Below are positions 1 to 64,000 of a stretch of 64,000 nt of DNA, piece after piece. A program made the translations under genes and the position numbers. The DNA is from Minisyncoccota bacterium. Its GTDB lineage: Bacteria; Patescibacteriota; Minisyncoccia; Phycocordibacterales; Phycocordibacteraceae. The notes below the pieces were generated by a model, which saw only the letters and a list, made by a program, of their open reading frames with translations, ran no database searches and was not told the origin of the DNA. How positions within the stretch are numbered: the first letter of the stretch is position 1; every line of letters starts with the position of its first letter. The stretch lies in NCBI GenBank assembly GCA_035547315.1, contig DASZVH010000004.1, positions 12,107-76,106 of the forward strand. Direction: 5' to 3'.

Positions 1-35
1 AGCAGCTGGCCGGAGGCGCTGGGGAACGCCGAAGC

Positions 36-710
36 GTGGCGGTGTTCGACATCGACGGGACGGTATTCCGCTCCTCGCTCCTCATAGAGCTCGTCGAGCA
101 TTTGATCGAGCGGGGCATCTTCCCGCCCGAGGCCCGGCAGGAATATGAAGAGGAGCGCCGCAAGTGGCTCGATAGGAAGGGAGATTACCCGGCCTACATC
201 GAGAAGGTCGTGCAAGTCTTCGCGAAGCAAGTGAAGGGCAAGCCCTATGAGGAAGTGGCGAACTTGGCGGGCGAGGTCATCGAGGAGAAGCGCGATAGGG
301 TATATCGCTACACCCGCGATCTGATCAAGAAGTTGAAGCGCGAGGGGTACTTTTTGCTCGCGATCTCGCACTCGCCCAAATTCATCGCGGACGGCTTCGC
401 CTACGAGCAAGGCTTCGACAAGACCTACGGCACCTTCTACACTTCGGGCGCCTCGGGCAACTTCACGGGGAAGATCGAGGACGAGGAGCTTATCTTCAAC
501 AAAGCGGCAGTGCTCACGCGCGCGGCGCGCAAAGAGGAGCTCTCGCTCGAGGAGGCGATCGCGGTGGGGGACACCGAGAGCGACATCCCGATGCTCGAGA
601 TGGTGGCGAGGCCTATCGCCTTCAACCCGAACGCCGCGCTCTATGCGCACGCCAAGAAGCGCGGCTGGGAGATCGTCGTCGAGCGCAAGGATGTTATATA
701 TAAATTCTAA
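36..710 (+). CDS. HAD-superfamily hydrolase (HAD-IB, phosphoserine phosphatase-like)
   Basis: N-terminal FDIDGT (DxDGT) motif and a C-terminal GDTESD acid motif. Starts at GTG 36. The frame is open to the window edge, so the true start could lie upstream. Confidence 0.55.
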   Translation: MAVFDIDGTVFRSSLLIELVEHLIERGIFPPEARQEYEEERRKWLDRKGDYPAYIEKVVQVFAKQVKGKPYEEVANLAGEVIEEKRDRVYRYTRDLIKKLKREGYFLLAISHSPKFIADGFAYEQGFDKTYGTFYTSGASGNFTGKIEDEELIFNKAAVLTRAARKEELSLEEAIAVGDTESDIPMLEMVARPIAFNPNAALYAHAKKRGWEIVVERKDVIYKF

Positions 711-711
711 T

Positions 712-1134
712 ATGGAGCCTCGACATCTTGCGAGTGCCGCTAAGATATTAGAAGAAATTCATTACCTTACGATCGCGACCGTGTGTGAAGACGGGCAGCC
801 ATGGAACTCTCCGGTCTCGGCTACCTCGACGGATGATTTAGTTTTCGAATGGGGTTCAAGTCCAGAAAATGTTCACTCGCGTAACATTCGCCGAGATGGC
901 CGCGCTTTTGCGGTAGTTTACGACTCAAAGGCTCCGGAAGGTACGGGTGAAGGAATATATATGCGCGGCCAAGCGGAAGAGATTGGTGCAGAAAATCACG
1001 CGGTCAATAAGTACCGATTTACTCCCGAAGAGGTTTGGATTAATGATGAGGCGAAACGGGGAAATGGTAGCTATAAGCACGATATCCGGGTCGCGCTTGA
1101 TTTGGAGGCTCTCAGGAAAGCCCTGCGGGCATGA
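712..1134 (+). CDS. pyridoxamine 5'-phosphate oxidase-like FMN-binding protein (general stress protein 26 family)
   Basis: Internal ATG at 712 (residue 24 of the 643 ORF). Matches the PNPOx-like split-barrel signature (HYLTIATVCEDGQPWNSPV...FEW...R). Lower-GC patch. Stop overlaps the next gene as ATGA. Confidence 0.5.
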   Translation: MEPRHLASAAKILEEIHYLTIATVCEDGQPWNSPVSATSTDDLVFEWGSSPENVHSRNIRRDGRAFAVVYDSKAPEGTGEGIYMRGQAEEIGAENHAVNKYRFTPEEVWINDEAKRGNGSYKHDIRVALDLEALRKALRA

Positions 1135-2015
1135 CTCAGTCAGAGTTCAAACGAGTCGTTTGGAGATATTACAAAAACTACGGCCGGCATGAGTTGCCGT
1201 GGCGGAAGACGAAGGACCCGTACAAGATTTTGGTGAGCGAGGTGATGCTGCAGCAGACGCAGGTAGAACGGGTAATCCCATTCTACGCCGAGTTTACGAG
1301 GCGTTTCCCGACGGCACGCAAACTCGCAGCAGCACCCTTGGGCGAGGTGCTCGCCACTTGGCAGGGCCTGGGCTACAACAGGAGAGCGAAGATGCTCCGG
1401 CAGGCGGCCAAAGAAATCGTGGAGAAGCACGGCGGCAGATTCCCGAGGTCGGCAGCGGAGCTTGAAGAGTTGCCCGGGATCGGGCACTACACGGCAAACG
1501 CGGTAGCGGCTTTTGCCTTCAATAAAGACGCGGTATTTGTCGAGACCAATATCCGCACGGCGATCTTGCACGGCTTTTTCTCGACCCGCACCTCGACCGG
1601 GCCCCCGACTCGGGGCGCTCCGGCCGCTAGGCCAATTCTACCCCTCGCTGGTGGCCCGGCCTCGATGCGGGTCTCCGATCGCGAGATTCTGCAGGTGCTC
1701 AAAAGGATGCTACCGAGAGGGAAGAGCCGGCAGTGGAACCTCGCGCTCATGGACTATGGCGCGCACCTCAAAAAAAGCGGCGTGAAGCTGAACGCCAAGA
1801 GCAAGCACTACGCGAAGCAATCAAAGTTCGCGGGCTCCAATCGGCAAGCGCGCGGGGCGATACTGAAAGAGCTCGCACGCGGCTCGGCTGCCGAGCCGCG
1901 CGTGCTCGGACTCTTGGGCGACAATCGCCGCGCGCAGCTCGCGAGCGCGCTCACGGCGCTCCAAAAAGAGGGCCTCATACAAAAACGCGGCAAGGTTTTC
2001 ACCTTGCCGCGTTGA
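1131..2015 (+). CDS. HhH-GPD DNA glycosylase (MutY/endonuclease III-like), no Fe-S cluster cysteines
   Basis: N-terminus LPWRKTKDPYKILVSEVMLQQTQVERV is MutY/Nth-like. HhH motif LPGIGHYTANAVAAF is present. The 4Cys cluster is absent. A low-complexity Pro/Gly/Arg insert sits before a ...W.LALMDYGA segment. Confidence 0.6.
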   Translation: MTQSEFKRVVWRYYKNYGRHELPWRKTKDPYKILVSEVMLQQTQVERVIPFYAEFTRRFPTARKLAAAPLGEVLATWQGLGYNRRAKMLRQAAKEIVEKHGGRFPRSAAELEELPGIGHYTANAVAAFAFNKDAVFVETNIRTAILHGFFSTRTSTGPPTRGAPAARPILPLAGGPASMRVSDREILQVLKRMLPRGKSRQWNLALMDYGAHLKKSGVKLNAKSKHYAKQSKFAGSNRQARGAILKELARGSAAEPRVLGLLGDNRRAQLASALTALQKEGLIQKRGKVFTLPR

Positions 2016-2027
2016 ACCCGAGAGAGC

Positions 2028-2360
2028 TTAAACGAATTTCAGGAAGCCCGCATGAAGGGATGCGTCCCAAAACATAAATACACGGCGTGGGCTGTGGTCC
2101 CACATATCCTGGAAACTCCTTTCTCTGTCCGGCTTAATTTTTGAGGCGAGGCCTTCGATGTTCCATTGGTCGCGACCTTTTTCTTTGGACTGCACGCTGG
2201 TAACTCCCACGTCCCATTCAGACCGGTCATCGTCCGCAAGCTCGATATGTATCGGTGGGCAATTCTTCTCGCGTCGCCCAAACAAAGCGCAGGCCAGAGT
2301 TACCAGATCGGGACCTTTTATCACTACATAGTGAACGTTATCTCGGGCGGCCATTTCCAC
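2028..2360 (-). CDS. hypothetical protein (low-GC patch)
   Basis: 110 aa ORF in a ~50% GC patch. No recognisable motif. Confidence 0.25.
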   Translation of the reverse strand: MEMAARDNVHYVVIKGPDLVTLACALFGRREKNCPPIHIELADDDRSEWDVGVTSVQSKEKGRDQWNIEGLASKIKPDRERSFQDMWDHSPRRVFMFWDASLHAGFLKFV

Positions 2361-2422
2361 CTACTTTGTTGAGACCTTTGTTTAGGGACAAAGACCAAGA
2401 AACCCGGCGACCATCCTAACAC

Positions 2423-2456
2423 AAAACCGCCGCGGCCGGAGGCCGCGGCGGTTTTA
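2423..2456 (-). terminator. rho-independent terminator (perfect palindrome, bidirectional)
   Basis: aaaaCCGCCGCGGCCggaGGCCGCGGCGGtttt lies 14 nt downstream of the rnj stop. It separates rnj from the 2028-2360 gene. Confidence 0.7.
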
Positions 2457-2469
2457 TTGCTTTCTCGGA

Positions 2470-4401
2470 TTACATCCCGATGAGGACGGGGATGACCATC
2501 GGCGCCTTGTTGGTCCGCTGGAAGAGAAAGCCCGCCATCGTGTCGGAGAGGTTGTCCTTCACGTAGTCGAGGTCGATCGGGTTCATGTTCCGGGTCGAGT
2601 CCTCGATGCTTTTCTTGATGAGAACGCGCGCCTCGTTGAGGAGATTCTGGCTCTCGCGCAGGTAGACGAAGCCGCGCGAGATGATGTCCGGCGACTTGCG
2701 CAGCTTGCCCGTCTTCATGTTGACGTTCGCGATGATGACGAACATGCCGTCCTTGGCGAGCGCCTGGCGGTCGCGCATCACGACCTCCTGGAGGTCGCCG
2801 ATCGAGAAGCCGTCCACCACCAGGGGCGCCGCGGGCACCTTCTGCTTGTGGACCTCGAGCCGCTCGCCGTCCACGATATCGATGACGCTGCCATTGTCGC
2901 CGAGCACGATCGACTCGCGCGGCCGGCCCGCCTGCTCGACCGCCTTGGCGTGCGAGTAGGTCATCGAGTAGTAGCCGTACCCGGGCATGAAGAACTTGCT
3001 ATTGATCTGCTTGTTCATCCAGACCAGCTCGCCCGTATTGCCGTGGCCGGTCGAGTGGACGTCCGAGGAGCGGTAGTGGATGACCGCCACCTTGTTGCGA
3101 TAGAGATTGTCCTTGAGCTTCTGCACCGAGATCTCGTTGCCGGGGATGACCGAAGAGGAGAGGACGATGGTGTCGCGCTCGGTGAACTGGATGTATTTGT
3201 GCTGCTTGGTCGCGATGCGCATCAAAGCGGCGAACTCCTCGCCCTGCGCGCCGGTCGCGAGCACGAGGATCTTCTCGGGCGGGTAGTTGCCGATCTCCTG
3301 CGTCGGGATGAAGACGCCCTTCTCGACCTCGAGGAGGCCCGCCTTCTGCGCGATCTCGATGTTGGTCTTGATAGAGCGGCCCTCGGTGACCACTTTCTTG
3401 CCGTATTTCTCCGCGGCTTTGATGATGGCGACCATGCGCTCGAATTGGGAAGCGAACGTACCGATGATGAGGCGGCCCTTGACCGTCTTGATGATCTCTT
3501 CCAAGGTCTCCTGCACCCGCTTCTCCGGCATGGAGAAGCCGTCGCGCTCGGCGTTGGTCGAGTCGGCGACGAAGAAGAGGTTCTTGTCCGCGCCGAGGGC
3601 GCCCCACGTCGCCACTTCCCGCGGAGTGGGCACGCCGTCCTCGTGCTCGAGCTTGAGATCGCCCGAGATGACGACATTGCCGTAGGCCGTCTCAAGCGAG
3701 ATGCCCATCGAGTCGGGGATCGAGTGCGTGACCTGGAAAAACTTGACCTTGGTGTTGCCGATCGTCATGCGCTGGCCGATCTCGACGACGTTGAGGATCG
3801 GCTTGGGGATGTCGGGATATTCCTCCTGGCGCTTGGCGATCATGATCGCGCTCGTCTTCATCGTGTAGATGGGCGGATTGCCGATGCGCGGAAGGATGAA
3901 GGGCAGGCCGCCGATATGGTCGAGGTGGCCGTGCGTGATGAAGATGCCCTTGATGCGTTCCTTGTTGTGCTCCAAGTATTTGGAATTGGGGAGCGTATAG
4001 TCGGCGCCCGGCGCGTCGCCCTCCTCCTTGAAGTGGAAGCCGACGTCGGAGACGAAGATGTCGCCGTTGAGGTCGACCGCGAGCATGTTGCGGCCGACCT
4101 CCTCGACGCCGCCCAAGGGGACGATGCGCACGACGTTTTCGGCGGGCGCCGCGGGGTAGTACTCGGCTTGCTGCTGCTTGCGCGGGTTGGCGCCGGGGCG
4201 GCGCAGGATGCGCTGGATCTTGCGGGTCGCGGCGCCCGGGCGGCGCCCGCCCCGGCCGCGCCCGCCACGGCGCTCGCGCTCGGGCCGCGAGCGGTCGCGA
4301 CCGCCGGAGCCGGGGCCGAAGGGCCGCGGGCCGGGCGTGCGCGAGGGCGCCGCCGAGGGGCGCGGCGCGGGAGCGGGTGCTGGAGCGGGTGCGGGAGTCA
4401 T
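2470..4401 (-). CDS. rnj: ribonuclease J (metallo-beta-lactamase/beta-CASP) with an N-terminal low-complexity extension
   Basis: HGHLDHIGG motif and beta-CASP/RMMBL architecture over its length. About 90 aa N-terminal PAPAPAPAP / RGGRGRGGRR segment. Confidence 0.85.
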   Translation of the reverse strand: MTPAPAPAPAPAPRPSAAPSRTPGPRPFGPGSGGRDRSRPERERRGGRGRGGRRPGAATRKIQRILRRPGANPRKQQQAEYYPAAPAENVVRIVPLGGVEEVGRNMLAVDLNGDIFVSDVGFHFKEEGDAPGADYTLPNSKYLEHNKERIKGIFITHGHLDHIGGLPFILPRIGNPPIYTMKTSAIMIAKRQEEYPDIPKPILNVVEIGQRMTIGNTKVKFFQVTHSIPDSMGISLETAYGNVVISGDLKLEHEDGVPTPREVATWGALGADKNLFFVADSTNAERDGFSMPEKRVQETLEEIIKTVKGRLIIGTFASQFERMVAIIKAAEKYGKKVVTEGRSIKTNIEIAQKAGLLEVEKGVFIPTQEIGNYPPEKILVLATGAQGEEFAALMRIATKQHKYIQFTERDTIVLSSSVIPGNEISVQKLKDNLYRNKVAVIHYRSSDVHSTGHGNTGELVWMNKQINSKFFMPGYGYYSMTYSHAKAVEQAGRPRESIVLGDNGSVIDIVDGERLEVHKQKVPAAPLVVDGFSIGDLQEVVMRDRQALAKDGMFVIIANVNMKTGKLRKSPDIISRGFVYLRESQNLLNEARVLIKKSIEDSTRNMNPIDLDYVKDNLSDTMAGFLFQRTNKAPMVIPVLIGM

Positions 4402-4443
4402 AAACAGTCGTAAGTTAGAAGTTGTAAGTTATGAGTCGTTAGT

Positions 4444-6183
4444 TCATTTGGAAGATGTCGCCAGAAACGGCCAAACGGCTTCCGTACGTAAATACCAATC
4501 GGCGGCGGAGGCGAAGCGGTCCGCGGGCACCGAGATCTGCGGCAGCGCGACCCCCTCGAGGCGCGCGGGCACCGCGTAGAGGAACTCGGGCGCGTAGACG
4601 AAGGCGGCGGGGTAGGCGGCGGCGATGCGGCTCTCGATCTGCGCCAGGTCGTCGAGCCGCTGCTGCGCGTCGTCGTTGCTGCGAGCGTCTTCGAGCAGGG
4701 CGTCGGTGGTCGAGTCGGCGTAGTCGGCGATGTTGAGGCCCGGGTCGCTCTTCTGCGTCGAGTCCCAGAAGGGGTAGAGGTCGTCGCCGCTGCCGATCAC
4801 CATGCCGAAGAGGAGCGCGTCATATTTGCGGGGCTTGATGACGTTCTGGGTGAGGTCGCCCGGCTCGTAGAGCTCGACGTCGGTCGCGATGCCGAGCTTC
4901 TCCCACTCGCTCTCCACCGCGACCGCGACGCTCTTCAGCTCCGGGACGTTCGAGGTCTTGATCGCGAGCGCGCCGAGCGTGAGCTTGGCCGCGGCGTTCA
5001 CCCACTCGCGCCGATCGCCGTCGTAGCTCCAGCCCGCCCGCGCGAGCACCTGCGCCGCCGCGGCTATCGGGTCCGCCGTTTGCGGCACCGGCGTCTCCGC
5101 GATGCCGGAGCCCGGCGGGACGGGGCCCATGATGGCGGTCGCGTAGCCTCCGAGCGAGTCCGCGACGATCGCCGAGCGGTCGAGCGCGAGCGAGAGCGCC
5201 TCGCGCACTTCCGGCCGCGCGAGCACGGCGTTGTCGCCGGGATTGAAGAAGACGCCGAAGACGCGCGAGTAGGGGGCGGTGAGGGTCTTCCCGCCCGCGT
5301 CGGCGGCCGGGATGCCGTACGCGCTCTCGACGGCGCCCGCGGCGAGCGCTCGCGCGAGGTCCTCTTGCTGGTCGTAGAAGACGAAGCGGATCGAGTCGAG
5401 ATACGGGCGGCCGAGGACGTAGTCCGGATTCGCCACCAGCGTATAGCTCTGGATCAGCCCCGAGGCGTTGCGCACCACCCGGCCGACCTTGAAGGGCCCC
5501 GCCGCGACCGGCTGTATCGCCAGGTTGGAGAAGGGGAATTGCGCGTCCGAGACGCCCTGCCAGAGGCGCGCCGGCAGGATGCCGAGCGTCGTGTCCTCGA
5601 GGAAGGGCGCGTAGGGCTTGGCGAGCGTGAAGGAGACCGTATGCGCGTCGAGTGCGGCCGCCGCCACGCCCGACCAATCCGCGTACTCGGGAGACTTCAG
5701 CGCCGGATCCTGCGCCTTCTCCACCGTAAAGACGACGTCCTGCGCAGTCACCGGCGTCCCGTCGGAGAAGGTCGCGTCCGGCCGCAAGGTGAAGGTGTAG
5801 GTCTTGCCGTCGGGCGAGACCGTGTAGCTTGAGGCGAGGACCGGCACGAGGTCGCCGGATCCATTGCGGCCCATGAGGCCCGCGTAGGTGAGCGCGGCGA
5901 GGTCGCGGTCGGCGTCGGAGACCGCCAACAGCGGGTTGACGAACTGCGGCGAGCCGAGCTCGCCCTCAGTGAGCGTTCCGCCCTCGGCGGGAACGCGCAC
6001 CAGGAGCCGCGCCTCGAGGGCGTGGAAGGCGAGAATGGCCGCCGCGGCGACCAGGGCGAGCAGGCAGTAGCCGACGAGCTTATCGCCCGGCGGCAGGGCT
6101 TTCAAAGAACGCTCGAAACGCTCGAAGACGGCGACCGCGCGGGAGCGCGTCAGCTTCTCCCACAGCGACGCCGGGTCCGTCAC
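4444..6183 (-). CDS. ABC transporter substrate-binding protein, family 5 (peptide/nickel type), membrane-anchored
   Basis: The track ORF (to 6597) overlaps secG in another frame. The start was re-placed at GTG 6183, which overlaps the secG stop as GTGA. N-terminal TM helix followed by an SBP_bac_5-like body. Confidence 0.65.
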   Translation of the reverse strand: MTDPASLWEKLTRSRAVAVFERFERSLKALPPGDKLVGYCLLALVAAAAILAFHALEARLLVRVPAEGGTLTEGELGSPQFVNPLLAVSDADRDLAALTYAGLMGRNGSGDLVPVLASSYTVSPDGKTYTFTLRPDATFSDGTPVTAQDVVFTVEKAQDPALKSPEYADWSGVAAAALDAHTVSFTLAKPYAPFLEDTTLGILPARLWQGVSDAQFPFSNLAIQPVAAGPFKVGRVVRNASGLIQSYTLVANPDYVLGRPYLDSIRFVFYDQQEDLARALAAGAVESAYGIPAADAGGKTLTAPYSRVFGVFFNPGDNAVLARPEVREALSLALDRSAIVADSLGGYATAIMGPVPPGSGIAETPVPQTADPIAAAAQVLARAGWSYDGDRREWVNAAAKLTLGALAIKTSNVPELKSVAVAVESEWEKLGIATDVELYEPGDLTQNVIKPRKYDALLFGMVIGSGDDLYPFWDSTQKSDPGLNIADYADSTTDALLEDARSNDDAQQRLDDLAQIESRIAAAYPAAFVYAPEFLYAVPARLEGVALPQISVPADRFASAADWYLRTEAVWPFLATSSK

Positions 6184-6419
6184 GATCCTAAAAGAAGGAA
6201 GTTCGCGATAGCGGCAAGGACGAGAAGTAGGGCGACGGCTATGGTCGCGTTGAACAGGAACTTCTCCGCGCCGCGGCGCTTGTAGAAGGTAGAGGCGAAG
6301 TTGTCTCCCCCGAACGCTCCCCCGAGAGTCGCGCCGCGCTGCTGGAGCACGACACCGAGGATGAGCAGGAAGGAGAAGACGATCTCCGCGTACGGCAATG
6401 CCGATACGAGTGCTTCCAT
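6180..6419 (-). CDS. secG: preprotein translocase subunit SecG
   Basis: 79 aa starting MEALVSALPYAEIVF..., with the LQQ..GGAFGG signature and two TM helices. Confidence 0.65.
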   Translation of the reverse strand: MEALVSALPYAEIVFSFLLILGVVLQQRGATLGGAFGGDNFASTFYKRRGAEKFLFNATIAVALLLVLAAIANFLLLGS

Positions 6420-6485
6420 CTTTAGTCCCGAGCTTACCACGGCGGTGGTCGGCGATGCAAGATGCTAAGTTCAAAGAGCCATTTG

Positions 6486-6518
6486 AGAAAAGCCGCCAGA
6501 GATTTGTTCTGGCGGCCT
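6486..6518 (-). terminator. stem-loop upstream of secG (second hairpin in series)
   Basis: GCCGCCAG-agatttgtt-CTGGCGGC, followed on the minus strand by ttttctc. Confidence 0.4.
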
Positions 6519-6610
6519 TCCCAACATTCTCCCTCGTACGAGCGCGAGGGCGAAGCCAACTGTCCCTCCAGCATACTCCCGCTGCATGAATAGTCAATGA
6601 GCGCCGTGCA

Positions 6611-6652
6611 TAAAGAAAACCGGCGCGGCAGGGGTTGGCCTGCGCGCGCCGG
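6611..6652 (-). terminator. rho-independent terminator of the 6659-6934 gene
   Basis: CCGGCGCGGCAGG-ggttgg-CCTGCGCGCGCCGG, followed on the minus strand by gttttcttt. Confidence 0.55.
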
Positions 6653-6658
6653 TGGGGG

Positions 6659-6934
6659 TCATTTCTCGATGATTCCGAGTTCTCGCGCTCGATCGACGAT
6701 CAAGGCAAGTTGCGGCATGAATTGCCAGATCAGTCCGGCGGCATCTTCAATGTCCGTTGTTATGTACGCGAGGTCCCCCTCAGTTTTGGCTAATGCCAAG
6801 GCTTTTTTGAGAGCGACGATGTCGTCCTCTTCATTATCGGACGACATCCAAGGCAAGAAAGCTTTTCTGACTTTGCTCGACGCATCTTTGTGATAGGGAT
6901 TCATTCCCAATCTCCATATGGAACCCAAACGCAC
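6659..6934 (-). CDS. hypothetical small protein (low-GC patch)
   Basis: 91 aa ORF in a ~48% GC patch with its own terminator. No motif recognised. Confidence 0.3.
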   Translation of the reverse strand: MRLGSIWRLGMNPYHKDASSKVRKAFLPWMSSDNEEDDIVALKKALALAKTEGDLAYITTDIEDAAGLIWQFMPQLALIVDRARELGIIEK

Positions 6935-7000
6935 AATATCTTACATAGGCTCTAGTGTCAAGTTGTCGGCGGCTTCATGATTCCGTATAGTGGCGGCACT

Positions 7001-7321
7001 ATGGCAAAAGAAAATAATAATAAGAAGCTTTCGATCAGGCCGCTCGGCGACCGGGTCGTCGTGAAGCCGGATGAAAAAGAGGGAGAGAAGAAGCTCGCCT
7101 CGGGCATCATCATCCCCGAGACCGCGGATAAGGAGAAACCGATGACGGGGAAGGTGGTCGCGGTGGGCCCCGGCCGCTATGAGGACGGGAAATTGGTCCC
7201 GATGGGGGTGAAGACGGGCGACGAAGTGCTCTTCGGGAAGTACTCGCACGAAGCGGTGAAGGTCGGCGGCGAGGAGTACTACCTCATCTCAGAGAACAAC
7301 ATTTTGGCGATTATCAACTGA
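7001..7321 (+). CDS. groES: co-chaperonin GroES
   Basis: [23 protein letters not shown]...[16 protein letters not shown] hexamer lies 10 nt upstream of the ATG. Confidence 0.9.
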
Positions 7322-7335
7322 AACCTGATCCCTAA

Positions 7336-8991
<1,656 letters not shown>

Positions 8992-9007
8992 GATACATAC
9001 CGCAATA

Positions 9008-9037
9008 GCAGCGCGGCCCCCCGGGGGCCGCGCTGCT
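9008..9037 (+). terminator. GC-rich perfect-palindrome hairpin after groEL
   Basis: agcaGCGCGGCCCCccgGGGGCCGCGCtgct. No T-run follows, so it may be a terminator, an RNA-stability element or a protein-binding site. Confidence 0.4.
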
Positions 9038-9048
9038 ATACTGCCCGC

Positions 9049-9210
9049 ATGAGCACCAAGGGCGCGGTGTGGGCGGGCCTTTTCATCGGCTCGACCGCCG
9101 GCGGCCTCCTCCCCTCGCTCTGGGGCGGAGGCGCCTTCGCCTCCATGCTCTGGTCGACGCTCGGCGCCGTCGCCGGCATCTGGGCGGGCTTCAAGCTCGC
9201 GCAAGGATAG
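9049..9210 (+). CDS. small hydrophobic Gly-rich membrane protein (53 aa; below the ORF-track size cutoff)
   Basis: MSTKGAVWAGLFIGSTAGGLLPSLWGGGAFASMLWSTLGAVAGIWAGFKLAQG. A TATACT hexamer lies 7 nt upstream of the ATG. Confidence 0.3.
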   Translation: MSTKGAVWAGLFIGSTAGGLLPSLWGGGAFASMLWSTLGAVAGIWAGFKLAQG

Positions 9211-9230
9211 CGGTTTGCTAAGATTGCCGG

Positions 9231-9788
9231 ATGCAACCCGCCGCCATCGTCGGCCTCGCCTGGCTCGTGTTCATCGCGGTGTGGTTCGTCTCGGCGCTCT
9301 CCGCCAAGCGCACGCTCGTGCGCCACACGGTCGGCTGGTGGATCCGCATCGTCGTCATCGTCGCCGCGGTCGTGCTCGCATCGAATCTTGGCAGAGATTG
9401 GATGCGGCTCCTCTTCATCCCCTGGGCGAGCGCGCCCCTCGCCTGGCTCGGGGCGGCGCTCGCGGTCGCGGGCGTCGCGCTCGCGATCTGGGCGCGTGTC
9501 TACCTGGGGCGCAACTGGGGTATGCCGCAAGCGGTCAAAGAGGATCCGGAGCTGGTTACTACCGGGCCCTACGCGTTGGTCCGCCACCCCATCTACACGG
9601 GTATGCTCCTCGCGATGACGGGCTCGGCGCTCTCGGCCGGCCTCTGGTGGGCGATCGTGCTCGTCGGGGCGGGCTCCTACTTCATCCTGAGCGCACACAA
9701 AGAGGAGGCGCTTATGCTCGCGACCTTTCCCGACGCCTACCGCGCCTACCGCGCCCGCACCAAGATGCTCGTACCGTTTATTTTCTGA
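9231..9788 (+). CDS. isoprenylcysteine carboxyl methyltransferase-family membrane methyltransferase (ICMT/PEMT-like)
   Basis: Multi-TM protein with RHPIYTG and EE motifs. Confidence 0.6.
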   Translation: MQPAAIVGLAWLVFIAVWFVSALSAKRTLVRHTVGWWIRIVVIVAAVVLASNLGRDWMRLLFIPWASAPLAWLGAALAVAGVALAIWARVYLGRNWGMPQAVKEDPELVTTGPYALVRHPIYTGMLLAMTGSALSAGLWWAIVLVGAGSYFILSAHKEEALMLATFPDAYRAYRARTKMLVPFIF

Positions 9789-9794
9789 TCGGAG

Positions 9795-9885
9795 CGGAAG
9801 GGGAGGGATTCGAACCCTCGATACGGCTATTACCCCGTATAGCGGATTAGCAATCCGCCGCTTTCAGCCACTCAGCCACCCTTCC
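9795..9885 (-). tRNA. tRNA-Ser (GCT)
   Basis: Cloverleaf with anticodon loop TTGCTAA, a long variable arm, T-loop TTCGAAT and discriminator G. CCA is not encoded. Confidence 0.8.
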
Positions 9886-9907
9886 AATGTGAAGCACCTT
9901 AGCAGAT

Positions 9908-10522
9908 TTAATGGGCGAGCGCGATGGCGAGGATGCGCGCGGCGCCGGCGGCACGGAGCGCCGAGGTGGCGGCGCGGAGGGTGGCGCCGGTGGTGAGGAC
10001 GTCGTCTACTACTATATATAAGAGGGCGGGATCGGGCGCGGCGTTTTCCGCACAGCGAAAGGCGCCGCGCATGTTCTGCTTGCGCCTCCAGCGGGGGAGC
10101 GAGACCTGCGAGCGCGTCTCGCGGGTGCGCGCGAGGAGCGCCGTCTCAAGCGGGATGGTAAGCGCCTGGCCAGCCCGTCGCGCCACTTCCTCCGCCTGGT
10201 TGTAGCCGCGCTCCCTGCGCCGCGCTTTCCCGAGCGGCAGGGGCAGGAGCCGCGCTCTCTTGAGCGGCTCGTCGCGCAGGTATTCGGCGAGCGCCTCGGC
10301 GAGGAGCGAGAAGGCGCGTTCGCTCCCGCGATACTTCGCCTCGTGGATGGCGGCGCGCACGCGCGAGTCCGCGTAGCGCATCAAGACGACCGCGCTCTCG
10401 CCCCCGCCGAGCGGCGCGAGCTCCGGCTCGAGCAGGGGGAGCAGCCCTTCCGCGGGGAGTCCGCGCAGCGCGCGTTCGTCGTCGCGCGCGGGGAAGAGGA
10501 GATCGAGGAGGCGCGCGAGCAT
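9908..10522 (-). CDS. comFC: ComFC-like phosphoribosyltransferase (competence protein), no N-terminal zinc finger
   Basis: The C-terminal 204 aa of a spurious 717 aa antisense ORF. PRTase motif IVVDDVLTTGATL and RRERGYNQAE are present. Start ATG 10522 has a TAGAAT hexamer 8 nt upstream. Confidence 0.6.
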   Translation of the reverse strand: MLARLLDLLFPARDDERALRGLPAEGLLPLLEPELAPLGGGESAVVLMRYADSRVRAAIHEAKYRGSERAFSLLAEALAEYLRDEPLKRARLLPLPLGKARRRERGYNQAEEVARRAGQALTIPLETALLARTRETRSQVSLPRWRRKQNMRGAFRCAENAAPDPALLYIVVDDVLTTGATLRAATSALRAAGAARILAIALAH

Positions 10523-10573
10523 GTCTCGATATTCTAGCGCTCCGGCTGACCGCCTGCTGCTATACTCTATTTC

Positions 10574-11659
10574 ATGGCGTTCTTCTCCGGCATCTTCGGC
10601 GGCGGCGAGAAAAAGGGCGGCAGCGTGCTCGGCGTCGATATCGGCTCCTCCTCGCTCAAGGTGGTGCAGCTGCGGCAGGCCGCCGGCAAGGCCGTGCTCG
10701 AGACCTACGGCGAGCTCGCGCTCGGCCCCTATGCCGGCAAAGCGGTCGGGCTCGCGACCGAACTCTCCGCCGACGCGGTCGCCGCGACGCTCAAGGACCT
10801 GGTGCGCGAGGCCTCCGTTACCACCAAGGAGTGCGGCGTCTCGATACCCTTCGCCCGTTCGCTCCTGACCTTGGTCGAGCTTCCCAAGGGCAAGAACCGC
10901 GAGGAGCAGAAGACCATCATCGAGCTCGAGGCGCGCAAGTATATCCCGGTGCCGATCAACGAGGTGCAGCTCGACTGGTTCGTCGTGCCCGAGGAGGGGC
11001 GCAGGGGCGCGGCGGAGAACAACCGGGTAGAGGTGCTCCTCGTCGCGGTGCACAACGACGAACTCAAGCTCCTCGACGCGGCGGTCAAGGGCGCGGATCT
11101 CCACGCCAAGTTCTTCGAGATCGAGATATTCTCGACCATCCGCGCGGTCGTAGACGAGCCGGTCAAGCCGGTCATGGTGCTCGATATCGGCGCCGCGACC
11201 ACCAAAGCCTACGTCGTCGAGCACGGCGTCGTCGCGCTCTCGCATACGATCCCGCACGGCGGGCAGGACGCGACCCGCGCGATCGCGACCGAGTCGGGAG
11301 TGCCGCTCGCGCGCGCCGAGCAGCTCAAGAAGGAGGCCGGGCTCGGCGACGGGCAGGGCGTGAAGCAATCGCTCGAGCTCATCTTCTCGGGCATCTTCGC
11401 CGAGGCGAAGCGCGTGTTCCTCCAATACGAGACGCAGCGCAGCAAGACGATCGCGCGCGTGGTGCTCACCGGCGGCGGCGGCGTGACCAAGGCGCTCGAG
11501 CAATACGCGCAAGGGCTCTTCGAGGTGCCGGTCAAAGTCGCCGACCCCTTCGCCAAGACGGAGACGCCCGCTTTCATGCGGCCGGTCTTGGAGGCCATCG
11601 GGCCCGAGTTCGCGGTCGCGGTAGGGATCGCGCTGCGCCTCCTCGAGGAGAGCCGCTAG
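10574..11659 (+). CDS. pilM: type IV pilus assembly protein PilM (actin-like ATPase)
   Basis: GVDIGSSSLKVV ... VLDIGAATT ... LTGGGG actin-fold motifs. A TATACT hexamer lies 8 nt upstream of the ATG. Confidence 0.85.
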   Translation: MAFFSGIFGGGEKKGGSVLGVDIGSSSLKVVQLRQAAGKAVLETYGELALGPYAGKAVGLATELSADAVAATLKDLVREASVTTKECGVSIPFARSLLTLVELPKGKNREEQKTIIELEARKYIPVPINEVQLDWFVVPEEGRRGAAENNRVEVLLVAVHNDELKLLDAAVKGADLHAKFFEIEIFSTIRAVVDEPVKPVMVLDIGAATTKAYVVEHGVVALSHTIPHGGQDATRAIATESGVPLARAEQLKKEAGLGDGQGVKQSLELIFSGIFAEAKRVFLQYETQRSKTIARVVLTGGGGVTKALEQYAQGLFEVPVKVADPFAKTETPAFMRPVLEAIGPEFAVAVGIALRLLEESR

Positions 11660-11723
11660 CCCGCGAGGTTGTACACAGCGCGCGGCCGCTCCCGCGCGCC
11701 GCGCCTGTATACTGTCTAATGAA

Positions 11724-12389
11724 ATGGCTCTCCCGCCGACCATACCGACCTCGTTCGTGCCCCGGCCCGGCGCCGCGCCGCGCGCCGCGCGCGGCGGCGG
11801 CCTCTCAAGCGCGTTCCTCTTCCTCTCGCTCGCCGTCTTCGTCCTCGCTCTCGTGCTGGCGGCAGGCGTCTTCCTCGATGGCCGGTATCTGGCGGGGCAG
11901 GTCGCGAGCAAGGACGTCGCGCTCAAGACCGCGCAGGCGCAGATCGACCAGACCACGGTCGCGAGCTTCATCGCCCTGCAGCAGCAGCTCATCCAGGGCG
12001 AGACGCTCCTTGACGACCACACCGCCCTCTCCCAGTTCCTCGACGCGCTCGGGCTGCTCACGATACAGGACGTCCGCTTCAGTCAGCTCTCGGTGACGGT
12101 CAACGACGACCACTCCGCGACCGTTTCGCTCGCCGGCACGGCCGCCTCCTTCAACGCGCTCGCGGCCGAGAGCGCGGCGCTTGCGACCGAGTCGCGCATC
12201 AAGGACGCCGTCTTCTCCGGCATCGCCATCAATAAGAACGGCGTCGGCTTCTCGCTCTCGGCGACGCTCGACCCGTCTTTGGTCGAGATGCCGGCGACGG
12301 GCTTCTCCGCCGCCGATGCGCCCGCGCCCGCGCCCGCGCAGAGCTCGGGCGGCGAGAGCGCGACGAGCACCGCCACCACCACGCCATGA
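11724..12389 (+). CDS. pilN: type IV pilus assembly protein PilN-like
   Basis: Single N-terminal TM helix, a coiled-coil region and an Ala/Ser-rich tail. Position matches pilN. Confidence 0.5.
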   Translation: MALPPTIPTSFVPRPGAAPRAARGGGLSSAFLFLSLAVFVLALVLAAGVFLDGRYLAGQVASKDVALKTAQAQIDQTTVASFIALQQQLIQGETLLDDHTALSQFLDALGLLTIQDVRFSQLSVTVNDDHSATVSLAGTAASFNALAAESAALATESRIKDAVFSGIAINKNGVGFSLSATLDPSLVEMPATGFSAADAPAPAPAQSSGGESATSTATTTP

Positions 12390-12928
12390 CCCGCCTTCTC
12401 CCGCTGATCCTTCTCGCCGCCGCCGCCGGTATCTTCTTCGGCTATGTGAGCCCGCAGTACGAGGGCCCGATCGCCGCGGCCAAGAGCACCATCGCCGCCG
12501 ACAACCAGGCGCTCGCCGCCGCCGCCGCCTATACCGCCAAGGAGAACCAGCTCGCCGCGGCGCGCGACCAGATCGCGCCGGACGATCTCGCGCGGCTCAC
12601 CGCGCTCCTGCCCACCTCGGTCAACAACGTCCAGGCTATCCTCGACCTCGACAACCTCGCGGTGCGTTCCGGCTTCCCGCTTGCCGCCATCAACGTGGTC
12701 TCGGGCGGCAGCGCGGGCACGGTGCAGGGCATCACGGAAGACCAGAGTGTCGGCTCGGTCGATCTCTCGATCTCCGGCAGCGGGAGCTATGCCGTCTTCC
12801 GCACCTTCCTCGCGGGGGTCGAGCGGAGCGTCCGCCTCCTCGATGTCCGCACGCTCTCGATCACGAGCGCGGACTCGGGCATCTACTCCTACTCCATGAC
12901 GCTGCGCCTCTACTGGCTCAAATCCTAA
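12386..12928 (+). CDS. pilO: type IV pilus assembly protein PilO-like
   Basis: N-terminal TM helix plus coiled coil. ATGA overlap with pilN. Confidence 0.45.
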   Translation: MTRLLPLILLAAAAGIFFGYVSPQYEGPIAAAKSTIAADNQALAAAAAYTAKENQLAAARDQIAPDDLARLTALLPTSVNNVQAILDLDNLAVRSGFPLAAINVVSGGSAGTVQGITEDQSVGSVDLSISGSGSYAVFRTFLAGVERSVRLLDVRTLSITSADSGIYSYSMTLRLYWLKS

Positions 12929-12932
12929 CGCC

Positions 12933-13232
12933 ATGAACCTCTTTTCCAAAGGCAACCTCAAGAACACGCTCGGCGCGGTCGGCGTGCTCGTGATCCTCGG
13001 CGTCCTCTATTGGTACTTCTTCGGCGGCTCCTCTACGCCCCCGCCGCCGGTCTCCGAGACGCTGCCGGCGAGCGACGCCGCACAGGAGTTCCTCGACCTG
13101 GCGGGCGAGCTCGCCACGGTCTCCTTCGACCCGACGATCTTCTCCGACCCGCGCTTTTCCTCGCTCGTCGACATCTCGACGGCGGTTATCCCCGAGGCCG
13201 AGGGCCGGCCCGACCCCTTCGCGCCGCTCTAA
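12933..13232 (+). CDS. small membrane-anchored pilus-operon protein (PilP-like?)
   Basis: 99 aa with an N-terminal TM helix and a Pro-rich linker. Placed by position in the operon. Confidence 0.3.
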   Translation: MNLFSKGNLKNTLGAVGVLVILGVLYWYFFGGSSTPPPPVSETLPASDAAQEFLDLAGELATVSFDPTIFSDPRFSSLVDISTAVIPEAEGRPDPFAPL

Positions 13233-13251
13233 GCCTCGGCGCGCTCTCCCG

Positions 13252-15006
<1,755 letters not shown>

Positions 15007-15008
15007 CC

Positions 15009-15410
15009 ATGGCCCGCATCTACCTCACCGACGACGACCGCTTCCTGCTCGATCTCTACGCGCTCAAGTTCAAGAACGCGGGGCACGACGTCTCCACCTT
15101 CTCCTCCGGCGAAGAGCTTATCGACGCCCTGGGGAAGAAGGGCGCGCCCGACGCGCTGCTGCTCGACGTCATCATGCCCGGGCTCTCGGGCTTCGAGACC
15201 CTGGAGAAGATCCGCCAGGAAAAGCTCGCCGGGAGCGCCAAGATAATCATCCTTACCAACCAGGCGCAGGGCGCCGATGTCGAGAAGGCAAAGAGCCTCG
15301 GGACCGCGGGCTATATCGTCAAGGCCTCCGCGATACCCTCCGAGGTCCTGGCCGAGACCGAGCGCATCCTCGCCGGCTCGAACGCCCCCTCCCTAATCCC
15401 CGCACCATGA
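15009..15410 (+). CDS. stand-alone response-regulator receiver domain (CheY/PilH-like)
   Basis: Receiver (REC) fold, DDD...D...T...K, 133 aa. Confidence 0.7.
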   Translation: MARIYLTDDDRFLLDLYALKFKNAGHDVSTFSSGEELIDALGKKGAPDALLLDVIMPGLSGFETLEKIRQEKLAGSAKIIILTNQAQGADVEKAKSLGTAGYIVKASAIPSEVLAETERILAGSNAPSLIPAP

Positions 15411-16465
15411 TCGACCCGGCTCTTTCCAAACTCTTCGACGCGCTCGTCTCCGAGAACGGCTCCGACCTCCACCTCTCGCCCGGCGTCCCGCCCATCATCC
15501 GGGTCTCGGGCTCTCTGCTGCCCCTGGTGCAGGAAGGCGTGCTCACGCCTGCCAAGACGGCCGCGATGCTCAAGTCCATAGCGCCGGAGAATCGCTGGGC
15601 CGACTTCGAGCATAATCAGACGCTCGACTTCTCCTACGCGCACGGCGAGGGCGCGCGGTTGCGCGTCAACGGCTATGTCGTCGGCGGCAGCGTGGTCGCC
15701 GCGATGCGGCTCATCCCGCGCGAGATACGCACCTTCGCCGAGCTCAACCTGCCGCCCGTGCTCGAGACCTTCGCGGGCCGCGAGCAGGGCTTTTTCCTCG
15801 CGGTGGGGCCGGTGGGGCAGGGCAAGTCGACCACGCTCGCCGCGATGATCGACCGCATCAACGAGAGCCGCGCCGAGCATATCCTTACGATCGAGGACCC
15901 CGTCGAGTACCTCTTCACTCCCAAGAAGTCGCTCATCCACCAGCGCGAGGTGCACGTGGACACGCCCTCGTTCTCCGCGGCGCTCGCCTCGGCCTTCCGC
16001 GAGGACGTAGACGTCATCATGGTCGGCGAGATGCGCGACTACGAGACCATCAGCAACGCGGTGACCGCCGCCGAGACCGGGCACTTGGTGCTCTCCACGC
16101 TCCACACCAACTCCGCCGCGCAGACCATCGACCGCATCATCGACATGTTCCCTGCCGAGCAGCAGGCGCAGGTGCGGGTGCAGCTCTCGGGATCGCTCGC
16201 GGGCATCTTCTCCCAGCGGCTCATCCCGCGCATCTCGGGCGGCCTCATCCCCGCGTATGAGCTCCTCATCAACAACAACGCGGTCGCCAACCTCATCCGC
16301 GCCTCCCGCACCCACGAGATCGCAGCGGTGGTGCAGACCAGCTCGCAAGAGGGGATGATCGACATGGACCGCTCCCTGGCCGAGCTCGTTCGCCGCGGCG
16401 AGGTGACCACCGAGGCCGCCTATGAGCACGCCAACGACCCCAAGACCTTCGAGCGCTACCTGTGA
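15407..16465 (+). CDS. pilT: twitching-motility ATPase PilT
   Basis: Internal start at ATG 15407 (ATGA overlap). Walker A GPVGQGKST and AIRNLIRE-like motifs. Confidence 0.9.
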   Translation: MIDPALSKLFDALVSENGSDLHLSPGVPPIIRVSGSLLPLVQEGVLTPAKTAAMLKSIAPENRWADFEHNQTLDFSYAHGEGARLRVNGYVVGGSVVAAMRLIPREIRTFAELNLPPVLETFAGREQGFFLAVGPVGQGKSTTLAAMIDRINESRAEHILTIEDPVEYLFTPKKSLIHQREVHVDTPSFSAALASAFREDVDVIMVGEMRDYETISNAVTAAETGHLVLSTLHTNSAAQTIDRIIDMFPAEQQAQVRVQLSGSLAGIFSQRLIPRISGGLIPAYELLINNNAVANLIRASRTHEIAAVVQTSSQEGMIDMDRSLAELVRRGEVTTEAAYEHANDPKTFERYL

Positions 16466-16520
16466 ACAGGCGTCAGGGATCAGGTTTCAGGTGTTAGGAT
16501 TAAGCTGACCCCTGACTCCT

Positions 16521-17729
16521 ATGTTATTCACCTACCGAGCGATCGACCAGGACGGCCACGAGCGCGAGGGCACCATCGAAGCGCTCTCGCAGGACGCGGC
16601 GGTCTCCGAGCTGCAGCGCCGCGCGCTGGTCATCACCGCCCTGAGCGAGGCCAAGGCCGCGGGCTCTATCCTCGAGCTCGAGATACCGCTCTTCGACAGA
16701 ATCAGCAACCGCGACATCGTCATCCTCTCGCGCCAGATCGCGACCCTTTTCGAGGCGCAGGTCAACGCGCTGCGAGTCTTCCGCCTGCTTGCGGCCGAGG
16801 TCGAGGGCAAGAGCTTGGCGCGCACGCTCTCGCAGGTCGCCGACGACCTGCAGGGCGGCAGCCCCATCAGCAAGGCGCTCGCCAAGCACCCCAAGGCCTT
16901 CAGCGCCTTCTACGTCAACATGGTCCGCGCCGGCGAGGAGAGCGGGAAGCTCTCGCAGACGTTCGGCTATCTCGCCGACTACCTCGACCGCACGTACGAC
17001 ATCATCTCCAAGGCGGAGAACGCGCTCATCTACCCGGCCTTCGTCATCGCGGTCTTTATCGGCGTGATGGCCCTCATGCTCACCGTCGTCATCCCCAAGA
17101 TCGCGGCGACCCTGCTCGACGCGGGGCAGCAGCTCCCGATCTACACCCGTATCGTCATCGGGGTCTCCGAATTCTTCGTCAACTACGGCTTCTTCGTCCT
17201 GCTCGCGCTCATCGCGCTCGGCTTCTATGTCTGGCGGCTTTCCAAGAGCTCCTCCGGCCGCGCGGTGCTCGATGGCGCGAAGCTCTCGGTGCCCTATATC
17301 GGCGACCTCTACAAGAAGCTCTATCTCGCGCGCATCGCGGACAACCTCTCGACCATGTTCGTCTCGGGCGTCGCGGTGGTCGAGGGCATCAGCATCACCG
17401 CCAACGTGGTCGAGAACGAAATCTACGCCGAGGCGCTCCGCGAGACCGCCGAGGCGGTCAGGGGCGGCTCCTCGATCTCGGAGGCGCTCGGCGCGCACCC
17501 GCAGATCCCGGGCATCATGGTCGCGATGGTCAAGGTGGGCGAGGAGACGGGCGAGCTCGGCAAGATCCTCGAGACGCTCGCCAAGTTCTACGAGCGCGAG
17601 GTCTCCAACGCGGTGGATACGCTGGTCGGCCTTATCGAGCCGGTGATGATCGTGCTCCTCGGCGCCGGCGTGGGCGTCTTGATCGCGGCGGTCCTCCTGC
17701 CGATCTACAACCTCGCCGGCGCCATCTAG
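16521..17729 (+). CDS. pilC: type IV pilus platform protein PilC (GspF family)
   Basis: Two T2SF repeats and 3-4 TM segments. Confidence 0.85.
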   Translation: MLFTYRAIDQDGHEREGTIEALSQDAAVSELQRRALVITALSEAKAAGSILELEIPLFDRISNRDIVILSRQIATLFEAQVNALRVFRLLAAEVEGKSLARTLSQVADDLQGGSPISKALAKHPKAFSAFYVNMVRAGEESGKLSQTFGYLADYLDRTYDIISKAENALIYPAFVIAVFIGVMALMLTVVIPKIAATLLDAGQQLPIYTRIVIGVSEFFVNYGFFVLLALIALGFYVWRLSKSSSGRAVLDGAKLSVPYIGDLYKKLYLARIADNLSTMFVSGVAVVEGISITANVVENEIYAEALRETAEAVRGGSSISEALGAHPQIPGIMVAMVKVGEETGELGKILETLAKFYEREVSNAVDTLVGLIEPVMIVLLGAGVGVLIAAVLLPIYNLAGAI

Positions 17730-17800
17730 TTATCCACAGATGGCGCGCGGTCGCGCCCAACACGGCGTATACTATCCCCATTAACCCCGATAATTTATTT

Positions 17801-18241
17801 ATGTACAAACTTCGCTCTCGCGGCTTTACGCTCATCGAGCTCCTCGTCGTGATCGCCATCATCGGCATCCTCTCGGCGGTCGTGCTCGCCTCGCTCTCCA
17901 CGGCCCGCACCAAAGGCCAAGATGCGGCTATCCAGTCCGACCTCAACTCGATCCAGACCGAGGCCGAGATTTACTACAACGGTACCGGCGCCAATACCTA
18001 TGGCAGCACCGTCGCCACATGTACGGGCGGCATGTTTGCTGGAGATACTTCTATCAAGAATGCACTCACGGGCATCGCAAGCAACAACGGCGGCTCGGGC
18101 AATCAAGCGTGCGATAGCAGCGGCCAAGCATACGCGGTAAAAGCGAAATCTGCCACCAACTCGAGCTCGGTGTTCTATTGCGTCGATTCGACCGGGTTCT
18201 CCGGCACGACGACCACCATGACTGCCGCTACGAATTGCTAA
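17801..18241 (+). CDS. pilA: type IV major pilin (class III signal peptide)
   Basis: MYKLRSRG|FTLIELLVVIAIIGIL prepilin motif. C-terminal Cys pair FYCVDSTG...C. A TATACT hexamer lies 28 nt upstream. Confidence 0.8.
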   Translation: MYKLRSRGFTLIELLVVIAIIGILSAVVLASLSTARTKGQDAAIQSDLNSIQTEAEIYYNGTGANTYGSTVATCTGGMFAGDTSIKNALTGIASNNGGSGNQACDSSGQAYAVKAKSATNSSSVFYCVDSTGFSGTTTTMTAATNC

Positions 18242-18278
18242 AGTACGCTAGAAACCGCTCATCGTCCGGATGAACGCG

Positions 18279-18311
18279 GAAAACGGCCCCGGAGGGGGCC
18301 GTTTTCCGTTT
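18279..18311 (+). terminator. rho-independent terminator after the first pilin
   Basis: GGCCCCggagGGGGCC followed by gttttccgttt. Confidence 0.7.
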
Positions 18312-18362
18312 CTCCACAGGCGCCGATTTCTCCGGCGATTCCCGTGCTAGAATTAATAAAGT

Positions 18363-18887
18363 ATGCGTACTTCATTCCAAAGAGGCTTCACCTTGATCGA
18401 GCTCCTCGTCGTCATTGCAATAATCGGTATCCTTTCGGCGGTCGTGCTCGCCTCGCTCAGTACCGCCCGCAGTAAGGGCAAGGACGCGGCCGCGATGCAG
18501 GCGCTCGAGGGCGCCCGCGCCCAGGCCGAGCTCTATTACTACGCCAACGGCAACAGCTACAATAACGTCTGCGGCCAGACCGCCGTCGGCGGGGTCAAGA
18601 CGGTCGGCGCTCAGGTGCTCTCCGCCGCGCGGGCCGAGGGCTATGCCTTCGACAATTCCGTCAACGGCTCCGGCGACTGGAACAATCACCAGGTAAACAA
18701 CACCAACAAGCCCGTAACCTGCAACGACAGCGGCCAGTCGAGCCCCAAGAACCCCAACGCCTGGGCGGCGGCTATCTATCTCTCCAACGGCACCTTCTTC
18801 TGCACCGACTCGACCGGGCTCGCGACCACGACCACGACCTCGGCCTATCAGATCACGGACAATCACGACAACGATTGCTCGCCCTAA
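18363..18887 (+). CDS. type IV pilin, second paralogue
   Basis: RG|FTLIELLVVIAIIGIL motif. C-terminal FFCTDSTG...DC disulfide loop. A TAGAAT hexamer lies ~10 nt upstream. Confidence 0.8.
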   Translation: MRTSFQRGFTLIELLVVIAIIGILSAVVLASLSTARSKGKDAAAMQALEGARAQAELYYYANGNSYNNVCGQTAVGGVKTVGAQVLSAARAEGYAFDNSVNGSGDWNNHQVNNTNKPVTCNDSGQSSPKNPNAWAAAIYLSNGTFFCTDSTGLATTTTTSAYQITDNHDNDCSP

Positions 18888-18896
18888 CGTCCCCGA

Positions 18897-19664
18897 ATGA
18901 CGCCCCTCCTCTGCGCGCTCTTCTTCTGCCTCGGGGCGCTCCTCGCGAGCTTTGCTGGACTCCTCGCCGCGCGCCTCTACACCGGAGAGCCGATCGCGGC
19001 CGGCCGCTCGCGCTGCGACGCGTGCGGCGCGGCTCTCTCGGCGCCCGCGCTCGTCCCGCTCGCCGGCTGGGCGCTCTCGGCCGGCCGCGCGCGCTGCTGC
19101 GGCGCGCGCATCTCCGCCGCCTCCGCCGTCGGCGAGCTCGCACTTGGAACCCTCTTCCTCTTCTCTTATCTCAAGCTCGGGCTCTCCTGGCCGCTCACGC
19201 TCCTGCTGCCGGCGCTCGTCCTCCTCTACGCGCTCGTGCGGTACGACCTCGCGCACCAGATATTGCCGCCCGTGCTGCTCGCTCCCTTGGGCGCGCTGTC
19301 GCTCGGCTACGCCGCGCTTGCCGCGCCCTCGGCCGCCGCATTCCTCTCCGCGCTCATCGTCGCCGCGGCGGAGGGCGTGCTGCTCCTCGCGCTCTCCCTT
19401 CTCTCCCGCGGGCGGCTGATGGGTCTCGCCGACGCGCCGCTGATCGCCGCGCTCGCGCTCGTGGCCGCCCCGCGCGCACTCGCGGGCTTTGCCTTCTCTT
19501 TCTGGATCGGCGCCCTCATCGGGATAATCCTCGTGCTCGCGGGGCGGGGAAGGGTTAGAATGAAGAGCGAGGTGCCGCTTGCCCCCTTCCTCGCCGCCGG
19601 CTTCCTCCTCGCTTATTTCATCCCATGGGACCCCTTCGCCGCGCTCATCGCCCTGATCGGCTAG
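18897..19664 (+). CDS. pilD: prepilin peptidase PilD (A24 family)
   Basis: N-terminal CDAC...CCGAR zinc-binding tetracysteine. Polytopic, with conserved Asp in MGLADAPL. Confidence 0.7.
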   Translation: MTPLLCALFFCLGALLASFAGLLAARLYTGEPIAAGRSRCDACGAALSAPALVPLAGWALSAGRARCCGARISAASAVGELALGTLFLFSYLKLGLSWPLTLLLPALVLLYALVRYDLAHQILPPVLLAPLGALSLGYAALAAPSAAAFLSALIVAAAEGVLLLALSLLSRGRLMGLADAPLIAALALVAAPRALAGFAFSFWIGALIGIILVLAGRGRVRMKSEVPLAPFLAAGFLLAYFIPWDPFAALIALIG

Positions 19665-20317
19665 CCGTCGCGCGCGCGCGCGGCTTCACGCTGATCGAGA
19701 TGCTCGTCTCGCTCGCCATCCTGACCATCATCGCGGTCATCGTGCTCACGAGCCATGCCTCCTTTACCAACTCGCTCATCGTGACCAACGCTGCCTACGA
19801 CGTCGCGCTCTCGCTGCGCCAGGCCGAAAGCTTCGGCGTCTCGAGCCGCAACTCCGGCGCCATCGCCAACGCCGGCTACGGCATCGACTTCTCCACCGCC
19901 AACCTCTCTTCCTATGTACTTTTCGTGGACAATCACCCAAACAACTGCGGCCCCGGCTCGCTCCCCAGCTGCAAGCCCGGTAACGGCGTCTATAACGCGG
20001 GCGCCGATGGCCTCGTCTCTACCTACACCATCAACGCGGGCATCGGCGTTTCCAAGCTCTGCGTCTACCGCGGCGGGAGCTCGTATTGCTCGGGCGGCGG
20101 GAGCAACCTCTTCGCGCTCGATATCGTCTTCACGCGCCCCAACACCGCCGCCAACATCGCTTTCCTCAAGAATGCCGCGCTCTATCCAGGCGACCAGGGC
20201 CCCGGCGACCCGCTCACGGGCGCCTGCATCACGCTCTCAACGCCCGACGGCACGAGCCAGCGCGGCATCTCCGTCTCTTCGGTGGGGCAGGTGAGCCCGG
20301 TCGCTTCCTGCCCATGA
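19625..20317 (+). CDS. minor pilin / pseudopilin
   Basis: ...ARARG|FTLIEMLVSLAIL motif. Long (20 aa) leader if ATG 19625 is the true start. Overlaps the pilD 3' end by 40 nt. Confidence 0.55.
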   Translation: MGPLRRAHRPDRLAVARARGFTLIEMLVSLAILTIIAVIVLTSHASFTNSLIVTNAAYDVALSLRQAESFGVSSRNSGAIANAGYGIDFSTANLSSYVLFVDNHPNNCGPGSLPSCKPGNGVYNAGADGLVSTYTINAGIGVSKLCVYRGGSSYCSGGGSNLFALDIVFTRPNTAANIAFLKNAALYPGDQGPGDPLTGACITLSTPDGTSQRGISVSSVGQVSPVASCP

Positions 20318-20880
20318 CCAAGCCTTCCGCCGCCGGCTTCACCCTGATCGAGATGCTCGTCTCGCTTGCGCTCTTCGCGCTCGTGATGCTCATGGTCTCC
20401 TCCGCCTACCTCATCATTATCGCGGCCAATCGCCAGGCGCAGGCGGTGGCCTCCGCCACCAATAACCTCGCCTTCGCACTCGAGACCATGACCCGCGAGA
20501 TCCGGACCGGCGGCGGCTACAATTGCGGCAGCAGCACGGGCGGAGATTGTCCAAGCCCCAAGCCGAGCTTCTATTTCACCGACGCGGGCGACAACTACGT
20601 CTCCTACGGCCTCGTCTCCACAGGCTCGGGCACCCACGGGCTCGCCGAGTGCGTGAGCCAGAGCGACTTCTGCGCCCCGGCCACACTGCTTACCGACTCC
20701 TCCGTCAACATCACGGCGCTCCAGTTCTCCGTCCAGGGCACCCGCACCTACTCGGGCTCCGGAGACATCATCCAGCCGCAGGTGCTCATGACACTCTCCG
20801 GCACCGTCTCGGCGGGAGCGCAAAAGACGGTGCCCTTCACCGTCGAGACGGGCGCGACCATGCGCGGCACCGACCTATGA
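20314..20880 (+). CDS. minor pilin / pseudopilin
   Basis: MTKPSAAG|FTLIEMLVSLALF. ATGA overlap. Confidence 0.6.
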   Translation: MTKPSAAGFTLIEMLVSLALFALVMLMVSSAYLIIIAANRQAQAVASATNNLAFALETMTREIRTGGGYNCGSSTGGDCPSPKPSFYFTDAGDNYVSYGLVSTGSGTHGLAECVSQSDFCAPATLLTDSSVNITALQFSVQGTRTYSGSGDIIQPQVLMTLSGTVSAGAQKTVPFTVETGATMRGTDL

Positions 20881-21535
20881 ACATGAAAGAAGTCATACGA
20901 TATGAGTCGGAAGAGGCAAGGAATCGACGCGCCGCGTACGACGCATCGCGTACGGCTGGATTCACGCTCGTCGAGACCATGGTCGCGATCGCGATACTCA
21001 CCGTCGCGATCGCGGGGCCACTGCTCACGGCCGAGCGCGCAGCCGCCGCCGCCTATGCCGCCAAGAACGAGCTCATCGCCTCCTATCTCGCCCAGGAGGG
21101 GATCGAGTATGTGCGGGCGATGCGCGACGACACCTATCTGGCCGATTACGCCTCTGAGTCAACGGAACCGGGGCTCTCGGAGCTCGCCTGGAGCGATTTC
21201 CTCTCGAGCAACGCCAATACCTCGATCAAGCAGTGCGCCGCCAACGGCAAGGGCTGCGCCTACGATCCAGAGGGCGTGGGCATGTGCACCGGCAACCTCC
21301 TCAACTGCTCGATGATCGCCTGCAGCAAGAAGTACTGCACCGACTACCCGCTCTACCTCACCGCAGGCGGTTTCTATACCCCGCAGGGCACGAGCATCGG
21401 CGCTGCACTGACCCCCTTCTCCCGCCAGATCACCTTCCGGGCCGCGGACCCCCAGTCTGAGGAGGTGGTATCGACCGTCGCTTGGAGCACGGACGGCGTG
21501 CCCTATACGGTAACCGTCACCGACACCCTTACGCC

Positions 21536-21545
<10 letters not shown>
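20877..21545 (+). CDS. minor pilin / pseudopilin (27 aa leader)
   Basis: MNMKEV...SRTAG|FTLVETMVAIAIL. ATGA overlap. Cys-rich C-terminus. Confidence 0.5.
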
Positions 21546-24000
<2,455 letters not shown>

Positions 24001-24013
24001 TAGAGTGAGCGGC

Positions 24014-24307
24014 ATGGCGACGAAGGATGAGGTCAAGAAACTCGCGGCCTTGGCGCGGGTGGAGGTCAAAGAGGAGGATCTCGACACATTCGTCGAGGGG
24101 TTCGACGCCATTCTCGCGTATGTCGGCCAGCTCGACTCGCTCGAGCTCCCGGCCGATTTGAAGGGCGAGGCGCCGAAGCTCCGCAACGTTTTCCGCGCCG
24201 ACGAGAACCCGACTCCGTCCGGCACGTACACCGAGAGGCTCGTGGCGGCATTTCCCGAGAAAGAGGGGGACTACTTGAAGGTCAAGCAGATCATCGCGCA
24301 TGACTGA
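24014..24307 (+). CDS. gatC: Asp/Glu-tRNA amidotransferase subunit C
   Basis: 97 aa GatC-like (ARVEV...EEDL...). Internal ATG at 24014. Confidence 0.75.
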   Translation: MATKDEVKKLAALARVEVKEEDLDTFVEGFDAILAYVGQLDSLELPADLKGEAPKLRNVFRADENPTPSGTYTERLVAAFPEKEGDYLKVKQIIAHD

Positions 24308-24391
24308 CTCCAGCCGGCATATTGCTTGCAGCATGCGCTCCGGGCCGCTCGGCCGAGTCTTACGTGCTGCGCGCAACATGCCGGCTTCCGT

Positions 24392-25813
24392 ATGAAACTC
24401 AACGAACTCACGATCGCGGAAGCGGGGCGCAAATTGCGCACGAAGGAGATTGGCGTCCGCGAGCTCTGGGACGCCTGCGCAGCGGCGGCAAAGGAGAAGA
24501 ACGGGGAGCTGAACGCTTACCTCGAGATTTTCCCGCGCGATGATGCGGCGATCGAGGCGGCGCAAAAGCGCATCGATGCGGGCGACGCGCCGCCCTTGTG
24601 CGGCATCCCGCTCGCGATCAAGGACAACATCTTGATAGAGGGCAAGATCGCGAGCGCGGCCTCGAAGATGCTCGAGAATTATCGCGCGAGCTACGACGCG
24701 ACGATCATCAGGAAGCTTAAAGAGGCCGGCGCGCTCTTCCTCGGCCGCACCAACATGGACGAGTTCGCGATGGGCTCCTCAACCGAGCACTCGGCCTACG
24801 GTGCGGTCAAGAATCCGCTCGACCCGGCGCGCACCCCGGGCGGCTCCTCGGGCGGTTCCGCAGCAGCGGTTGCGGCCCACATGGCGCTCGGTGCGCTCGG
24901 CTCCGACACAGGCGGCTCCATCCGCCAGCCCGCCGCGCACACTGGCCTCGCGGGCCTCAAGCCCACCTATGGCGCGGTCTCGCGCGCGGGGCTCATCGCG
25001 CTCGGCTCCTCACTCGACCAGATCGGCCCCCTCGCCAAGAGCGTCGAAGACGCGCGGCTCATCCACGAGGCAATCGCGGGGCATGATCCGATGGATTCGA
25101 CGACGCTCCCCGAGGGTTTATATAAGAATGAGAAAGTCAGCGGGAAGTTCCGCGTCGGCGTCCCCCGGCATCTCCTCAAAGAGGGTATCGAGCCGGACGT
25201 GCTCGCCGCCTTCGATGCGACCATGGAGAAGTTGAGGGCGGCGGGACACGAAGTCGTCGAGGTGGAGCTCCCGACCTCGCCGTACGCGCTCGCGGCGTAT
25301 TACGTCGTCATGCCCGCCGAGGCCTCGACCAACCTCGCGCGTCTCGACGGCATCCGCTATGGCCGCGCCGCGCGCGGAGCGACGCTCCTCGAGGACTATG
25401 TAAAAAGCCGCACCGAGGGCTTCGGCGCAGAGACTATCCGGCGCATATTGCTCGGCACCTTCGTGCTCTCGGCTGGCTACATAGACGCCTACTACCGCAA
25501 AGCGCAGGGCGCGCGCGAGCTCTTGCGGAGGGAATACGACGCGGCGTTCGCCGCATGCGACGTGGTCGCCTTCCCGACTACGCCCGCGCCCGCCTTCAAG
25601 GCGGGGGAGAAGAGCGGAGACCCGGTCGTGATGTATCTCGAAGATATCTTCACGGTCACGGCCGATCTTACCGGCATGCCGGCAATCTCCGTGCCGATGG
25701 GGCAAGTCGAGCGTGAAGGGAAGGCGCTTCCGGTCGGCATCCACTTCACCGCGCCCATGCAGGCGGAGGAGCGCTTGTTCACAATCGGGCAGGCGGTAGA
25801 GAAAGCGCGCTAA
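24392..25813 (+). CDS. gatA: Asp/Glu-tRNA amidotransferase subunit A (amidase signature)
   Basis: GGSSGGSAAAVAA amidase-signature motif. 473 aa. No gatB follows. Confidence 0.9.
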   Translation: MKLNELTIAEAGRKLRTKEIGVRELWDACAAAAKEKNGELNAYLEIFPRDDAAIEAAQKRIDAGDAPPLCGIPLAIKDNILIEGKIASAASKMLENYRASYDATIIRKLKEAGALFLGRTNMDEFAMGSSTEHSAYGAVKNPLDPARTPGGSSGGSAAAVAAHMALGALGSDTGGSIRQPAAHTGLAGLKPTYGAVSRAGLIALGSSLDQIGPLAKSVEDARLIHEAIAGHDPMDSTTLPEGLYKNEKVSGKFRVGVPRHLLKEGIEPDVLAAFDATMEKLRAAGHEVVEVELPTSPYALAAYYVVMPAEASTNLARLDGIRYGRAARGATLLEDYVKSRTEGFGAETIRRILLGTFVLSAGYIDAYYRKAQGARELLRREYDAAFAACDVVAFPTTPAPAFKAGEKSGDPVVMYLEDIFTVTADLTGMPAISVPMGQVEREGKALPVGIHFTAPMQAEERLFTIGQAVEKAR

Positions 25814-25822
25814 GATACGCGC

Positions 25823-26401
25823 ATGGGGACGTCGCCTAACCAGGTCAACGTCGAGTATTTCTTCCGCCTCGTCTACGAGTGCTTTACCGGCGCGTGCACC
25901 GTCGGCGGTACCGCGGGGCTCTTGGCCTTTTTCGCGCACCTCTGGCTCTGGATCACGATCCTCGGCTACTTGGCCGCGTTCGTCGGCCTCGGCTTCGTGA
26001 TCTATTGCAGCATGCGGATCTTCCAGCTCCGGCGCGCCGAGGAGGAGAAGTACGCCCCCTTCAACCTCGCGCCCGAGGACGAGCTCGCCAACCCGCGCTT
26101 CGCGCGCATCCAGGAGCTCCTTGCCGGCCCGAGCCAGAGCCAGTGGCGCGAGGCGATCCTCGAGGCGGACATCATGCTCTCCGATGCGCTCTCGCGCAAG
26201 GGCTTCGGCGGCGCCTCGATCGCCGACCAGCTGCAGCAGCTCGACGGGCGCGACTTCGCCTCGTTGAATGACGCCTGGGAGGCGCACCGGGTCCGCAACG
26301 CCATCGCGCACCAGGGCTCCGCCTTCGACCTCTCGCACACGCTCGCCAAGCGCACGCTCGACCGCTACGAACGCGCCCTCGAAGAGTTCGGCGCGCTCTA
26401 A
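25823..26401 (+). CDS. membrane-anchored protein with a C-terminal HEPN-like RNxxAH motif
   Basis: Two N-terminal TM helices. The C-terminus ...WEAHRVRNAIAHQG fits the HEPN Rx4-6H signature (DUF4145-like). A TAAGAT hexamer lies 6 nt upstream. Confidence 0.4.
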   Translation: MGTSPNQVNVEYFFRLVYECFTGACTVGGTAGLLAFFAHLWLWITILGYLAAFVGLGFVIYCSMRIFQLRRAEEEKYAPFNLAPEDELANPRFARIQELLAGPSQSQWREAILEADIMLSDALSRKGFGGASIADQLQQLDGRDFASLNDAWEAHRVRNAIAHQGSAFDLSHTLAKRTLDRYERALEEFGAL

Positions 26402-26476
26402 GCTTCCTTTCCGGGCAGACCGCGCGCGAGAAGCCGATGACTTTGCGCGCTTTTGCGGAAAGGTATATGCTCGGAG

Positions 26477-26547
26477 AGCGGGGTAGAGTAATGGTAATTC
26501 GCGAGGCTCATAACCTCGAGATGCGGGTTCAAGTCCCGCCCCCGCAA
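26477..26547 (+). tRNA. tRNA-Met (CAT), initiator-like
   Basis: Anticodon loop CTCATAA. The 3' end ...CCCCGCAA and acceptor GCGGGG resemble bacterial tRNA-fMet, with an unpaired 1:72 position. Short D-arm. Boundaries are +/-1 nt. Confidence 0.55.
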
Positions 26548-26700
26548 CACGAGTGGACACCTTGAAAGTGTCCGGCCCCCTCAAAACTGGATGCGCCGCG
26601 CCGCTCTCCCTTTTCCCTACCTTGCTTTGCCCATCTACGCGATAGCATTGACGCACGTCATCTAGCGGTTGAATCCCTAGGCGGTGCTATACTTGCGGCT

Positions 26701-27120
26701 ATGTACGATGAGAACGGCCCAGGCACGCCGCCTCTTGGCCACCTCCCGCACTACTACGGTGACCGGGTCCGCGAACTCTTTGTCGCGGGCGCCCTCATCT
26801 CGTTTATCGCCATACCCATCTGGGGCAATATCCTGCCCTTTGGCGTAGGCACCCAGATCGGGGCGGGGCTCCTCCTCGTCATCCTTGCTGGTCTCACCGA
26901 CCCAAAGAACAAAGGCGTCATGCTCCTCAATGCGCTCTACGCCGGCATAAGCGTGCTCCTCCTTGAGTCGGCCGCTATCGGGATGCAGGCTGCCGAGTCT
27001 TGGCAGCTTTTTCTCGTGCGCGAGGTCTCCGCGCTTGTGCTCCTTATCGCGCTCTACTTTGCGATCAAGACCGCGCGAGCGATGTCCTTGGGCGAGATCC
27101 CTCCCGAGTCGAAGTCTTGA
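26701..27120 (+). CDS. polytopic membrane protein, function unknown
   Basis: 139 aa with 3-4 TM helices. A TATACT hexamer lies 13 nt upstream. The overlapping 313 aa minus-strand ORF is judged antisense. Confidence 0.4.
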   Translation: MYDENGPGTPPLGHLPHYYGDRVRELFVAGALISFIAIPIWGNILPFGVGTQIGAGLLLVILAGLTDPKNKGVMLLNALYAGISVLLLESAAIGMQAAESWQLFLVREVSALVLLIALYFAIKTARAMSLGEIPPESKS

Positions 27121-27168
27121 CACACCGCTGAGCTTGCACCCTGATTTGTGCGTCTGTATGATGGATGC

Positions 27169-27753
27169 ATGAAGAGTCGCTCTCTCCCCATCATGCTTCC
27201 TGAGATCGCGGCCGAAGCGGCCGCGCATCTGCTGCCGCCTCCGGCGCGCACGCTCCGCTATGTGGGCTCGGTTACTCGGCAGGCGAGCGAGCGAGCCCTC
27301 AAAGAGATAGAAAAACTTATAGCCAAGGATCCGCTCGCGGAGGTCGGCCTCTTTATTTCTTCGCCCGGCGGTACCACGGGCGCGGCGATGAGCTTCTTCG
27401 ACACGGTGCGGCAGGTGCTCAAGCCTGCGCTCGTGACGATCGGCTCGGGCGACGTCGACTCCTCGGGCGTGATCATCCTCCTCGCGGGCGATCGGCGCTA
27501 TCTTACCAAGAACACGACCATGCTCTTGCATTCGGCTGGCCGCTATTTCAGCAACCAGCGCTACACCGTCAAAGAGATGGAGGCGATGCTCGCCGAGGAC
27601 CGCCTGAAGGACGCCCAATACGCGGCGCTCCTCGCGGAACGCTCGCGCGGGGGGCTCTCTACAGAGAAAGCGCTCGCGCTTATGGAGGCGCAGACAGTAC
27701 TCTCTCCTGCGCGTGCGGTCGAACTCGGGCTCGCCGACGCCGTCTTGCGTTGA
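27169..27753 (+). CDS. ClpP/S14-family serine peptidase-like protein
   Basis: ISSPGG and TIGSGDVDSSGVIILLAGD resemble the ClpP/TepA core. No ATPase partner is adjacent. Confidence 0.45.
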   Translation: MKSRSLPIMLPEIAAEAAAHLLPPPARTLRYVGSVTRQASERALKEIEKLIAKDPLAEVGLFISSPGGTTGAAMSFFDTVRQVLKPALVTIGSGDVDSSGVIILLAGDRRYLTKNTTMLLHSAGRYFSNQRYTVKEMEAMLAEDRLKDAQYAALLAERSRGGLSTEKALALMEAQTVLSPARAVELGLADAVLR

Positions 27754-27830
27754 CGCGCTTAACTAGGCCTTAACGGGCGCGCGCCTATACTCGGCTTCGG
27801 TCGAGATTACGAGCAGCGTAACGCAATCGT

Positions 27831-28064
27831 ATGGCGAGCAACAGCAACGACGGGCGCGGATTCGCCGGCATGGATCCGGATCGGCAGCGGCAGATCGCCT
27901 CCAAGGGCGGCAAGGCCGCGCACGAGAAGGGCACCGCGCACGAGTTCGACTCGCGCGAGGCCGCGGAAGCCGGCCGCAGGGGCGGCAAAGCATCGCACAG
28001 CTCGGATGGCCGGAACAACCGCGCCTCGGGTCGCGAGCGCGACAATCAAGGCCGCTTCGAGTAG
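27831..28064 (+). CDS. KGG-repeat stress-induced protein (YciG-like)
   Basis: Repeated GGKAxHxxG/KGG motifs (QRQIASKGGKAAHEKG, EAGRRGGKASH). A TATACT hexamer lies 41 nt upstream. Confidence 0.55.
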   Translation: MASNSNDGRGFAGMDPDRQRQIASKGGKAAHEKGTAHEFDSREAAEAGRRGGKASHSSDGRNNRASGRERDNQGRFE

Positions 28065-28271
28065 CGGAGGCGGGAGGGGGAGTCGCCGGGCCGCGCGCCC
28101 GGGGCTCCCTTCCCCTGTTCTCCAGAGGGGCGAGAATGGCCGTTTTTCTTGCTGCCGCGCTTGAAAATCTCCGCGCGCGGGTCATAAAGTCGCTATCCAC
28201 TTCCCCCGCATGGACGGAGGAGTAGAATGGGGAGACCCCTTTACCAACCCGCTCGCTAAGCCGCCTCCGCC

Positions 28272-31136
28272 ATGCTCGAAATCAAGAAAAGAAACGGTAC
28301 GATCGTCTCCTTCGACCCCGCGAAGATACCGGCGGCGATGGAGAAAGCGTTTATCGCCTCTTCTTGGCCGTATTCCCCTGAGCTCCTCGAGCGAATGACC
28401 AAGGAGATCGTGCGGCGGCTCGACGAGCGCTTCACGGAGCAGATACCGACGGTGGAGAACGTCCAGGATTTCGTCGAGCTCGAGCTCATGGGCAACGGCT
28501 TCCTCGAGGTCGCGAAACACTATATCGTCTACCGCTACGAGCACGCCAAGATCCGCCAGGAGGAGAAGCAGGAATTCCTCGAGAAGGCGCAGATCGAGGG
28601 CTTCTCCATCACCACCAAGAGCGGCAAGAAGGAGCGCTTCGACGAGGCGAAGGTTCGCGAGACGCTGGCGCACCACGCGCGCGGGTTCGAGAGCGTCATC
28701 GACCTCAACGCCGCTCTGGAGGAGCTCAAGTTCAATCTCTATGAGGGCATCACTACCGAAGAAGTCGCGCGCGCGATGATTCTCGTCGTGCGTGCGGGCA
28801 TCGAGCGCGATCCGGCCTACTCCAAAGTCGCCGCGCGTATGCTGCGCGCCAAGCTCTATCGCGACGTCTTCGGCGAGAACTACGACCCGAAGAAGCTCAA
28901 AGAGGAGCATGCGCGCGTCTTCGCGCGCAACATCAAGGACGCGGTCGAGCGCGAGCTCCTCGATGCGCGGATGCTCGACTTCGATCTCCCCGCGCTCGCC
29001 GCCGCCTTCGCCCTCGAGAACGACGACCTCTTTGAGTACATGGGCCTCGAGATCCTCATCTCGCGCTACATGCTGGAGGATCCGGCGACCCACAAGCCGC
29101 TCGAGACTCCGCAGATGTTCTGGATGCGCATCGCGATGGGCCTCTCGCTCAACGAGCCGGCGGCCACGCGCGATCGGGTCGCGCGCGAATTCTACGACGT
29201 GCTCTCCAATTTCTATTACACGCCCGGCGGCCGCACGCTCTTCCAGGCCGGAGCCAAGAAGGCGCAGCTCTCCAACTGCTTCCTCAACACCGTCCCCGAC
29301 TCCCTCGACGGCATCTTCAAGGCCATCTCAGACAACGCGCAATACCTCAAGTGGTCGGGCGGCACGGGGACCGACTGGACCCCGCTTAGGGCCACGGGCG
29401 CGATGATCAAGGGCACCGGCGTCCCCAGCCAGGGCATCGTCCCCTTCCTCAAGATCGCCAACGACGTGAACCTCGCGATCAACCGCTCGGGGAAGCGCCG
29501 CGGCGCCGGCTGCGTCTACCTCGAGACCTGGCACATGGATATCGAGGATTTCCTCGAGCTCCGGAAGAACACGGGCGACGAGCGACGCCGCACCCACGAC
29601 ATCAACACCGCCAACTGGATCCCGGACCTCTTCATGAAGCGGGTGCGCGAGGGCGGGGCATGGACGCTCTTCTCTCCGGACGAGGTGCCCGATCTCCACG
29701 AGATCTACGGCGCGGCCTTCGAGAAGAAGTATCTCGAGTACGAGAAGATGGCGGACGAGGGGAAGATCTCGCTCTATAAGCGCGTCAGCGCCGCCGACCT
29801 CTGGAAGAAGATGCTCGCGATGCTCTTTGAGACGGGGCATCCGTGGATCACCTGGAAGGATCCGAGCAACGTCCGCAGCCCGCAGGATCATGCCGGCGTC
29901 ATCCACAACAGCAATCTCTGCACCGAGATCACCCTCAACACCGGCCCGGGCGAGACCGCCGTGTGCACGATCGGCTCCTTGAACTTCGCCAAGTTCGTCG
30001 TCGAGGAGGGCGGCGGCGTCCGGTTCGACGCGGAGCTCGTGGGGCGGGTGACCAAGGTTGCGATGCGCATGCTCGACAACGTCATCGACCTCAACTACTA
30101 TCCGACCGAAGACGCCAAGCGCGGCAACCTGCGCCACCGCCCCGTGGGGCTCGGCATCCGCGGCTACCACGACGCGCTCTACCGCCTCGGCATCCACTTC
30201 GACTCCAAAGAGGCGCTCGACTTCGCCGACGAGTCCATGGAGATCGTCGCGTACAACGCCATCCTCGCCTCAAGCGAGCTCGCCAAGGAGAAGGGCACCT
30301 ACGAGACCTACAAAGGCAGCAAGTGGGAGCGCGGCATCTTCCCGCAAGACACGATCAAGCTCCTCGAGGCCGAGCGCGGCGAGGAGGTCGCCGTGCCCGC
30401 GGAGGGCAAGCTCGACTGGGCGCCGGTCCGCGCGCACGTGAAGCAGTACGGCATGAGGAACAGCAACACCATGGCGATCGCGCCCACCGCCTCGACCGCC
30501 AATCTGGTCGGCTGCATCCCCTGCGTCGAGCCCATCTATAAGAACATCTACGTGAAGAGCAACAAGGAAGGCGAATACGTCGTCCTCAATAAGTATTTGG
30601 TCGAGGATCTGAAAAAGCTCGGCCTCTGGGACGCCGGCATGCTCAACAAGCTCAAGTATTATGACGGGAGCGTCCAAGAAATCGGCAATATCCCGCAGGA
30701 GCTGAAACGCAAATACAAGGAGGTGTTCGAAATCGACGGCCGCTGGCTCATCGAGGCCGCCGCGCGCCGCGGCCGCTGGATGGACCAGTCGCAGTCCCTC
30801 AATATCTTCTATTCCGGCACCTCCGGCCGCGAGCTCTCGGAGCTCTACTTTCTCGCCTGGGAGCGCGGCCTCAAGACCACCTACTACCTGCGCACCCTGG
30901 GCGCCTCCCAGGTAGAGAAGGCCTCGGTTTCGACCAGCGAGTTCGGCGCCACCCACCAGCGCGAGAGAGGCGGCGTGATCGAGGAGGCCGTTACCGTGAG
31001 CGAGGTCGTGGCCGAGGCGGTACCGGCCATGGCCGCCGCGCCGGCCGCCGCCGCCGCGGGCAAGTTCGACGACGCCTACCTCGCCCGGGTCGCCGCCGGC
31101 GAGGAGGTCGGCATTTGCGAGAGCTGCGAGGCGTAA
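28272..31136 (+). CDS. nrdA: ribonucleotide reductase class I alpha subunit with N-terminal ATP-cone
   Basis: ATP-cone (MLEIKKRNGTIVSFD), active-site SNLCTEI and a C-terminal CESCEA tail. Confidence 0.9.
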   Translation: MLEIKKRNGTIVSFDPAKIPAAMEKAFIASSWPYSPELLERMTKEIVRRLDERFTEQIPTVENVQDFVELELMGNGFLEVAKHYIVYRYEHAKIRQEEKQEFLEKAQIEGFSITTKSGKKERFDEAKVRETLAHHARGFESVIDLNAALEELKFNLYEGITTEEVARAMILVVRAGIERDPAYSKVAARMLRAKLYRDVFGENYDPKKLKEEHARVFARNIKDAVERELLDARMLDFDLPALAAAFALENDDLFEYMGLEILISRYMLEDPATHKPLETPQMFWMRIAMGLSLNEPAATRDRVAREFYDVLSNFYYTPGGRTLFQAGAKKAQLSNCFLNTVPDSLDGIFKAISDNAQYLKWSGGTGTDWTPLRATGAMIKGTGVPSQGIVPFLKIANDVNLAINRSGKRRGAGCVYLETWHMDIEDFLELRKNTGDERRRTHDINTANWIPDLFMKRVREGGAWTLFSPDEVPDLHEIYGAAFEKKYLEYEKMADEGKISLYKRVSAADLWKKMLAMLFETGHPWITWKDPSNVRSPQDHAGVIHNSNLCTEITLNTGPGETAVCTIGSLNFAKFVVEEGGGVRFDAELVGRVTKVAMRMLDNVIDLNYYPTEDAKRGNLRHRPVGLGIRGYHDALYRLGIHFDSKEALDFADESMEIVAYNAILASSELAKEKGTYETYKGSKWERGIFPQDTIKLLEAERGEEVAVPAEGKLDWAPVRAHVKQYGMRNSNTMAIAPTASTANLVGCIPCVEPIYKNIYVKSNKEGEYVVLNKYLVEDLKKLGLWDAGMLNKLKYYDGSVQEIGNIPQELKRKYKEVFEIDGRWLIEAAARRGRWMDQSQSLNIFYSGTSGRELSELYFLAWERGLKTTYYLRTLGASQVEKASVSTSEFGATHQRERGGVIEEAVTVSEVVAEAVPAMAAAPAAAAAGKFDDAYLARVAAGEEVGICESCEA

Positions 31137-31147
31137 TCCAAGCGCGT

Positions 31148-32182
31148 ATGCCCATCAATAAAGGAGCCTCGTTCGTAGACATCAACAAGCGCCGCATCAT
31201 CAACGGCGGCGACGCCGACGTGATGCAGCTCTACCCGATGCGGCACACCTTCGCCTGGGAGGCCTATAACGTCGGCAACGCCAATCACTGGCTCCCGACC
31301 GAGATCTCGATGCAGCGCGACATCGAGCAGTGGAAGAGCTCCTCCGTGCTCTCCGCCGACGAGCGCAAAGCCTTCGAGACGGTGCTCGGCTTCTTCACCA
31401 CCGCGGACTCCATCGCGGCTAATAATGTGGTGCTCGCCCTCTACAAGCACATCACGAGCCCCGAGTGCCGCATGTATCTCCTGCGCCAGGGCTACGAGGA
31501 GGCCGTGCACACGCACGCCTATCAATACATCGTCGAGTCCTTGGGCATGGACGAGTCGCGCATCTTCAATATGTATCGCGAGGTGGACGCCATCTACCAG
31601 AAGGACAACCTCGTCCTCTCGCTTAACGAGGGCATCTTCGACCCCAATTTCAAGACTGGCACCCTGGAGAACGACCAGAAATTCCTCGAGAACCTCTGCG
31701 TCTTCTCGCTCATCATGGAGGGCATCTTCTTCTACTCCTCCTTCGCGGTCATGTTCGGCTTCCAAAGGCAGAATAAGCTCACCGGCAGCGCCGAGCAGAT
31801 CCAGTACATCATGCGCGACGAGTCGCAGCACCTCAACTTCGGCATCAATATGATCAACGCGATCAAGGAGGAGCAGCCGGAATTGTGGACCAAGGAGTTC
31901 CAAGAGCGGATCATCGGCCTCGTGAAGCGCGCGGTCAATCTCGAGTACACCTTCGCCACCACCGTCTTCCCGCGCGGCATCTTCGGCATGAACGCCGCGG
32001 GCTTCAGGCAGTATATCGAGCACATCGCGGATCGGCGCCTCGAGCGCGTCGGGCTTCCGCTCCAGTACAAGGTGGAGAATCCCTTCCCCTGGATGAGCGA
32101 GGCCGTAGACCTCAACAAGGAGAAGAATTTCTTCGAGACGCGGGTCACCGAGTATAAGACCGGCGGCACCCTCTCCTGGTAG
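31148..32182 (+). CDS. nrdB: ribonucleotide reductase class I beta subunit (R2)
   Basis: Di-iron ligands EEAVHTHAY and RDESQHLNF, plus a radical-site FYSSF. Confidence 0.9.
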   Translation: MPINKGASFVDINKRRIINGGDADVMQLYPMRHTFAWEAYNVGNANHWLPTEISMQRDIEQWKSSSVLSADERKAFETVLGFFTTADSIAANNVVLALYKHITSPECRMYLLRQGYEEAVHTHAYQYIVESLGMDESRIFNMYREVDAIYQKDNLVLSLNEGIFDPNFKTGTLENDQKFLENLCVFSLIMEGIFFYSSFAVMFGFQRQNKLTGSAEQIQYIMRDESQHLNFGINMINAIKEEQPELWTKEFQERIIGLVKRAVNLEYTFATTVFPRGIFGMNAAGFRQYIEHIADRRLERVGLPLQYKVENPFPWMSEAVDLNKEKNFFETRVTEYKTGGTLSW

Positions 32183-32236
32183 TGGTAGCGCTCGGGCTTA
32201 ACGCGGCGTTCATAGCGCGCGCGCTATCGTGCGCGC

Positions 32237-32422
32237 ATGGCACCTACCACACGCAGGAACAGGAAGAAAAGCGGCCGCGGCTTCGCCGCGATGGACCCGG
32301 AACGCCAGCGGCAGATCGCCTCGATGGGCGGCAAGAGTCAGGGACAGCGCAATAACCCGGGCAATTTCGCTAATAACCCTGAGCGCGCCGCGGCCGCCGG
32401 CCGCAAGGGCGGCCGCGCATAG
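32237..32422 (+). CDS. KGG-repeat stress protein, second paralogue
   Basis: GFAAMDPERQRQIASMGGKS ... AAGRKGGRA, homologous to the 27831 gene. Confidence 0.5.
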   Translation: MAPTTRRNRKKSGRGFAAMDPERQRQIASMGGKSQGQRNNPGNFANNPERAAAAGRKGGRA

Positions 32423-32456
32423 GCACCCCAGCCTTCATGTGGTATGATTACCCCAC

Positions 32457-34004
32457 ATGAGCGTTGCAGCGCCTCCCGCCAAGCGGAAGACGGTAGTTTC
32501 AAGTTCGCCCACATCGGTCGCACGCTTCTTTAGGCGCCTCTCCACTTATCGAAGCGAAGATTGGTCGCGCGTCGAGCGGGCGAGTCGCGTATCTCTTTTC
32601 AAGCGAATGGCCGAGGAGGTGCCCGCATATCGGGCATTTCTCCGTACTCATGCGGTGAAGCCTGATCACATCCATACGTCCGATGACCTCTCGCTCGTAC
32701 CGGCAGTCACGAAGACGAACTACCTGCGTATCAACGAGCTCAAGGACCTTTCCTGGAAAGGCTCGACCCGCGCACCTTCCGTGCTGACTTCTACTTCAGG
32801 GTCGACAGGCAAGCCGACCTATTTCGCGCGGTCGCATATGGTCGATGAGCATTCCTCATACATCCACGAGATGCTCTTCCGCGCCAGTTCCCTGAAGGCG
32901 ACCGAATCAACATTGGTCATCGTCTGCTTCGGCATGGGCGTTTGGATCGGCGGCCTCATCACCTATCAGGCCTTCGAGCTGATGGCGCGCCGCGGGTATC
33001 CCTTCTCTATTATTACGCCCGGCATCAATAAGGCGGAGATCATAAAGGCGCTTAAGGATCTCGCGCCGCAATACGAGCAGCTTATCCTCACTGGCTATCC
33101 GCCGTTCCTCAAAGACGTGATTGACGAGGCGGTCGCGCAGGGGATCTCCTTCGACCGGCATCGGGTGAAGCTTCTCTTCGCCGCGGAGGCGTTCACCGAG
33201 CATTTTCGCGAGCATGTGGGGAAGCGGGCCAATGTCGGCAATCTCCTCACCGACGCGATCAACATCTATGGCAGCGCCGACTTGGGCACCATGGCCTTCG
33301 AGACGCCGCTCTCGATACTCGCGCGCCGGCTGGCAACGAGGAATACGAAGCTCTTTGCAGATCTTTTCCGCGGCACGACCAAAACGCCGACTCTGGCGCA
33401 GTTTATCCCCGATTTCGTATCATTCGAGGCTCCTAACGGCGAGATCCTCGTTACGGGCGAGAGCTCGCTCCCCCTGATGCGCTACTCGATCGGCGATCAT
33501 GGCGGCGTTTATACCTTTACCGAACTCCTCGAGCGCTTCGCAGCGCACGGTATCGACCTCAAGAAAGAGGCAAAAGCGGCAGGCCTCGGCCCCTCTATCT
33601 ATGAGCTCCCCTTCGTCTATGTCTACGAGCGCATTGACCTCTCGACCACGCTCTACGGCCTCCAGATCTATCCGGAGACGGTTAAGGAGGTTTTATTCGA
33701 CAAGCGCTTCTCTCCTCACCTTACCGGTAAGCTCACGCTCATCACCAAGTTCGACGAGAACCACGACCAATACCTCGAGATCAATATCGAGAAAAAGCCC
33801 AAGGCTGAGGTCAACAAGGTTTTCACCGCAGAACTCACCGCCGAGATCGTGAAGAACTTGCGCGAGAAAAACTCCGAGTTCCACGAGCTCTCCGACTTCC
33901 TGGGGAAGCGTGCGGAGCCCCAGCTCGTCTTCTGGAACTACGAGGACCCGCTCTATTTCCGCCCCGGCATCAAGCAGCCCTGGGTCGTGCGCCCCGCCAC
34001 GTAA
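32457..34004 (+). CDS. PaaK-like adenylate-forming enzyme (phenylacetate-CoA ligase / F390-synthetase family)
   Basis: P-loop TSTSGSTGKPTYF (ANL superfamily, PaaK-type GKPT). 515 aa. GC is ~10 points below the surrounding sequence. Confidence 0.55.
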   Translation: MSVAAPPAKRKTVVSSSPTSVARFFRRLSTYRSEDWSRVERASRVSLFKRMAEEVPAYRAFLRTHAVKPDHIHTSDDLSLVPAVTKTNYLRINELKDLSWKGSTRAPSVLTSTSGSTGKPTYFARSHMVDEHSSYIHEMLFRASSLKATESTLVIVCFGMGVWIGGLITYQAFELMARRGYPFSIITPGINKAEIIKALKDLAPQYEQLILTGYPPFLKDVIDEAVAQGISFDRHRVKLLFAAEAFTEHFREHVGKRANVGNLLTDAINIYGSADLGTMAFETPLSILARRLATRNTKLFADLFRGTTKTPTLAQFIPDFVSFEAPNGEILVTGESSLPLMRYSIGDHGGVYTFTELLERFAAHGIDLKKEAKAAGLGPSIYELPFVYVYERIDLSTTLYGLQIYPETVKEVLFDKRFSPHLTGKLTLITKFDENHDQYLEINIEKKPKAEVNKVFTAELTAEIVKNLREKNSEFHELSDFLGKRAEPQLVFWNYEDPLYFRPGIKQPWVVRPAT

Positions 34005-34025
34005 GCGCGTGCTAAACTTTGCGTA

Positions 34026-35045
34026 ATGTTCGGCTCCGCCGCTGAGTTTCTCGCTGCGTTTCCTTTTGAAGAGCCGCTTGGCGAACAGGTGAGCGCGCTC
34101 CTTGCGGGCGCGACGCGGGCGCCCTCCACCCACAACAGCCAGCCCTGGCGCTTTAAGATAGAGGCGCAGAGCGTGCGCATCTTTCGCGATACGAGCGTAA
34201 AGCTGCCGTACTCCGACCCGGTGAGCCGCTATGCGCATGTAAGCATCGGCTTCCTGCTCCAGCATCTTGCGGTGCTCGCGGATGCGCTCGGCATGGAGCC
34301 GCGCTTTGAGCTCGTGTGCCGCGAGGAGGAGATCGCGCGCGTCACCCTTGCTCCCGCAAAAGAGGGCAGCGCGCTCTCGCCGCTTGCCGAGGCCATCTTC
34401 ACCCGCAGGAACCGCCGCGGCGTCTTCACTGCCGCGAGCATCCCTGCGGAAATACTCGAGGCTGCGCAGGCAAACGACGCCTCGGCTCGCCTCGGGGTGG
34501 CGCCGGAGCTTCACGTCGAGAGCGACAGCGCGAAAGCTCGCGAGATAGGCGAGCTCACTTTCAAGAACATGGTGGCAGTCTATGAGCGGCCGGAATTCCG
34601 CGCGGAAATGTCCCGTTGGATCGCGCCTACCGGCTCGGGCCGCCTTACGGGCCTTCCCGGCTACTCGCTTAACCTGCCGATGCCGCTCACTTGGCTCTTG
34701 CCGCCCCTCATCAAGCACTTCAATATGGGAAAGCTTCCGGGCGCCGGCTCACGCGCGGCCATAGCCTCCGCCCCCGCGCTCTTTGGCTTTGCGAGCGCGG
34801 AGGAGCCGCGCGGGTGGGTGGCGGTGGGCTACGCCGCTTCCTACGCTGCACTCACGCTCGTCTCGCACGGGTACGACTACTCGGTCTTCGTCGCGACGAT
34901 CGAATACCCAGAGACACGCGCTCGGGTAGGTCAACTTCTCGGGCTCTCAATGCCGCTCCAATTCTTCTTCGTCGCAGGTAAACTCCCCGGTTCCGTTTCT
35001 TGGATGACGCCGCGGCTTCCGTTATCGGATAAAATAATGCCATGA
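34026..35045 (+). CDS. nitroreductase-family / SagB-type FMN-dependent dehydrogenase-like protein
   Basis: RAPSTHNSQPWRF nitroreductase signature. Extended 339 aa, longer than classic NfsA/B. Confidence 0.55.
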   Translation: MFGSAAEFLAAFPFEEPLGEQVSALLAGATRAPSTHNSQPWRFKIEAQSVRIFRDTSVKLPYSDPVSRYAHVSIGFLLQHLAVLADALGMEPRFELVCREEEIARVTLAPAKEGSALSPLAEAIFTRRNRRGVFTAASIPAEILEAAQANDASARLGVAPELHVESDSAKAREIGELTFKNMVAVYERPEFRAEMSRWIAPTGSGRLTGLPGYSLNLPMPLTWLLPPLIKHFNMGKLPGAGSRAAIASAPALFGFASAEEPRGWVAVGYAASYAALTLVSHGYDYSVFVATIEYPETRARVGQLLGLSMPLQFFFVAGKLPGSVSWMTPRLPLSDKIMP

Positions 35046-36079
35046 CTCTGCGACTCCTCGACCCGAATATTGCTGCCGATGCAGCTGAAATCGCAGACTT
35101 TCGAGCCGGAGGATGGTTTTTTGTCGATACATACGATGAACAGCTTGCCGAGCTGCGCCAGATTCGGGATCCGAAATCGATAGGGAAGGAATCTGCCCCG
35201 CTTGCCGCAGATCCAGGCGAGCGGATCGCTGTCTATGACTGGCGCAAGGCTCTTGTTCGGATCGTGGGCCCCGAGGCGTATCGAGAATTGCGAACTAATC
35301 GTAACCGCGACCTCCTCACGAGCGAGGAGCAAGAACGCTTCGGTGCTGCGCGAATCGGTTTCGCCGGGCTCAACGTCGGCAATCCGGGAGCAGTTGCAAT
35401 TGCGCTCGAGGGCGGGGCCTCCTCGATGAAGCTCGCAGACTTCGATCCGCTCTCGCTCACCAATCTGAATCGTTTTCGCGCAGGCCTGCCCGACCTCGGC
35501 GTCAACAAAGCTACTCTTACCGCGCGCCAGATCCTCGAAGTGGACCCGTATTACGAGCTTGAGCTTTATGAAAAGGGGTTGGCACCTGATACCGTCGAGC
35601 CGTTCCTTACGGCGCCCAAACTCGACCTCCTGGTCGAAGAGATGGATGCGCTCCCGCTTAAGCTCTCGGTCCGTGAAGTGGCTAAGAAAGCAGGCATTCC
35701 GGTCATAATGGTGACGGGCAATAGCGAGGGCGTGCTGCTCGACGTCGAGCGCTACGACACAGAGCCCGACTTGCCGCTCTTGAATGGCCTTATGGAGGAG
35801 CGTGTCCTTAGCGCTATCCGCGAACCCAAAGGCCTGATGATTCCCGCGGAAAAGGTGGCGCTCGCGCGCGACTTCATGGGCATCAAGTATCTCGACTCGC
35901 GCCTTGTCGATTCCTTCGCTAAGTTCGGCACCGAGCTCGTAGGCATCCCCCAGCTCGCGGAATCTTCTTTCATGCGCGGTGCGGCGCTCTGCTTCGCCGC
36001 TAAAGCCATCATCCTCGGGCGGCCGCTCCCGTCTGGGCGATATAGCTTCTCCTTCGCCGAACAATTAAAGCCCGTATAG
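35042..36079 (+). CDS. ThiF/MoeB/E1-like protein with a degenerate nucleotide-binding loop
   Basis: GFAGLNVGNPGAVAIALEGGASSMKLADFDPLSLTNLNRF aligns to the E1 Rossmann core and DFD..SNLNRQ. The GxGxxG loop is degenerate. About 100 aa N-terminal extension. ATGA overlap. Confidence 0.5.
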   Translation: MTLRLLDPNIAADAAEIADFRAGGWFFVDTYDEQLAELRQIRDPKSIGKESAPLAADPGERIAVYDWRKALVRIVGPEAYRELRTNRNRDLLTSEEQERFGAARIGFAGLNVGNPGAVAIALEGGASSMKLADFDPLSLTNLNRFRAGLPDLGVNKATLTARQILEVDPYYELELYEKGLAPDTVEPFLTAPKLDLLVEEMDALPLKLSVREVAKKAGIPVIMVTGNSEGVLLDVERYDTEPDLPLLNGLMEERVLSAIREPKGLMIPAEKVALARDFMGIKYLDSRLVDSFAKFGTELVGIPQLAESSFMRGAALCFAAKAIILGRPLPSGRYSFSFAEQLKPV

Positions 36080-36081
36080 AG

Positions 36082-37650
36082 ATGGAAGGCATACTCAACA
36101 TTGATCTGCTTTGGGTCGGACTCGCGGTAGCGGGGGCGGGCACGCTCGGCTTCACCATCTACTTTTCCGACCAGGAGAGCGCGACCGCGAAGGCGTTCCT
36201 CCTTTTCACTTCAGCAAGCATCTTCTGGAGTATCGCCAACTTCGCGAGCGCGCGCGTGAGCGACCCGACGGCCGTATTGTGGCTCATCCGGCTCGTTCTT
36301 TTCTGCGCCTCTTGGCACGCGTTCTCGTTCTTCCTCCTCGCGTATCAATTTCCCGAGCGTGCGGCACGGATCAGCAAGCGCCTCTTCTTCGCGCTTCTTT
36401 CTTGGACCGCGGTCGTCTCGATCGTCGTGCTTACGCCAGTCGTCTACGAGGCCGTCCTCGCCGTCTCGCCGTCCGTGAAAACGCAAACCGGCCCCGGCAT
36501 CGCTCTATTCGGCCTTACAGTCCTCTCGTATATCGGCGCTGGTCTTTATCAGCTCACGCGAAAATTCTTCCGCTCCGGCGGAGCCGAACGGCACCAGATG
36601 GAGGCGGTACTTACCGGCACTGCGCTTACGTTCGTATTCCTTATCGTCTTCGATTTCCTCTTTCCGGCGTTCTTCGACATTCCGACTCTGGTTCCCTATG
36701 GCGGGCTCTTCCTTCTCCCGTTCATCATGGGGGTTTCTTATGCCATCCTCCATTATCGGCTCTTCAATCTGCGGGTCGCGCTCTTCGGTCTCCTGACCTT
36801 CCTTCTTGCGACCGCGACGTTCTTCGACATCCTTCTCTCCGATACCGCCTGGTTGGTGCTCTATCGCGTCGTCGAGCTCGGGCTCGTCCTTACCGCCGGC
36901 ATCTGGCTTATCAAGAGCATGGTGCGCGAGTTCGAGCTCGAGCGAGAGCTCCAAGAGACCAACGCGCGGCAGGAGGGGCTTATCCACTTCATCGGGCATG
37001 AGGTGAAGGGCTTCCTCACCAAGGCGCAGGGCGTCTTCTCGCTCATGAGCGAGGGGGAGCTGGGGCCCGTGCCGGAGTCTATGCGTCCCTTCGTCGAGCG
37101 CGGGCTCGCGGATACCAAAGACGGCGTGGCGAGCGTCTCCGACATCCTCAAGGCGAGCAATTTGAAGAAGGGCACGGTGAATTATGAAAAAAAGCCCCTC
37201 GATCTCGCCGCACTCGTCAAAGAAACAGTAGAGAAAGAGAAGCCGACCGCAGAAAGGAAGAAGCTCGCGCTCCTCCTCGATATCGAGGGTGAAGGGTACC
37301 AGATGACCGGCGACGGCCCGCAAATAGCCGACCATGTGCTGCGGAATCTCATTGAGAACTCGATCAACTACACGCCCACAGGCTCGATCCACGTCTCGCT
37401 TAAGAAAGCGCCGGGTAAGTATGTCTTTGCGGTCTCGGACACCGGCATCGGTATAAGCGCGGAGGATAAAGCGCGGCTTTTCACCGAGGGCGGGCACGGC
37501 AAAGATTCGCAGAAGGTGAATGTCCACTCGACCGGCTACGGGCTCTTCATTGCCAAACAGATCGTCGAGGCGCACGGCGGCAGCATCTCCGCCTCATCCG
37601 AGGGCCCCGGCACGGGCTCGACCTTCACCGCCGAGTTCCCGGCGGGATAA
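36082..37650 (+). CDS. membrane sensor histidine kinase (7TM N-domain + HisKA + HATPase_c)
   Basis: H-box FIGHEVKG, N-box NLIENSINYT, G1 DTGIGI and G2 GYGLFIAKQ. No cognate response regulator is adjacent. Confidence 0.8.
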   Translation: MEGILNIDLLWVGLAVAGAGTLGFTIYFSDQESATAKAFLLFTSASIFWSIANFASARVSDPTAVLWLIRLVLFCASWHAFSFFLLAYQFPERAARISKRLFFALLSWTAVVSIVVLTPVVYEAVLAVSPSVKTQTGPGIALFGLTVLSYIGAGLYQLTRKFFRSGGAERHQMEAVLTGTALTFVFLIVFDFLFPAFFDIPTLVPYGGLFLLPFIMGVSYAILHYRLFNLRVALFGLLTFLLATATFFDILLSDTAWLVLYRVVELGLVLTAGIWLIKSMVREFELERELQETNARQEGLIHFIGHEVKGFLTKAQGVFSLMSEGELGPVPESMRPFVERGLADTKDGVASVSDILKASNLKKGTVNYEKKPLDLAALVKETVEKEKPTAERKKLALLLDIEGEGYQMTGDGPQIADHVLRNLIENSINYTPTGSIHVSLKKAPGKYVFAVSDTGIGISAEDKARLFTEGGHGKDSQKVNVHSTGYGLFIAKQIVEAHGGSISASSEGPGTGSTFTAEFPAG

Positions 37651-38994
37651 TCAGCCGAGGGCTCGTGCAAGCTCGGCAGGAGGGAGCTCTTTCTGCTCGC
37701 CAGTGGCAAGATCGCGCAGGACGACGACGCCTTTGGCGAAGTGCTCCTGCATCGCGATAAGCGCGTAGGGGAAGCCCTTTTTATTTGCGAAGGCGAGCTG
37801 CTTATCAAGCGGCTTCTCCTCGAGATAGATCTCGGCAGCGACCCCTGCGGCGCGCAACTCCTTTGCATAATTCAAATACTCCGCGAGGCGCTCGCGCTCT
37901 GCGGTGGTCACGAGTACTTTGGCGGGCGTCTGCGCCTTGGCCTCGACGATGCCGGCCTTGATAAGTCGGGCAAGGAGGCGGGAAACGCCTATGGAAATGC
38001 CGACGCCCGGGTACGCCTCTTTGGTGTAGGCGCTCGCGAGGCCATCGTAGCGGCCGCCCGAGGCGATCGAGCCAAGGTCAGGATGTTCATCGAGCGCAGT
38101 CTCGAAGACCGAACCGGTGTAGTAGGAGAGGCCGCGCGCGATCGAGAGGTCGATGGTGTAGCGCTCAGGCGGCACGCCCATGCTCTCTACGCCTTTGATG
38201 ACCTCCTTCAGCTCCGCAAGCCCTTCTTTGCCTTCGTCGTCGAGCCCGGCGCCTTCGAGGAAGGCGAGCGTTTCGACTGCCGAGCGCTTAGCAGGGAGAA
38301 ACTCGAGCAGCTCTTTTGCGCGCTCCTGCTGCATCCCGTGCGCGACAAGCGCGAGCGCGGTCTTCTCCTTGCCGGCCTTCTCCAAGCGGTCTATCGCGCG
38401 CATCAATTCCGGCATGGCGGCGTCTTCGCCGCCCATGTGGCGGATGATCGCCGCGAGCACCTTGCGGTTGTTGATGCGCACCGTGAAGGGGCCGAAGTCG
38501 AGCTCGGCGAAGATGCCGGCGATGACGGCGACCATCTCGGCGTCGTGGAGCAGCGAGAGCGCGCCGTGGCCGACCGCGTCGATGTCGGCCTGGAGGAACT
38601 CGCGATAGCGGCCGTCCTTCGCCCGCTCGCCGCGCAGCACCTTCCCGATGGCGGAGCGCCGGAAGGGGAAGGGGAGCTCGCGCGCGTGCGTCGCGACGTA
38701 TCGCGCCAAGGGGACGGTGTGGTCGAAGCGCAGCGCCAAGTCCTTTTCATCCGAGGCGCCTTCTTCCGGATTCAAGAGCCGGAGGCCGTAGATCTGATTA
38801 GCGATCTCGCCTTCGTTCTTCGCAGCCAAGACTTCGGGCCGCTCGACGAGCGGGGTCTCGAGCGGGGCGTAGCCGGCCGCCGCAAAATGCTTGCGGATGA
38901 CCGCGAGCATTCGCTCCTGCGCAATCGCCTCCGCCGGCCCCAGCGTGGGGAAGCCGCTTATGTCCTCGAGGAGGCGCTTAGGGAAATCAGCCAT
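37651..38994 (-). CDS. hisS: histidyl-tRNA synthetase
   Basis: Class II motifs including GGRYDGL. 447 aa. A TATAGT hexamer lies 9 nt upstream of the ATG. Confidence 0.9.
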   Translation of the reverse strand: MADFPKRLLEDISGFPTLGPAEAIAQERMLAVIRKHFAAAGYAPLETPLVERPEVLAAKNEGEIANQIYGLRLLNPEEGASDEKDLALRFDHTVPLARYVATHARELPFPFRRSAIGKVLRGERAKDGRYREFLQADIDAVGHGALSLLHDAEMVAVIAGIFAELDFGPFTVRINNRKVLAAIIRHMGGEDAAMPELMRAIDRLEKAGKEKTALALVAHGMQQERAKELLEFLPAKRSAVETLAFLEGAGLDDEGKEGLAELKEVIKGVESMGVPPERYTIDLSIARGLSYYTGSVFETALDEHPDLGSIASGGRYDGLASAYTKEAYPGVGISIGVSRLLARLIKAGIVEAKAQTPAKVLVTTAERERLAEYLNYAKELRAAGVAAEIYLEEKPLDKQLAFANKKGFPYALIAMQEHFAKGVVVLRDLATGEQKELPPAELARALG

Positions 38995-39096
38995 TGGTCT
39001 TTACTATAGCGTACGTTAGTCGGGGTATGGAGGCATACCCCTTCCTCGCTCGCTCACTTTGCAAAATCATGATAATTTTGCAAAGTTCACTCGCTC

Positions 39097-39170
39097 GTCG
39101 GGGTAGCTCAGTTGGTAAGAGCGTGGCATTCATAACGCCAAGGTCGTGGGTTCGACTCCCACCCTCGACA
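39097..39170 (+). tRNA. tRNA with CAT anticodon (elongator Met or Ile2)
   Basis: Cloverleaf: acceptor GTCGGGG/CCTCGAC, D-arm GCTCAGTTGGTAAGAGC, anticodon loop TTCATAA, T-loop TTCGACT. Overlaps a spurious track ORF. Confidence 0.7.
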
Positions 39171-39178
39171 CTGCAATT

Positions 39179-39363
39179 TTCCTCAGGATTTGGTAGGATG
39201 CGTTCACGCTTGCGGTAGTAAGCCCGCAGACGGGCTTGCTCCCGCTGCGTTCGGAAAAACCAGAAGCAAGCTTCTGATTTTCCTCACTTGCGGGAGTAAG
39301 TAGGCTTTCTCCCGCTGCGTTCGCTCGGAAAGAAAGAAAACGCCTTTCTTTCCTCACTCACTT
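39179..39363 (+). repeat. 2.5 tandem structured repeats, each ending in a copy of the tRNA-Asp 5' end
   Basis: Units are ~75 nt: CTCCCGCTGCGTTCG...(internal palindrome)...TTCCTCACT(CAC)TTGCGGGAGTA. The last unit runs directly into the tRNA-Asp acceptor stem. Confidence 0.6.
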
Positions 39364-39437
39364 GCGGGAGTAGCTCAATTGGTTAGAGCGCCGCCCTGTC
39401 ACGGCGGAGGTTGCGGGTTCAAGTCCCGTCTCTCGCG
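39364..39437 (+). tRNA. tRNA-Asp (GTC)
   Basis: Acceptor GCGGGAG, anticodon loop CTGTCAC, T-loop TTCAAGT and discriminator G. Confidence 0.85.
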
Positions 39438-39819
39438 CACCATAGGACGAATGGAGCGCAAAGCTTCATTTTGTCTTGCAGTTTCTTCGTTTATCTCCAG
39501 TTCTAACGAACGATACCGTTCTTCGATCGCGGGATAATCAGAAACCGTCTTCGTGTGCCAGTGCCTTTTCAATCAAGATTTTGACCCGCCGATCGTAATC
39601 CTTGGGAGGCTTCTTTTCCCGTCCAGTGGCTTGTCCGCGCATTACTGAGATTGTCTGTCATTCCTCGCCCTTAGGCAAACTCGCCCGGTTCGCGTAAAAA
39701 GCTAGCGCCAGCGCGAGTTTATGTTCAGGTCGCAGCTTTCCTCGACTTTTCGCCAAACTCGCGCCACCGACGAGCCGGTGCGACCTGGTGCGAGTAGGTT
39801 ACTGCACTGGTGCAGTAAA

Positions 39820-40179
39820 TCATCCAATTTTCCCAAATCGCGCGTCATTGATCATCTGTTCCCATGACGCGAAATAGAGCGGTGTGATGCGAGATGCAAT
39901 CCCCATGCCACTCGTGAAGATCGAGAAGTGCTGGATCTTTGCCTGCCGCTCCCTCGCGCCTTGATTGTAGAGAACGTAGAGATGATCCACTCCATTGCCG
40001 ACGCCTTTTTTCGAGTTCACACTCGTGATGTCGGCGAGCGGAATGTCGAGTACTTTTGTGCCGTCCTTTTTCTCAAACGATAGGCTCGTTCGCGTGAGCA
40101 CTAAACTTCCGTTTTTGCGACGTAGAAAACCGCCGAGATAGGTGAGCTTATTCTCTTTCTTGAGTATCTGATCCGCCAT
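39820..40179 (-). CDS. hypothetical protein (low-GC patch)
   Basis: 119 aa. A perfect 9 bp inverted repeat (TTACTGCAC/GTGCAGTAA) sits at its stop. Confidence 0.3.
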   Translation of the reverse strand: MADQILKKENKLTYLGGFLRRKNGSLVLTRTSLSFEKKDGTKVLDIPLADITSVNSKKGVGNGVDHLYVLYNQGARERQAKIQHFSIFTSGMGIASRITPLYFASWEQMINDARFGKIG

Positions 40180-40746
40180 AATTGCGTGTTAGTGAGTAAA
40201 CACGGCGGGTACCACAAAACCCGCCACTAGGGTGGGGCTTGCGCCCCCATACCGGTTTCCCGATACGGCCAATCACGACGAGCCCTAATGACGGGTTTTC
40301 TGGTCGTGATTGGACTTCTGAACCATGCCAGCAACTCACGTCGCTGGTTTAGGCCCCGCTGCTTTCGCAGCTCTTTTATTCTACAGTGGTGGTTCCAGTC
40401 AAAGTGCCAGTATTGTCTTAAGGAAGGCCACCGAGTAATCGGCGGCCTTTATGCAACTTCGGCCATGCCGGTCCGGTACTATAAACATATGAATAAATTC
40501 ACTGACCTAGTGCTGATTATCGGCTTCTTAGCGGTCGACTTCCTCTTTTTCCATGACCTCTTTAAGGCGGGGGAGATAATTACCTTGCCGCAGTACCTTA
40601 CCGGCCTTCTCTCGATTATCGTGATCCTCCGCGCGCTCTGGTCGCTCTTTGGCGCTGAGTCCGCCGCGCGCCTCGCGTAACTCTTCCCCAACATCCGCTC
40701 ATAGCGCCCCGCGTGCGGGGCACTGCGAGCTATACTAGAGAGCACG

Positions 40747-41079
40747 ATGAACATCGGGCAGCAGCACATCCATGCGAGGCGGCGACTCTTCAAACATCTT
40801 GAGCCGTTCCCCTCCAAGCACTTTGGCAAGCGCATCCTCGACTACGTTATCTATGTTGCTGCGATCGCGCAGCCTCTTGCGCTTGTCCCGCAAGCGCTCC
40901 TGGTGCTTGACGACGGCAGCGCCTCGGGCGCCTCTCCGCTTACCTGGGGCCTTCTTGGCATTATCGGCATCATGTGGGTCTTCTACGGCATCGTGCATAA
41001 AGAGAAGCCGATTGTCCTCTCCAACACGCTCTCGGTTGTGCTCGACTTCACGATCGTCTACGGAATCCTCCGCCACTAG
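40747..41079 (+). CDS. SemiSWEET / PQ-loop sugar transporter family protein
   Basis: AIAQPLALVPQALLV (PQ motif) and WVFYGIVHKEKPIVLSNTLSVVLDFTIVYGIL match the three-TM SemiSWEET pattern. An N-terminal extension is possible. Confidence 0.55.
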   Translation: MNIGQQHIHARRRLFKHLEPFPSKHFGKRILDYVIYVAAIAQPLALVPQALLVLDDGSASGASPLTWGLLGIIGIMWVFYGIVHKEKPIVLSNTLSVVLDFTIVYGILRH

Positions 41080-41137
41080 CGAGAGGGCGCGCGTGCATGT
41101 TAGTATCGCTTTTGCGCCGATCTAGCGCACATTTGTT

Positions 41138-41210
41138 GCCGATGTAGCTCAGTTGGTAGAGCAGCTCCATGGTAAGGAGCAGGTCGCCAGTTCGATCCTG
41201 GCCATCGGCT
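41138..41210 (+). tRNA. tRNA-Thr (GGT)
   Basis: Anticodon loop ATGGTAA, T-loop TTCGATC and acceptor GCCGATG/CATCGGC. Confidence 0.85.
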
Positions 41211-41235
41211 CACGAGTAAGGTATAAAAATCGTAC

Positions 41236-41308
41236 GCCGGAGTAGCTCAGTTGGTAGAGCGAGGGTATCGTAAACCCTAGGTCGTCGGTTCAATCCCGAC
41301 CTCCGGCT
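41236..41308 (+). tRNA. tRNA-Thr (CGT)
   Basis: Anticodon loop ATCGTAA, T-loop TTCAATC and acceptor GCCGGAG/CTCCGGC. Confidence 0.85.
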
Positions 41309-41309
41309 C

Positions 41310-42173
41310 ATGGAGAAAGAGGCGCGACTGGCGGAATTGGAAGCGGCGATGGCCTCGCCGGAGTTCTGGAATGATAAAGAGGAGGCGCAAAAGCTCGTGC
41401 GCGAATATCAGCAGCTCAAGGAGGGCGCGGGCGGCGGGCACGAGGGCGGCGGCGCGACCTTGGCGATACTTGCGGGCGCGGGCGGCGACGACGCGGAGGA
41501 CTTCGCCGCGATGCTCGCCAAGATGTACAAAGGCTACGCGGCCGCAAAAGGCTGGAGCTTGAAGCAGCTCGACGACACGCCCTCCTCGGCTGGGTACCGC
41601 AGCGTGCTTTTTGAGATAACCGGAGCGGGGGCGTACAGCCGGTTGAAGCACGAGGCCGGCGTCCACCGGCTGGTGCGCATCTCGCCTTTCAACGCGCAGG
41701 GGAAGCGGCAGACAAGCTTCGCGCTCGTGGAGGTGCTCCCCATACTCGCGCCCTCCGAGAAGATAGAGCTGAAGCCGGAGGAGCTCGACATACAATTCGC
41801 CAAAGCCGGCGGCGCGGGCGGCCAGAACGTTAATAAAAGAGAGACAGCGGTGCGCATCGTCCACAAGCCGACCAATATTTCGGTACATGTCTCCTCGGAG
41901 AGAAGCCAGGCGGCGAACAAGGAGAAAGCGCACGAGCTCCTCGCTGCGAAATTATTTGCGCAGCAGGAGGAAGAGGCGAAGGCCCTCAAGGAGGGGCGCA
42001 GCATCGCCAAGACGACCGCCAACGAGTGGGGCAGCCAGATCCGCTCCTATGTCCTCCACCCCTATAAAATGGTCAAGGATCACCGCACCGGCCACGAGTC
42101 CGGCAACCCCGAGAAGGTCCTCGCCGGCGACCTCGATGGCTTCATCGACGCCGCTGCGGCAGAGCGGGTATAA
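41310..42173 (+). CDS. prfB: peptide chain release factor 2 with truncated domain 1, no programmed frameshift
   Basis: SPF tripeptide and GGQ (AGGAGGQNVNK) motifs. Only 287 aa. The ATG lies 2 nt after tRNA-Thr. The domain-1 helical bundle is reduced to ~EGAGGGHE. Confidence 0.8.
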   Translation: MEKEARLAELEAAMASPEFWNDKEEAQKLVREYQQLKEGAGGGHEGGGATLAILAGAGGDDAEDFAAMLAKMYKGYAAAKGWSLKQLDDTPSSAGYRSVLFEITGAGAYSRLKHEAGVHRLVRISPFNAQGKRQTSFALVEVLPILAPSEKIELKPEELDIQFAKAGGAGGQNVNKRETAVRIVHKPTNISVHVSSERSQAANKEKAHELLAAKLFAQQEEEAKALKEGRSIAKTTANEWGSQIRSYVLHPYKMVKDHRTGHESGNPEKVLAGDLDGFIDAAAAERV

Positions 42174-42317
42174 TCAAGACACGATGGAGACCCGGATCGT
42201 CAATGGTCGCATTACGCTCGATTTGAAGCCCGCGCTCGGCAACCGCTCGCGCGGCGTGGAGGATGCCGCGATTCGGGAGAAGATCCGCTCGATCGTGGCG
42301 AAGGTAGTCGCATAGCT

Positions 42318-42629
42318 ATGGCGGTCTCGCGCGAACGATGGTCGGCGATGACGCTCGAGGAGCAGCTCGGCAATATCGGGAGCGAGGTCGGCCGTGCGGC
42401 GAAGTGGCAGGGGAAAGACGACGCGGCATTCTGGGGCGCGGTCACACGCGCGCTCGAGCTTCTCTGCCTCACGCAGCTTGACGCGCGCTGGCGCGCGCGC
42501 CGCGCGGAGCTCAATCGCGCGCAGGAGGCCTTTTGCGACGCCGTCCTCGGCGGCGCGCACTATCGGAGCACGCTCCCGGATCTCGAACGGTATTACGCGC
42601 AATTCGCGCTCCTTGCGCGCGCGCACTAA
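42318..42629 (+). CDS. hypothetical protein
   Basis: 103 aa helical ORF. A 43 aa ORF (42184-42315) lies immediately upstream. Confidence 0.3.
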   Translation: MAVSRERWSAMTLEEQLGNIGSEVGRAAKWQGKDDAAFWGAVTRALELLCLTQLDARWRARRAELNRAQEAFCDAVLGGAHYRSTLPDLERYYAQFALLARAH

Positions 42630-42660
42630 GAAAACCGGCGCTCGCGAGGAGCGCCGGTTG

Positions 42661-43290
42661 TCAGCGGCGGGCGAAGCGGCGAATAAACGCCTCCCGGCCC
42701 ATCCATGCGTCGGTGAGCGGGCGGTAGCGCGTGAAAAGCTGCCGCACGCCCTGCCGATGGTAGAGGATGATGTACCCTTCCTGAAAGAATTGGAAGAGCC
42801 ACGCGTGGAGCCGGGAGCCGCGCCCCTCGCGGAAGGGCCGCAGCGAGAAGCCGAGCCCCGCGATCTCCTCCTCGAGGATAGTCTGGCAGCGGACGGCCGC
42901 CAGCTCGGGGCGCTCGGCGAGCCATGCGGCGATCGCGTGCAGATCCCGGACGATCCGCGGCGCGAAGAGGCCGCCGCCGCGCCCGCGCCGCGCGAGCCGC
43001 GCGCTCGCGATGTGTACCTCGAGGATGAGCGCCCCGGGCGCGAGCCGCACTCCATCGAGCGGGAGCGCGGGGCCCGCGTAGCGCGCGCAGTCGCCCTGGA
43101 CGAGCCCCGCGCGCGTCGGCGGCGCTTCCCAGCCGCGCGCGCGGGCGCGCAGGCGGGTGAGCGCGCGCTCGGCCGAGCCGTAAGCGAGCCAGGTCGCCCA
43201 GGTGAGCGGATAGAGCGCCCAGAGTCCGAGCCAGGCGGCGCGCCGGAGCAGCGAGGGCGTCGCCCGCGCCATAACGGCTTGTGTTGCCAT
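42661..43290 (-). CDS. hypothetical membrane-anchored protein
   Basis: Start re-placed at ATG 43290 (MATQAVMARATPSLL...). It has a GGAG 7 nt upstream, one of the few SD-like sites in the window. Confidence 0.35.
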   Translation of the reverse strand: MATQAVMARATPSLLRRAAWLGLWALYPLTWATWLAYGSAERALTRLRARARGWEAPPTRAGLVQGDCARYAGPALPLDGVRLAPGALILEVHIASARLARRGRGGGLFAPRIVRDLHAIAAWLAERPELAAVRCQTILEEEIAGLGFSLRPFREGRGSRLHAWLFQFFQEGYIILYHRQGVRQLFTRYRPLTDAWMGREAFIRRFARR

Positions 43291-43433
43291 GCTGTTTCTC
43301 CGATACGTTCGTTTCCGTTCGTGAAAATACCGCTTTCCTCCGCGGCGGTCAAACGGGGCTAGGTATGCAAATCCCACTATCCAGTCGATTGCCTCGACAC
43401 CGCGCGAGCCCTCGGGGTACAATAGCTCCCGTT

Positions 43434-44111
43434 GTGATTTATTTCGACAAGGTGGCGAAACGATATGGCGAGGCGGCAGCGCTCGAGGACATCACCCTCT
43501 CTATCGCCCCCAAGGAGTTCGTCTCTATCGTCGGCCACTCGGGCGCCGGCAAGACCACGCTCTTGAAGCTCCTCCTGGCCGAAGAGCGCCCATCCGAGGG
43601 CTCCGTCTTCTTCGAGTCGATCGATATCAACGACCTGCCGCTCTCCGCGCTCCACCACTACCGCCGCAAGATTGGCATGGTCTTCCAGGACTTCAAGCTC
43701 ATTCCCAACAAGACCGCCTATGAGAACATCGCCTTCGCGATGGAGGCGGCCGGCCGCACCGACGGCGAGATCGCCTCGGACGTCCCCTATATCCTCGAGC
43801 TGGTGAATCTCGCCGAGAAGGCGCACAACTTCCCCGATCAGCTCTCGGGCGGGGAGAAGCAGCGCGTCGCTATAGGCCGGGCGATCATCAACCAGCCGGA
43901 GATCATCGTCGCCGACGAGCCCACCGGCAACCTCGACCCGATCAACACCTTCGAGGTCGTCGAGATCTTGAAGAAGATCAACCAGCTCGGCACCACGGTG
44001 GTGATCACCTCGCACAACCGCGGCGTGGTCGAGGCGGTCGGCGGCCGCGTGGTGACCATGGACCGCGGCCGGATCGTCCGCGACGACGCGGGCGGCGAAT
44101 ACATGCTTTAA
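43434..44111 (+). CDS. ftsE: cell-division ABC ATPase FtsE
   Basis: Walker [10 protein letters not shown], signature LSGGEKQR and Walker B. Start set at GTG 43434 ([11 protein letters not shown]). A TACAAT hexamer lies 11 nt upstream. Confidence 0.85.
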
Positions 44112-44118
44112 TCGGCGT

Positions 44119-45045
44119 ATGGACGCGATGACGATCAGAAGGATGCTGGCCTCGGGAGCGAAGAATTTCGCCCGCGGCGGGGCCGTCTCGGTGGCGACCG
44201 TCCTCATCATGACCGTGACGCTCGCGATCATCGGCGTGCTCATCTTCGTCTCCGCGCTGCTCAACTACTCGCTCGCCGCCATCAGGGACAAAGTGGACGT
44301 CTCCGTCTACTTCGTCACCACCGCCTCGGACTCCGACATCCAATCCTTCGTGAACAAGGTCGAGGCGCTCCCGCAGGTCGCCTCCACTACGTACACCACC
44401 CGCGACGAGGCGCTCGTGCAGTTCCAGGCCCGCCACGCCTCCGACGAGCTCACGCTCCAGGCGCTCTCCGAGCTGGGGGAGAACCCGCTCGACGCCTCGC
44501 TCGAGATCGAGGCCAAAGACCCCTCGCAGTATGAAAACATCGTCACCACGCTCGAGGACACTCCGGCGCTTTCGGCCGCGGGCTCCTCGATCATCGACCG
44601 CATCAACTATCAGGAGAACAAGCAGGTCATCGACAAGCTCTCGGGCGCGATCGACGCCACCAAGGAGATCGGCTTCGCGGTGGTGCTTGTCTTCGCCATC
44701 GCCTCCATCCTGATCGCCTTCGCCACCATCCGGCTCGCGATCTACACCGCCAAGGACGAGATCGGCGTCATGCGGCTGGTGGGCGCGAGCAACGCCTATA
44801 TCCGCGGGCCGTTCGTCGTCGTGGGCGTGATCACCGGCATCCTCGCCGCGCTCATCGTGCTCCTCTTGCTGTACCCGGCGGCCTGGTACGCGGCGCATCT
44901 CTCGCGCGCGTGGCTCGGGGGCTTCGACCTCTTCTCCTACTACGGCAGCCACTTTATCGAGATCTTCTGCATCATCGTGGGCTCGGGCATCGTGCTCGGG
45001 GGCGCGGCATCGGTGCTCGCTATCCGACGCTATCTCAAGATCTAG
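44119..45045 (+). CDS. ftsX: cell-division permease FtsX
   Basis: Four TM helices with an FtsX extracellular domain. A TTTAAT hexamer lies 8 nt upstream. Confidence 0.85.
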   Translation: MDAMTIRRMLASGAKNFARGGAVSVATVLIMTVTLAIIGVLIFVSALLNYSLAAIRDKVDVSVYFVTTASDSDIQSFVNKVEALPQVASTTYTTRDEALVQFQARHASDELTLQALSELGENPLDASLEIEAKDPSQYENIVTTLEDTPALSAAGSSIIDRINYQENKQVIDKLSGAIDATKEIGFAVVLVFAIASILIAFATIRLAIYTAKDEIGVMRLVGASNAYIRGPFVVVGVITGILAALIVLLLLYPAAWYAAHLSRAWLGGFDLFSYYGSHFIEIFCIIVGSGIVLGGAASVLAIRRYLKI

Positions 45046-45046
45046 T

Positions 45047-46702
45047 ATGGCCAAGGAAGGACACAAATATATATTCGTCTTGGGCGGGGTGATGAGCGGC
45101 GTGGGGAAGGGCGTCGTCACCTCTTCGATCGGGCTCTTGCTCCAGCAGAAGGGTTATCCGGTGAATCTCGTGAAAATCGACCCCTATTTGAACGTCGATG
45201 CCGGGACCATGAACCCGACCGAGCACGGCGAGGTGTTCGTGCTCACCTCCGGCCTCGAGACGGACCAGGACATGGGCAACTACGAGCGCTTCCTCGGCCG
45301 CGACCTCACCAACGAGGACTACATGACCTCGGGCATGGTCTACCAATCGGTCATCAACCGCGAGCGCAGCCTGGGCTACGGCGGCAAGTTCGTCGAGGCG
45401 ATCCCGCACGTGCGCGACGAGATCATCGCGCGCATGGAGGCCGCGGCGGAGTACAACGGGAGCAAGATCTCGGTCCTCGAGATCGGCGGCACCGTGGGCG
45501 ACTTCCAGAACGCGCTCTACATAGACGCGGCGCGCACGCTCAAGATGAAATATCCGGACGACGTCCTTTTCGTCATGGTCTCGTATCTCCCCGTGCCGGG
45601 CACCATCGGCGAGATGAAAACGCGCCCGACCCAGCACGCGGTGCGCGAATTGAACTCCTACGGCGTGCAGCCCGATTTCCTCATCGCGCGCTCGACCCAC
45701 GCGCTCGACGACAAGCGCAAGGAGAAGCTCGCGATCTGGTGCAATATCCGCAAGGATCACGTGATCTCCGCGCCCGACATCGCGAGCATCTACGAGGCGC
45801 CCTTGAACTTCGAGAAGGATAAGCTCGGAGACATGCTGCTCGACGCCTTGAAGCTCCCCGAGAAGCGCAAGGCCTCGCTCGCCAAGTGGGCGAATTTCGT
45901 CAAGCGTGCGACCAACGGCAAGGCGCCGCCGGTCGACATCGCGATCGTCGGCAAATATTTCGATACGGGCGACTTCGTCCTCTCGGACGCCTATCTCTCC
46001 GTCATCGAGGCGATCAAGTTCTCCGCCGCGGCCCTCGGCCGCCGCGCGCGCATCACCTGGGTCAATTCCAAGGATTTCGAAAAGGGCAAGGCCAAAGTCG
46101 CGATGCTCGCGAAGTTCGACGGCATCATCGTGCCGGGCGGCTTCGGCGAGACGGGGATCGAGGGCAAGATCAAGGCGATCGAGTACGCGCGCGAGCACAA
46201 GATTCCCTACTTCGGCCTCTGCTACGGCATGCAGCTCATGGTGGTGGAATATGCGCGGCACGTGCTCGGCCGCAAGGAGGCGCACACCACCGAGATCAAG
46301 AAGGGCGCCAAGGACCCGGTCGTGGACGTCATGCTCGAGCAGAAACAGCACCTCGAGGGCGGCAAATACGGCGGCACGATGCGGCTCGGCACCTACCCGG
46401 CGCACTTGAAGAAGGGCTCGATCGCGCGCGGCGCTTACAAGGCCGAGATGGTGCAGGAGCGCCACCGCCACCGCTACGAGATCAATAACGCCTACGTGAA
46501 GCAGCTTGAGGAGGCGGGGCTCATCTTCTCCGGCACCTCGCCCGACCGCTCGCTTATGGAGATCGCGGAATTGCCCAAGAGCAAGCACCCCTTCATGCTC
46601 GGCACGCAGTTCCACCCCGAGCTCCAGGCGCGCCCGCTTGCCCCTCATCCTTTGTTCACCGCCTTCCTCGCGGCCGCTGTCAACAAGCACAAGCGCCGCT
46701 AA
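45047..46702 (+). CDS. pyrG: CTP synthase
   Basis: Synthase domain plus a GATase domain (GLCYGMQ). 551 aa. Confidence 0.95.
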   Translation: MAKEGHKYIFVLGGVMSGVGKGVVTSSIGLLLQQKGYPVNLVKIDPYLNVDAGTMNPTEHGEVFVLTSGLETDQDMGNYERFLGRDLTNEDYMTSGMVYQSVINRERSLGYGGKFVEAIPHVRDEIIARMEAAAEYNGSKISVLEIGGTVGDFQNALYIDAARTLKMKYPDDVLFVMVSYLPVPGTIGEMKTRPTQHAVRELNSYGVQPDFLIARSTHALDDKRKEKLAIWCNIRKDHVISAPDIASIYEAPLNFEKDKLGDMLLDALKLPEKRKASLAKWANFVKRATNGKAPPVDIAIVGKYFDTGDFVLSDAYLSVIEAIKFSAAALGRRARITWVNSKDFEKGKAKVAMLAKFDGIIVPGGFGETGIEGKIKAIEYAREHKIPYFGLCYGMQLMVVEYARHVLGRKEAHTTEIKKGAKDPVVDVMLEQKQHLEGGKYGGTMRLGTYPAHLKKGSIARGAYKAEMVQERHRHRYEINNAYVKQLEEAGLIFSGTSPDRSLMEIAELPKSKHPFMLGTQFHPELQARPLAPHPLFTAFLAAAVNKHKRR

Positions 46703-46741
46703 TTCATTTCTTCTTCGAGCGTCTGCTATAGTATCCGCACT

Positions 46742-47548
46742 GTGGCGAATATGATCGAGGTGGGGAAGCTCGAGAAGAGCTTCGGCGAGTTTAAAGCCGT
46801 CAAAGGCATCTCTTTCTCGGTGCCGGAGGGCGGGATCTTCGCCTTCCTCGGCCCCAACGGCGCGGGCAAATCGACCACGATCAAGATGCTCACGACCCTG
46901 CTTCACCCCACGGGCGGCTCGATTAAGATCAACGGACACGATCCGGTCAAAGATGCCGACGCCGTGCGCCACTCCTTCGGCATCGTCTTCCAGGACCCAT
47001 CGCTCGACGACGACCTCACCGCCTTCGAGAACATGGAGTTCCATGGCATCCTCTACGGCTTGCCGCGCGAGCTGCGCAGAAAGCGGATCGCCGAGCTGCT
47101 CGCGTTCGTCGAGCTTGAAGGGCGCAAGAATAATTACGTGCGCGAGTTCTCGGGCGGCATGAAGCGCCGGCTCGAGATCGCACGCGGGCTCCTGCACCAC
47201 CCCAAGATCATCTTCCTCGACGAGCCGACCTTGGGGCTCGACCCGCAGACGCGCAATCACCTCTGGGAGTATTTGAAGAAGCTCAATAAAGACGAGGGGA
47301 TCACTGTCTTCTTTACCACGCACTACATGGACGAGGCTGACAGGATCGCCGAGCGTATCGCTATTATCGATCACGGCGCTATCATCGCGGAGGGCTCTGG
47401 CGCGGAGCTCAAAGCGGAGACCGGGAAAGCGACCCTCGAAGAGGCTTTCCTTGCGCTTACGGGCCACAAAATCCGCGAGGAGGAGGCGGGCGCGGTTGAT
47501 CAGCTGCGGCAGATGGGCCGGATCTGGGGCGGAGGTAACCGCCGATAA
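46742..47548 (+). CDS. ABC transporter ATP-binding protein (ABC-2/DrrA-like)
   Basis: Walker A GPNGAGKST, signature FSGGMKRR and Walker B. Alternative ATG at 46751. A TATAGT hexamer lies upstream. Confidence 0.8.
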   Translation: MANMIEVGKLEKSFGEFKAVKGISFSVPEGGIFAFLGPNGAGKSTTIKMLTTLLHPTGGSIKINGHDPVKDADAVRHSFGIVFQDPSLDDDLTAFENMEFHGILYGLPRELRRKRIAELLAFVELEGRKNNYVREFSGGMKRRLEIARGLLHHPKIIFLDEPTLGLDPQTRNHLWEYLKKLNKDEGITVFFTTHYMDEADRIAERIAIIDHGAIIAEGSGAELKAETGKATLEEAFLALTGHKIREEEAGAVDQLRQMGRIWGGGNRR

Positions 47549-47555
47549 CATTTCT

Positions 47556-48302
47556 ATGAACGGCGTCTATATCATGTGGCTGCGGGAGGTGAAGAAGTTC
47601 ATGCGGAGCAAGTCCCGCATCGTGGGCGCCTTGGGCCAGCCTATCTTCTACCTGCTCGCCTTGGGGTATGGCTTGGGCTCAGTCTTTCGGGCGGCGGGAC
47701 AGGGCAACTATATCGAGTTCCTCGTGCCGGGCATTATCGGCATGACGCTTATCTTCACCTCCATATTCAACGGCATGTCGGTCATCTGGGATCGGCAGTT
47801 TGGCTTCCTCAAGGAGACGCTGGTCGCGCCCGTGTCGCGCATCTCGATCATGTTCGGCCGCACGGCGGGCGGCGCGACGGTGGCGATGGCGCAGGGAATC
47901 ATCGTCTTGGCGCTCACCTTCGTCTTCGGCTTTACGCCCACCCACTGGCTCAATATCATCCCCGCGATCGGCGTGATGCTCCTGATCGGCCTCCTTTTCT
48001 CCTCGCTCGGCATCATGGTTGCCTCGCTCTTGAAAGACATGCAGGGTTTCCAGCTCATCATGAATTTCCTGGTTATGCCGATGTTCTTCCTTTCGGGCTC
48101 GCTCTTCCCGCTCACTGGCATCCCGTTCCTCCTCTCGTTTCTCGCGAAGATCGACCCCCTCTCCTACGGCATCGACGCAATGCGCGCGCTCCTTATCAAT
48201 CAAGGGCACTTCGCACTCTCGCTTGACCTTGGCGTGCTGGCGGCACTCACGATCCTTTTCCTCGGGCTCGGCTCCTACTTCTTCTCCAAGATCGAGGCTT
48301 AG
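47556..48302 (+). CDS. ABC-2 family transporter permease
   Basis: Six-TM ABC-2 membrane domain. Alternative start at 47574. Confidence 0.7.
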   Translation: MNGVYIMWLREVKKFMRSKSRIVGALGQPIFYLLALGYGLGSVFRAAGQGNYIEFLVPGIIGMTLIFTSIFNGMSVIWDRQFGFLKETLVAPVSRISIMFGRTAGGATVAMAQGIIVLALTFVFGFTPTHWLNIIPAIGVMLLIGLLFSSLGIMVASLLKDMQGFQLIMNFLVMPMFFLSGSLFPLTGIPFLLSFLAKIDPLSYGIDAMRALLINQGHFALSLDLGVLAALTILFLGLGSYFFSKIEA

Positions 48303-49057
48303 CCGAGCTTCTTCAACTCCTCGGTGAGCAGGTCTACGTATCTATAGAAATCGGGCGCGCGTGGGTCGCGCGGGCGGGGGAGCTCTATCGTGATCGTCTT
48401 CTTGACCTCGCCCGGATGCGCACTCATGAGCACGACCTCGTCTGAGAGCTCGACCGAATCCGGGATCAGATGATTGACCATCAAAATCGTCATGCCGTAT
48501 TGCCGCCAGAGCTTCAGGAGGTCGTGCTTCAAGTCCTCGGCGGTAATCGTGTCGAGATTGGAGAACGGCTCGTCGAGGATGAGGAGGTCGGGCTCTATCG
48601 CCAAGGCGCGCGCGAGCCCGACGCGCTGCTTCTGCCCGCCCGAGAGCTCGGCGGGGTAGTGATGCTCCAGATGCGCGAGGCCGACCTCCGCGAGCTTCTC
48701 GCGCGCCTTCTTGAGCCGTGCGGCCCGCTCCACCCCGCTCATCTTGAGGCCGAAGGCGACGTTCTCGAGCGCGGTCGCCCAGGGGAAGAGCGCGTAGTTC
48801 TGGAAGACCATGCCGGGGCGAGAGAAGTTGCGCACGATATGCCCGCCGCGCGCGCGCATAAAGCCGAGCAACACGCGCAGCAGCGTCGACTTGCCCGCGC
48901 CCGAGGGGCCCGAGAGCGAGACGAAGGAACCCTTCGCTGCGCTCAGGGTGATATCGCGCAGCGCGAGCACGCTCTTATCGCGCTCGTCGTCGAAGCGCGC
49001 GGAGACGCGCGAGAGGGCGAAGGCGGTCGTAGCGTCGGCGCTCATATCACTCTGCAT
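48299..49057 (-). CDS. ABC transporter ATP-binding protein (NitT/TauT family)
   Basis: Walker A GPSGAGKST, signature LSGGQKQR and Walker B ILDEP. Start re-placed at ATG 49057 or 49045. Overlaps the permease stop. Confidence 0.8.
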   Translation of the reverse strand: MQSDMSADATTAFALSRVSARFDDERDKSVLALRDITLSAAKGSFVSLSGPSGAGKSTLLRVLLGFMRARGGHIVRNFSRPGMVFQNYALFPWATALENVAFGLKMSGVERAARLKKAREKLAEVGLAHLEHHYPAELSGGQKQRVGLARALAIEPDLLILDEPFSNLDTITAEDLKHDLLKLWRQYGMTILMVNHLIPDSVELSDEVVLMSAHPGEVKKTITIELPRPRDPRAPDFYRYVDLLTEELKKLG

Positions 49058-49796
49058 AATGCCTCGCGCTGTCGGAGAGCAGGGGCGCCCAGAGCAGGCG
49101 ATTGGCGGCGAAGACGACCGCGAGGATGCCGAGGATCCCCGCAAAGAGCGCGGGCGTCACCCCCACCGAGCCCGCGGCATTGATGAAGCCGCCGATGCCG
49201 CCGACGCCCCCGATGATCTCGGCGCCGATCACGCTCTCCCAGCCTATCGCGAGCCCGACCACCGAGCCGGTGATGATGGCGGGGAAGGAGAGCGGCGCGA
49301 GATAGCTGCCGATGCGGCGCCAGCCGCGCGCGCCGAAAATGGTCGCCGCGTCGTTGAGATCCTCATGCGCGCTCTTGATCGCGGTCAGGACGGCGAAGAG
49401 GATCGGCCACATCACGCCGGTCGCGGTGAAGAGGATGATCATGAAGTCGCTGTAGCCCCAGAAGTAGACGAAGATCGGCAGAACCGCGAAGGAGGGGACA
49501 TTCTGCAGCAGGTCGAAGAGGGGGAAGAGGCCGGAGGCGAGCTTGGTCCAGCCAATCCCAAGCGCGATGCCCGCGCCGAGCGCGAGGCCGATCACATAGC
49601 CGCCCGCAAGCCGGTACGTGCTTTGCCAGAGCCCGAGCGCGAGCGCCTGCCAGGCCACGCCGGCGAAGTAGCCGGCCGCGCCGAGGATAAGGGCGAGCGC
49701 GAGGAGCGTCAGGAGCAGGAGGGCGGAGTGCTTGGCGCGCCGCCGGTGCGCGTGGTGCCAGGCTCTCGTTGGGGTGTGGCCGACGCTGCGAATCAT
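49047..49796 (-). CDS. ABC transporter permease (BPD_transp_1, SsuC/TauC-like)
   Basis: Polytopic. A TATACT hexamer on the minus strand lies 11 nt upstream of the ATG. Confidence 0.75.
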   Translation of the reverse strand: MIRSVGHTPTRAWHHAHRRRAKHSALLLLTLLALALILGAAGYFAGVAWQALALGLWQSTYRLAGGYVIGLALGAGIALGIGWTKLASGLFPLFDLLQNVPSFAVLPIFVYFWGYSDFMIILFTATGVMWPILFAVLTAIKSAHEDLNDAATIFGARGWRRIGSYLAPLSFPAIITGSVVGLAIGWESVIGAEIIGGVGGIGGFINAAGSVGVTPALFAGILGILAVVFAANRLLWAPLLSDSARHYAE

Positions 49797-49846
49797 GCTG
49801 TTTTATAGTATAGTGCACCCGCGCCACGCTCCTGCGTGGCGCACCT

Positions 49847-49920
49847 TGCCGGGTCGTCTAATGGTAGGACAACAGACTCTGGATCTGTTTATCTTGGTTC
49901 GAGTCCAAGCCCGGCAGCCA
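49847..49920 (+). tRNA. tRNA-Gln (CTG) with encoded CCA
   Basis: Acceptor TGCCGGG/CCCGGCA, anticodon loop CTCTGGA, T-loop TTCGAGT. Preceded by a 9 bp perfect palindrome (GCGCCACGC/GCGTGGCGC). Confidence 0.85.
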
Positions 49921-49994
49921 ATCAGGACATCGTACGGATGACCTAGAGGGGTCAATTCCTTTACTAAACCTTCTGGACATGTTTGCATTTAGCT

Positions 49995-51047
49995 ATGAAG
50001 GAGAAATCTCTGCCTAAACCGAATACGCAGGCCCTAAGTTGGTTTTATGGTGAGAGCAAGAAAGGGAATCTTATACTTGATCCCAAGTACCAAAGGAATC
50101 CGATTTGGTCCATTGGCCAGAAGTGTTTTCTGATAGATAGCTTGATTTCCGGGTCGCCCATTCCACAGGTCTTTATTAACATTAAAACAAAGACTGTTAG
50201 TAAAGTCCGACAAACCGACTATGAAGTAGTTGATGGACAACAACGGCTGCGCGCGATTTTGGAGTTCATGGAAGATCAGTACCCTTTAATCAAAACAACT
50301 GCCAAGTCCTACCCCGTTTCCGGCATCTATGCGCCACACATTGGCAAAAAATATTCCGAGTTACCCTCCGAATTACAGGATGCGATTTGGAACTATCCTC
50401 TTGCTGTTCAAGAGTTACGAGATTGGACGGATGTCGAAATAAGAGCCCTTTTTAGACGGCTCAATTATGTTGTAGAAAAATTGAACAAACAGGAATTACG
50501 CCACTCTCAGTACTTTGGTGAATTTGTTATTGCGGCAGAAGAGTTAAGCAAGGATCCTTTTTGGGATGAAATTGATTTCTTTTCCCGCCATGATTCGCAA
50601 CGAATGAAAGACGTGGAATTTGTTAGCGAGCTGCTCGTCCTTCTCATGGATGGCCCCCAAGAAGGGCAGTCTACTCTGGATAGATTTTATGCTGATTACG
50701 ATGTTCTTTTTCCGAAGAAAAAGAATTATCTGTCAAAATTTCATCAAACCCTCCGCTCCTTAAAATCAATAGAGACGTACCTGGCCAGCAGTCGCTTTGT
50801 AAAGAAAGCGGACTTTTACGCTCTATTTGGGGCTGTGTCGAGTTTAAATGAGCTTGTCAAACAAGCAGTCAACCTTTCTTACGCTGAGAACGAGCTAAGC
50901 AAATTTGAAAATCAACTTTCAAAATCTCCCGAAAGTCTGACGGGAAAAGTATTGAAATATTACAATACTGTCATCGAAGGTCCTGCAAAGAAAGCTAAAC
51001 GGGAAGAGCGCATCAAAATACTTTCAGGCTTGGTAGCTAAAGATTGA
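49995..51047 (+). CDS. DUF262 (ParB-like nuclease domain, DGQQR motif) protein
   Basis: YQRNPIWS...VVDGQQRLRAI signature of the DUF262/GmrSD N-terminal domain. ATG at 49995 (the track starts at TTG 49983). Confidence 0.75.
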   Translation: MKEKSLPKPNTQALSWFYGESKKGNLILDPKYQRNPIWSIGQKCFLIDSLISGSPIPQVFINIKTKTVSKVRQTDYEVVDGQQRLRAILEFMEDQYPLIKTTAKSYPVSGIYAPHIGKKYSELPSELQDAIWNYPLAVQELRDWTDVEIRALFRRLNYVVEKLNKQELRHSQYFGEFVIAAEELSKDPFWDEIDFFSRHDSQRMKDVEFVSELLVLLMDGPQEGQSTLDRFYADYDVLFPKKKNYLSKFHQTLRSLKSIETYLASSRFVKKADFYALFGAVSSLNELVKQAVNLSYAENELSKFENQLSKSPESLTGKVLKYYNTVIEGPAKKAKREERIKILSGLVAKD

Positions 51048-51742
51048 AATGGATGGCAACTACTACGGCAAAAAAAGTTGTCAACAAATTTACCAGCCGG
51101 CTCACTAAGGTTGGAGGATACTACGGCGAGCTGATATTAGCCGTTAACTTAAAGAGGCATCAGGCAGCTTTAGAGACTATGTTGGCTGAACAGTTCGTAT
51201 TCAATATTGTGGTGTTTTGGGAGGTGTTTCTTAACGAACTTCTGCTCACTTATCTTGTTGCGTCTCCAAAAAGGTTTCTTTCCAATCTCAAAGACAGGAT
51301 GGGCCAGTCTGTAAAAGAGCGATATGGAGGCGGGGCTGCCCAAATGCTCAAATTTAATTCTCCTAGATCAATCTCACTGGCAAAGGCCGCTGCACTTGCT
51401 GACCCAAAAGATTTTAATCTAACCGCAGAGTCTGCTGATCAGCTTACGAAACGAGCCAATGACTTGCTCGAAGCGAAATTCGCTAAACCCTTTACCCTAG
51501 ATCCCGATGATGCTCAATTTTTGGATTATTTGGTTTGTCTTAGAAATTTTCTTGCACACAGAAGTACATCTTCTAGAAATAAATTGAGAATAGCAGTGTC
51601 TGCACTCCAAAATTCGAACAACGATCTGAACGGCTCCATTTCAAACATAGGAACTTATCTGAAGACCACTAACACGTCAAACAAGACCCGAGCCTTGATA
51701 ATTTCAGAGCGTATGGTCCAAATAGCAAATAAGCTGGTTTAA
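51044..51742 (+). CDS. HEPN-like protein (RNxxAH motif)
   Basis: LVCLRNFLAHRS fits the Rx4-6H HEPN motif. ATGA overlap with the DUF262 gene. Confidence 0.45.
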   Translation: MKWMATTTAKKVVNKFTSRLTKVGGYYGELILAVNLKRHQAALETMLAEQFVFNIVVFWEVFLNELLLTYLVASPKRFLSNLKDRMGQSVKERYGGGAAQMLKFNSPRSISLAKAAALADPKDFNLTAESADQLTKRANDLLEAKFAKPFTLDPDDAQFLDYLVCLRNFLAHRSTSSRNKLRIAVSALQNSNNDLNGSISNIGTYLKTTNTSNKTRALIISERMVQIANKLV

Positions 51743-53079
51743 GAGTCCAGTATGACTTTTTTGTTTATGAGTGTAAGCCGGCTTCTAAATGACTGCATTA
51801 ACTCTCGCTTCTCCTCCAGTGAACCCTCCTTAAGAAGGTACTTCGCATAAGATCGTAAATCTGTTTTGCTCTGAGCATCGATTTGGTCTGCGCCGATGCC
51901 GAGCACTTTATTGCGGAAGTGATTGAAGCGCCCCATTTCTTTCTCAAGCTTCTGTTTAATGCCGAGAGTATTGAGATCCAACTTATCCACGATCTCTAAA
52001 AGCTGAGCAATCAACTCTTCTTCCCGTAGGTATGTGTTCTTGCAATTCTTGTCATAGAACCTCGTGCAGCCGTAGTAGATATACTTTGCTGTAGTCCCAT
52101 CCGCCAGACCCTTGAACTTCTCTTCAGCTGTTACACCGGAATTGCACAATCCGCATTTCATCAAGCGTGTGAAGGCGAATTCTTTGTACATCTGGCCATG
52201 TGGTTTGTGCGAGTCCAATTTTTCCTGAACCTTCTTGTAAAGTTCTTGGCTGATCAAAGGCTCGTGCCGGCCCACGTACCACTTGCCACTTTTCTTTGGG
52301 TACTCAATGAGACCACAGTAGAACGGGTTACGTAAGACCGTATGGATATTGCTCAACGAGAAGGGCTTCCCATTTCGAGTTTGAAACTTCACCTCGTCCT
52401 TTAACCACCGAAAGAGGCGTCTGCCACTCCACTTTTCGTAGGCAACCTTTTCGAACATCAATCGGATAATGTGAGCCCGCTGCGGATCGAGAACAACGTG
52501 GCATTTCATTGTTCGATCCGGATGGTTGATATAGCCAGTGGGCGCTACGCTCGGCCATAGGCCCATTTCGATGCGGGTGCGGAGACCGCGCTTCACGTTC
52601 ATGCTCTTGTTGTCGTTCTCGAGCTTCGCTTGCGAGCACAGGATCATCAGCAAGAATTTCTCACTGGGATTGTTTGTAAATTTCTGGCCGTATGTCCTCA
52701 CCTCAACTAGTTTTTTCTGGTCCATCAAGTCAACGATCGAGCCAAGATCGCCGGCGTTTCTTGAAAGGCGATCCGGATGCCATGCGAGTATGGCGTTGAA
52801 CTTGCCCTCCTTCAGTTCACGGATAAGCTCATTAAAAACTGGTCGTTGGGCAGTGTCCTTGGCCGAGTGAGATTCGCGCTTTATTTCGCTCACAGTCAAC
52901 CCGTCTCTCTGGGCGAGAGTCAGCATCTCTTTTATTTGGGAGTCTATCGAGAGTGCCTGCTTTTCGTCGGATTCGGTCGATTTTCGTGCATACAGGCAGT
53001 ATTTAAGGGGAACGACCTCTACAGGCGCTTGGGCGCCCGTTTGGCCTGCGTATAGTCCCACTTCCGGCATACAGCACAC
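51739..53079 (-). CDS. large serine recombinase (resolvase N-domain + recombinase domain + Zn ribbon)
   Basis: YARKSTESDEKQALSIDSQ catalytic region, DRLSRN motif and a C-terminal CGLCNSG...YYGC...C zinc ribbon. Exact start uncertain. Confidence 0.85.
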   Translation of the reverse strand: MCCMPEVGLYAGQTGAQAPVEVVPLKYCLYARKSTESDEKQALSIDSQIKEMLTLAQRDGLTVSEIKRESHSAKDTAQRPVFNELIRELKEGKFNAILAWHPDRLSRNAGDLGSIVDLMDQKKLVEVRTYGQKFTNNPSEKFLLMILCSQAKLENDNKSMNVKRGLRTRIEMGLWPSVAPTGYINHPDRTMKCHVVLDPQRAHIIRLMFEKVAYEKWSGRRLFRWLKDEVKFQTRNGKPFSLSNIHTVLRNPFYCGLIEYPKKSGKWYVGRHEPLISQELYKKVQEKLDSHKPHGQMYKEFAFTRLMKCGLCNSGVTAEEKFKGLADGTTAKYIYYGCTRFYDKNCKNTYLREEELIAQLLEIVDKLDLNTLGIKQKLEKEMGRFNHFRNKVLGIGADQIDAQSKTDLRSYAKYLLKEGSLEEKRELMQSFRSRLTLINKKVILDS

Positions 53080-53185
53080 ATACAGCCCGGAAGCCGTTCA
53101 GAAGTCTAGTGCCCTGAAAGGGGATAACTACACCCCACTTATCTCGCAATAGCCATAGAGACCGATTTGCGATAGTCTTGGATTA

Positions 53186-54049
53186 ATGCCTAAGAAGAAA
53201 AGGACTAGGAGACTGCGTGGAAGTGATTTCTTGATGAGATGGTCTCAGGGAGCATGGAGCGAGGACCAACTCGTGGATGCAGTAAACGCGACCCAAAAGT
53301 TTTTTGCGTTGCCGTATGGTCCTAGCGGTACAGCGCCAGACGATGATCCGGTGGCCTATGAGAAATACTTTGAAAGATTAGACGCAGCCGGTCTTGGTTC
53401 GATCAAGCGACCAGACCTCCTTATTTTCCCGGAGTCGGCTCGCAGCAAGGTTAATAGTATGGTTGAGCCTCTTGGTGGTGTCGCGGAACTGCCTTTTCAC
53501 ACGGAAGATGAGGAGCACATAAAAGCACTCCTTTCTTTGGCAATCATGGCAGTCGAATGCGAGAACAGCTTATGGAAGGCGAAACAGATGCCGAACTACA
53601 CCTACACCCTCAAGCCACAGAAGAGGCTTGGAGGTAAGCCCGGTTTAGCTAAAAATGCAGTGCTTCCTACGATCATCATGAAAGACGAGGATAGAGGCCC
53701 GCTCACAGAATGGCAAAAACGAAATCCGAAACTCCCGCTCCATATTTGGCATGCGTTTTTTGACGAAGCATACGGCATTTCGTTTGCCGATATGAATCGG
53801 CTTATTGACGATGGGACCATCGAGCCTTCTGTTCAAGAGTTTTCAAACGCAGGACAGCCCTCGACAAAGAAAACTCTATACAAAGCGCATTATTACCTTG
53901 GCTATCCGCTCGCGACCTCAACGCAGGACCCGGCGCTAAAAGCTCAAACTATAGTGGATAAGAATGGCCACATTTACCCTTACGTTACCTTCTCTGGAGG
54001 CAAGATGGCTCTCCGGGATGATGCTGTGAGGGTTTTGGAGAGTCTGTAG
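53186..54049 (+). CDS. hypothetical protein, candidate restriction endonuclease
   Basis: 287 aa with no family match. Lies 20 nt upstream of, and co-oriented with, the methyltransferase. Contains PD...E.K-like residues (RPDLLIFPE...ECENSLWKAK). Confidence 0.3.
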   Translation: MPKKKRTRRLRGSDFLMRWSQGAWSEDQLVDAVNATQKFFALPYGPSGTAPDDDPVAYEKYFERLDAAGLGSIKRPDLLIFPESARSKVNSMVEPLGGVAELPFHTEDEEHIKALLSLAIMAVECENSLWKAKQMPNYTYTLKPQKRLGGKPGLAKNAVLPTIIMKDEDRGPLTEWQKRNPKLPLHIWHAFFDEAYGISFADMNRLIDDGTIEPSVQEFSNAGQPSTKKTLYKAHYYLGYPLATSTQDPALKAQTIVDKNGHIYPYVTFSGGKMALRDDAVRVLESL

Positions 54050-54069
54050 GAGGAAGGTAAAATAAAGGG

Positions 54070-55566
54070 GTGAAAACCCGAGAACAATTAAGAGAGAAGG
54101 GACAATTCTGGACGCCGAACTGGATAGCTCAGAGCATGGTTAGTTATGCTTTGGGGAATGGCTCGAATCAACTTTTTGATCCCGCTCATGGGCTTGGTGC
54201 GTTTTTTGTCGCAGCAAAGGAACTGAGCAAGAAGTTTAAAAGAAGAATAACCTTCTTTGGTACTGACATAGACTCTGATCTAGTGTCTGAAATTAAAGAA
54301 CAAGGGATTCTTGAAGCCAAGGATTTAAAGAATCTACGAGTTGCTGACTTTGTAGATATTGCTTCCCAAAAGAAATACAAGTCCATAGTCGTAAATCCTC
54401 CATATATCCGCCATCACCGCATTCCTCTTGAAAAGAAACTGGCTCTGAAGAGAATCGCTCTACAACATCTTGGTCGTGAATTAGATGGCAGAGCAGGCCT
54501 CCATGTGTACTTTTTAATACTAAGTCTACTTGCACTTGAAAAAGACGGAAGGTTATCTTTCATTGTTTCCTCTGATATATGCGAAGGGGTATTTGCGAAT
54601 CCACTTTGGCAGTGGATCGGAAAGAACTATCAAATAGAAGCAGTTCTGACTTTCAGTGGTAAAGCTAGTCCATTTCCGGGTGTAGATACAAACCCAATTA
54701 TTTTCTTCATTAGAAACGCAAAACCAAAAGCAGTTCTTTCGTGGGCTCGAGCGAATGGAATAAATCCCGAGTCTATCAATAAATGGGTTGATTCTGGTTT
54801 TAAAACATCTCTAGCGGATGGATCAGATTTATTAGTGTTTGAACGTTCACTGAATGAGGCGCTTACCACGGGCCTTTCTCGACTTCCACAGACCGAAGAA
54901 CACAAATTCACTCTAGGAGATTTTGTGTATGCGATGCGAGGCATTGCTACTGGGAATAATGAATTCTTTTTGCTGGATCAAGAGACCGTTGATAGATTCG
55001 GAATTCCTCAAACGTATTTAGTTCCAGCAATTGCTCGAACACGAGATGTCGCAGGAGATATGGTTGATGAGTCTACTTTTACAGCTATTGTCGAAAAAGG
55101 AAGACCACATTACCTACTTTATATTGATGCTGACAGCCTAGATGGCCTTCCAAAACCGATAAGAAATTATATTGCCCACGGAGAAGAACTTGGAGTACAC
55201 AAGACCGCACTAATCTCTGCCCGAAGGGTCTGGTTCAAAATGGAAAAAAGAAATCCACCGCCGATCCTTTTTGCCTACTTAGGAAGGAGAAGTTCAAGAT
55301 TTATCGTCAACAAAGCCGGAGCGCTGCCTCTCAATGGTTTTCTCTGCATCTATCCTAAGGACACTGAAGCATCATACTTAAATAAACTAATACAGATAAT
55401 TAATCGCGAAGAGGTATTAAAGAACCTGTTCCTGGTCGGCAAATCATACGGATCCGATGCAGTAAAAGTAGAGCCTCGTGCGATAGAGCGATTGCCCATT
55501 CCGGAGAAGCTTCTCAAGGAAGTAGGACTTATACCCCCTAGGAAGGGTCAGCTAGCTTTAGTTTGA
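54070..55566 (+). CDS. N6-adenine DNA methyltransferase (gamma-class, Eco57I/TaqI-like) with C-terminal target-recognition domain
   Basis: GQFWTP N-terminus, motif I FDPAHGLGAFF and motif IV VVNPPY. 498 aa. Confidence 0.8.
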   Translation: MKTREQLREKGQFWTPNWIAQSMVSYALGNGSNQLFDPAHGLGAFFVAAKELSKKFKRRITFFGTDIDSDLVSEIKEQGILEAKDLKNLRVADFVDIASQKKYKSIVVNPPYIRHHRIPLEKKLALKRIALQHLGRELDGRAGLHVYFLILSLLALEKDGRLSFIVSSDICEGVFANPLWQWIGKNYQIEAVLTFSGKASPFPGVDTNPIIFFIRNAKPKAVLSWARANGINPESINKWVDSGFKTSLADGSDLLVFERSLNEALTTGLSRLPQTEEHKFTLGDFVYAMRGIATGNNEFFLLDQETVDRFGIPQTYLVPAIARTRDVAGDMVDESTFTAIVEKGRPHYLLYIDADSLDGLPKPIRNYIAHGEELGVHKTALISARRVWFKMEKRNPPPILFAYLGRRSSRFIVNKAGALPLNGFLCIYPKDTEASYLNKLIQIINREEVLKNLFLVGKSYGSDAVKVEPRAIERLPIPEKLLKEVGLIPPRKGQLALV

Positions 55567-55567
55567 T

Positions 55568-55822
55568 TTAGAGAAAATAGCCAACGCTTTTACTGTAGAG
55601 CTTTGCGAGTTTATTGAGCCAGATGGCCTCTACTCGCAATTCTCCAAGTTCGATTTTTGAAACCCAGGACTGGGAGCACCCGAGCTTTTCAGCCACCTCT
55701 GCCTGTGTCAGCCCGGCTTCTATCCGAGCTTTCTTTAGCCGCTTCACAAACCCAGCTCGTTCATCGGTATGAATAGATTTCTTCATACCTATAAGGCTGT
55801 ATTCCGTTATGGGATATTCCAA
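55568..55822 (-). CDS. XRE-family helix-turn-helix transcriptional regulator
   Basis: LTQAEVAEKLGCSQSWVSKIELGE Cro/C1-type HTH. Could be the controller of the adjacent restriction-modification genes or the island repressor. Confidence 0.7.
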   Translation of the reverse strand: MEYPITEYSLIGMKKSIHTDERAGFVKRLKKARIEAGLTQAEVAEKLGCSQSWVSKIELGELRVEAIWLNKLAKLYSKSVGYFL

Positions 55823-55937
55823 AGTGGAATATTTATGCTACGATAGGGCCACTTAGTCCATAAGGGGACAACCGACTACGAGGAAGTCCAGGACGAAGGT
55901 AAGTTATAGAAGTTTTATTTATAAGATAACGAAATAT

Positions 55938-56228
55938 ATGGCTCGTAAACCAAAGCCTCAGTGCCCAAATTGTAAGCAGTACAGGTTGGACGAAAAGCGT
56001 GGTATCTGGCTGCTACTCGCATCAGGGTGCTTTTTCGGTCCGCTCATGGTCGCCAGTGTCTTGTTTATTACAATCATCGGTATCCCGATTGCCTTGTTCT
56101 TTCTGGGTCTCTACATCATCACGATCCCACTCGGCATTATTGCTATAATCGTGGCGTTTCGTACTCACGGCTACCGGTGTAGAAATTGCCACTGGGTTGG
56201 CGATAACCCAATCATTGAATCGGCATGA
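55938..56228 (+). CDS. small membrane protein with split zinc ribbon (CPNC ... CRNC)
   Basis: 96 aa with two TM helices flanked by CxxC pairs. Confidence 0.4.
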   Translation: MARKPKPQCPNCKQYRLDEKRGIWLLLASGCFFGPLMVASVLFITIIGIPIALFFLGLYIITIPLGIIAIIVAFRTHGYRCRNCHWVGDNPIIESA

Positions 56229-56340
56229 GGCATGGCAATTCTGTCGTCACAAAGCGCTCGTGAGCTTCAAAGAATAATCAAAGAGGCTACGGAGCGCGAT
56301 GTGTCGCTCGGAGAAGCCTATGCGATTTGGGGATACCTAA

Positions 56341-57060
56341 TCAAACTCCTGCAGTTGTTGTGGAAGGTAGAACACCGCGATGAGGTACCCATACCGCCAC
56401 AACAGATGTCATTGTTTGGTCGGTTCGGAAACGCAAGTGCGGATCACAGGAGTCGTAAAAGATATTCTCGGAGTTAGGGATAGAGAATGCTTCTTTGGTT
56501 TTGCCTTCTCGATCCCATCGTTCTTTAAATTCAAGCAAGGTCTCTTCTGGGTCCGTGGGATGTTCGAGTTCGTGCATTTCTTTCAGCTCCCTATTTTCAT
56601 TCTTGACTTTAGCAAGCAGGTCAACGATATCTCTGAGGTGGAAAAGGCCCTCGGTTTGTTCCGGTTCAGGAAGATTGAGTACCAGAAAACGGATATCGTT
56701 CGGGTGAAGAAGGAGCCGAGGTTTCTCAACCTCCTGTTCTTTTGGAAAATTATGAAAATACTGCAGCCACAACTTCTGGCTTGCCGAATTACCTTGCACC
56801 GCACTACGCAAAATACTTTCAATTACGAAGCTGGTCTTTTCGAAAGCCCACTCTTTTCGTAAGGCTGTCACGCGAGACTGGAAGTCGGAGCGTTTTTTCC
56901 AGGCAGTTGGCGTGTTAATGCTGATTCCGTAGTATTCAGAAAATTGCTGCTGGGTTTCAATCCCGAGCCGGTGACGCTCGGAAGGGGGCATGGAGGTCCA
57001 GAGGATAAACTCCTCATAGACGCCATCTTTTTTCACACCTCGATTTTCACGGTTGTTCAT
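56341..57060 (-). CDS. hypothetical phage-like protein (N-terminal HTH, terminase-small-subunit-like)
   Basis: ETQQQFSEYYGISINTPTAWKKR resembles terS/Nu1-type HTH segments. 239 aa, low GC. Confidence 0.3.
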   Translation of the reverse strand: MNNRENRGVKKDGVYEEFILWTSMPPSERHRLGIETQQQFSEYYGISINTPTAWKKRSDFQSRVTALRKEWAFEKTSFVIESILRSAVQGNSASQKLWLQYFHNFPKEQEVEKPRLLLHPNDIRFLVLNLPEPEQTEGLFHLRDIVDLLAKVKNENRELKEMHELEHPTDPEETLLEFKERWDREGKTKEAFSIPNSENIFYDSCDPHLRFRTDQTMTSVVAVWVPHRGVLPSTTTAGV

Positions 57061-57169
57061 GGTTGTGATCTGCTTAATCCCTTGAGAATCGCTTGGGATT
57101 AAGCGGTATCTTCAATATTACTCCCGGAAATACCTGTTGTGAGGCCCTCTCTCTGTGGACCAACGAAAA

Positions 57170-57360
57170 CCCGACCTAGACGGGTCGAGATCTTGGTCGG
57201 ATAGGCGGTAGAATAGCCTTACGACACCTCACATTACTTCGCACCGAACCAAAGTAGCCAGCAGTCTAGAAAAGTATCGAAGGACCTATACGGGTCAATA
57301 AATAAGCCATCGCGAAAATTAGTTCGAGATTTCTAGACCCATACCCGTCTAGGAAATCGA
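57170..57360. repeat. iteron-like repeats: three copies of GACCTA(G/T)ACGGGTC (one inverted) plus three TCTAGA palindromes
   Basis: Approximate positions 57172-57189, 57283-57296 and 57336-57353. Lies in the 350 nt non-coding region of the island. Coordinates +/-2 nt. Confidence 0.5.
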
Positions 57361-57378
57361 ACTTCTAGAAAATGTGTA

Positions 57379-57409
57379 AAGGGCCGACCCGGTTGGATCG
57401 GCCCTTTGC
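57379..57409 (-). terminator. rho-independent terminator after the 57413-57760 gene
   Basis: AAGGGCCGAcccggttggaTCGGCCCTTT. On the minus strand a T-rich tract (tttacacatttt) follows. Confidence 0.6.
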
Positions 57410-57412
57410 GCG

Positions 57413-57760
57413 TCATGCGCTCGCCATCGCTTTCGGCACCATCGCGCCCAGCTCATCGGGACTCATGCCGAGTTCCTCGGCGAGCTTGAGCGCGTTGACG
57501 AGCATCTTGGTAGTCGCGATACGAAGGTTCTCTTCGTTCATCGCGCCGCCGTGATCCTGCGCCTCCGTCTCTGTCGCGATCTTGCCAGCCGACTTGCTGA
57601 TGTGCTTCAGGCTGTGCGAGACGGCGAAGGCACGAACCTTCTCCGGAGTGCTCAGATCGACGTTCGGATAGTGCTGATTCGTGAAGGTGTACCTCGCGCC
57701 GATGAAGGCCATCAGGGAAGCGAGATTCGGTTCAGGCGTTCCGGTCATAATGACCTCCAT
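57413..57760 (-). CDS. hypothetical protein (possibly MazG-like NTP pyrophosphohydrolase fold)
   Basis: 115 aa all-helical with an acidic ETEAQDHGG segment. Weak similarity only. Confidence 0.25.
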   Translation of the reverse strand: MEVIMTGTPEPNLASLMAFIGARYTFTNQHYPNVDLSTPEKVRAFAVSHSLKHISKSAGKIATETEAQDHGGAMNEENLRIATTKMLVNALKLAEELGMSPDELGAMVPKAMASA

Positions 57761-58174
57761 GGTTGAGGGTGAACTTTAGCCTGACACATTCATACCTCAA
57801 TTTGCCCGACCTGTCTAAGGCTAGAACTCTTCCACATAGAGAATCCTGATATTCTAAGCCCTGTTCGGGGTTATTCTGCTCGCGCTTGCGGCCGGCATAG
57901 GCTTTCTCTGGGGTGACAAGCATGCACTCGATAAACTCACTATCGTTGAGATAACGCCCGATCAAATGGTACAAGCCATGAGTGCTGATAACTTCTATGG
58001 TTTCTGGCGCGAGAGTACTTTAGTCGCGTCGGGGACCGTGGCCGGCATCTCCCAACAAAATGGCGAAACGCTTATCCAACTCACAACCGAGCCCGGAAAG
58101 TCGCTTTAGATGAGTAGCTGAACAAGTGAAAGCGCGGGGTCCTTCGCCGCGTATAATAAATACTAGCGGCCTTC

Positions 58175-58726
58175 ATGAAAAAAGCTCTCCTTTCTTTTGG
58201 ACTCATTCTCGTATCAGGGGCATACGCCCTCTATCATGCAATGGGTGGCGCGGCAACAAATCCCGCTGTCACAGTACCCCCCGTGACATCTTCGCAGGTT
58301 CAGCCCATAACTATTACCAATACTTCTTCGCCAGCCGCCCCTCCACCACAAAACGCTACAGAAACGCCGATTCAAACGACCCAGACGGCTACACCTCCGC
58401 CGTCGGCCCCCACTCCGCAACCGCTCTCGGTACCCAAAGGTCAATATGCTGATGGTACGTACACCGGCAGCCCCGCCGACGCGTACTACGGCACCGTCGA
58501 AGTGCAAGCCGTTGTCTCGGGCGGCAAGCTTGCCGATGTTACTTTCCTTCAATACCCGAGCGACCGGAGCACGAGCCGCTATATCAATAGCCAAGCGATG
58601 CCACTCCTTATGCAGGAAGCCATTGCCGCGCAAAGCGCGAACGTGAGCGGCGTCTCGGGCGCGAGTGATACGAGCGCAGCGTTCCGCGAATCGCTCGCGA
58701 GTGCACTCGCACAGGCAAAAAACTAA
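58175..58726 (+). CDS. secreted FMN-binding domain protein (flavinylation substrate)
   Basis: Signal peptide, a Pro/Thr-rich linker and a C-terminal FMN_bind-like domain. It has VSGVSGASDTS, resembling the [S/T]GA[S/T] flavinylation motif. Confidence 0.6.
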   Translation: MKKALLSFGLILVSGAYALYHAMGGAATNPAVTVPPVTSSQVQPITITNTSSPAAPPPQNATETPIQTTQTATPPPSAPTPQPLSVPKGQYADGTYTGSPADAYYGTVEVQAVVSGGKLADVTFLQYPSDRSTSRYINSQAMPLLMQEAIAAQSANVSGVSGASDTSAAFRESLASALAQAKN

Positions 58727-58727
58727 C

Positions 58728-59468
58728 ATGCGTATCGAACGAATTATCATGGGCATGCCAGCGGCGATCGAACTCGTTGGTGCCGATTCTCGAGAACCGC
58801 ACGACCGCATCTTCGCGTTATGGGACGCGATCGATGTACGATTTAGCACCTACAAGCCCGAGAGCGAGACGAGCCGCATCAACCGCGGCGAGATTAACGA
58901 ACGCGATTATAGTCCCGAGATGCAGGAGATTATTGCTCTTACCGAAAAGACAAAGCGGGAGACGAATGGATACTTCGATGCGCGCCCCCATGACGGTTCG
59001 TTCGATCCCTCTGGCGTTGTGAAAGGATGGGCGCTTCGCGAGGCAGCGCACCGCGCAGAGGAACTTGGCTTTGATTCCTTCTATGTCGAAATCGGCGGCG
59101 ACATTCAAACTCGCGGCAAGGATGCGGCAGGACGAGATTGGACAATTGGCATTCGCAACCCATTCAACTATGATGAGATCGTTAAGGTGCTCTGTCCGCG
59201 CGGCGCGGGCATCGCCACCTCGGGAAACGCTGCGCGTGGCGCGCATATCTACAATCCGCACGATTCGAAAGTCGCACCCGCAGAACTGGCAAGCATAACC
59301 GTCCTCGGTCCAGACATCTTCGAGGCCGATCGTTTCGCAACCGCGGCGTTCGCAATGGGTGAGAAGGGCATCTATTTTATTGAAAGCATGGACAGTTTCG
59401 AGGCGTACGCAATTGCCCCAAGTGGTGTTGCCACGATGACTTCCGGGCTCTTCCGTTATCTTGCATGA
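58728..59468 (+). CDS. apbE: FAD:protein FMN transferase ApbE
   Basis: ApbE-family signature along its length (GAIEL..., GGD, DSFEAYA...). 246 aa. Confidence 0.8.
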   Translation: MRIERIIMGMPAAIELVGADSREPHDRIFALWDAIDVRFSTYKPESETSRINRGEINERDYSPEMQEIIALTEKTKRETNGYFDARPHDGSFDPSGVVKGWALREAAHRAEELGFDSFYVEIGGDIQTRGKDAAGRDWTIGIRNPFNYDEIVKVLCPRGAGIATSGNAARGAHIYNPHDSKVAPAELASITVLGPDIFEADRFATAAFAMGEKGIYFIESMDSFEAYAIAPSGVATMTSGLFRYLA

Positions 59469-60949
59469 TTCGTTTCGTCGACGACATCTTGAATAAGATC
59501 ACGATGTACCGCTTGGTGCTCTACTACCTTGCGGCGCTCGCACTCCTCGCGTTCATACTTGGACTCTTCGGAATTGTCCCTGTCGATCCCACTGCGCTCG
59601 CGTTTTCAATACTCCTCGTGACGATCGTGTGTTTGGCGACGAACTGGGTCTTTGCGCGCGTTTTTTCTGCGGAAACCAACATCGAATCGGCATACATAAC
59701 AGCCCTCATCCTTGTTCTCATTGTGCCGCCGGCCACCGCGGGCAATGTGGCGGGTGTCGGCCTTCTCGTCTTCGTCTCGGTCTGGGCGATGGCATCCAAA
59801 TACATTTTTGCGATCGGCAAAAAGCACGTCTTCAATCCTGCAGCGATCGCGATCGCGATCGCTGCGCTCGCGCTCAACCAGCCCGCGACCTGGTGGGTGG
59901 GCGGCAATCTTTGGCTCGCGCCCGTCGTTATCCTCGGTGGCCTGCTTGTCGTGCGCAAGATTCAGCGCTTTGATCTCGTCCTCTCCTTTATGGCGGTCGC
60001 GATTGTTGCAACCCTTGCAACCGCCCCTTCCGCCGACTATGGGGGCCTGCTCTCGCAGACACTTCTGCATTCCTCATTCTTTTTCCTCGCGTTCGTGATG
60101 CTAACCGAGCCACTTACTACGCCGCCCAATCGCTTGCTCCGCATGGCATACGGCACATTAGTTGGGCTACTTTTTGCACCAAATATCCACCTCGGCTCCT
60201 TCTACCTTACGCCTGAGCTCGCGCTCCTCGCTGGCAACATTTTCTCCTACGCCGTGAGCCCGAAGGGCCGCTACACACTCACGTTGGTTCGGGTTGAGCA
60301 AGCCGCGCGCGATGCGTACGATTTCGTGTTTACCCCTGATCGTGCTTTTACCTTCAAGCCCGGTCAATACATGGAATGGACGCTTAGTCATAAATATCCG
60401 GACGACCGCGGTAATCGGCGGTATTTCACGCTCGCCTCCTCGCCGACTGCTTCTGAAGTCCGTCTCGGCGTGAAGTTCTACAACCCCTCGAGCACGTTTA
60501 AGCGTGCCCTTGCCGCACTCACCGAAAGCAAAACAATCTCTGTGTCGCACCTCGCGGGCGGTTTCGTGCTCCCGCGTAAGAAAGAGACCAAGCTTGTTTT
60601 CATCGCGGGTGGGATCGGCATAACGCCCTTTCGCAGCATGATCGAATACCTCCTCGACTCACGCGAACGGCGGGACATCGTGCTTCTCTATTCGAACAAA
60701 GCCGAAGCCGATATAGCCTACAAACCGCTTCTCGATCGCGCACGGGCAGAACTTGGTATCCGAACCGTTTATGTGACCGGTACACCAATCGACGCAGCAC
60801 TCATTGCCTGCGAAATACCCGACTACCGCAATCGCTCGTTCTATATCTCGGGACCGCATGGGATGGTGGAGACATTCAAGGCCGCGCTGCGTCGTATGGG
60901 CGTGTCGTGGTTTAGAATAAAGAGTGATTTCTTCCCGGGCTTCGCCTAA
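59465..60949 (+). CDS. membrane oxidoreductase: NqrB/RnfD-like polytopic N-domain fused to an FNR-like FAD/NAD(P)-binding domain
   Basis: KHVFNPAAIA (NqrB/RnfD HxFNPA motif). The C-terminal domain has RRYFTLASSP (RxYS FAD site) and LVFIAGGIGITPFRSM (NAD site). ATGA overlap with apbE. Confidence 0.6.
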   Translation: MIRFVDDILNKITMYRLVLYYLAALALLAFILGLFGIVPVDPTALAFSILLVTIVCLATNWVFARVFSAETNIESAYITALILVLIVPPATAGNVAGVGLLVFVSVWAMASKYIFAIGKKHVFNPAAIAIAIAALALNQPATWWVGGNLWLAPVVILGGLLVVRKIQRFDLVLSFMAVAIVATLATAPSADYGGLLSQTLLHSSFFFLAFVMLTEPLTTPPNRLLRMAYGTLVGLLFAPNIHLGSFYLTPELALLAGNIFSYAVSPKGRYTLTLVRVEQAARDAYDFVFTPDRAFTFKPGQYMEWTLSHKYPDDRGNRRYFTLASSPTASEVRLGVKFYNPSSTFKRALAALTESKTISVSHLAGGFVLPRKKETKLVFIAGGIGITPFRSMIEYLLDSRERRDIVLLYSNKAEADIAYKPLLDRARAELGIRTVYVTGTPIDAALIACEIPDYRNRSFYISGPHGMVETFKAALRRMGVSWFRIKSDFFPGFA

Positions 60950-60953
60950 TGCT

Positions 60954-61535
60954 ATGAGCACCTACGAAAAAGTCGCAACTGCCATCATTGTCATCCTCGT
61001 CGCTATCGGCGTTGCCTTCTCCTATCACGAAATTACCGAGCCGCATGAAAATAACGGCGGCCCAGACTTTGACCACAGCATCGGCCAGAATTTCGAAATC
61101 GGACCCTTCGACACCATCTTGAGCCGTCGATCCTCGGGCGGTATCGAACAGAATTGCGCGCCATTGCAGTCAGTGATCCTCGGAGCACTGCATGATGTAA
61201 AAGAAAAGCTCGAGGCCGCAGGCACGTATCAGCGAAGCGCGGATGTTTTCGAGGTCAATCAAGACACGTTGCAATTCTTCTGCAATGCGCAAGCAGAGGT
61301 GACACTCATTGATGACACTGGAACGAAACTCGTGCTTGATAAGCCGCCCTTTACGCGCGGCATTCCAGCGGGCGGTACAGCTACGGACGTAGGCACTGAG
61401 GTGCGTATCGACGCGACAATTGTGCGTCCCGGGACCGTACCACCAACCATGCCGACAGTTTCCGTTGAAGAACTCATTCCAGATCGGTATCTCGAAGGGG
61501 CAGTATCGTCGAGTACCGAAGTGATTGGGGAGTGA
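60954..61535 (+). CDS. hypothetical membrane-anchored protein
   Basis: One N-terminal TM helix and a ~170 aa extracytoplasmic domain. No motif recognised. Confidence 0.35.
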   Translation: MSTYEKVATAIIVILVAIGVAFSYHEITEPHENNGGPDFDHSIGQNFEIGPFDTILSRRSSGGIEQNCAPLQSVILGALHDVKEKLEAAGTYQRSADVFEVNQDTLQFFCNAQAEVTLIDDTGTKLVLDKPPFTRGIPAGGTATDVGTEVRIDATIVRPGTVPPTMPTVSVEELIPDRYLEGAVSSSTEVIGE

Positions 61536-61564
61536 TCGCATAGGAACGTCTTCGGGGCCCTCTC

Positions 61565-61800
61565 TGGACTCGAACCGACTTTCCAGAGAATTTAAGAATC
61601 CTCCTTGAGCGTCTAAGCTATAATTCCGACGAGGGTTCGATTCGTAGAAGGGCAGCCAAGTCGAGCGCAACACATGCGCACGAGTTCGTCAAGGGTCTCG
61701 TGCGCGAGAACCCCGCACGAGACGCATCGCGTTTTTAAGTAAAGAGAAAACCGCCGCATCGAGAGCGTGCCCAGCGGGCGGCTTCTCGTACGCGACGGTC
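61565..61800 (+). ncRNA. candidate structured ncRNA; the 5' end resembles the tmRNA tRNA-like domain
   Basis: GGGGCCCTCTCTGGACTCGAACCGAC compared with E. coli ssrA 5' GGGGCUGAUUCUGGAUUCGACGGG. A GAAGGGCAGCCAAG segment resembles the SRP-RNA GGAAGCAGCCAAGG motif. No complementary 3' acceptor strand was found, so the assignment is tentative. Confidence 0.2.
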
Positions 61801-62071
61801 AGTGTATTTGCTTGGGGCAGCCGATTGGCATGGACGCACCCTGGGCGTAGACGCGCAACCAGAGATTCGAAATGCCTTTCCCGCGCAATTGCGGGAGAAC
61901 GCTGTTCTCGATCGCCTCGTTGAGCTTGAGGAGAATGTCACGGCACTGTGCAATGCGCCGATTATCCTTGCCGGGGCCGGTGTCGATTTCGACCGCCAGC
62001 CAACCTGAGTTGACGTCGAGCGGGCCTTGATTGCGCACCCGCAACTCGACATCCCGAAATTGCACCTTCAG
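61799..62071 (-). CDS. hypothetical protein (possible GTG start); conflicts with the ncRNA hypothesis
   Basis: The minus-strand frame reads protein-like (VQFRDVELRVRNQGPLDVNSGWLAVEIDTGPGKDNRRIAQ...) with GC3 ~72%. An AGGTG lies upstream of an alternative frame. Confidence 0.2.
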   Translation of the reverse strand: MKVQFRDVELRVRNQGPLDVNSGWLAVEIDTGPGKDNRRIAQCRDILLKLNEAIENSVLPQLRGKGISNLWLRVYAQGASMPIGCPKQIH

Positions 62072-62240
62072 GGAATATCGGCGCGGGCATCGCGATCGGG
62101 GTAGCGATAGGCGTCGCACTCGACGCCGGCGTGGCAAGGCGCCAGTAGCCGTTCTGAGCAAGGCTTAGCCTTGCTCAGGAAGAGGTCGGAGAAGATGCCG
62201 GGAATCGGCGGTGAAGGGGAGGCGGCGCTATACTGATGGC

Positions 62241-63308
62241 ATGCAATTCCTCGCTTCGCTTTTTGCCGGCATCGCGGCGCTTGTCGGTTCTTGGTTCTCT
62301 CGCCCGGCGCCGCAGGCGCCCGTCGCGGTGCCGGCACCGCAAGAAGCGCCGGCGAGCACGAGCACGGAAGCGGGCGCGAAGACGAACGCACCGGGGAGCG
62401 CGGCGCCCGCAGCGGGCGCCGCGTCCTCGACCCCGGCACCGGCAGCCGACGCGCTCCCCGCGGGCTCCGCCTGGCTCTCCGCGCTGCCGCTCGGGGATTA
62501 TCAGTATTCGACGAGCGGCCCCGCGGCGGGGAAGGTCTATCTCTGCCACATCGCTACCGGCGGCGGCGGCGCAAAGGGCAGCGCGAGCTGGATCTCGGGC
62601 GAGGAGTGGTACCCCGCCGAGAAAGTCGCGGTCGAGGGCGCGGCCTCCTGGCCGGACGCCTCCTACCATATGAGCATCTCCGGCTCGACCCGCACGATCA
62701 CGAGCAACGGCGAGCCGACCGACCATGCGACCGGCATCTTCCCGATACGGAAGTCCGACCCCGCGTACCAATTCGACGCGAACCCGAACACGATCACGCC
62801 GCAGAGCTACGACTTCTCCTTCCCGGCATACCCCTCCTTCGCCAGTTCGCCGCAGTGCATCTTCGGGGAGGTCGGCATCATGAACGACGGCGTGCCGCTC
62901 TTCGACGGCTTCGACGCCGAGTATCGCGACGCGCTCGCGCACGAGACCCAGGACGCATGGGAGGGGCACCCGGACGAGAGCGGCGTCTACCACAATCACG
63001 GCTTCGAGGCCGGGCCGGTCAAGGAGCCGGTCTCCACCGTGGTCGGCTTCGCCTTCGACGGGTTCCCCATCACGGGCTCGCTCCTCCCGAGCGGCGCATA
63101 CCTCCACACCGCCGACCTCGACGAGTGCCACGGCCTCACCTCGACCATCACCCTCGACGGCAAAGAGGTTACGACCTACCACTACGTGCTCACGCAGGAT
63201 TTCCCCTACTCCGTCTCCTGCTTCCGCGGCGCTTCCCATGAGCCCAAGCCGGGAGGCGGGCAAGAGGGCGCGCAGCAGCGCCCCGGGCAGCCCCCGCCGC
63301 CGCGGTAG
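62241..63308 (+). CDS. secreted YHYH-domain protein
   Basis: Signal/anchor MQFLASLFAGIAALVG, an Ala/Pro-rich linker and a C-terminal ...TTYHYVLTQDFPYSVSCFRG (YHYH motif). A TATACT hexamer lies 6 nt upstream of the ATG. Confidence 0.55.
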   Translation: MQFLASLFAGIAALVGSWFSRPAPQAPVAVPAPQEAPASTSTEAGAKTNAPGSAAPAAGAASSTPAPAADALPAGSAWLSALPLGDYQYSTSGPAAGKVYLCHIATGGGGAKGSASWISGEEWYPAEKVAVEGAASWPDASYHMSISGSTRTITSNGEPTDHATGIFPIRKSDPAYQFDANPNTITPQSYDFSFPAYPSFASSPQCIFGEVGIMNDGVPLFDGFDAEYRDALAHETQDAWEGHPDESGVYHNHGFEAGPVKEPVSTVVGFAFDGFPITGSLLPSGAYLHTADLDECHGLTSTITLDGKEVTTYHYVLTQDFPYSVSCFRGASHEPKPGGGQEGAQQRPGQPPPPR

Positions 63309-63359
63309 GGCCGGAGCCGTTTTGCTATACTGGGCGGGCTTATCGATAACTACACGCCT

Positions 63360-63695
63360 ATGCAGAAGTTCATGGTGCTCTATCTCGCCCCGGCGGCCGG
63401 AATGGCCGAGTGGATGCAGAAGCCGGAAACGGAGCGCAAAGAAGAGGAGCGGAAGATGAAAGCCGAGTGGGACTCCTGGATGGCCGCGCACGCGGCGATG
63501 ATCAAGGAGACCAGCGCGGCGGGTAAGACCACGCGCATCACCAAGCAAGGAGTGACGGACGCCGCCAACGACCTCATGCTCTACTCGATCGTCGAGGGCG
63601 ACTCGGCCGAGAGCATCGCCGAGCTCTTCAAGAGCCACCCGCACTTCGGCATCCCGGGTGCCTCCATCGAGGTGATGCCGGTGCGCCCGATGTAG
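63360..63695 (+). CDS. hypothetical protein
   Basis: 111 aa. A TATACT hexamer lies 27 nt upstream. Confidence 0.35.
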   Translation: MQKFMVLYLAPAAGMAEWMQKPETERKEEERKMKAEWDSWMAAHAAMIKETSAAGKTTRITKQGVTDAANDLMLYSIVEGDSAESIAELFKSHPHFGIPGASIEVMPVRPM

Positions 63696-63737
63696 CCACG
63701 CGGCTCGCGCGGCCCTTATCGATCTCACTCATTACCT

Positions 63738-63986
63738 ATGGCAGGTTTCGACTTCAACAAAGTGCCCAAGCTCATGGTCGACAGCGCGTCGATCAACTAC
63801 ACGCCGCAGCATTTCCTGCTCGCCTTCAGCTCCGGGCCGGCCGCGAGCGCGTATGTCCTCCCGCCGCCCTTGATGAAGGCGATGCTCGCCGCTTGGAGCG
63901 AGAAGGTCGCCGACTACGAGCGCCAGCACGGCCCGATCGACACCCGCGGCGCCGAGACCGGCATCCAGAGCCCGCTGCAGATGTAG
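63738..63986 (+). CDS. hypothetical small protein
   Basis: 82 aa (ASINYTPQHFLLAFS...). Possibly a DUF3467-like fold. Confidence 0.3.
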   Translation: MAGFDFNKVPKLMVDSASINYTPQHFLLAFSSGPAASAYVLPPPLMKAMLAAWSEKVADYERQHGPIDTRGAETGIQSPLQM

Positions 63987-64000
63987 CCGCGGCTCAGGCC

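Follow-up and report, generated by a model that had tools for sequence, protein, structure and literature searches.

What would an ultra-small CPR bacterium do with an operon that places an adenylating enzyme and a flavin oxidase ahead of an E1-like protein and a sensor kinase? The question is raised by positions 32457-37650 of the window, the 64-kb stretch of DNA from a Candidatus Paceibacterota MAG that was analysed as a whole. The first-pass annotation likened the locus to TOMM/azoline and microcin maturation systems, with the reservation that neither YcaO nor a precursor peptide was visible. It had the superfamily of all four products right, and its coordinates for the four close-set ORFs, with the PaaK-like gene first and the 7TM histidine kinase gene last, were reproduced exactly. 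With a gap of 21 nt between the first two genes, an overlap of 4 nt between the second and third and a gap of 2 nt before the last, A-B-C-D is a genuine operon:

32457..34004, + strand: gene A, PaaK-like ANL adenylate-forming enzyme, 515 aa (from NCBIfam, PDB and predicted fold)
34026..35045, + strand: gene B, Acg-like FMN-dependent oxidase (FDO subgroup of the nitroreductase superfamily), 339 aa (NF047509)
35042..36079, + strand: gene C, ThiF-like ATP-dependent cyclase of the TrzS/Rv1355c type, 345 aa (NF005901)
36082..37650, + strand: gene D, 7TM-receptor histidine kinase, 522 aa (HisKA_7TM, HATPase_c)

C matches the Rv1355c family model NF005901 at 1.4e-85, its residues 4-343 falling on model positions 14-340 of 722 with the N-terminal extension included, and is 36-41% identical to actinobacterial Rv1355c-family/ThiF proteins over 80-99% of its length in the 15 of 18 records with coverage of at least 80%. 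Rv1355c is TrzS, and TrzAS (Rv1356c/Rv1355c) is the N-acyl tryptazolone pathway of mycobacteria and Rhodococcus (PMC12856293). Experiments have defined the oxazolone synthetase as a ThiF protein combined with an FDO/nitroreductase, either in one polypeptide or as neighbours; OxzB, TyzB/TyzC and TrzS represent it, and the substrates are small N-acyl amino acids (bioRxiv 10.1101/2020.06.11.147165; PMC10404671; PMC12856293). Given the strength of the TrzS match and a pairing that is the oxazolone-synthetase signature, TOMM/azoline/microcin systems are not the nearest analogy.

The ATP loop of C, AGLNVGNPGA at residues 108-117, had been called degenerate. It is non-canonical, but GL(S/N)VG is a conserved signature common to C and the ATP-dependent, TrzS-type proteins of the Rv1355c family and no sign of decay, and the other adenylation residues are all invariant (D133, D135, N141, N143, R144, K156, E199, E200, D202, K207 and R211 in three of three alignments). 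D217 of M. smegmatis TrzS is required for cyclase activity (PMC12856293); it probably corresponds to the invariant D202 in the EEMD motif of C, the residue that is D200 in an aligned Rhodococcus homolog. The AF2 model of C (pLDDT 93.9) has AclA (9egb), ThiF, PaaA, MoeB, MccB and TcdA as its best Foldseek matches. An ordinary MoeB/ThiF it is not, for its one cysteine, Cys317, is not conserved, there is no CxxC and the loop is non-canonical. The N-terminal extension is real, at about 85-90 residues rather than the ~100 first estimated. Its predicted secondary structure runs beta-alpha-beta-alpha-beta-beta-alpha, while an RRE has three strands followed by three helices, so the RRE fold for which a check had been suggested does not fit the predicted order.

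Domain models place B in the nitroreductase superfamily, as first proposed, though not in the SagB subfamily: it matches NF047509 (Acg family) at 8e-50, residues 25-336 on model positions 2-318 of 319, with no SagB model among its NCBIfam matches at E ≤ 0.1, and it finds Acg in the PDB (2ymv, 1.8e-9). Nor, by its NCBIfam matches, is it NfsA-like. The FMN-site motif is conserved, and APSxxNxQPW (32-41), R127, R131, W198 and R330 are invariant among the other cassette FDOs and the FDO half of a Rhodococcus Rv1355c-family protein. B is predicted to be a C-alpha/C-beta desaturase. It matches the C-terminal half of the Rv1355c-family model at 9e-13 (47 bits). Counting against an oxazolone pathway are its NF047509 score of 170 bits, under the curated cutoff of 199, and its weak likeness to the FDO half of TrzS (27% over 133 aa, besides those 47 bits). 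The commoner relatives have the order A-ThiF-FDO-HK, with ThiF and FDO as in the TrzS fusion, and their FDO matches the C-terminal half of Rv1355c at 9e-55. Judged by sequence, B and C are not the SagB and E1 of a TOMM system but an oxazolone synthetase, ThiF cyclase plus flavin desaturase, split into two genes.

A has zero Pfam matches, a match to the N-terminal half of the NCBIfam PaaK model (1.1e-15) whose 57 bits are far under the equivalog cutoff of 646, and a PDB match to PaaK (2y4o, 3e-10). Its AF2 model (pLDDT 84) retrieves PaaK2, PaaK1 and BT_0428 best (Foldseek E 1e-21, TM 0.57-0.68), then HCL and the amide ligase ClxA. With all of these A shares the two-domain PaaK-like fold and every adenylation motif, but at 15-19% identity and with some 80 additional residues, and unlike PaaK it has no paa catabolic genes nearby. 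The ANL core motifs TSTSGSTGKP (111-120), YGSADLG (271-277), IGD (345-347), ERxD (391-394) and K506 are all invariant, and this together with the PaaK-type predicted fold indicates an active enzyme. A is predicted to activate a carboxylic acid and then probably ligates the activated acid to an amine; the presence among its structural neighbours of ClxA, a CoA-independent amide/ester ligase (PMC9400959, PMC12519233), was counted in favour of an active ligase.

D carries HisKA_7TM (9e-14, residues 15-230) and HATPase_c (2.5e-23, residues 417-521) domains, and an H-box, HFIGHEVKG with His306, was read off its sequence. It had been called an orphan. A single receiver-domain query over the 64 kb turned up no response regulator, but D is a conserved member of the cassette and in other genomes is often followed by receiver-only CheY-like response regulators.

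The operon is conserved in hundreds of ultra-small CPR/Patescibacteria bacteria. The A family alone forms 480 clusters when grouped at 50% identity (E ≤ 1e-30), and species-representative genomes contain at least 588 loci. Among loci chosen by the presence of A, C and D, so that D was itself a selection criterion, the genes are on one strand in 108 of 108 and span no more than 8 kb in 102. Sampling by C, in loci with full flanks, gave A in 30 of 31 and D on the same strand in 31 of 31, a near-absolute linkage. Gene order varies (ACBD, ABCD, BCAD, BACD, CBAD) and the gene set is kept; its recurrence in at least 108 independent loci puts the arrangement far beyond chance. With such strong co-conservation, and with B and C not of the ordinary NfsA and MoeB/ThiF kinds, the idea of an uncharacterised, co-conserved modification pathway is upheld.

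Domain fusions and partner genes point to the kind of substrate. AADH+A, A+ThiF, ThiF+A and AADH+A+ThiF proteins occur (AADH, amino-acid dehydrogenase), the triple fusion in two assemblies where it adjoins an FDO and a 7TM kinase. That A and ThiF are fused to a dehydrogenase of free amino acids speaks for a small molecule as substrate and against a peptide. About 40% of loci also carry a Leu/Trp/Phe-type dehydrogenase or an aminotransferase resembling HisC; neither is present in the 64-kb window, which counts against an oxazolone pathway here. These enzymes, hydrolases and a second ThiF/FDO pair are variable accessory genes, a pattern typical of specialised metabolism.

Among known systems the cassette most resembles the oxazolone-making enzymes of M. 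tuberculosis, not a peptide-antibiotic pathway. TrzAS has in common with it a ThiF-like cyclase with N-terminal extension, GL(S/N)VG loop and catalytic Asp motif, an Acg-like FDO partner, and a ThiF-then-FDO order mirrored in most CPR relatives. In contrast, TrzS is one fusion where the cassette has separate genes, FDO first in the window; the GNAT-like TrzA is missing (a candidate TrzA-like query gave zero matches), with the PaaK-like ANL enzyme in its place; and the hosts are actinomycetes, a 7TM histidine kinase in the operon being a feature of the CPR cassette. TyzACB of M. tuberculosis uses ATP to cyclise an N-acyl aromatic amino acid and O2 to desaturate it (PMC10404671), and its stand-alone ThiF (TyzB) lies beside a stand-alone FDO (TyzC) in one operon, as here. 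Both it and the NAS + ThiF + nitroreductase clusters of Stieleria, Thalassotalea and M. kyonggiensis (PMC12479983) need an acyl-CoA/ACP N-acyl amino acid synthase, whereas no GNAT/FeeM acyltransferase or other such synthase recurs across 160 loci of the CPR cassette, which has the ligase, the kinase and often an amino-acid dehydrogenase or aminotransferase. OxzAB of Pseudoalteromonas rubra has the ThiF-nitroreductase pairing, with OxzB a fusion protein reported from alpha-, beta- and gammaproteobacteria and accompanied by the N-acyltransferase OxzA (bioRxiv 10.1101/2020.06.11.147165), but no sensor kinase. With TOMM and microcin B17 systems (SagBCD, McbBCD) the likeness stays at superfamily level, an E1-like protein beside a nitroreductase-fold flavoenzyme; unlike in them, the adenylation site of C is complete, and the first-pass observation of no YcaO and no precursor peptide extends to annotated gene clusters recurring beside the cassette and to conserved ORFs of 20-89 aa within 2 kb of it in ~80 related loci.

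We consider it somewhat likelier than an even chance that the four genes specify a small-molecule pathway of the oxazolone-synthetase kind, to which a sensor kinase is coupled. A would adenylate a carboxylic acid and, with no need of acyl-CoA, couple it to an amino acid through the amino group, giving an N-acyl amino acid; in the relatives with a dehydrogenase or aminotransferase, one building block would be a hydrophobic amino acid or its 2-oxo acid. C would then adenylate the free alpha-carboxylate, and attack by the amide oxygen would close an oxazol-5-one ring, a closure demonstrated for TrzS, TyzB and OxzB (PMC12856293; PMC10404671; bioRxiv 10.1101/2020.06.11.147165). B would desaturate C-alpha/C-beta with O2, as demonstrated for TyzC and the FDO domain of TrzS (PMC10404671; PMC12856293), and the co-transcribed D may sense the product or a linked membrane state, or control the pathway. 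Two features are new: the PaaK-like ligase stands where every known system has a GNAT/FeeM acyltransferase, and the cassette includes a 7TM kinase, in many cases accompanied by CheY-like regulators.

The same enzyme classes could yield another ring, a diketopiperazine or other azlactone-like species, and although improbable this alternative fares best. A would join two amino-acid-derived units, the carboxylate adenylated by C would go on to a diketopiperazine through a free amine or to another lactam, and B would desaturate in the manner of the cyclic-dipeptide oxidase AlbA. Nitroreductase-family enzymes do desaturate diketopiperazines in albonoursin biosynthesis, according to work cited in bioRxiv 10.1101/2020.06.11.147165, and ThiF-like enzymes form several kinds of ring (PMC12596934). 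The dehydrogenase and aminotransferase partners point to building blocks from amino acids only, and B of the window resembles Acg more than TrzS. However, oxazolone makers are by a wide margin the closest characterised family of C, no cyclodipeptide synthase-like gene is present, and no PaaK-type enzyme is known to adenylate alpha-amino acids.

Less probable still is a standard OxzA-type pathway in which A, as a conventional acyl- or arylacetyl-CoA ligase, supplies acyl-CoA to an acyltransferase encoded elsewhere. Its nearest characterised relatives, PaaK, BT_0428 and HCL, are CoA ligases, and CoA-using enzymes occur in some related genomes, at least one of which has an acetyl-CoA synthetase and so uses CoA. 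Yet the acyltransferase that is adjacent in known systems does not recur near the cassette in those 160 loci, and in three architectures A and the ThiF cyclase are joined directly in one protein, which suggests that the product of A passes straight to the cyclase.

Quite unlikely is synthesis or salvage of a cofactor or nucleic-acid modification needed by many CPR bacteria, with the kinase an unrelated syntenic neighbour. The spread of the cassette through reduced genomes would suit it, as would the housekeeping flanks (nrdAB, hisS, dnaK-dnaJ-grpE, tRNA synthetases) and the best solved-structure match of C by sequence, the tRNA-modifying cyclase TcdA. That match (NF011696, 9e-6) is far weaker than the one to TrzS, however, the kinase is retained beside the enzymes across at least five gene orders, and the accessory genes vary.

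Very improbable, finally, is the original proposal of TOMM/microcin-like or protein C-terminus modification, with the extension of C binding peptide and B oxidising an azoline: the peptide-modifying MccB and PaaA are among C's structural neighbours, C has its ~85-aa extension and a peptide C-terminus is chemically an N-acyl amino acid too, but YcaO, SagB and precursor candidates are lacking within the scopes given above, no gap between the window's cassette genes exceeds 21 nt, the predicted order of the extension differs from that of an RRE, Foldseek aligns MccB and PaaA over only about 260-270 columns, the dehydrogenase fused in relatives acts on free amino acids and no Ubl gene was found.

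Three further features lie upstream of A:

32420..32448, + strand: promoter-like site TAGGCA-17-TGnTATGAT, a consensus match only, ending 9 nt 5' of the ATG of A
27822-27992: KGG-repeat gene, on one side of nrdAB
32237-32422: KGG-repeat gene, on the other side of nrdAB

Promoter-like matches in the region number 2 against 1.4 expected from shuffling and so are not above expectation; the candidate promoter, if used, would leave the operon mRNA with a very short leader or none. A GC drop of ~10 points had been taken to suggest horizontal acquisition, which is unsupported, the measured dip being 2-4 points (0.597 in the cassette, 0.635 and 0.617 in the flanks). B alone has a GC of 0.64, and GC3 is lower in the cassette (0.67-0.77) than outside (0.82-0.90). 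The KGG-repeat genes noticed earlier around nrdAB are indeed there.

The cassette consists of four ORFs, A to D, with almost no intergenic space between them:

32457-34004, plus strand: A, predicted PaaK-like ligase, 515 aa
34026-35045, plus strand: B, predicted Acg-like flavin oxidase (FDO), 339 aa
35042-36079, plus strand: C, putative ThiF-like cyclase, 345 aa (4-nt overlap with B)
36082-37650, plus strand: D, 7TM histidine kinase, 522 aa

A protein identical to C is recorded from a Candidatus Paceibacterota MAG, which places the window in a CPR/Patescibacteria genome. On the 5′ side of the cassette are ClpP, nrdA, nrdB and two KGG-repeat genes, one before nrdA (27822-27992) and one after nrdB (32237-32422); hisS lies downstream on the opposite strand. 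The immediate neighbors are NrdA, NrdB, a KGG protein and HisRS. KGG-repeat paralogues do bracket nrdAB, as the first-pass annotation had it. These stress-protein paralogues are 53% identical, the second being between nrdB and the promoter-like site of the cassette, and KGG genes are not conserved beside the cassette in other genomes. A promoter and terminator scan gave one plausible extended -10 promoter 5′ of A, with counts not above chance. The cassette has a GC content of 0.597, its flanks 0.635 and 0.617, and its GC3 is lower too, 0.67-0.77 against 0.82-0.90; the drop of some 10 GC points once claimed is thus a modest dip of 2-4 points. Horizontal acquisition of the cassette, which had been proposed from it, is not supported by a dip of this size, the real foreign island of the window being at 50-58 kb.

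C matches Pfam ThiF (4e-12) and the model NF005901, ‘Rv1355c family protein’ (E 1.4e-85, residues 4-343 on model positions 14-340 of 722), and is 36-41% identical over nearly its entire length to actinobacterial Rv1355c-family proteins. Its glycine loop, AGLNVGNPGA, is non-canonical, and HMMER aligns it to VGIGGVG of TcdA with a one-residue deletion. It had been taken for a degenerate ATP loop, a description that does not hold, with the GL(S/N)VG loop recurring in Rhodococcus and Streptomyces homologs and the adenylation residues invariant. D133, D135, N141, N143, R144, K156, E199, E200, D202, K207 and R211 do not vary in any of the three C alignments, and invariance over 45 sequences is seen for D202 (of EEMD), R144, K156, D133 and N143. 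D202 aligns with D200 of a Rhodococcus Rv1355c-family protein and would be the counterpart of D217 of M. smegmatis TrzS; D217A, in M. smegmatis numbering, destroys cyclase activity (PMC12856293). The core of an AF2 model of C (pLDDT 93.9) matches AclA (9egb), ThiF, PaaA, MoeB, MccB and TcdA in Foldseek. For the N-terminal ~85 residues (4-84), where an RRE (a peptide-binding winged helix) would be looked for, a beta-alpha-beta-alpha-beta-beta-alpha arrangement is predicted, and when whole C is aligned in Foldseek with MccB and PaaA just ~260-270 columns are covered.

MoeB, ThiF and E1 enzymes have a canonical GxGGxG loop, either Zn-binding CxxC pairs or else a catalytic Cys, and a partner of the ThiS, MoaD or Ubl kind, whereas in C the loop is one residue shorter than in TcdA, there is no CxxC, the single Cys, at position 317, is non-conserved, and no conserved gene for a small protein is found near C in the related loci. 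An ordinary MoeB or ThiF identity is rejected, its motifs and the missing partner gene both speaking against it, and in this the first-pass annotation is borne out.

B matches NF047509 (Acg family) over its full length (8e-50; 170 bits, under the curated NCBIfam cutoff of 199) and the Acg structure 2ymv in the PDB (1.8e-9). Its FMN-site motif is conserved, and APSxxNxQPW together with several Arg and Trp residues is common to other cassette FDOs and to the FDO half of the Rhodococcus Rv1355c-family protein; R127, R131 and R330, all invariant, are candidates for predicted FMN contacts. Judged by sequence, B is an Acg-like FMN oxidase of the ‘FDO’ subgroup of the nitroreductase superfamily. The SagB-type identity given to it earlier found no backing: no SagB model is among its NCBIfam matches at E<=0.1, from a library copy that may hold none, and the best match is the Acg family.

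It was not until 2020-2025 that oxazolone synthetases came to light in bacteria, the founding member being the fusion OxzB (bioRxiv 10.1101/2020.06.11.147165). Among ThiF-like enzymes with small-molecule substrates, a recent review names OxzB alone (PMC12596934). TrzS (Rv1355c) converts N-acyl tryptophan to N-acyl tryptazolone by ATP-dependent cyclization and then O2-dependent desaturation (PMC12856293), M. tuberculosis TyzB (ThiF) and TyzC (FDO) are a split version (PMC10404671), and similar clusters of NAS, ThiF and nitroreductase occur in Planctomycetota and others (PMC12479983). C, through its Rv1355c-family match, is a homolog of the ThiF cyclase of these systems (TrzS, TyzB or OxzB), with the adenylation site, including the Asp of EEMD, intact. 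In these synthetases the FDO is fused or adjacent to ThiF, and B adjoins C. From these comparisons, B and C are read as a split, order-swapped oxazolone-synthetase pair, not the TOMM SagB/E1 pair of the first-pass annotation. That these enzymes build some other ring is unlikely, the closest characterized family of C being oxazolone-forming. Where the window’s cassette does depart from OxzAB, TyzACB and TrzAS is in lacking their adjacent GNAT/FeeM-type N-acyl amino acid synthase. No acyltransferase of this type is in it or recurs in 160 related loci, and a candidate Rhodococcus TrzA-like query, an unannotated gene upstream of a Rv1355c-family gene and divergently oriented to it, gave no tblastn match at E<0.1 in the window and the 160 loci.

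No Pfam model, AMP-binding included, matches A. PaaK models match its N-terminal half weakly (TIGR02155, 57 bits against an NCBIfam cutoff of 646), and it matches PaaK structures in the PDB by sequence. With an AF2 model of pLDDT 84, Foldseek finds PaaK2, PaaK1 and BT_0428 at E 1e-21 (TM 0.57/0.66 for PaaK2), with the PaaK-type two-domain fold, followed by 2-hydroxyisobutyryl-CoA ligase and then the amide/ester ligase ClxA. The ANL motifs TSTSGSTGxP (111-120), YGxA (271-274), GD (346-347), ERxD (391-394) and K506 are invariant in 20 A homologs. Because of these invariant motifs and the PaaK-type model matches, A is very probably an active adenylate-forming enzyme. ClxA-type PaaK-like ligases form amides without acyl-CoA (PMC9400959, PMC12519233). 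A may likewise activate a carboxylic acid and, ClxA-like and acyl-CoA-free, join it to an amino acid as an amide. CPR bacteria are not known to synthesize fatty acids, and so an ATP-dependent ligase in place of an acyl-CoA/ACP-dependent acyltransferase would make sense in them. A has the ANL core motifs and two-domain fold of PaaK phenylacetate-CoA ligase, but is far below the equivalog level of PaaK and has no paa context, paa catabolic genes being annotated at none of the loci. That A is a mere CoA ligase serving an unlinked acyltransferase is quite unlikely.

A-family genes are present in at least 588 places in a species-representative genome set, and the best 80 of these, where record titles name a taxon, are apparently nearly all from Patescibacteria of many classes. 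An exhaustive HMMER search (E<=1e-30) gave 480 clusters at 50% identity. The annotation of this family is at present ‘hypothetical’ or ‘phenylacetate-CoA ligase family’, and the cassette gives a likely function to what is a large Pfam-less family of at least that many clusters. When A-D were used in tblastn on the A-family loci, the entire set was found nearly everywhere. The order ACBD is commonest, followed by the window’s own order, ABCD, and after it by BCAD, BACD and CBAD. The gap in apparent ‘ACD’ loci codes for a divergent FDO, that of L005 matching the C-terminal half of Rv1355c at 9e-55. Independent sampling by C in metagenome contigs gave A in 30 and D in all 31 of the 31 loci with full flanks. 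When loci with A, C and D are pooled, the three are on one strand in 108 of 108 and span no more than 8 kb in 102. A housekeeping role, to which such wide retention and neighbors like NrdA and HisRS might incline one, is very unlikely.

Directly 5′ of A, or between C and A, there is in 42 of the 108 loci (27 of the 65 with adequate flanks) an extra enzyme, an ELFV-family dehydrogenase or a HisC-like aminotransferase. In the PDB the dehydrogenase best matches the leucine (3.9e-74), tryptophan (2.7e-66) and phenylalanine dehydrogenases, and it matches the NCBIfam ScyB-like model at 1.6e-79. Alpha/beta-hydrolases recur near the cassette, as does a weakly methyltransferase-like gene. The A family also has fusions, of amino-acid dehydrogenase (AADH) with A (P0261), A with ThiF (P0265), ThiF with A (P0340) and all three (P0383). 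The last is a 1242-aa protein of Leu/Phe-type AADH, PaaK-like ligase and ThiF in two assemblies (L167 5001-8729; L168 819-4547), with an FDO upstream and an alpha/beta-hydrolase and 7TM kinase downstream. A proteins ~70% identical to that of the window pair either with a B-C module of the window’s type or with an alternative, C′-B′, whose ThiF is just ~31% identical to C; that such similar ligases pair with either suggests module exchange or differential loss. At L149 (1436-8243) two ThiF/FDO pairs are arranged around just one ligase and one kinase (B-C-A-C′-B′-D).

D has a HisKA_7TM sensor region, the H-box HFIGHEVKG (His306) and HATPase_c. Receiver-only response regulators are 3′ of D in many loci, often as two successive receiver genes, and adjoin the cassette in 18 of 108. 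One receiver-domain query found no response regulator for D in the 64-kb window, and searches there also gave no dehydrogenase or aminotransferase; the window’s cassette is a minimal core version.

Families, motifs, linkage and fusions are as observed, and what we infer from them is, on balance, a probable route in which A ligates the amide, C closes the oxazolone, B desaturates it and D senses or regulates. In loci with the dehydrogenase or aminotransferase, the acid for A, 2-oxo or otherwise, would plausibly come from a hydrophobic amino acid. C would adenylate the alpha-carboxylate so that the ring is closed, and D with its regulators would either be a sensor of the product or control the pathway. 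On this route the PaaK-like ligase, sometimes AADH-fused, would replace the acyl-CoA-dependent first step. A RiPP or Ubl role is barely credible: the ThiF and flavin enzyme pairing recalls TOMM systems, but these (SagBCD, McbBCD) have a YcaO, a SagB-type dehydrogenase and a precursor gene, and here B has no SagB-model match, no YcaO is among the annotated gene clusters recurring across 80+ loci, and no conserved ORF of 20-89 aa is within 2 kb of the cassettes (BLASTP E<1e-3, which very short or divergent peptides could escape), the last two in keeping with what the first-pass annotation saw. An anti-phage defense role was also considered and rejected, PADLOC matches being weak and generic (E1-E2, HATPase).

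What is new here, against the open-access literature, is the ThiF-FDO pair in CPR, together with a PaaK-like ligase and a kinase, the ThiF-FDO chemistry itself being known. In that literature no report was found linking CPR or Patescibacteria to ThiF-FDO chemistry or oxazolones, and no description of a PaaK-like enzyme or kinase in ThiF-FDO clusters. The cassette extends this chemistry to the Candidate Phyla Radiation, with its ~1-Mb genomes and very little biosynthesis, and the genetic link to a 7TM sensor kinase is a concrete handle on the purpose of such molecules. As to what oxazolones do physiologically, which the literature treats as an open question, the proposals for the M. tuberculosis pathways are signaling and adaptation to stress (PMC12856293). 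It is a speculative and rather unlikely thought that the CoA-independent synthase set with D as receptor is a self-contained chemical signaling circuit of ultra-small CPR bacteria. AADH or aminotransferase, ligase, cyclase and desaturase would make an amino-acid-derived oxazolone or dehydro-amino-acid signal, and the co-transcribed 7TM kinase with CheY-like regulators would be its receptor. If true, it would amount to autoinducer-type signaling in bacteria credited with next to no specialized metabolism, and bacterial oxazolones would for the first time have a receptor and a physiological role.

The ligase and ThiF genes of some relatives are separated by inserted, unrelated genes (e.g. L009 8799-12973). 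Examples are those for the PheS-related ‘mystery ligase’ SrmL (NF051887, 8e-118), an IS30 transposase, a protease like ClpP and a PP-loop protein, and in other loci this place is taken by a Peptidase_S9 gene. On a Streptomyces plasmid (L086 5122-8036) a 622-aa protein has a C-terminal TrzS-like ThiF domain and an unannotated N-terminal region of 290 aa, which matches no NCBIfam model and is something other than an FDO. A KAS III gene comes after it, and the locus may be another undescribed variant of the pathway.

Elsewhere in the window, a low-GC island (49847-58000; 42-50% against ~63%) begins directly after tRNA-Gln (49847-49920) and is probably an integrated mobile defense island. It includes:

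49983-51047: GmrSD-like nuclease
51739-53079, minus strand: large serine recombinase
53186-54049: AccI-like restriction enzyme
54070-55566: Eco57I/N6 methylase

Between 39097 and 41309 the genes for tRNA-Met, tRNA-Asp and two tRNA-Thr lie around a stretch of lower GC whose predicted ORFs are without Pfam match, and in it is a further feature:

40234-40355, minus strand: LOOT RNA (Rfam RF03000), 81.5 bits (gathering score 46.4)

Follow-up and report, generated by a model that had tools for sequence, protein, structure and literature searches.

Why should a tRNA gene be preceded by tandem partial copies of its own 5′ end, each drawn into a hairpin? The question is raised by a Paceibacterota (CPR) contig, analysed here over a stretch of 64,000 nucleotides (the window), in which two units of ~75 nt lie between the genes for tRNA-Met(CAU) and tRNA-Asp(GUC). 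An identical contig occurs in the source run SRR12170514. We propose that these repeats represent a conserved leader module found in front of Paceibacteria tRNA genes, present here in two tandem copies (units alpha and beta, two subtypes) and, in diverged form, a third time before tRNA-Met, and that the module would serve as a tRNA-specific bistable clamp on 5′ maturation or acceptor-stem formation. To this reading as a whole we assign a probability of roughly 45%. A conserved two-hairpin module before several Paceibacteria tRNA genes is apparently undescribed; no description of it was found in the literature, and a paper on tRNA introns in Patescibacteria makes no mention of leaders (PMC13011429).

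Anatomy of the leader arrays

Both units have the same order of parts: a copy of tRNA-Asp nt 1–9 that opens the hairpin H1, the heptamer CTCCCGC (a′), a joining segment TGCGTTCG (J1), a variable hairpin (H2) and CTCACTT (J2), which runs into the next copy or into tRNA +1 (Table 1). The a′ heptamer is the exact complement of tRNA-Asp nt 1–7, GCGGGAG. The repeats, flanks and palindromes described in the earlier note are all present, as is the ending of the last unit in the tRNA itself: the last GCGGGAGTA is nt 1–9 of tRNA-Asp(GTC). The direct repeat CTCACTTGCGGGAGTA is exact at 39283–39298 and 39357–39372 and has a copy of 81% identity at 39205–39220; another, GGCTT(G/T)CTCCCGCTGCGTTCG, occupies 39233–39253 and 39303–39323. 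The 15-mer CTCCCGCTGCGTTCG has two exact copies in the whole 64 kb, both in the tRNA-Asp array, and the remaining matches carry 3 mismatches and occur at chance frequency. Two internal palindromes lie at 39256–39281 and 39327–39353, and the starts of successive units are 78 and 74 nt apart. Tandem Repeats Finder reported nothing in 38900–39600, the interiors of the units being too dissimilar: what is repeated in tandem is a pair of shared flanks around differing hairpins.

The complementarity of the flanks (CTCCCGC with GCGGGAG) is recovered as 39235–39245 with 39290–39300, and each tRNA 5′-end copy also pairs with the CTCCCGC that follows it as a local hairpin (39212–39245 and 39290–39315). 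Pairing of a′ with the upstream copy and with the downstream copy is mutually exclusive. The folding energy of the region is −104 kcal/mol (z = −5.4), which none of 200 shuffles equals.

Table 1. Coordinates (window numbering) of the leader modules, the neighbouring tRNAs and the putative promoters.
Feature	Position	Strand	Remarks
Putative −10-like TACTAT of tRNA-Met	39002..39007	+	inside CTATAG palindrome, which reads TATAGT for the divergent hisS
Diverged leader module of tRNA-Met	39019..39096	+	found by repeat/inverted-repeat search, fold and covariance model R1
tRNA-Met module, nt 1–9 copy GTCGGGGTA	39019..39027
tRNA-Met module, H1 GGGGTATG gagg CATACCCC	39022..39041
tRNA-Met module, linker TTCCTCGCTCGCTC	39042..39055
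tRNA-Met module, H2	39056..39086
tRNA-Met module, TCACTCGCTC	39087..39096
tRNA with CAU anticodon (Met, or Ile2 if modified)	39097..39171	+	ARAGORN; Rfam tRNA
Putative extended −10-like promoter TGGTAGGAT of tRNA-Asp	39191..39199	+	TAGGAT hexamer 39194–39199, 12 nt before first partial tRNA copy
a0 of unit alpha, GCGGTAGTA	39212..39220	+	degenerate copy of tRNA-Asp nt 1–9 GCGGGAGTA; 5′ arm of H1; the 81% repeat copy
H1 of unit alpha, GCGGTAGTAAGCCCG caga CGGGCTTGCTCCCGC	39212..39245	+	15 pairs, 87% complementarity; in MFE fold
a′ of unit alpha, CTCCCGC	39239..39245	+	partner: upstream a0 (H1) or next downstream GCGGGAG ('rod')
J1 of unit alpha, TGCGTTCG	39246..39253	+	conserved joining segment; near-invariant columns in alignment A1
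H2 of unit alpha, GGAAAAACCAGAAGC aa GCTTCTGATTTTCC	39253..39283	+	pairs covary between genomes (helices 4 and 5)
J2 of unit alpha, TCACTT	39284..39289	+	last base abuts G of next tRNA 5′ copy
H1 of unit beta, GCGGGAGTAAG tagg CTTTCTCCCGC	39290..39315	+	39290–39298 exactly tRNA-Asp nt 1–9; a′ at 39309–39315
J1 of unit beta, TGCGTTCGCTC	39316..39326	+	beta subtype with extra CTC; also in L090 unit 2, L137, L150 unit 2
H2 of unit beta, GGAAAGAAAG aaaacgc CTTTCTTTCC	39327..39353	+	10/10 pairs
J2 of unit beta, TCACTCACTT	39354..39363	+	runs up to tRNA-Asp +1
tRNA-Asp(GTC)	39364..39438	+	ARAGORN; Rfam tRNA 71.8 bits; nt 1–7 GCGGGAG is downstream a′ partner; CCA not encoded

The module in front of tRNA-Met is matched by covariance model R1 at 39009–39108 (28.3 bits, E = 3.9e-5), and its H1 is of the 'class II' type found in the tRNA-Gly modules of L211 and L213 (L numbers denote compared loci). 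Sequence motifs also point to where transcription may begin. The element (T)GGTAGGAT stands before the first a0 at most tRNA-Asp loci that have a module; L002, L090, L096, L137, L145, L150 and L159 all have it upstream of their first module, and in L089 and L003, two relatives with no module, it is 9 nt away from tRNA +1. TACTATA is kept in L003, L085 and L089. From these motifs we infer that the extended −10 element is the tRNA-Asp promoter and TACTAT that of tRNA-Met. A simple sigma-70 scan called no promoter, the TAGGAT hexamer being missed because it has no −35. The module is a few nt from the putative promoter in tRNA-Asp and tRNA-Met loci and ~40–80 nt from it in tRNA-Gly loci.

Conservation of the module among Paceibacteria

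Immediately 5′ of tRNA-Asp, -Gly, -Thr and -Met genes, the module recurs in ~18 further contigs of GC 33–62%, which, where placeable, belong to Paceibacteria. In all of them the module ends at tRNA +1 on the tRNA strand. Of the metagenome pattern matches, about four in five arose by chance in GC-rich coding DNA, and only those ending at a tRNA +1 were kept. Array units were counted by direct reading, as cmsearch suppresses the second of overlapping neighbours, and the HisS-based loci L005–L084, which are Actinobacteria and archaea only, are irrelevant to the comparison. The earlier note had named as its refutation the absence of the repeats from all relatives together with a lack of structure or conservation; instead, the module occurs at the same position in many genomes, before four tRNA species, with structure and conservation as set out below.

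The consensus consists of a0 (the copy of tRNA nt 1–9), a short hairpin that is usually AAGC-AAA-GCTT, a′, J1 of the form (T)GCGYTCG, a variable H2, and a J2 of CTCRCTT reaching tRNA +1. The a′ segment tracks the local tRNA: it is CTCCCGC where the tRNA begins GCGGGAG, CCCCCGC for GCGGGGG, CACCCGC for GCGGGTG (Asp and Gly) and CACCGAC for GTCGGTG (Met). Its match to tRNA nt 1–7 is Watson–Crick throughout, whereas the 3′ strand of tRNA-Asp itself (CTCTCGC) contributes a G·U pair. The short motifs GTAAGC..GCTT, GCGYTCG and CTCRCTT are highly conserved over the whole GC range, a core hairpin, GTAAGY-aaa-RCTTNC, which includes a conserved pyrimidine mismatch, is common to H1 and H2, and the H2 apex sequence TGTAAGTAAACTTCCA is found again in many genomes.

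The RNAalifold consensus is the fold that the earlier note had suggested, in which CTCCCGC pairs with the GCGGGAG downstream of it and encloses an internal hairpin, and its pairs covary. Among the 23 aligned modules, 20 of which were collected by a search pattern that itself imposes part of the conservation of J1, J2 and four a′·a pairs, the helix between a′ and the tRNA strand (a′·a) is 97.5% paired, with AU in 9, UA in 8, CG in 3 and GC in 1 at column pair 43/106. At three pairs not forced by the pattern, unpaired cells number 3 for a′·a against 12 for a0·a′. Compensatory changes are seen in 19 of 23 pairs, and 93.7% of cells are paired against 39–49% with partners slid by 1–3 columns; 0 of 500 shuffles do as well. 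The alignment behind these figures (A2) was partly collected by pattern and was adjusted to the structural model, so that its paired percentage is inflated. J1 and J2 are joined in the consensus fold, the G and the T/C of J1 pairing with the R and C of J2, and J1 Y covaries with J2 R (T–A 14, C–G 5, C·A 4, T·G 0). The wobble signature of a sense-strand RNA is absent, the modelled pairs including 6 G·U against 14 A·C, and folding energies of sense and antisense strands do not differ (Wilcoxon p = 0.36). Both tests are neutral, and a palindrome at the DNA level or antisense folding may therefore also account for the pairing.

Compared with L002, the window is identical from a′ through J2 (51/51) and over tRNA-Asp (75/75), while identity is 80.4% in hisS DNA, 53% in the H1 apex and 42% in the spacer from promoter to a0. 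The H1 apex of unit alpha differs from those of L002 (AGCGT..ACGCT) and L090 (AGCCT..AGGCT) by compensatory changes, and the T5 variant of its a0 is also found in L002. The order alpha-then-beta is common to the window, L090 (hisS DNA 68.7% identical) and L150, and the 14-mer GTAAGTAGGCTTTC of unit beta H1 is identical in unit 2 of L090. Modules are precisely absent in the close relatives L003, L004, L085, L087, L089 and L215. Five of the seven tRNAs in the window also lack them and have module-free leaders of 10–30 nt. The module is therefore dispensable, a pattern that also fits a selfish or neutral insertion. The module is of practical concern as well, since the contigs of several relatives break at its partial tRNA copies and strong hairpins.

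Known families and rival explanations

On 38900–39600, Rfam 15 (E up to 10) returned just the two tRNAs and sub-threshold noise; at the gathering threshold, 20 loci that bear modules or are orthologous yielded tRNAs only. ARAGORN and the Rfam tRNA model made no tRNA call inside 39172–39363. The units are not tRNA genes or pseudogenes, as they keep only nt 1–9 and the complement of nt 1–7 and have no D, anticodon or T arms. Permuted and split tRNA genes, mascRNA and mitochondrial tRNA punctuation resemble the module in that a strand like the 3′ acceptor comes before the 5′ acceptor strand and processing may be signalled by a helix of tRNA type. Unlike permuted or split tRNAs, however, the downstream tRNA here is complete and canonical. 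An intrinsic terminator was rejected: the only candidate, a weak one (unit alpha H2, with 3 G–C among its 6 pairs), compares with 1.0 expected by chance, the T-rich stretch is the 3′ arm of that same H2, and in low-GC relatives H2 is AT-rich. By inspection, hammerhead, hairpin, HDV-like and pistol ribozymes were discarded (no core motifs, only a two-helix junction), as were CRISPR (no identical repeats), boxA/boxB antitermination (merely a vague resemblance of J1 to boxA), a T-box (wrong gene class, no specifier or T-box sequence) and a replacement for RNase P (the other window tRNAs have short, module-free leaders).

The earlier note offered recombination scars or attachment remnants as one identity for the repeats. 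As a description of what they are now, this is not supported, and neutral debris, whether tRNA-Asp tandem duplicates in decay or functionless scars left by integration and excision at the tRNA gene, is strongly disfavoured. Duplication or integration classically leaves partial tRNA copies beside a tRNA gene, the insert is flanked, as at the att sites of integrative elements, by direct repeats of a tRNA part (9–16 nt, (CTCACTT)GCGGGAGTA) next to an intact tRNA gene, and relatives can dispense with it. Integrases usually duplicate the tRNA 3′ end, however, and here it is the 5′ end (nt 1–9) that is repeated. Only 65–70 nt lie between the repeats, with neither integrase nor cargo, and this interior is structured and homologous across ~18 further contigs and unrelated loci. 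Debris would not be expected to stay identical at 51 of 51 positions next to a gene at 80% and spacers at 42–53%, to show compensatory changes in 19 of 23 pairs, to keep one J1–H2–J2 design before four tRNA species over GC 33–62%, or to hold an a′ that is a perfect Watson–Crick complement and not a copy of the tRNA's 3′ strand. L212 and L213 do carry true integrated elements with serine recombinases, at the tRNA-Gly 3′ end, and these look quite different from the module.

The module may nevertheless have arisen by an insertion, to judge from the 9-nt direct repeat of tRNA nt 1–9 and its precise absence in close relatives. That it is still a tRNA-targeted selfish mini-element we consider unlikely. 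Such a ~70-nt unit would insert after tRNA nt 9, bringing a replacement 5′ end (a plus GTA) together with a′ and leaving the host's original 5′ end (a0) to decay beside the promoter; arrays would form by repeated insertion or unequal crossing-over, and the hairpins would be recognition sites for a recombinase or transposase working on folded single strands, comparable to IS200/IS605-derived or REP-like systems. The geometry suits this proposal: the insert is bounded by that direct repeat, the distance from a0 to the −10 in tRNA-Asp loci equals that from tRNA +1 to the −10 in module-less relatives, and in the window, L090, L150 and L159 degeneracy is greatest in the a0 copy next to the promoter. 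Presence is patchy, the sense-strand wobble signature is absent, and the H1/H2 core with its pyrimidine mismatch resembles the paired end hairpins of single-strand transposons. REP/BIME sequences, MITEs and IS200/IS605-derived palindromes are likewise short intergenic imperfect hairpins, sometimes in tandem. The module differs from these in being undispersed, transposase-free and partly customised to the neighbouring tRNA. A covariance-model search of ~220 kb (the 64-kb window and ~155 kb of other loci) found no copy away from tRNA 5′ ends, which led us to reject a MITE, REP or PATE. The genes beside modules vary from locus to locus with no recurrent transposase or recombinase gene among them, and no match was found in viral contigs, phage records or plasmid records. 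When bounded by the direct repeats the element ends in AGC... and ...CACTT, which are not inverted repeats, and the a′/a inverted repeat includes one copy of the duplicated target. Since a′ is tRNA-specific, each retargeting would need a new guide. The alpha–beta array is orthologous at 69% hisS DNA identity and is therefore old, inherited rather than recently mobile.

Two further readings seem improbable. The module might be a DNA-level site, either an operator for a regulator of tRNA transcription or a recombination site tied to the flipping of single tRNA genes at this locus. Conservation of the short motifs over GC 33–62% is as expected of protein-binding sites, modules are close to the promoter in tRNA-Asp and tRNA-Met loci, tRNA-Met and tRNA-Asp orientations differ in L002, L004, L085 and L087, and the wobble and strand tests are neutral. 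Yet H2 and the H1 apex vary in sequence while pairing is kept, as in a folded strand and not a duplex operator; the tRNA-Gly modules are distant from the promoter, the relatives with flipped tRNAs are mostly module-free, and the match of a′ to tRNA nt 1–7 has no obvious meaning for an operator. Alternatively, and with a comparably small chance, the array would be a source of stable small RNAs: because H1 is a ~12-bp minihelix with the tRNA's own leader sequence before it, RNase P would cut at every CTT|G junction and free H1–J1–H2–J2 RNAs of 74–78 nt with a role in trans, such as that of a decoy for an enzyme or toxin that binds acceptor stems. The unit spacing is indeed tRNA-sized, internal H1s share both the CTCACTT leader and the first 9 nt with the tRNA, the length of H1 (7 + 5 pairs, one mismatch) equals an acceptor/T-stem stack, and the H2 apex TGTAAGTAAACTTCCA is recurrent. 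Against this, H1 has no T-loop or RCCA-like 3′ tail and J1 begins UGCG, the first H1 of each array has no CTCACTT before it, no trans target is evident, and the better match of a′ to the tRNA than to a0 is left unexplained.

A candidate clamp on tRNA 5′ maturation

The best reading is that the module is a pre-tRNA leader, maintained by selection and co-transcribed with its tRNA, that has two mutually exclusive folds, and that it probably acts on the folding or trimming of the tRNA precursor. The 'structured pre-tRNA leader' of the earlier note is supported as far as sequence analysis reaches: position and orientation at tRNA +1 are fixed, as in a cis-acting leader, the structure covaries, and identity from a′ through J2 far exceeds that of hisS. 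Its transcription, its switching and its connection with RNase P are what we infer from this organisation. The extended −10 promoter, which precedes a0 by a few nt, would drive transcription of the module together with the tRNA. Pairing of a′ with a0 would form the ~12-bp hairpin H1, similar to an acceptor/T-arm minihelix, and leave the tRNA free to fold; pairing of a′ with the real tRNA nt 1–7 would instead form a long irregular 'rod' (a′·a, J1·J2 and H2) holding the 5′ acceptor strand of the tRNA and the RNase P cleavage site (J2|G+1). A leader of this kind would be a tRNA-specific bistable clamp that gates or guides 5′-end maturation and acceptor-stem formation, and RNase P would release it as an H1–H2 hairpin RNA.

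The constrained folds of H1 type and rod type usually lie within ~5 kcal/mol of each other, the largest gap being 11.8, and either can be the MFE, depending on the module; in 8 of the 23, every one of the seven a′ bases is paired with the downstream tRNA copy in the MFE structure. The a0·a′ and a′·a helices are both conserved, but a0 equals a by construction and their conservation is therefore not independent evidence. H1 would be expected to form first during transcription, which would count against entry into the rod state.

The arrangement has precedents in part. Minihelix substrates and external guide sequences of RNase P are reportedly the subject of McClain et al. 1987 and Forster and Altman 1990. 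For RNase P to be directed to the junction of leader and helix, it suffices that a leader-bearing 5′ strand pairs with a complementary 3′ strand and that the helix stacks on a short hairpin. In the rod, a′ and the AAGC/GCTT hairpin would provide such a guide arrangement around the real cleavage site, and H1 has the size of a ~12-bp minihelix. Unlike external guides, the module has its guide strand in cis, upstream of the substrate and joined to the leader through H2; it has neither RCCA tail nor T-loop, and the tRNA body is already a full substrate. Attenuators, riboswitch expression platforms and T-box leaders share with it a 5′ position in cis, one segment with two exclusive partners of similar stability, covariation and a fixed location. 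Those sequester/anti-sequester leaders control a terminator or ribosome-binding site, whereas the module would control a tRNA acceptor strand, and it has no recognisable ligand-binding domain and no Rfam match. T-box leaders, moreover, bind tRNA in trans and precede aminoacyl-tRNA synthetase genes.

A bolder version of the clamp, which we hold to be doubtful, is that Paceibacteria possess a hitherto unrecognised class of modular, acceptor-matched 'anti-acceptor' tRNA leader riboregulators that set when and where a tRNA 5′ end is made. The a′ strand would either serve as a guide for RNase P (or a double-strand-specific nuclease) before the tRNA body folds, or keep the precursor inactive until a decoy strand frees it.

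To our knowledge, bacterial tRNA 5′ leaders are generally regarded as short, unstructured and unconserved. The module, by contrast, is long, modular, conserved over large distances and customised to its own tRNA. Were it active as RNA, tRNA maturation or folding would be controllable gene by gene through a cis element, and the module would be a natural internal guide or decoy for the acceptor stem, in minimal genomes where retained non-coding elements are notable. If the bolder riboregulator version is true, tRNA maturation would have in the module its first dedicated cis-regulatory RNA, one that could be retargeted by changing 7 nt. As a mini-insertion targeted to tRNA genes, the module would instead be unusual among mobile elements in repairing its own target. 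On both readings, these modules form a well-defined, testable family, whose covariance model retrieves members before four tRNA species.

Modules between tRNA-Met and tRNA-Asp

The repeats occupy the 192-nt spacer from tRNA-Met to tRNA-Asp in a window of 61% GC, next to a hisS that encodes exactly the amino acid sequence of a protein annotated 'histidine--tRNA ligase [Candidatus Paceibacterota bacterium]'. Over 37038-39408 a Logan contig from an independent assembly matches the window without a difference, which makes a single-pipeline assembly artefact unlikely. The tandem hairpin repeats described in an earlier note were confirmed with every sequence element it had named: two shared flanks, the internal palindromes and the complementarity of CTCCCGC to the next GCGGGAG. 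The exact flank 15-mer occurs at two sites only in 64 kb, and 39205-39440, folded as RNA, scores z = -5.4 relative to shuffled sequences.

In addition, the copies of the tRNA 5' end each pair locally with the next CTCCCGC to form a hairpin, so every CTCCCGC has two exclusive partners, this upstream copy and the downstream GCGGGAG. Each unit, or module, can be written as a0 (copy of tRNA nt 1-9), the apex of hairpin H1 (a0.a'), a' (complement of nt 1-7), joining segment J1, a variable hairpin H2 and joining segment J2, directly followed by the next copy or by the tRNA, whose own nt 1-7 are a. The rod is the a'.a fold enclosing H2. The design recurs before tRNA-Met: the hairpin GGGGTATG-gagg-CATACCCC includes nt 1-9 of this tRNA in a further copy, and after it come a CT-rich linker, a palindrome of 15 bp, TCACTCGCTC and the tRNA. 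Upstream of the window's other five tRNAs there is nothing resembling a module.

Coordinates of features in the window and in contigs of relatives (L numbers)
Feature	Location	Strand	Remark
hisS	37651-38994	minus	adjoins repeat region
CTATAG palindrome	within 38994-39010
tRNA-Met module, a0	39019-39027
tRNA-Met(CAT)	39097-39171	plus	ARAGORN
tRNA genes flipped between relatives	39097-39438
10-nt inverted repeat	39167-39176; 39476-39485		GACACTGCAA / TTGCAGTTTC
Repeat region	39179-39437
Flank CTCACTTGCGGGAGTA	39205; 39283; 39357		81% copy; exact; exact
Flank GGCTT(G/T)CTCCCGCTGCGTTCG	39233; 39303
Local hairpins	39212-39245; 39290-39315
Internal palindromes	39256-39281; 39327-39353
tRNA-Asp(GTC)	39364-39438	plus	ARAGORN
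LOOT RNA (Rfam RF03000)	40234-40355	minus	81.5 bits
tRNA-Gln	leader at about 49804-49846
J2-like motif	L090 2534-2545; L150 about 622-633; L158 about 2702-2713; L002 about 2058-2069
Serine recombinase genes	L212 6965-8428; L213 8258-9481
Contig ends at tRNA genes or modules	L003 1-76; L004 1-20; L159 2632-2676; L137 1725-1780

Distribution and structure of the family

Contigs of relatives were chosen as encoding HisS homologues, and the tRNA region was read in each. L002 (HisS 86% identical to the window's) carries one unit before tRNA-Asp, equal to the window's first from a' to J2; L090 (66%) carries two in the window's order; L003, L004, L085, L087 and L089 (66-79%) carry none. In L090 tRNA-Asp starts GCGGGGG, the partial copy and complements are altered to match (GCGGGGGTAAG-tagg-CTTTCCCCGC; CCCCCGC), and the first internal palindrome differs in sequence with pairing kept. 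Between the window and L002, the tRNA (75/75) and the stretch from a' to J2 (51/51) are identical; identity is 80.4% in hisS DNA, 42% in the promoter-to-copy spacer and 53% in the H1 apex, there with compensatory changes. A T(G/A)TAGGAT or TAAGAT motif lies 9 nt upstream of tRNA +1 in module-less relatives and 9-12 nt upstream of the first partial copy in the window, L002 and L090; by this spacing, units behave like a ~70-nt insert flanked by a direct repeat of tRNA nt 1-9.

A metagenome scan with the pattern CCCGCTGCGYTCG-N20-50-CRCTTGCGG returned 80 loci, the majority being chance matches within GC-rich genes. In 15 the match ended exactly at +1 of tRNA-Asp(GTC) or tRNA-Gly(TCC). The same loci contain modules that the pattern could not select, before tRNA-Met in L144, L150 and L158 and before tRNA-Thr in L144; each carries a copy and a complement that fit the tRNA it precedes. 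Patchiness recurs at orthologous tRNA-Gly loci, retrieved through the neighbouring RNase Y gene of one such locus (best named relatives Candidatus Kaiserbacteria, Nomurabacteria and Paceibacterota): L211, L212 and L213 have a module, L215 and L216 have none. In these three, a 'class II' H1, also found upstream of the window's tRNA-Met, is a perfect inverted repeat of tRNA nt 1-9 plus TC/GA.

The consensus reads a0 - AGC-AAA-GCT(T) - N - a' - (T)GCGYTCG - H2 - CTCRCTT before the tRNA, a conservation that the search pattern itself imposed in part. The H2 core is frequently the H1 core (TGTAAGY-aaa-RCTTCCA), with a conserved pyrimidine-pyrimidine mismatch. The alpha subtype has J1 = TGCGYTCG; beta has J1 = TGCGTTCGCTC and a J2 of CTCACTT after CTCA or CG. 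Alpha precedes beta in the window, L090 and L150; alpha stands alone in L002 and beta in L137.

For 23 modules RNAalifold chose the fold of the earlier note, a' pairing with downstream tRNA nt 1-7 around H2, and added J1-J2 pairs (J1 Y against J2 R: T-A 14, C-G 5, C.A 4, T.G 0). Pairing in the a'.a helix reaches 97.5%; one position shows AU 9, UA 8, CG 3 and GC 1. The a0.a' helix is kept less well: at three pairs outside the search pattern's constraint it has 12 unpaired cells against 3 for a'.a, and bulges often interrupt promoter-proximal a0. A covariance model made from the alignment and run on ~220 kb matched only directly 5' of tRNAs, the window's tRNA-Met module among them (28.3 bits). 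Pairing in the model-based alignment covers 93.7% of cells and drops to 39-49% when partners are slid; 19 of 23 pairs show compensatory changes. In constrained folding the two states usually lie within ~5 kcal/mol (at most 11.8); the minimum free energy structure has full rod pairing in 8 of 23 modules.

Other features near the tRNA genes

Single tRNA genes are flipped between relatives around a constant hisS: tRNA-Met is inverted in L002 and L004, tRNA-Asp in L085 and L086, and both, with order swapped, in L087. The 10-nt inverted repeat (90% complementary) around modules and tRNA-Asp is notable given these flips and probably due to chance. The LOOT RNA (gathering score 46.4) lies ~800 nt downstream of tRNA-Asp; in L002, tRNA-Asp and the tRNA-Thr pair stand without this segment between them. 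The CTATAG palindrome reads TACTAT before tRNA-Met and, on the minus strand, TATAGT only ~8 nt upstream of the hisS ATG (38994); this points to divergent -10 elements that overlap and to a hisS mRNA with little or no leader. The sequence ACTATAGCG is conserved in L002 and L004.

The tRNA-Gln gene has TATAGTATAGT upstream and a GC-rich leader hairpin (GCGCCACGC-tcct-GCGTGGCGC) that lacks a copy of the tRNA 5' end, and thus represents another type of structured tRNA leader within this genome. Even at tRNA-Met or tRNA-Thr genes that showed no full H1/H2 module, or whose module is split by a long insertion (L158 tRNA-Met), a J2-like motif (CCTCACTT or CCTCACTC) sits immediately before +1, so this short motif may have a role of its own. 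Several contigs end in or beside tRNA genes or modules, suggesting that short-read assemblies break at the partial tRNA copies and hairpins. Large serine recombinase genes (Resolvase, Recombinase and Zn_ribbon_recom domains) abut the tRNA-Gly(TCC) 3' end in L212, with a RepSA/REP_ORF2-G2P-like gene next, and lie ~290 nt past it in L213, split into three ORFs; these look like elements integrated at the tRNA 3' end, unrelated to the 5' modules.

Leader RNA or targeted insertion

The module is neither a tRNA pseudogene nor a terminator, a conventional att scar or a CRISPR array, nor, on the ~220 kb scanned, a REP or MITE of the dispersed kind. Rfam gave no family match in the window or 20 related loci, viral contigs, phage and plasmid records gave no match, and no description was found in the literature. 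The modules form a family and appear to be undescribed so far.

The main rival to a leader RNA is a mini-insertion targeted to tRNA genes and bringing a replacement 5' end. This would account for the decaying upstream copy, the promoter spacing at tRNA-Asp loci and the patchy distribution, and leaves unexplained the absence of dispersed copies and of any associated recombinase, and the antiquity of the alpha-beta array. Against an RNA reading, close relatives do without the module, the antisense strand folds as well as the sense strand, and the modelled pairs hold 14 A.C but only 6 G.U; on these last two counts the sense transcript gains no support as the folded species.

The data show that selection maintains the module, an element linked to the 5' ends of certain tRNA genes and fitted to their acceptor sequences. 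We favour the structured pre-tRNA leader that the earlier note had offered as an alternative, and put at somewhat under one half (about 0.45) the probability that the module functions as a sense-strand leader RNA which affects how the tRNA matures or folds. Most economically, the module would be co-transcribed as a leader in which a' alternates between its two partners. Paired to the decoy a0, a' would give H1, a ~12-bp hairpin of acceptor/T-stem size. Paired to the 5' strand of the tRNA itself, it would give the rod, an irregular helix that would keep hold of the RNase P site beside a short hairpin stacking like a T stem. The rod may merely chaperone the GC-rich 5' strand, which in tRNA-Asp is similar to the T stem (GCGGG), or it may present or hide the RNase P site.

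Follow-up and report, generated by a model that had tools for sequence, protein, structure and literature searches.

A shortened release factor 2 behind tRNA-Thr(CGU) in Paceibacteria, with domain 1 reduced to a conserved 38-residue hairpin

Engineered truncations have led to domain 1 of the class-I release factors being called non-essential, and its stalk contact, delivery by bL12 and coupling to RF3 are still debated. The window analysed here, a 64,000-nt stretch of a Minisyncoccota contig, raises the same question in natural form, since its prfB gene encodes an RF2-like protein without most of domain 1 and begins one base behind a tRNA-Thr gene (Table 1). Is this a working RF2, which parts of domain 1 has it given up, and how is it expressed from such a site? 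We read the gene as encoding the housekeeping RF2 of Paceibacteria (Parcubacteria, CPR), secondarily minimised and translated from a leaderless or near-leaderless mRNA freed by tRNA 3′ processing, and assign this reading a probability of roughly 0.7. The wider proposition, on which we regard the odds as even, is that a large bacterial class relies for termination on an RF2 of this kind, without the arm that contacts uL11, bL12 and RF3, without frameshift autoregulation, and expressed by "tRNA punctuation" at tRNA-Thr(CGU), so that the supply of RF2 would be tied to tRNA transcription.

Table 1 Features of the prfB locus. Coordinates are positions within the 64,000-nt window, and all listed features lie on the + strand.
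Feature	Position	Strand	Basis
Candidate extended -10 promoter, TGtTAGTAT, that may drive the two tRNA-Thr genes and prfB	41098-41106	+	Sequence match alone
Short hairpin (5-bp stem) followed by a T-rich run	41113-41129	+	Terminator-like scan match
tRNA-Thr, anticodon GGU, no encoded CCA	41138-41210 (ARAGORN: to 41211)	+	ARAGORN; Rfam tRNA 67.5 bits
tRNA-Thr, anticodon CGU, discriminator U41308, no encoded CCA	41236-41308 (ARAGORN: to 41309)	+	ARAGORN; Rfam tRNA 67.5 bits
Single base C between tRNA discriminator and AUG	41309	+	Sequence, ARAGORN, Rfam
prfB, short form, 287 aa, TAA stop at 42171-42173	41310-42173	+	ORF, profiles, structure matches, identical NCBI protein
Domain 1 remnant, residues 1-38 (helix 2-15, SPEFW turn, helix 23-38)	41310-41423	+	AF2 model, P0130 model, alignment A2
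Gly-rich linker, residues 39-48, GAGGGHEGGG	41424-41453	+	PDB phmmer, alignment A2, low pLDDT
SPF codons (S125 P126 F127), RF2 stop-codon-reading tripeptide	41682-41690	+	Sequence; invariant in alignments A1, A2
GGQ codons (G170 G171 Q172), catalytic motif	41817-41825	+	Sequence; invariant in alignments A1, A2
Promoter-like site, TCGACG, 18 nt, TATAAT	42145-42174	+	Promoter scan, 10/12 matches

The profile searches identify the protein as an RF2. Among the NCBIfam models, TIGR00020 (prfB) gives 328.6 bits, as against 214-216 bits for the RF1 models, 99.3 bits for the PrfH model TIGR03072 (below its cut-off of 166.65) and 45 bits for ArfB (below its cut-off of 100). The RF2 score itself lies below the curated threshold of 370 bits for full-length RF2, because profile positions ~1-115 are mostly unmatched. 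Both Pfam domains are present, RF-1 (PF00472, E = 3.5e-34) and PCRF, the latter matched chiefly at profile positions 101-194. The top matches of a phmmer search of the PDB are all RF2 (E down to 2.7e-70), and identity to solved RF2 is 34-45% in the Foldseek alignments and HMMER matches. The AlphaFold model (pLDDT 76) is closest to the closed RF2 structure 1gqe (TM 0.76) and consists of an N-terminal helical hairpin, a disordered Gly-rich linker and normal domains 2-4. The reading frame is uninterrupted and its codon bias normal (GC3 0.82), and the length of 287 aa and the intact SPF and GGQ motifs given in the initial annotation of this DNA are confirmed. Profiles and alignments thus show that the complete decoding superdomain, with SPF, and the catalytic domain, with GGQ, are retained. 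The idea of a minimalised but intact RF2 is borne out by the preference of the profiles for RF2 over RF1, PrfH and ArfB, by the presence of both Pfam domains and by conservation across the clade. An identical NCBI protein, on a 143-kb contig, carries the name 'PCRF domain-containing protein [Candidatus Paceibacterota bacterium]'.

Alignment with B. subtilis RF2 locates the losses, with query residues 2-38 matching RF2 residues 28-64 and query residues 40-282 matching RF2 residues 118-360 (phmmer). Relative to solved RF2, ~27 N-terminal and ~53 internal residues are missing (~80 of ~365). The start had been placed at the equivalent of E. coli residue ~41, with ~40 N-terminal residues gone, which is ~13 residues too far: in the PDB phmmer matches, Met1 corresponds to residue ~27-28. 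That domain 1 is mostly gone is correct, as 38 of its ~105 residues are kept (α2, the FW turn and α3 for its first half). Gone are α1, the distal half of α3 with the turn behind it, and α4 in its entirety. The wholesale replacement of the helical bundle by a stretch of about EGAGGGHE did not stand, however, since only the distal coil is replaced and a conserved 38-residue hairpin (α2, FW turn, half of α3) is kept.

The boundaries of this stub are best seen against P0130, a full-length relative of 347 aa whose model (pLDDT 92) places α1 at residues 2-23, α2 at 25-39, α3 at 48-80 and α4 at 86-103, with the FW motif on a short turn at 42-46. Through residue 38, alignment A2 pairs each window residue n with P0130 residue n+25, so that the window protein starts where α2 starts and keeps α3 for its first 16 residues. 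Where full-length RF2 has ~50 residues of distal α3, turn and α4, the window protein has the linker at residues 39-48. Confidence in the AF2 model changes at this junction (pLDDT 80-87 in residues 1-38, <50 at residues 39-42), and the distance from FW to GxGG is 37 aa, compared with 85-89 aa in canonical RF2. The stub is the best-conserved piece of domain 1: R6, E11, F19, W20, K23, A26, E32, Y33, L36 and K37 are invariant in 38/38 close relatives, and W20, A26 and L36 are invariant also against canonical RF2 (alignment A2). Compared with canonical RF2 (TIGR00020; E. coli 1GQE, B. subtilis 6SZS/9FY1), the window protein has the same SPF decoding superdomain, GGQ domain, C-terminal region and prfB-ftsE-ftsX neighbourhood, but it lacks α1, the distal half of α3 and α4, has neither an ORF0 nor CTT-TGA-C, and falls below the family cut-off.

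A programmed +1 frameshift (CUU UGA C) is common in RF2 genes, though neither universal nor strictly defining. The window gene had been described as having none, and indeed CTTTGA does not occur on the + strand between 40405 and 46799. At the expected place the shift site is found in 0/63 short loci (window included), compared with 14/18 canonical loci. The nearest full-length relatives, at 47-49% identity and with the clade hallmarks GKYD…GAGGDDA in common, show what preceded this state. One of them (L083, protein P0124) has a 23-codon ORF0 ending in CGT CTT TGA C, the canonical +1 shift site, and a TGcTATTAT box 7 nt ahead of its ATG; in a second (L087, P0126), tRNA-Thr(CGU) is followed by ORF0 and CTT TGA C; in a third (L084, P0130, whose cluster includes Wolfebacteria fragments), a full-length in-frame prfB has its ATG 4 nt behind tRNA-Thr(CGU). 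The prfB-ftsE-ftsX synteny is common to full-length L083 (P0124) and L088 (P0129). The Met1 of the window protein aligns 2-3 codons past the ancestral shift site, and the alignment thereby shows that the N-terminal truncation amounts to loss of ORF0 (helix α1) along with the shift site. Because the N-terminal loss coincides with the ancestral ORF0 and CTT-TGA-C, the autoregulatory frameshift is lost, not hidden. An upstream frameshifted exon, the finding that was to have overturned the initial annotation, is thus present in the closest full-length relatives and has been lost at the window locus. Since full-length relatives carry both the tRNA-Thr(CGU)-prfB linkage and the frameshift, both predate the deletions, and the short RF2 is best read as a secondarily minimised form.

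The position of the gene behind the tRNA suggests how it is expressed. The ARAGORN drawing of tRNA-Thr(CGU) has a 7-bp acceptor stem, then discriminator U41308, then C41309, so that the start does lie 2 nt behind the tRNA, as placed earlier, and a single base separates the two (ARAGORN, Rfam). The start is the ATG at 41310, as there is no alternative ATG, GTG or TTG back to the upstream in-frame stop. With one base between tRNA and ATG there is no room for a promoter of its own, so that co-transcription of prfB with the two tRNA-Thr genes is nearly forced by the arrangement of the locus. A prfB promoter inside the tRNA was considered and rejected, there being no TAnnnT box at a suitable distance. 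Ahead of the first tRNA, the candidate extended -10 box has the same TGnTAnnnT form that many window starts have 6-10 nt upstream; a strict consensus promoter scan did not pick it up. The hairpin downstream of this box may terminate transcription of the preceding gene (40747-41079), or it may belong to the 5′ leader of the pre-tRNA. The promoter-like site at the other end of the gene overlaps the prfB stop and lies 10 nt ahead of the ATG of the next small ORF (42184-42315). A below-threshold Rfam scan of 40500-42600 returned the two tRNAs and a chance YrlA match, and nothing else. The neighbours of prfB in the window are tRNA genes, small ORFs and ftsE/ftsX.

Related loci reveal how often the tRNA accompanies the gene and what takes its place when it is absent. 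The nearest same-strand upstream tRNA is a tRNA-Thr in 44/62 related loci (38 CGU, 6 GGU), and in 12/63 short loci prfB starts within 12 nt of the tRNA-Thr 3′ end. Measured from the tRNA end called by ARAGORN, three of the 12 (the window, L023 and L036) have a gap of 0, GGCTC being followed directly by ATGG in each, and the others have gaps of 1-10 nt. A -10-like box lies 4-11 nt upstream of prfB in 32/63 short loci, and an SD-like motif precedes prfB in 0/63. Under a strict definition of the box (at least 5/6 TATAAT positions, ending 5-9 nt upstream), it is present in 19/51 short loci without an adjacent tRNA, compared with 3.1% of random ATGs (p = 5e-16). These relatives place a strong -10 box 5-9 nt before the same ATG, which argues that the tRNA 3′ end at the window locus occupies the position of a transcription start. 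At L035, L042 and L050, other ORFs lie directly behind tRNA-Thr, as if it were a general launch site.

The genes of the window as a whole, which were chosen by codon-usage score, display the same pattern. SD-like motifs occur ahead of 5/47 genes, and in 15/46 a -10-like hexamer, often with an upstream TG, ends no more than 14 nt ahead of the start codon (4.9% of control positions), at 6-10 nt in 13 of the 15. Such spacing is characteristic of leaderless transcripts. From the near-absence of SD motifs and the -10 boxes 6-10 nt before starts, we infer that the organism routinely initiates on leaderless mRNAs. Bacterial tRNA genes that encode no CCA depend on endonucleolytic cleavage behind the discriminator and on addition of CCA. 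As 6/7 tRNA genes in the window are of this kind, their 3′ ends are presumably made by an RNase Z-type cut behind the discriminator and CCA addition. In the proposed mechanism, one transcript would start upstream of tRNA-Thr(GGU) and run through both tRNAs into prfB; an RNase Z-type cut behind the discriminator of tRNA-Thr(CGU) would then yield an mRNA beginning C-AUG, with C41309 as the sole remaining 5′ leader base. Excision of the tRNA thus probably creates the 5′ end of the prfB message, and the tRNA 3′ end would stand in for the transcription start site. With its one-base leader such a message is near-leaderless and, strictly speaking, not leaderless.

Similar arrangements are known from mitochondria and from E. 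coli. As in mitochondrial tRNA punctuation, a tRNA abuts the start codon, and a leaderless or near-leaderless mRNA and a non-SD ribosome are proposed; the window lineage is, however, a free-living or episymbiotic bacterial one, the arrangement concerns a single conserved tRNA-Thr site and is not genome-wide, and processing is deduced from the gene arrangement. In the E. coli thrU-tyrU-glyT-thrT-tufB operon, a translation-factor gene is likewise co-transcribed behind tRNA genes that include tRNA-Thr, but the spacer ahead of tufB is ~100 nt and has its own Shine-Dalgarno site, whereas the spacer between tRNA and prfB in the window is one base.

The tRNA might nevertheless not be the launch site, with translation starting at Met14 (ATG 41349) or, by some internal route independent of SD, on the unprocessed precursor, and the adjacency reflecting compaction. 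Some database entries (P0021, P0024, P0026, P0029) do begin at the Met before ASPEFW, and CPR genomes are typically compact. However, residues 2-13 show conservation at the protein level (invariant R6 and E11, a [RK][IL]xE[IL]E pattern) and are therefore translated, the Met at position 14 falls on a site that is conserved as hydrophobic also in full-length RF2, and it is before the upstream ATG that relatives without an adjacent tRNA place their strong -10 box, 5-9 nt away. As for translation of the precursor, an AUG abutting a folded acceptor stem would be expected to be a poor 30S substrate. We consider a start at Met14 or on the precursor unlikely, and retain the processed, near-leaderless message.

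On the ribosome, the short RF2 would by analogy terminate at UGA and UAA like any RF2. UGA, UAA and UAG all end well-conserved genes in the window, so that the organism requires an RF2 function and should encode an RF1 elsewhere in its genome. In PMC1586002, which cites Mora 2003, domain 1 is described as dispensable for codon recognition and peptide release and as needed for stimulation of RF3. RF1 domain I has been linked to uL11 through the bL12 C-terminal domain (PMC6076264), RF2 is able to leave the ribosome spontaneously, and several phyla have no RF3 (PMC6742477). Given this dispensability and the spontaneous release of RF2, the short form should decode normally and recycle without RF3 or the stalk: lacking the coiled-coil arm by which RF2 contacts the uL11/bL12 stalk and stimulates RF3, it would rely on spontaneous dissociation instead. 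The closest experimental counterparts are the engineered domain-1 deletions of E. coli RF1 and RF2 (Mora et al. 2003), likewise class-I factors without the N-terminal coiled coil, which by the accounts in PMC1586002 and PMC6076264 still read stop codons and release peptide, with slow growth in vivo. That they keep function shows that an architecture without the coiled coil can work; the reduction in the window differs from them in being natural, fixed in a clade and accompanied by a conserved 38-residue stub. Loss of RF3 alone is an insufficient cause of the deletion, because Thermus has no RF3 and yet retains a full domain 1 (PMC6742477; also seen among the PDB matches). CPR proteins are generally shorter (PMC9297842), and this general shortening may be the broader trend behind the reduction of RF2.

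The short RF2 could alternatively be a specialised paralogue, for instance a rescue-type factor like PrfH, with a canonical full-length prfB elsewhere in the genome. Natural class-I release factor homologues without domain 1 do exist in PrfH and ArfB (PMC1586002), both of which, like the window protein, lack the N-terminal helical domain and keep GGQ. The likeness ends there, since PrfH (RFH) has no SPF, pairs with RtcB2 and rescues damaged ribosomes, whereas the window protein has SPF and no RtcB neighbour and reaches 99 bits against the PrfH cut-off of 166; ArfB consists of a GGQ domain and a tail only, whereas the window protein keeps domains 2-4. By tblastn, prfB is the one release factor gene in the window, and none beyond prfB was found in the ±3 kb flanks of 80 related loci; ~20 kb added beyond the window ends by exact-protein look-up contained no translation factors. 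The ~84 kb inspected leave a remainder of the genome that could hold another prfB, but the contig sizes of relatives point to genomes of ~0.7-1 Mb, with little space for paralogues. SPF and the whole decoding superdomain are canonical, the window and its full-length relatives have the prfB-ftsE-ftsX synteny in common, and the same tRNA-Thr(CGU) precedes prfB in those relatives. Together these observations make a paralogue very unlikely and favour the housekeeping RF2.

Even slimmer are the chances that RF1 has been lost and that the short RF2 is the sole, omnipotent class-I factor, reading UAG as well. Inspection of ~84 kb detected no RF1, RF3, uL11, bL12, RNase Z or CCA-adding enzyme, but this span is the smaller part of the genome. 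UAG serves as a genuine stop, at the ends of groEL, pilM, pilC and ftsX, and at the tip of helix α5 the clade carries GGDD in place of GG(T/D)E; GGDD is, however, present in full-length relatives too, SPF and its surroundings are canonical for RF2, and nothing in the data points to loss of RF1. We accordingly keep the assignment as a housekeeping RF2.

The distribution of the short form shows it to be fixed in a large clade of the genomes compared. The best 120 protein clusters (71-100% identity) are every one of 273-306 aa, and the best 62 loci among GTDB species representatives (L001-L062) are short in 62/62 cases, with the same two deletions. These loci are labelled Kaiser-, Campbell-, Lloyd-, Vogel-, Nomura-, Zambryski-, Yonath- and Taylorbacteria, Paceibacterota and similar. 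Their spacing from FW to GxGG(D/E) is 37-45 residues, and the next-best loci (Melainabacteria and others) are canonical at 85-89 residues. In a library clustered at 50% identity, the short form makes up ~8 of the best 150 representatives. That the gene is a pseudogene, or that its domain 1 was clipped by faulty assembly or sequencing, as the score below the curated RF2 cut-off (328.6 against 370 bits) and the bare NCBI name might suggest, is already refuted by how widely the short form is conserved, with the same two deletions in 62 independent species-level genomes, the short form shared by the best 120 protein clusters from many samples and pipelines, an identical NCBI protein, and a remnant hairpin with invariant residues in an intact ORF of normal codon bias; a sequencing error, which had been named as a possible refutation, is thereby ruled out.

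Neither a truncated RF2 nor leaderless or tRNA-launched genes in CPR/Patescibacteria turned up in our literature search, and the passages matched in PMC6514570, a broad survey of release-factor evolution, do not mention the short RF2 form. A clade-wide natural RF2 with a 38-residue stub amounts to an evolutionary experiment on domain 1, in which α2, the FW turn and the proximal part of α3 emerge as the indispensable part and the rest as dispensable, and it provides a protein that could go straight into release and recycling assays and into cryo-EM. Annotation of this essential gene by pipelines as no more than a 'PCRF domain-containing protein' could distort inferences of completeness and of the genetic code in CPR. 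In the same locus, the prfB +1 frameshift is seen to be lost through removal of ORF0, and the lineage offers a plausible conserved bacterial case in which a tRNA 3′ end would replace the transcription start for a leaderless mRNA.

Shine-Dalgarno motifs are nearly absent throughout the window (5 of 47 genes), and -10 boxes of the TGnTAnnnT type lie 6-10 nt upstream of start codons. Together, these two features imply that leaderless initiation is widespread in the Paceibacteria lineage to which the window belongs, a trait for which we found no description in the literature. At related prfB loci in three other genomes (L035, L042 and L050), ORFs other than the RF2 gene begin directly behind a tRNA-Thr, which suggests that leaderless ORFs in general can be launched from the tRNA-Thr 3' end. 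In the window, 9 nt separate a TATAAA hexamer from the downstream tRNA-Thr(CGU), and this hexamer could serve as a second promoter from which transcription would start near the mature 5' end of this tRNA. Beyond prfB, the short ORF that lies 3' of a promoter-like site has a weak, sub-threshold match to the DUF5674 C-terminus and may be a gene remnant.

Features of the window and of related prfB loci
Feature	Position	Strand	Remark
RNase J gene	2470-4401	-	Pfam label
groES-groEL	6977-8991		Pfam labels
Type IV pilus cluster	10574-20317		reading of translations
TGnTAnnnT-type -10 boxes near starts (examples)	10574, 26701, 34026, 37651(-), 46742		
TATAAA hexamer	41221-41226		within the 24-nt tRNA-Thr(GGU)/tRNA-Thr(CGU) spacer
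GDDA motif of RF2	41484-41495		residues 59-62, helix α5 tip
Promoter-like site, TCGACG-18 nt-TATAAT	from 42145		overlaps prfB stop codon
43-aa ORF	42184-42315		3' of promoter-like site
Putative serine recombinase, 446-aa ORF	51739-53079	-	judged from the sequence
AccI-like restriction enzyme	53186-54049		low-GC3 stretch
Eco57I-type methyltransferase	54070-55566		low-GC3 stretch
227-aa ORF, ≤3 nt past tRNA-Thr 3' end	L035, tRNA 2072-2144		tRNA-Thr upstream of prfB
84-aa ORF, ≤3 nt past tRNA-Thr 3' end	L042, tRNA 36-111		tRNA-Thr upstream of prfB
128-aa ORF, ≤3 nt past tRNA-Thr 3' end	L050, tRNA 628-700		tRNA-Thr upstream of prfB

RNase J, groES-groEL and the type IV pilus cluster, whose translations read as pilM/N/O, pilB, pilC, several pilins and a prepilin-peptidase-like membrane protein, form an inventory typical of Parcubacteria. 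Directly beyond tRNA-Gln(CUG), the sole tRNA gene of the window with an encoded CCA, GC3 falls to 0.42-0.60 (49847-57100), compared with 0.75-0.95 in the rest of the window. A 446-aa ORF in this stretch was interpreted as a serine recombinase, and the stretch as a whole resembles an integrated element bearing a restriction-modification system.

In canonical RF1 and RF2, the first base of the stop codon is read by a GG(T/D)E-A motif at the tip of helix α5. The RF2 of the window carries GGDD-A instead, with Asp60 and Asp61 invariant among 38 close relatives. The GGDD-A form is also present in the nearest full-length relatives, P0124 and P0138, and is thus independent of the domain-1 deletion.

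The prfB of the full-length relative L083, which appears to be leaderless, retains the canonical +1 shift site (region 3949-4021) in the context ...GCATCGGACCGT CTT TGA C, and inspection of the upstream sequence revealed no obvious Shine-Dalgarno-like stimulator 5' of this site. A shift site without an obvious stimulator raises the question of how efficient frameshifting is in a lineage poor in Shine-Dalgarno motifs.

Follow-up and report, generated by a model that had tools for sequence, protein, structure and literature searches.

A probable serine-recombinase element at a tRNA-Gln gene of a Patescibacteria genome, with an orphan small terminase homologue

What kind of DNA adjoins the 3' end of the tRNA-Gln(CTG) gene in this Candidatus Paceibacterota (Patescibacteria/CPR) genome, how did it enter the chromosome, and how might it pass between cells? 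In the window, by which we mean the whole 64,000-nucleotide stretch that was analysed, GC content falls from about 0.65 to about 0.43 directly 3' of the tRNA end at 49920, exactly where the preliminary description had placed the drop. The step was seen both in 500-nt intervals (0.63–0.69 over 48500–49999, 0.41–0.48 over 49750–52249) and in successive 200-nt intervals across 49600–50200 (0.73, 0.62, 0.51, 0.46 and 0.42). The compositional check proposed earlier gave a tetranucleotide correlation with the host of −0.08 for 49921–57256, the lowest 2.8-kb host interval having 0.87. The ultra-small host genome belongs to the Patescibacteria. We read the stretch from 49921 to about 57260 as an integrative mobile element of about 7.3 kb (Table 1); that a large serine recombinase (LSR) drove its integration at the tRNA is very probable, and the whole explanation, satellite-type transfer included, seems to us slightly better than an even proposition.

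Table 1. Features of the tRNA-Gln locus and of the DNA inserted beside it (window coordinates).
Feature	Position	Strand	Evidence or remark
Intact tRNA-Gln(CTG); integration target, attB side of attL	49847..49920	+	ARAGORN; Rfam RF00005, 62.2 bits
Proposed attL core, 41-bp pseudo-palindrome GGTTCGA-N27-TCGTACG	49896..49936	+	Sequence reading
Junction motif GACC-N6-GGTC (GACCTAGAGGGGTC), just outside att core	49940..49953	+	Conserved in related elements
DUF262/GmrSD_N (ParB-like) protein	49983..51047	+	Pfam GmrSD_N 1.6e-19; PADLOC NsnA 6e-36, PD-T4-2_A 1e-23; phrog_2598 3.5e-41
HEPN-type protein, 232 aa, NCBI VHC68_01105	51044..51742	+	
LSR (integrase)	51739..53079	-	Pfam Resolvase, Recombinase, Zn_ribbon_recom; phrog_95 integrase 4.9e-72
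AccI-family type II restriction endonuclease	53186..54049	+	Pfam RE_AccI 1.1e-14; PADLOC REase_II 3.7e-14
Eco57I-family N6-adenine DNA methyltransferase, NPPY motif	54070..55566	+	Pfam Eco57I, M_Eco57I_C, N6_Mtase; PADLOC MTase_II 4e-52
XRE-family HTH regulator	55568..55822	-	Pfam HTH_31 1.4e-12, HTH_3 2e-10; PHROG transcriptional regulator and repressor families
Predicted membrane/zinc-ribbon ORF, 96 aa	55938..56228	+	ORF list; also a gene call in the Logan assembly
Orphan small terminase (terS) homologue, 239 aa, NCBI VHC68_01130	56341..57060	-	Homologue family, synteny, fold
Extra junction-motif copies (three, 12–14 nt)	57173-57186; 57283-57296; 57342-57353	+; +; -	
Proposed distal junction of the recombinase element	57241..57296	+	tRNA-like arm GCACCGAACCAAAGTAGCCAGCAG joined to degenerate copy of tRNA-proximal arm TCTAGAAAAGTATCGAAGGACCTATACGGGTC
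Older, partly ameliorated inserted segment	57380..61633	.	Pfam, composition
ORF in older segment	57413-57760	-	
ORF in older segment	57732-57974	-	
FMN_bind, older segment	58175-58726	+	Pfam
ApbE, older segment	58665-59468	+	Pfam
RnfD-like/NAD-binding, older segment	59465-60949	+	Pfam
ORF in older segment	60924-61535	+	
Conserved terminal unit ending in degenerate tRNA-Gln 3' remnant	61559..61659	+	Outer end of all inserted DNA
tRNA-Gln 3' remnant GGTTCGATTCGTAGAAGGGCAGCCAA	61634-61659	+	20/28 match to tRNA 3' end
L008-like flank	61660..61716	+	86% over 83 nt, about 55/58 in core

Because chimeric contigs can arise in metagenome-assembled genomes, of which this is one, an assembly or binning artefact had to be weighed, together with native, vertically inherited genes of odd composition. 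A Logan contig from an independent assembly (L028) is 100% identical to window positions 48786–62926 and reproduces both junctions, which are therefore not the product of one assembly. The adjacency of permease and tRNA-Gln is kept in about 15 relatives, and at this conserved ABC-permease/tRNA-Gln junction the genes of 49983–57974 were missing in the 27 related genomes compared, save for two distant recombinase homologues (35–36%) in L012; other defence genes occupy the same site in relatives. In other genomes, related elements show this combination of recombinase, tRNA and arm sequence, and an origin that involves no mobile element is effectively refuted. No near-identical copy of the island was found in other genomes, where the nearest LSR was 80% identical, and a search of IMG/VR did not find the element; neither an excised form, nor an unoccupied site in a near-identical strain, nor a packaged copy was seen.

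The recombinase gene probably starts at the ATG at 53070, which gives a protein of 443 aa, and its 3' end points toward the tRNA. The YARKS and DRLSR motifs and the four cysteines are invariant, and among solved structures the SPbeta integrase comes closest (7e-14). The family to which it belongs comprises more than 120 clusters at 60–80% identity, in Patescibacteria wherever a host is named. Across 87 loci of the Patescibacteria type, the first tRNA past the 3' end of the LSR lay on the opposite strand in 40/40 cases and never on the same strand; within 3 kb of the LSR, a tRNA was present on the downstream side in 21/50 loci and on the upstream side in 0/49. The identity of the tRNA tracks the LSR subclade, with conserved junction arms, and the cluster of the window LSR comprises seven members at Gln(ctg) and one at Gln(ttg). 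Many small islands with sharp GC boundaries share the order tRNA, cassette, LSR, cassette, the cargo differing throughout between related elements and the LSR alone being common to them. With an intact recombinase, a family that faces tRNA 3' ends, a conserved arm and genes absent from relatives, the small integrative element suggested at the outset is strongly supported.

At the proximal junction, the proposed attL core appears to have its centre at the 'CAG' in the 3' acceptor end of the tRNA, which would put the crossover at about 49915–49917, and the tRNA would stay intact because exchange falls within the final bases of its acceptor stem. The same form, GGTTCGA-N27-TCGTAyC/G with equal spacing, was read in L031, L034, L036, L069 and L102; the conserved arm ACTCATAAAAATCGTACCCGTAGACCTAGACGGGTC stands 3' of the tRNA, and the spacing GGTTCGA-N27-TCGTAC is fixed. 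The adjoining GACC-N6-GGTC motif occurred 3' of the tRNA in every Gln(ctg)-clade element examined, L041 excepted, and at up to two mismatches it was not found beside tRNA-Gln in relatives without this recombinase family; rather than a protein-binding site, it may represent a small hairpin or a terminator. L033 harbors an attP-type junction, and in L036 the margin of the GC island, 6.9 kb away, bears an exact 19-nt repeat of the tRNA 3' end.

The right boundary had been put at 58130. Our results moved it in both directions: the strongly foreign LSR module stops at about 57260–57380, in line with a GC step at 57250–57400, while inserted DNA runs on to 61659. The sequence at the proposed distal junction takes the form of the L033 junction and resembles the attR arm of L036, from which the recombinase element would end at about 57260 and at the latest at about 57375. 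Of the proposed att mapping, the proximal arm proved conserved among related elements; alignment scores for the distal element-side arm were not above the shuffled null, and the distal junction is for that reason given as inferred. The supposed repeat-rich, origin-like part contained neither iterons nor tandem arrays, its repeats being the three att-related extra copies of the junction motif, with 57175–57185 and 57343–57353 forming an exact 11-nt inverted repeat.

Beyond this point lies the older segment, with a GC content of 0.556 and a host correlation of 0.83, slightly beyond the host range. Its genes were missing from the site in 26 of the 27 relatives, homologues being found in L026 only. 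At the outer boundary, which directly follows GGCAGCCA, the window matches L004 on the left and the sequence downstream of the L008 tRNA-Gln on the right. The terminal unit is 78% identical to L004 8878–8978, where it closes an insert of just 850 nt; as an RNA gene it was ruled out by ARAGORN, Rfam and folding. No other downstream sequence matches the tRNA 3' end as well as the remnant within this unit, whose 20/28 exceeds the null maximum of 19. The sequence that follows the remnant stands directly 3' of an intact tRNA-Gln in L008 and is similar to the Gln(ttg)-subclade arms; it is either the flank that originally lay downstream or an arm belonging to an element older still.

These data allow two arrangements. 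All DNA from 49921 to 61659 could be a single 11.7-kb element with the remnant as its distal arm, the FMN_bind, ApbE and RnfD genes as metabolic cargo and the motif copies at 57173–57353 as internal regulatory sites. The rank of the remnant among tRNA 3'-end matches, its position where similarity to the L008 tRNA flank starts and the tRNA-like distal arm of L036 speak for it. However, the two parts differ sharply (GC 0.455 in the recombinase module and 0.556 in the older segment, mutual tetranucleotide correlation 0.07), 57241–57296 is shaped as a tandem junction comparable to that of L033, the sequence past 61659 resembles the arm of another subclade, and the same terminal unit closes the far shorter insert in L004. 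We regard the single element as unlikely and a two-layer, stacked structure as reasonably probable.

With regard to gene content, profile and family evidence confirmed the early calls of a recombinase, an HTH protein, restriction-modification, a defence pair and a terS-like gene, and all island ORFs are intact. The DUF262 protein, in which no DUF1524 domain was detected, and the HEPN protein encoded by the second gene form a candidate two-gene defence pair. The XRE gene, divergent from the ORF at 55938, occupies a repressor-like position, from which such a role may be inferred; that ORF gave no significant family match, the weak NCBIfam YccF-domain hit (E = 0.0013) lying far below the cut-off. 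The profile searches that recovered LSR, HTH, restriction-modification and defence families in the element returned no replication genes, and no replication module (primase, rep gene or iterons) was found there.

Judged by its sequence family, synteny and predicted fold, the product of the 239-aa ORF is genuinely homologous to a phage group's small terminase. It keeps every residue that is invariant in a family of 27 members, 17 of which match HTH_Tnp_1_2, and its top Foldseek matches were chains of 2ao9 (PDB; probability 0.99–1.0). On viral contigs, the homologue lies directly 5' of terL in 13/13 cases, followed by portal where the contig allows. No gene or fragment for terL, portal or capsid was found in the window, nor were those of this phage group in the 87 LSR loci; among the other 86 of these loci, this terS itself was represented by a lone weak match in L049. 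The phage ancestry of terS, an LSR family member adjoining terL on viral contig L037 and the reported Paceibacteria prophages of about 44 kb (PMC12455944) would fit a temperate phage that used this recombinase and decayed to integrase, repressor, terS and morons. Such a remnant is improbable, given the lack of structural genes just described, examined flanks of terS-phage loci that contain no LSR of this family, and a layout of intact ORFs that recurs in many small, clean-edged islands.

A less improbable alternative, which we nevertheless doubt, is an integrative defence island whose terS is a passenger gained from a phage by recombination, with transfer by generalised transduction, transformation or vesicles. 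Most LSR family members indeed harbor variable defence-type or metabolic cargo without a packaging gene, the tycheposon paper reports elements at tRNAs with cargo only, the element showed no replication module, and the C-terminal ~50 residues of the window TerS, modelled as disordered, are not conserved with phage-borne homologues. Against this reading stand the intact terS ORF with all its invariant residues and the location of its closest full-length homologue, which is again an orphan in a second serine-recombinase island, at a tmRNA gene; this recurrence suggests that terS is selected for on islands and not carried by accident.

Among described systems, the element resembles tycheposons, which are likewise small, sit at tRNA genes, match integrase clades to particular tRNAs, carry variable cargo and stack at the tRNA; what marks out their PICI-like subset is a terS or capsid gene that stands alone, and the window element resembles the terS-only kind. 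Overwhelmingly, tycheposons rely on tyrosine recombinases (a large serine recombinase was reported in 27/937) and reside in marine cyanobacteria, many with primase or helicase replication genes, whereas the present family is wholly serine-recombinase, resides in Patescibacteria and showed no replication gene; the likeness drawn here is one of layout and gene set. The early comparison with PICIs held in part. Like SaPI-type PICIs, the element is a site-specific island with a repressor-like HTH gene, anti-phage cargo and its own terS without terL or capsid genes; PICIs, in contrast, have a tyrosine integrase, a primase/replicase with an origin, usually 10–15 kb and a characteristic divergent regulatory layout, and the smaller, serine-recombinase element, in which no replication module was found, is therefore not a member. 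The minimalist Vibrio satellites (PICMIs) are also very small, gene-poor, helper-dependent and host-protective, but their core of tyrosine integrase, AlpA and primase, next to fis and without a terminase gene (PMC10803314), has no counterpart here. With the large serine integrases that temperate phages and ICEs encode (SPbeta SprA, A118, TP901-1, Bxb1, phiC31), the LSR shares Resolvase, Recombinase and zinc-ribbon domains, conserved catalytic residues, a position near one element end and, if the proposed core is right, a short pseudo-palindromic att site. Those that have been characterised insert in protein-coding genes or in intergenic DNA, unlike the window clade with its tRNA 3' ends chosen by subclade; serine integrases using tRNA genes were described as previously unreported, with 14/297 computational cases (PMC7192596).

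Taken together, the recombinase would recombine the element site with the ~41-bp pseudo-palindrome, which would extend from the tRNA T-loop (GGTTCGA) to an inverted counterpart (TCGTAC) that the element contributes. Newcomers would insert at the tRNA and push older elements outward, which would account for the host-like older segment and the tRNA-Gln remnant at its end. As terS is present and terL, portal, capsid and replication genes are absent, the element most likely travels between cells as a phage satellite of minimal type. When an L122-type helper phage infects the cell or is induced (no helper was identified in this genome), the island would excise, its TerS would steer the helper TerL into packaging island DNA, and the defence cargo would meanwhile shield the host from other phages. 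Transfer between cells in helper particles is thus put forward tentatively, at a little under even chances. The main new point, for which no published description was found in the literature, is a widespread LSR family specialised for tRNA 3' ends, with the present subclade tied to tRNA-Gln(CTG).

The tRNA-Gln(CTG) gene is intact (ARAGORN; Rfam score of 62.2 bits), and the drop in GC content at its 3' side that the preliminary description had noted was borne out, with values of 0.63-0.69 up to 49999 compared to 0.41-0.48 over 49750-52249 in windows of 500 nt. In 200-nt windows, this fall spans approximately 300 nt around the end of the tRNA. Tetranucleotide usage in 49921-57256 is uncorrelated with that of the host (r = -0.08, vs r >= 0.87 for host windows of 2.8 kb). 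A Logan contig carrying the same element (L028; SRR12170514), which derives from an independent assembly, is 100% identical across 48786-62926 of the window, and therefore neither junction is specific to one assembly. Two island proteins, VHC68_01105 and VHC68_01130, are recorded at NCBI under a 'Candidatus Paceibacterota bacterium' MAG, which identifies the host as a member of the Patescibacteria (CPR), one with an unusually high GC content. The ORF starts of three window proteins differ from the recorded gene calls; exact look-up returned nothing, and a homology search recovered the element. The features discussed here are compiled in the following table.

Features of the tRNA-Gln island and adjoining inserted DNA, with the supporting matches
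Feature	Position	Strand	Match or motif
tRNA-Gln(CTG)	49847-49920	+	
DUF262/GmrSD_N protein	49983-51047		Pfam 1.6e-19; PADLOC NsnA 6e-36, PD-T4-2_A 1e-23
HEPN-type protein, 232 aa	51044-51742	+	
Large serine recombinase, three domains	51739-53079	-	Pfam PF00239 2.1e-22, PF07508 6.8e-18, PF13408 1.1e-6
AccI-family endonuclease	53186-54049		Pfam RE_AccI 1.1e-14
Eco57I-family N6-adenine methylase	54070-55566		NPPY motif
XRE HTH protein	55568-55822	-	Pfam; divergent from 55938 ORF
'terS-like' ORF, 239 aa	56341-57060	-	
FMN_bind, ApbE, RnfD-like/NAD-binding and three unknown ORFs	57380-61633		Pfam

The comparison of the site with 27 related loci (protein identity of at most 62%) was anchored on the ABC-transporter permease located just upstream of the tRNA, whose adjacency to tRNA-Gln is kept in about 15 of the 27. 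None of the genes of 49983-57974 was found in these loci, with the exception of two recombinase homologues of 35-36% identity in locus L012, and in this respect the relatives behave as the preliminary description had anticipated for an inserted element. Several of them harbor their own low-GC stretch right after tRNA-Gln with different cargo, such as AAA_21 and RloB (L006) or a DpnI-family enzyme (L009), and the tRNA-Gln site is a variable hotspot across the lineage. L012 itself (bin WY4.bin53, 1-9400) presents an unrelated element type at the same tRNA: a different large serine recombinase (35% identity; ORF 7874-9382) overlaps the tRNA-Gln 3' end, accompanied by an HUH Rep-like ORF (7140-7877), an XRE HTH ORF, a second serine recombinase (1539-3230) and a tyrosine-integrase-like ORF (289-1431). 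Elsewhere in the window, a GC dip to 0.51-0.54 at 40000-40750, between tRNA-Met/Asp and tRNA-Thr/Thr genes, could be another small foreign insert beside tRNA genes. Furthermore, an ORF of 838 aa (45035-47551, - strand) corresponds in many relatives to two ORFs (about residues 1-272 and 287-837), which are neighbours in some relatives and separated by several kb in others, so that the two may have fused in this genome.

The recombinase proposed in the preliminary description was confirmed as a large serine recombinase, i.e., a serine integrase, by its domain composition (resolvase, recombinase and zinc ribbon), and among solved structures the SPbeta integrase is closest to it (PDB, 7e-14). In the family alignment, the catalytic YARKS and DRLSR motifs and the four cysteines of the zinc ribbon are invariant. 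The corresponding Logan gene call (P0001; 395 aa) begins at Met52 of the 443-aa protein and would miss the catalytic Ser34; this start is an annotation artefact, and automated screens could miss the integrase for that reason. The relatives of the recombinase fall into more than 120 clusters at 60-80% identity; all representatives with a named source are Patescibacteria. Six close members share one layout, consisting of tRNA-Gln(CTG), a variable cassette, the recombinase directed toward the tRNA and further variable cargo (QatABCD; type I restriction plus an OLD-like ATPase; AbiEii; Hypoth_Ymh; AAA plus S8 peptidase). The recombinase is the only protein common to the elements.

In order to examine tRNA association across the family, tRNA genes were counted at 87 recombinase loci, including 80 further metagenome loci. 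A tRNA lies beyond the recombinase 3' end in 40 of the 87, in all 40 cases on the opposite strand; within 3 kb downstream, one is present in 21 of the 50 loci with enough sequence, compared to none of 49 within 3 kb upstream. The shortest gaps between recombinase and tRNA are 111-222 nt. The identity of the tRNA follows the recombinase cluster: the cluster of the window (at least 62% identity) is associated with Gln(ctg) seven times and Gln(ttg) once, and other clusters pair with Gln(ttg), Glu, Gly/Arg/Leu, Ser or Asn. In the loci L120 and L121, the end of an unrelated serine recombinase (26% identity) falls inside a tmRNA gene, in the same orientation. A mapping study from 2020 treated tRNA use by serine integrases as something not reported before that still required proof (PMC7192596). 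We found no description in the literature of such a tRNA-targeting recombinase family in Patescibacteria. Taken together, we consider it very likely that the island is real and belongs to a widespread, apparently undescribed family of tRNA-targeting serine-recombinase elements.

Each recombinase subclade has its own conserved sequence immediately 3' of the tRNA. In the Gln(ctg) subclade this arm is ACTCATAAAAATCGTACCCGTAGACCTAGACGGGTC, which is near-identical in the related loci L036, L069 and L102 and has diverged in the window. In six elements, with or without an encoded CCA, the T-loop GGTTCGA and its inverted partner TCGTAyC/G stand exactly 27 nt apart. These sequences probably form a 41-bp pseudo-palindrome centred on the 'CAG' of the acceptor 3' end (crossover position presumed), which is the form expected of a serine-integrase site. 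In L036, 19 nt of the tRNA 3' end recur without mismatch at a distance of 6.9 kb, close to where its GC island ends, and in another relative, L033, an 18-nt tRNA-like piece is joined to the conserved arm without the 5' half of the tRNA, an attP-type or tandem junction. The conserved arms, the fixed 41-bp geometry and the 19-nt repeat in L036 are consistent with specific attP x attB integration by the recombinase.

With regard to the window, the junction motif GACC-N6-GGTC, first present at 49940-49953, recurs at 57173 and 57283 (direct) and at 57342 (inverted). In 57241-57296, a tRNA-like arm can be read as joined to a degenerate version of the proximal arm; GC content steps up at 57250-57400. 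On the basis of the motif copies, this arm form and the GC step, the recombinase element probably ends at ~57260, and at 57375 at the latest, instead of at 58130 as initially described, which gives a foreign module of about 7.3 kb. The repeat-rich, origin-like part assigned to the island did not stand either: neither iterons nor tandem arrays were found, and the repeats are the copies of the junction motif. The copy at 57170-57189 (- strand) is also scored as a terminator-like hairpin with a T run after it, so that the motif could have a structural or termination role, besides or in place of protein binding.

The best match to the tRNA 3' end in the window is 61634-61659, with 20/28 positions vs a shuffled-null maximum of 19; a long direct tRNA repeat serving as attR was discarded on this score, and the match gained meaning only by comparison with the related loci L004 and L008. 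To the left of GGCAGCCA within this segment, the window matches a unit located 850 nt beyond the tRNA-Gln of L004; to its right, it matches the L008 sequence directly after the intact tRNA-Gln (~55/58 nt), and L004 diverges exactly there. Given these matches on either side of the boundary, the whole of 49921-61659 is inserted DNA. The arrangement is thus that of an Islander-type tRNA island, with an intact tRNA-Gln, a serine recombinase 1.8 kb away facing it and a degenerate tRNA 3' remnant at 61634-61659. Of the mapping of att sites, the outer end was therefore located; as for the inner one, local alignments of the element-side arms of L033 and L036 with 55800-58300 scored under the shuffled null, and the junction near 57260 is weaker as an island boundary than the outer remnant. 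In L008 (5900-6073), the junction '...CCCGCAGCCA|AGTCGTGC' repeats ~95 nt further downstream of tRNA-Gln, which suggests that stacked junction remnants exist there too. A tRNA-like fragment with GGTTCGAGTCC at 61553-61632 (- strand) of the window is 78% conserved in L004; it was rejected as an RNA gene (no ARAGORN or Rfam call; fold z = -0.24, no better than shuffles) and is possibly part of a conserved element terminus.

The segment 57380-61633 has a GC content of 0.556 and a tetranucleotide correlation with the host of 0.83, just outside the host range. It most plausibly represents an older layer that has ameliorated and been displaced outward by the newer insertion, and the recombinase element thus probably sits atop an older insertion at the same tRNA. 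The main alternative to these stacked layers is a single element of 11.7 kb reaching from the tRNA to the outer remnant. That the FMN_bind/ApbE/RnfD operon is plain host DNA is possible but not favoured, since it is missing from the tRNA-Gln site in 26 of the 27 relatives and falls within the tRNA-remnant boundary. This flavin operon (58175-60949) comprises FMN_bind, an ApbE flavin transferase and an RnfD-like plus NAD-binding oxidoreductase. Its only homologue among the relatives is in L026 (4395-7132; ~52% identity for ApbE and RnfD), within 3-6 kb of the ABC transporter and in the opposite relative orientation. A membrane redox module may be mobile in this metabolically reduced phylum.

The cargo of the island is defensive. 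The AccI-like endonuclease and the Eco57I-family methylase are encoded on the same strand, 20 nt apart, in agreement with the restriction-modification genes suspected initially and with a putative AccI-like type II pair. The proposed defence pair held in part. In the first protein, GmrSD_N (PF03235) spans residues 24-178; the second shows the Rx4-6H motif and the predicted all-helical bundle of HEPN-domain RNases. The adjacency of DUF262 and HEPN proteins was not confirmed in homologues; distant plasmid homologues of the 232-aa protein adjoin other defence genes, so the pairing is a candidate one. No Pfam match to the DUF1524 nuclease domain of true GmrSD was obtained in the first protein, and a GmrSD type IV restriction enzyme was discarded, the DUF262 domain lacking this fused HNH-like nuclease. 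Menshen (NsnABC) and PD-T4-2 were likewise set aside, for only the A component matches and the adjoining 232-aa protein had no PADLOC match.

The 239-aa protein has 27 relatives, conserved over the N-terminal ~150 residues with a variable tail, and all invariant residues are kept in the window protein; Pfam HTH_Tnp_1_2 was matched in 17 of the 27. Its 'terS-like' designation is well supported: in all 13 strong IMG/VR matches the homologue precedes terL, with the portal gene next where the contig reaches, and P0136, a homologue in locus L122, lies directly upstream of terL (phrog_2, 1e-14), followed by portal, protease, cement and capsid genes. In Foldseek, the best PDB matches of the predicted model were all chains of 2ao9, with probabilities of 0.99-1.0 and a modest score (E 0.065). 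The 2ao9 structure is a protein of the phBC6A51 prophage and is regarded in the literature as a putative small terminase ring. The position of homologues immediately upstream of terL and the N-terminal HTH, features by which phage small terminases are recognised along with oligomerisation helices, identify the family as such a terminase; ring assembly and DNA binding are putative. No terL, portal or capsid gene is present in the window, and the 87 recombinase loci yielded none belonging to this phage group. P0124, the closest homologue of full length, is likewise an orphan, encoded in the tmRNA-targeting island of L120/L121. This small tmRNA-bounded island (L120 1-8700; L121 1-6000), whose recombinase ends in the tmRNA 3' end on the opposite strand, carries the orphan terS (47% identity, 89% coverage), a helicase-like protein of 815 aa and an N6_N4 methylase. 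In L037 (5500-10000; IMG/VR UViG 3300001594_001499), a family recombinase of 56% identity lies immediately downstream of a clear terL (phrog_38, 2.5e-78) and of a ParB-methyltransferase fusion. The contig (18.9 kb) has 17 ORFs of at least 100 aa, and in the seven that were scanned no capsid gene was recognised.

The resemblance to a PICI or satellite held only for packaging. With respect to packaging, SaPI-type PICIs and 'PICI-like' tycheposons are defined by an orphan terS without a full morphogenesis module, and the island shares this feature, the likeness to tycheposons being architectural only. However, PICIs possess replication genes and an origin with iterons, a tyrosine integrase and a size of ~10-15 kb, whereas the island has a serine recombinase and ~7.3 kb, with no primase, helicase or rep match for any ORF in Pfam, PHROGs, PADLOC or NCBIfam and no tandem or iteron repeats. 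It is therefore not a PICI, and the element may function like a terS-only satellite. The repressor-like ORF described initially is indeed an XRE HTH gene, divergent from the 55938 ORF as a PICI master repressor would be from its operon; induction by a helper phage and packaging in helper capsids, as in PICIs, are hypothetical for the island. PICMI was rejected as closest analogue, its core being integrase, AlpA and primase, without terminase.

Given the orphan terS, phage-mediated, satellite-type transfer is the most likely route, although we hold it somewhat short of probable. Its main rival, a rather unlikely one in our assessment, is a cargo-only island with terS as a passenger. The missing replication gene and iteron array speak for this rival, as does the TerS tail, which is predicted to be disordered and is unlike phage-borne versions. 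The 239-aa protein is moreover missing from all other loci of the recombinase family, for which reason it was also dismissed as a conserved recombinase partner (excision factor). Finally, the island was not found in IMG/VR, and neither a helper phage nor an excised or packaged copy of the island was observed.

We tentatively propose that these elements form a large undescribed family in Patescibacteria, in which recombinase subclades are each aimed at a particular tRNA or tmRNA 3' end and take the role that tyrosine integrases have elsewhere, and a subset would be minimal terS-only satellites without replication genes, stacking at tRNA genes and shuttling defence systems. If true, these would be the first satellites reported for this phylum of ultra-small cells, and the recombinases would be naturally occurring integrases with short sites, directed at tRNA sequences that are universally conserved. 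Serine integrases are preferred for genome engineering because short sites suffice and host factors are not required. A natural clade whose subclades each target particular conserved tRNA 3' ends would offer ready landing sites in many genomes, and the reprogramming of site specificity could be studied in it. The genomes of Patescibacteria are tiny, and to our knowledge few defence systems and hardly any mobile elements have been described from them. The elements described here apparently serve as a main entry route into these genomes for restriction, HEPN, Qat, Abi and similar systems. Since its small terminase stands alone and matches a defined phage group, the island also predicts a helper-satellite pair in this uncultured phylum, a prediction open to direct testing.
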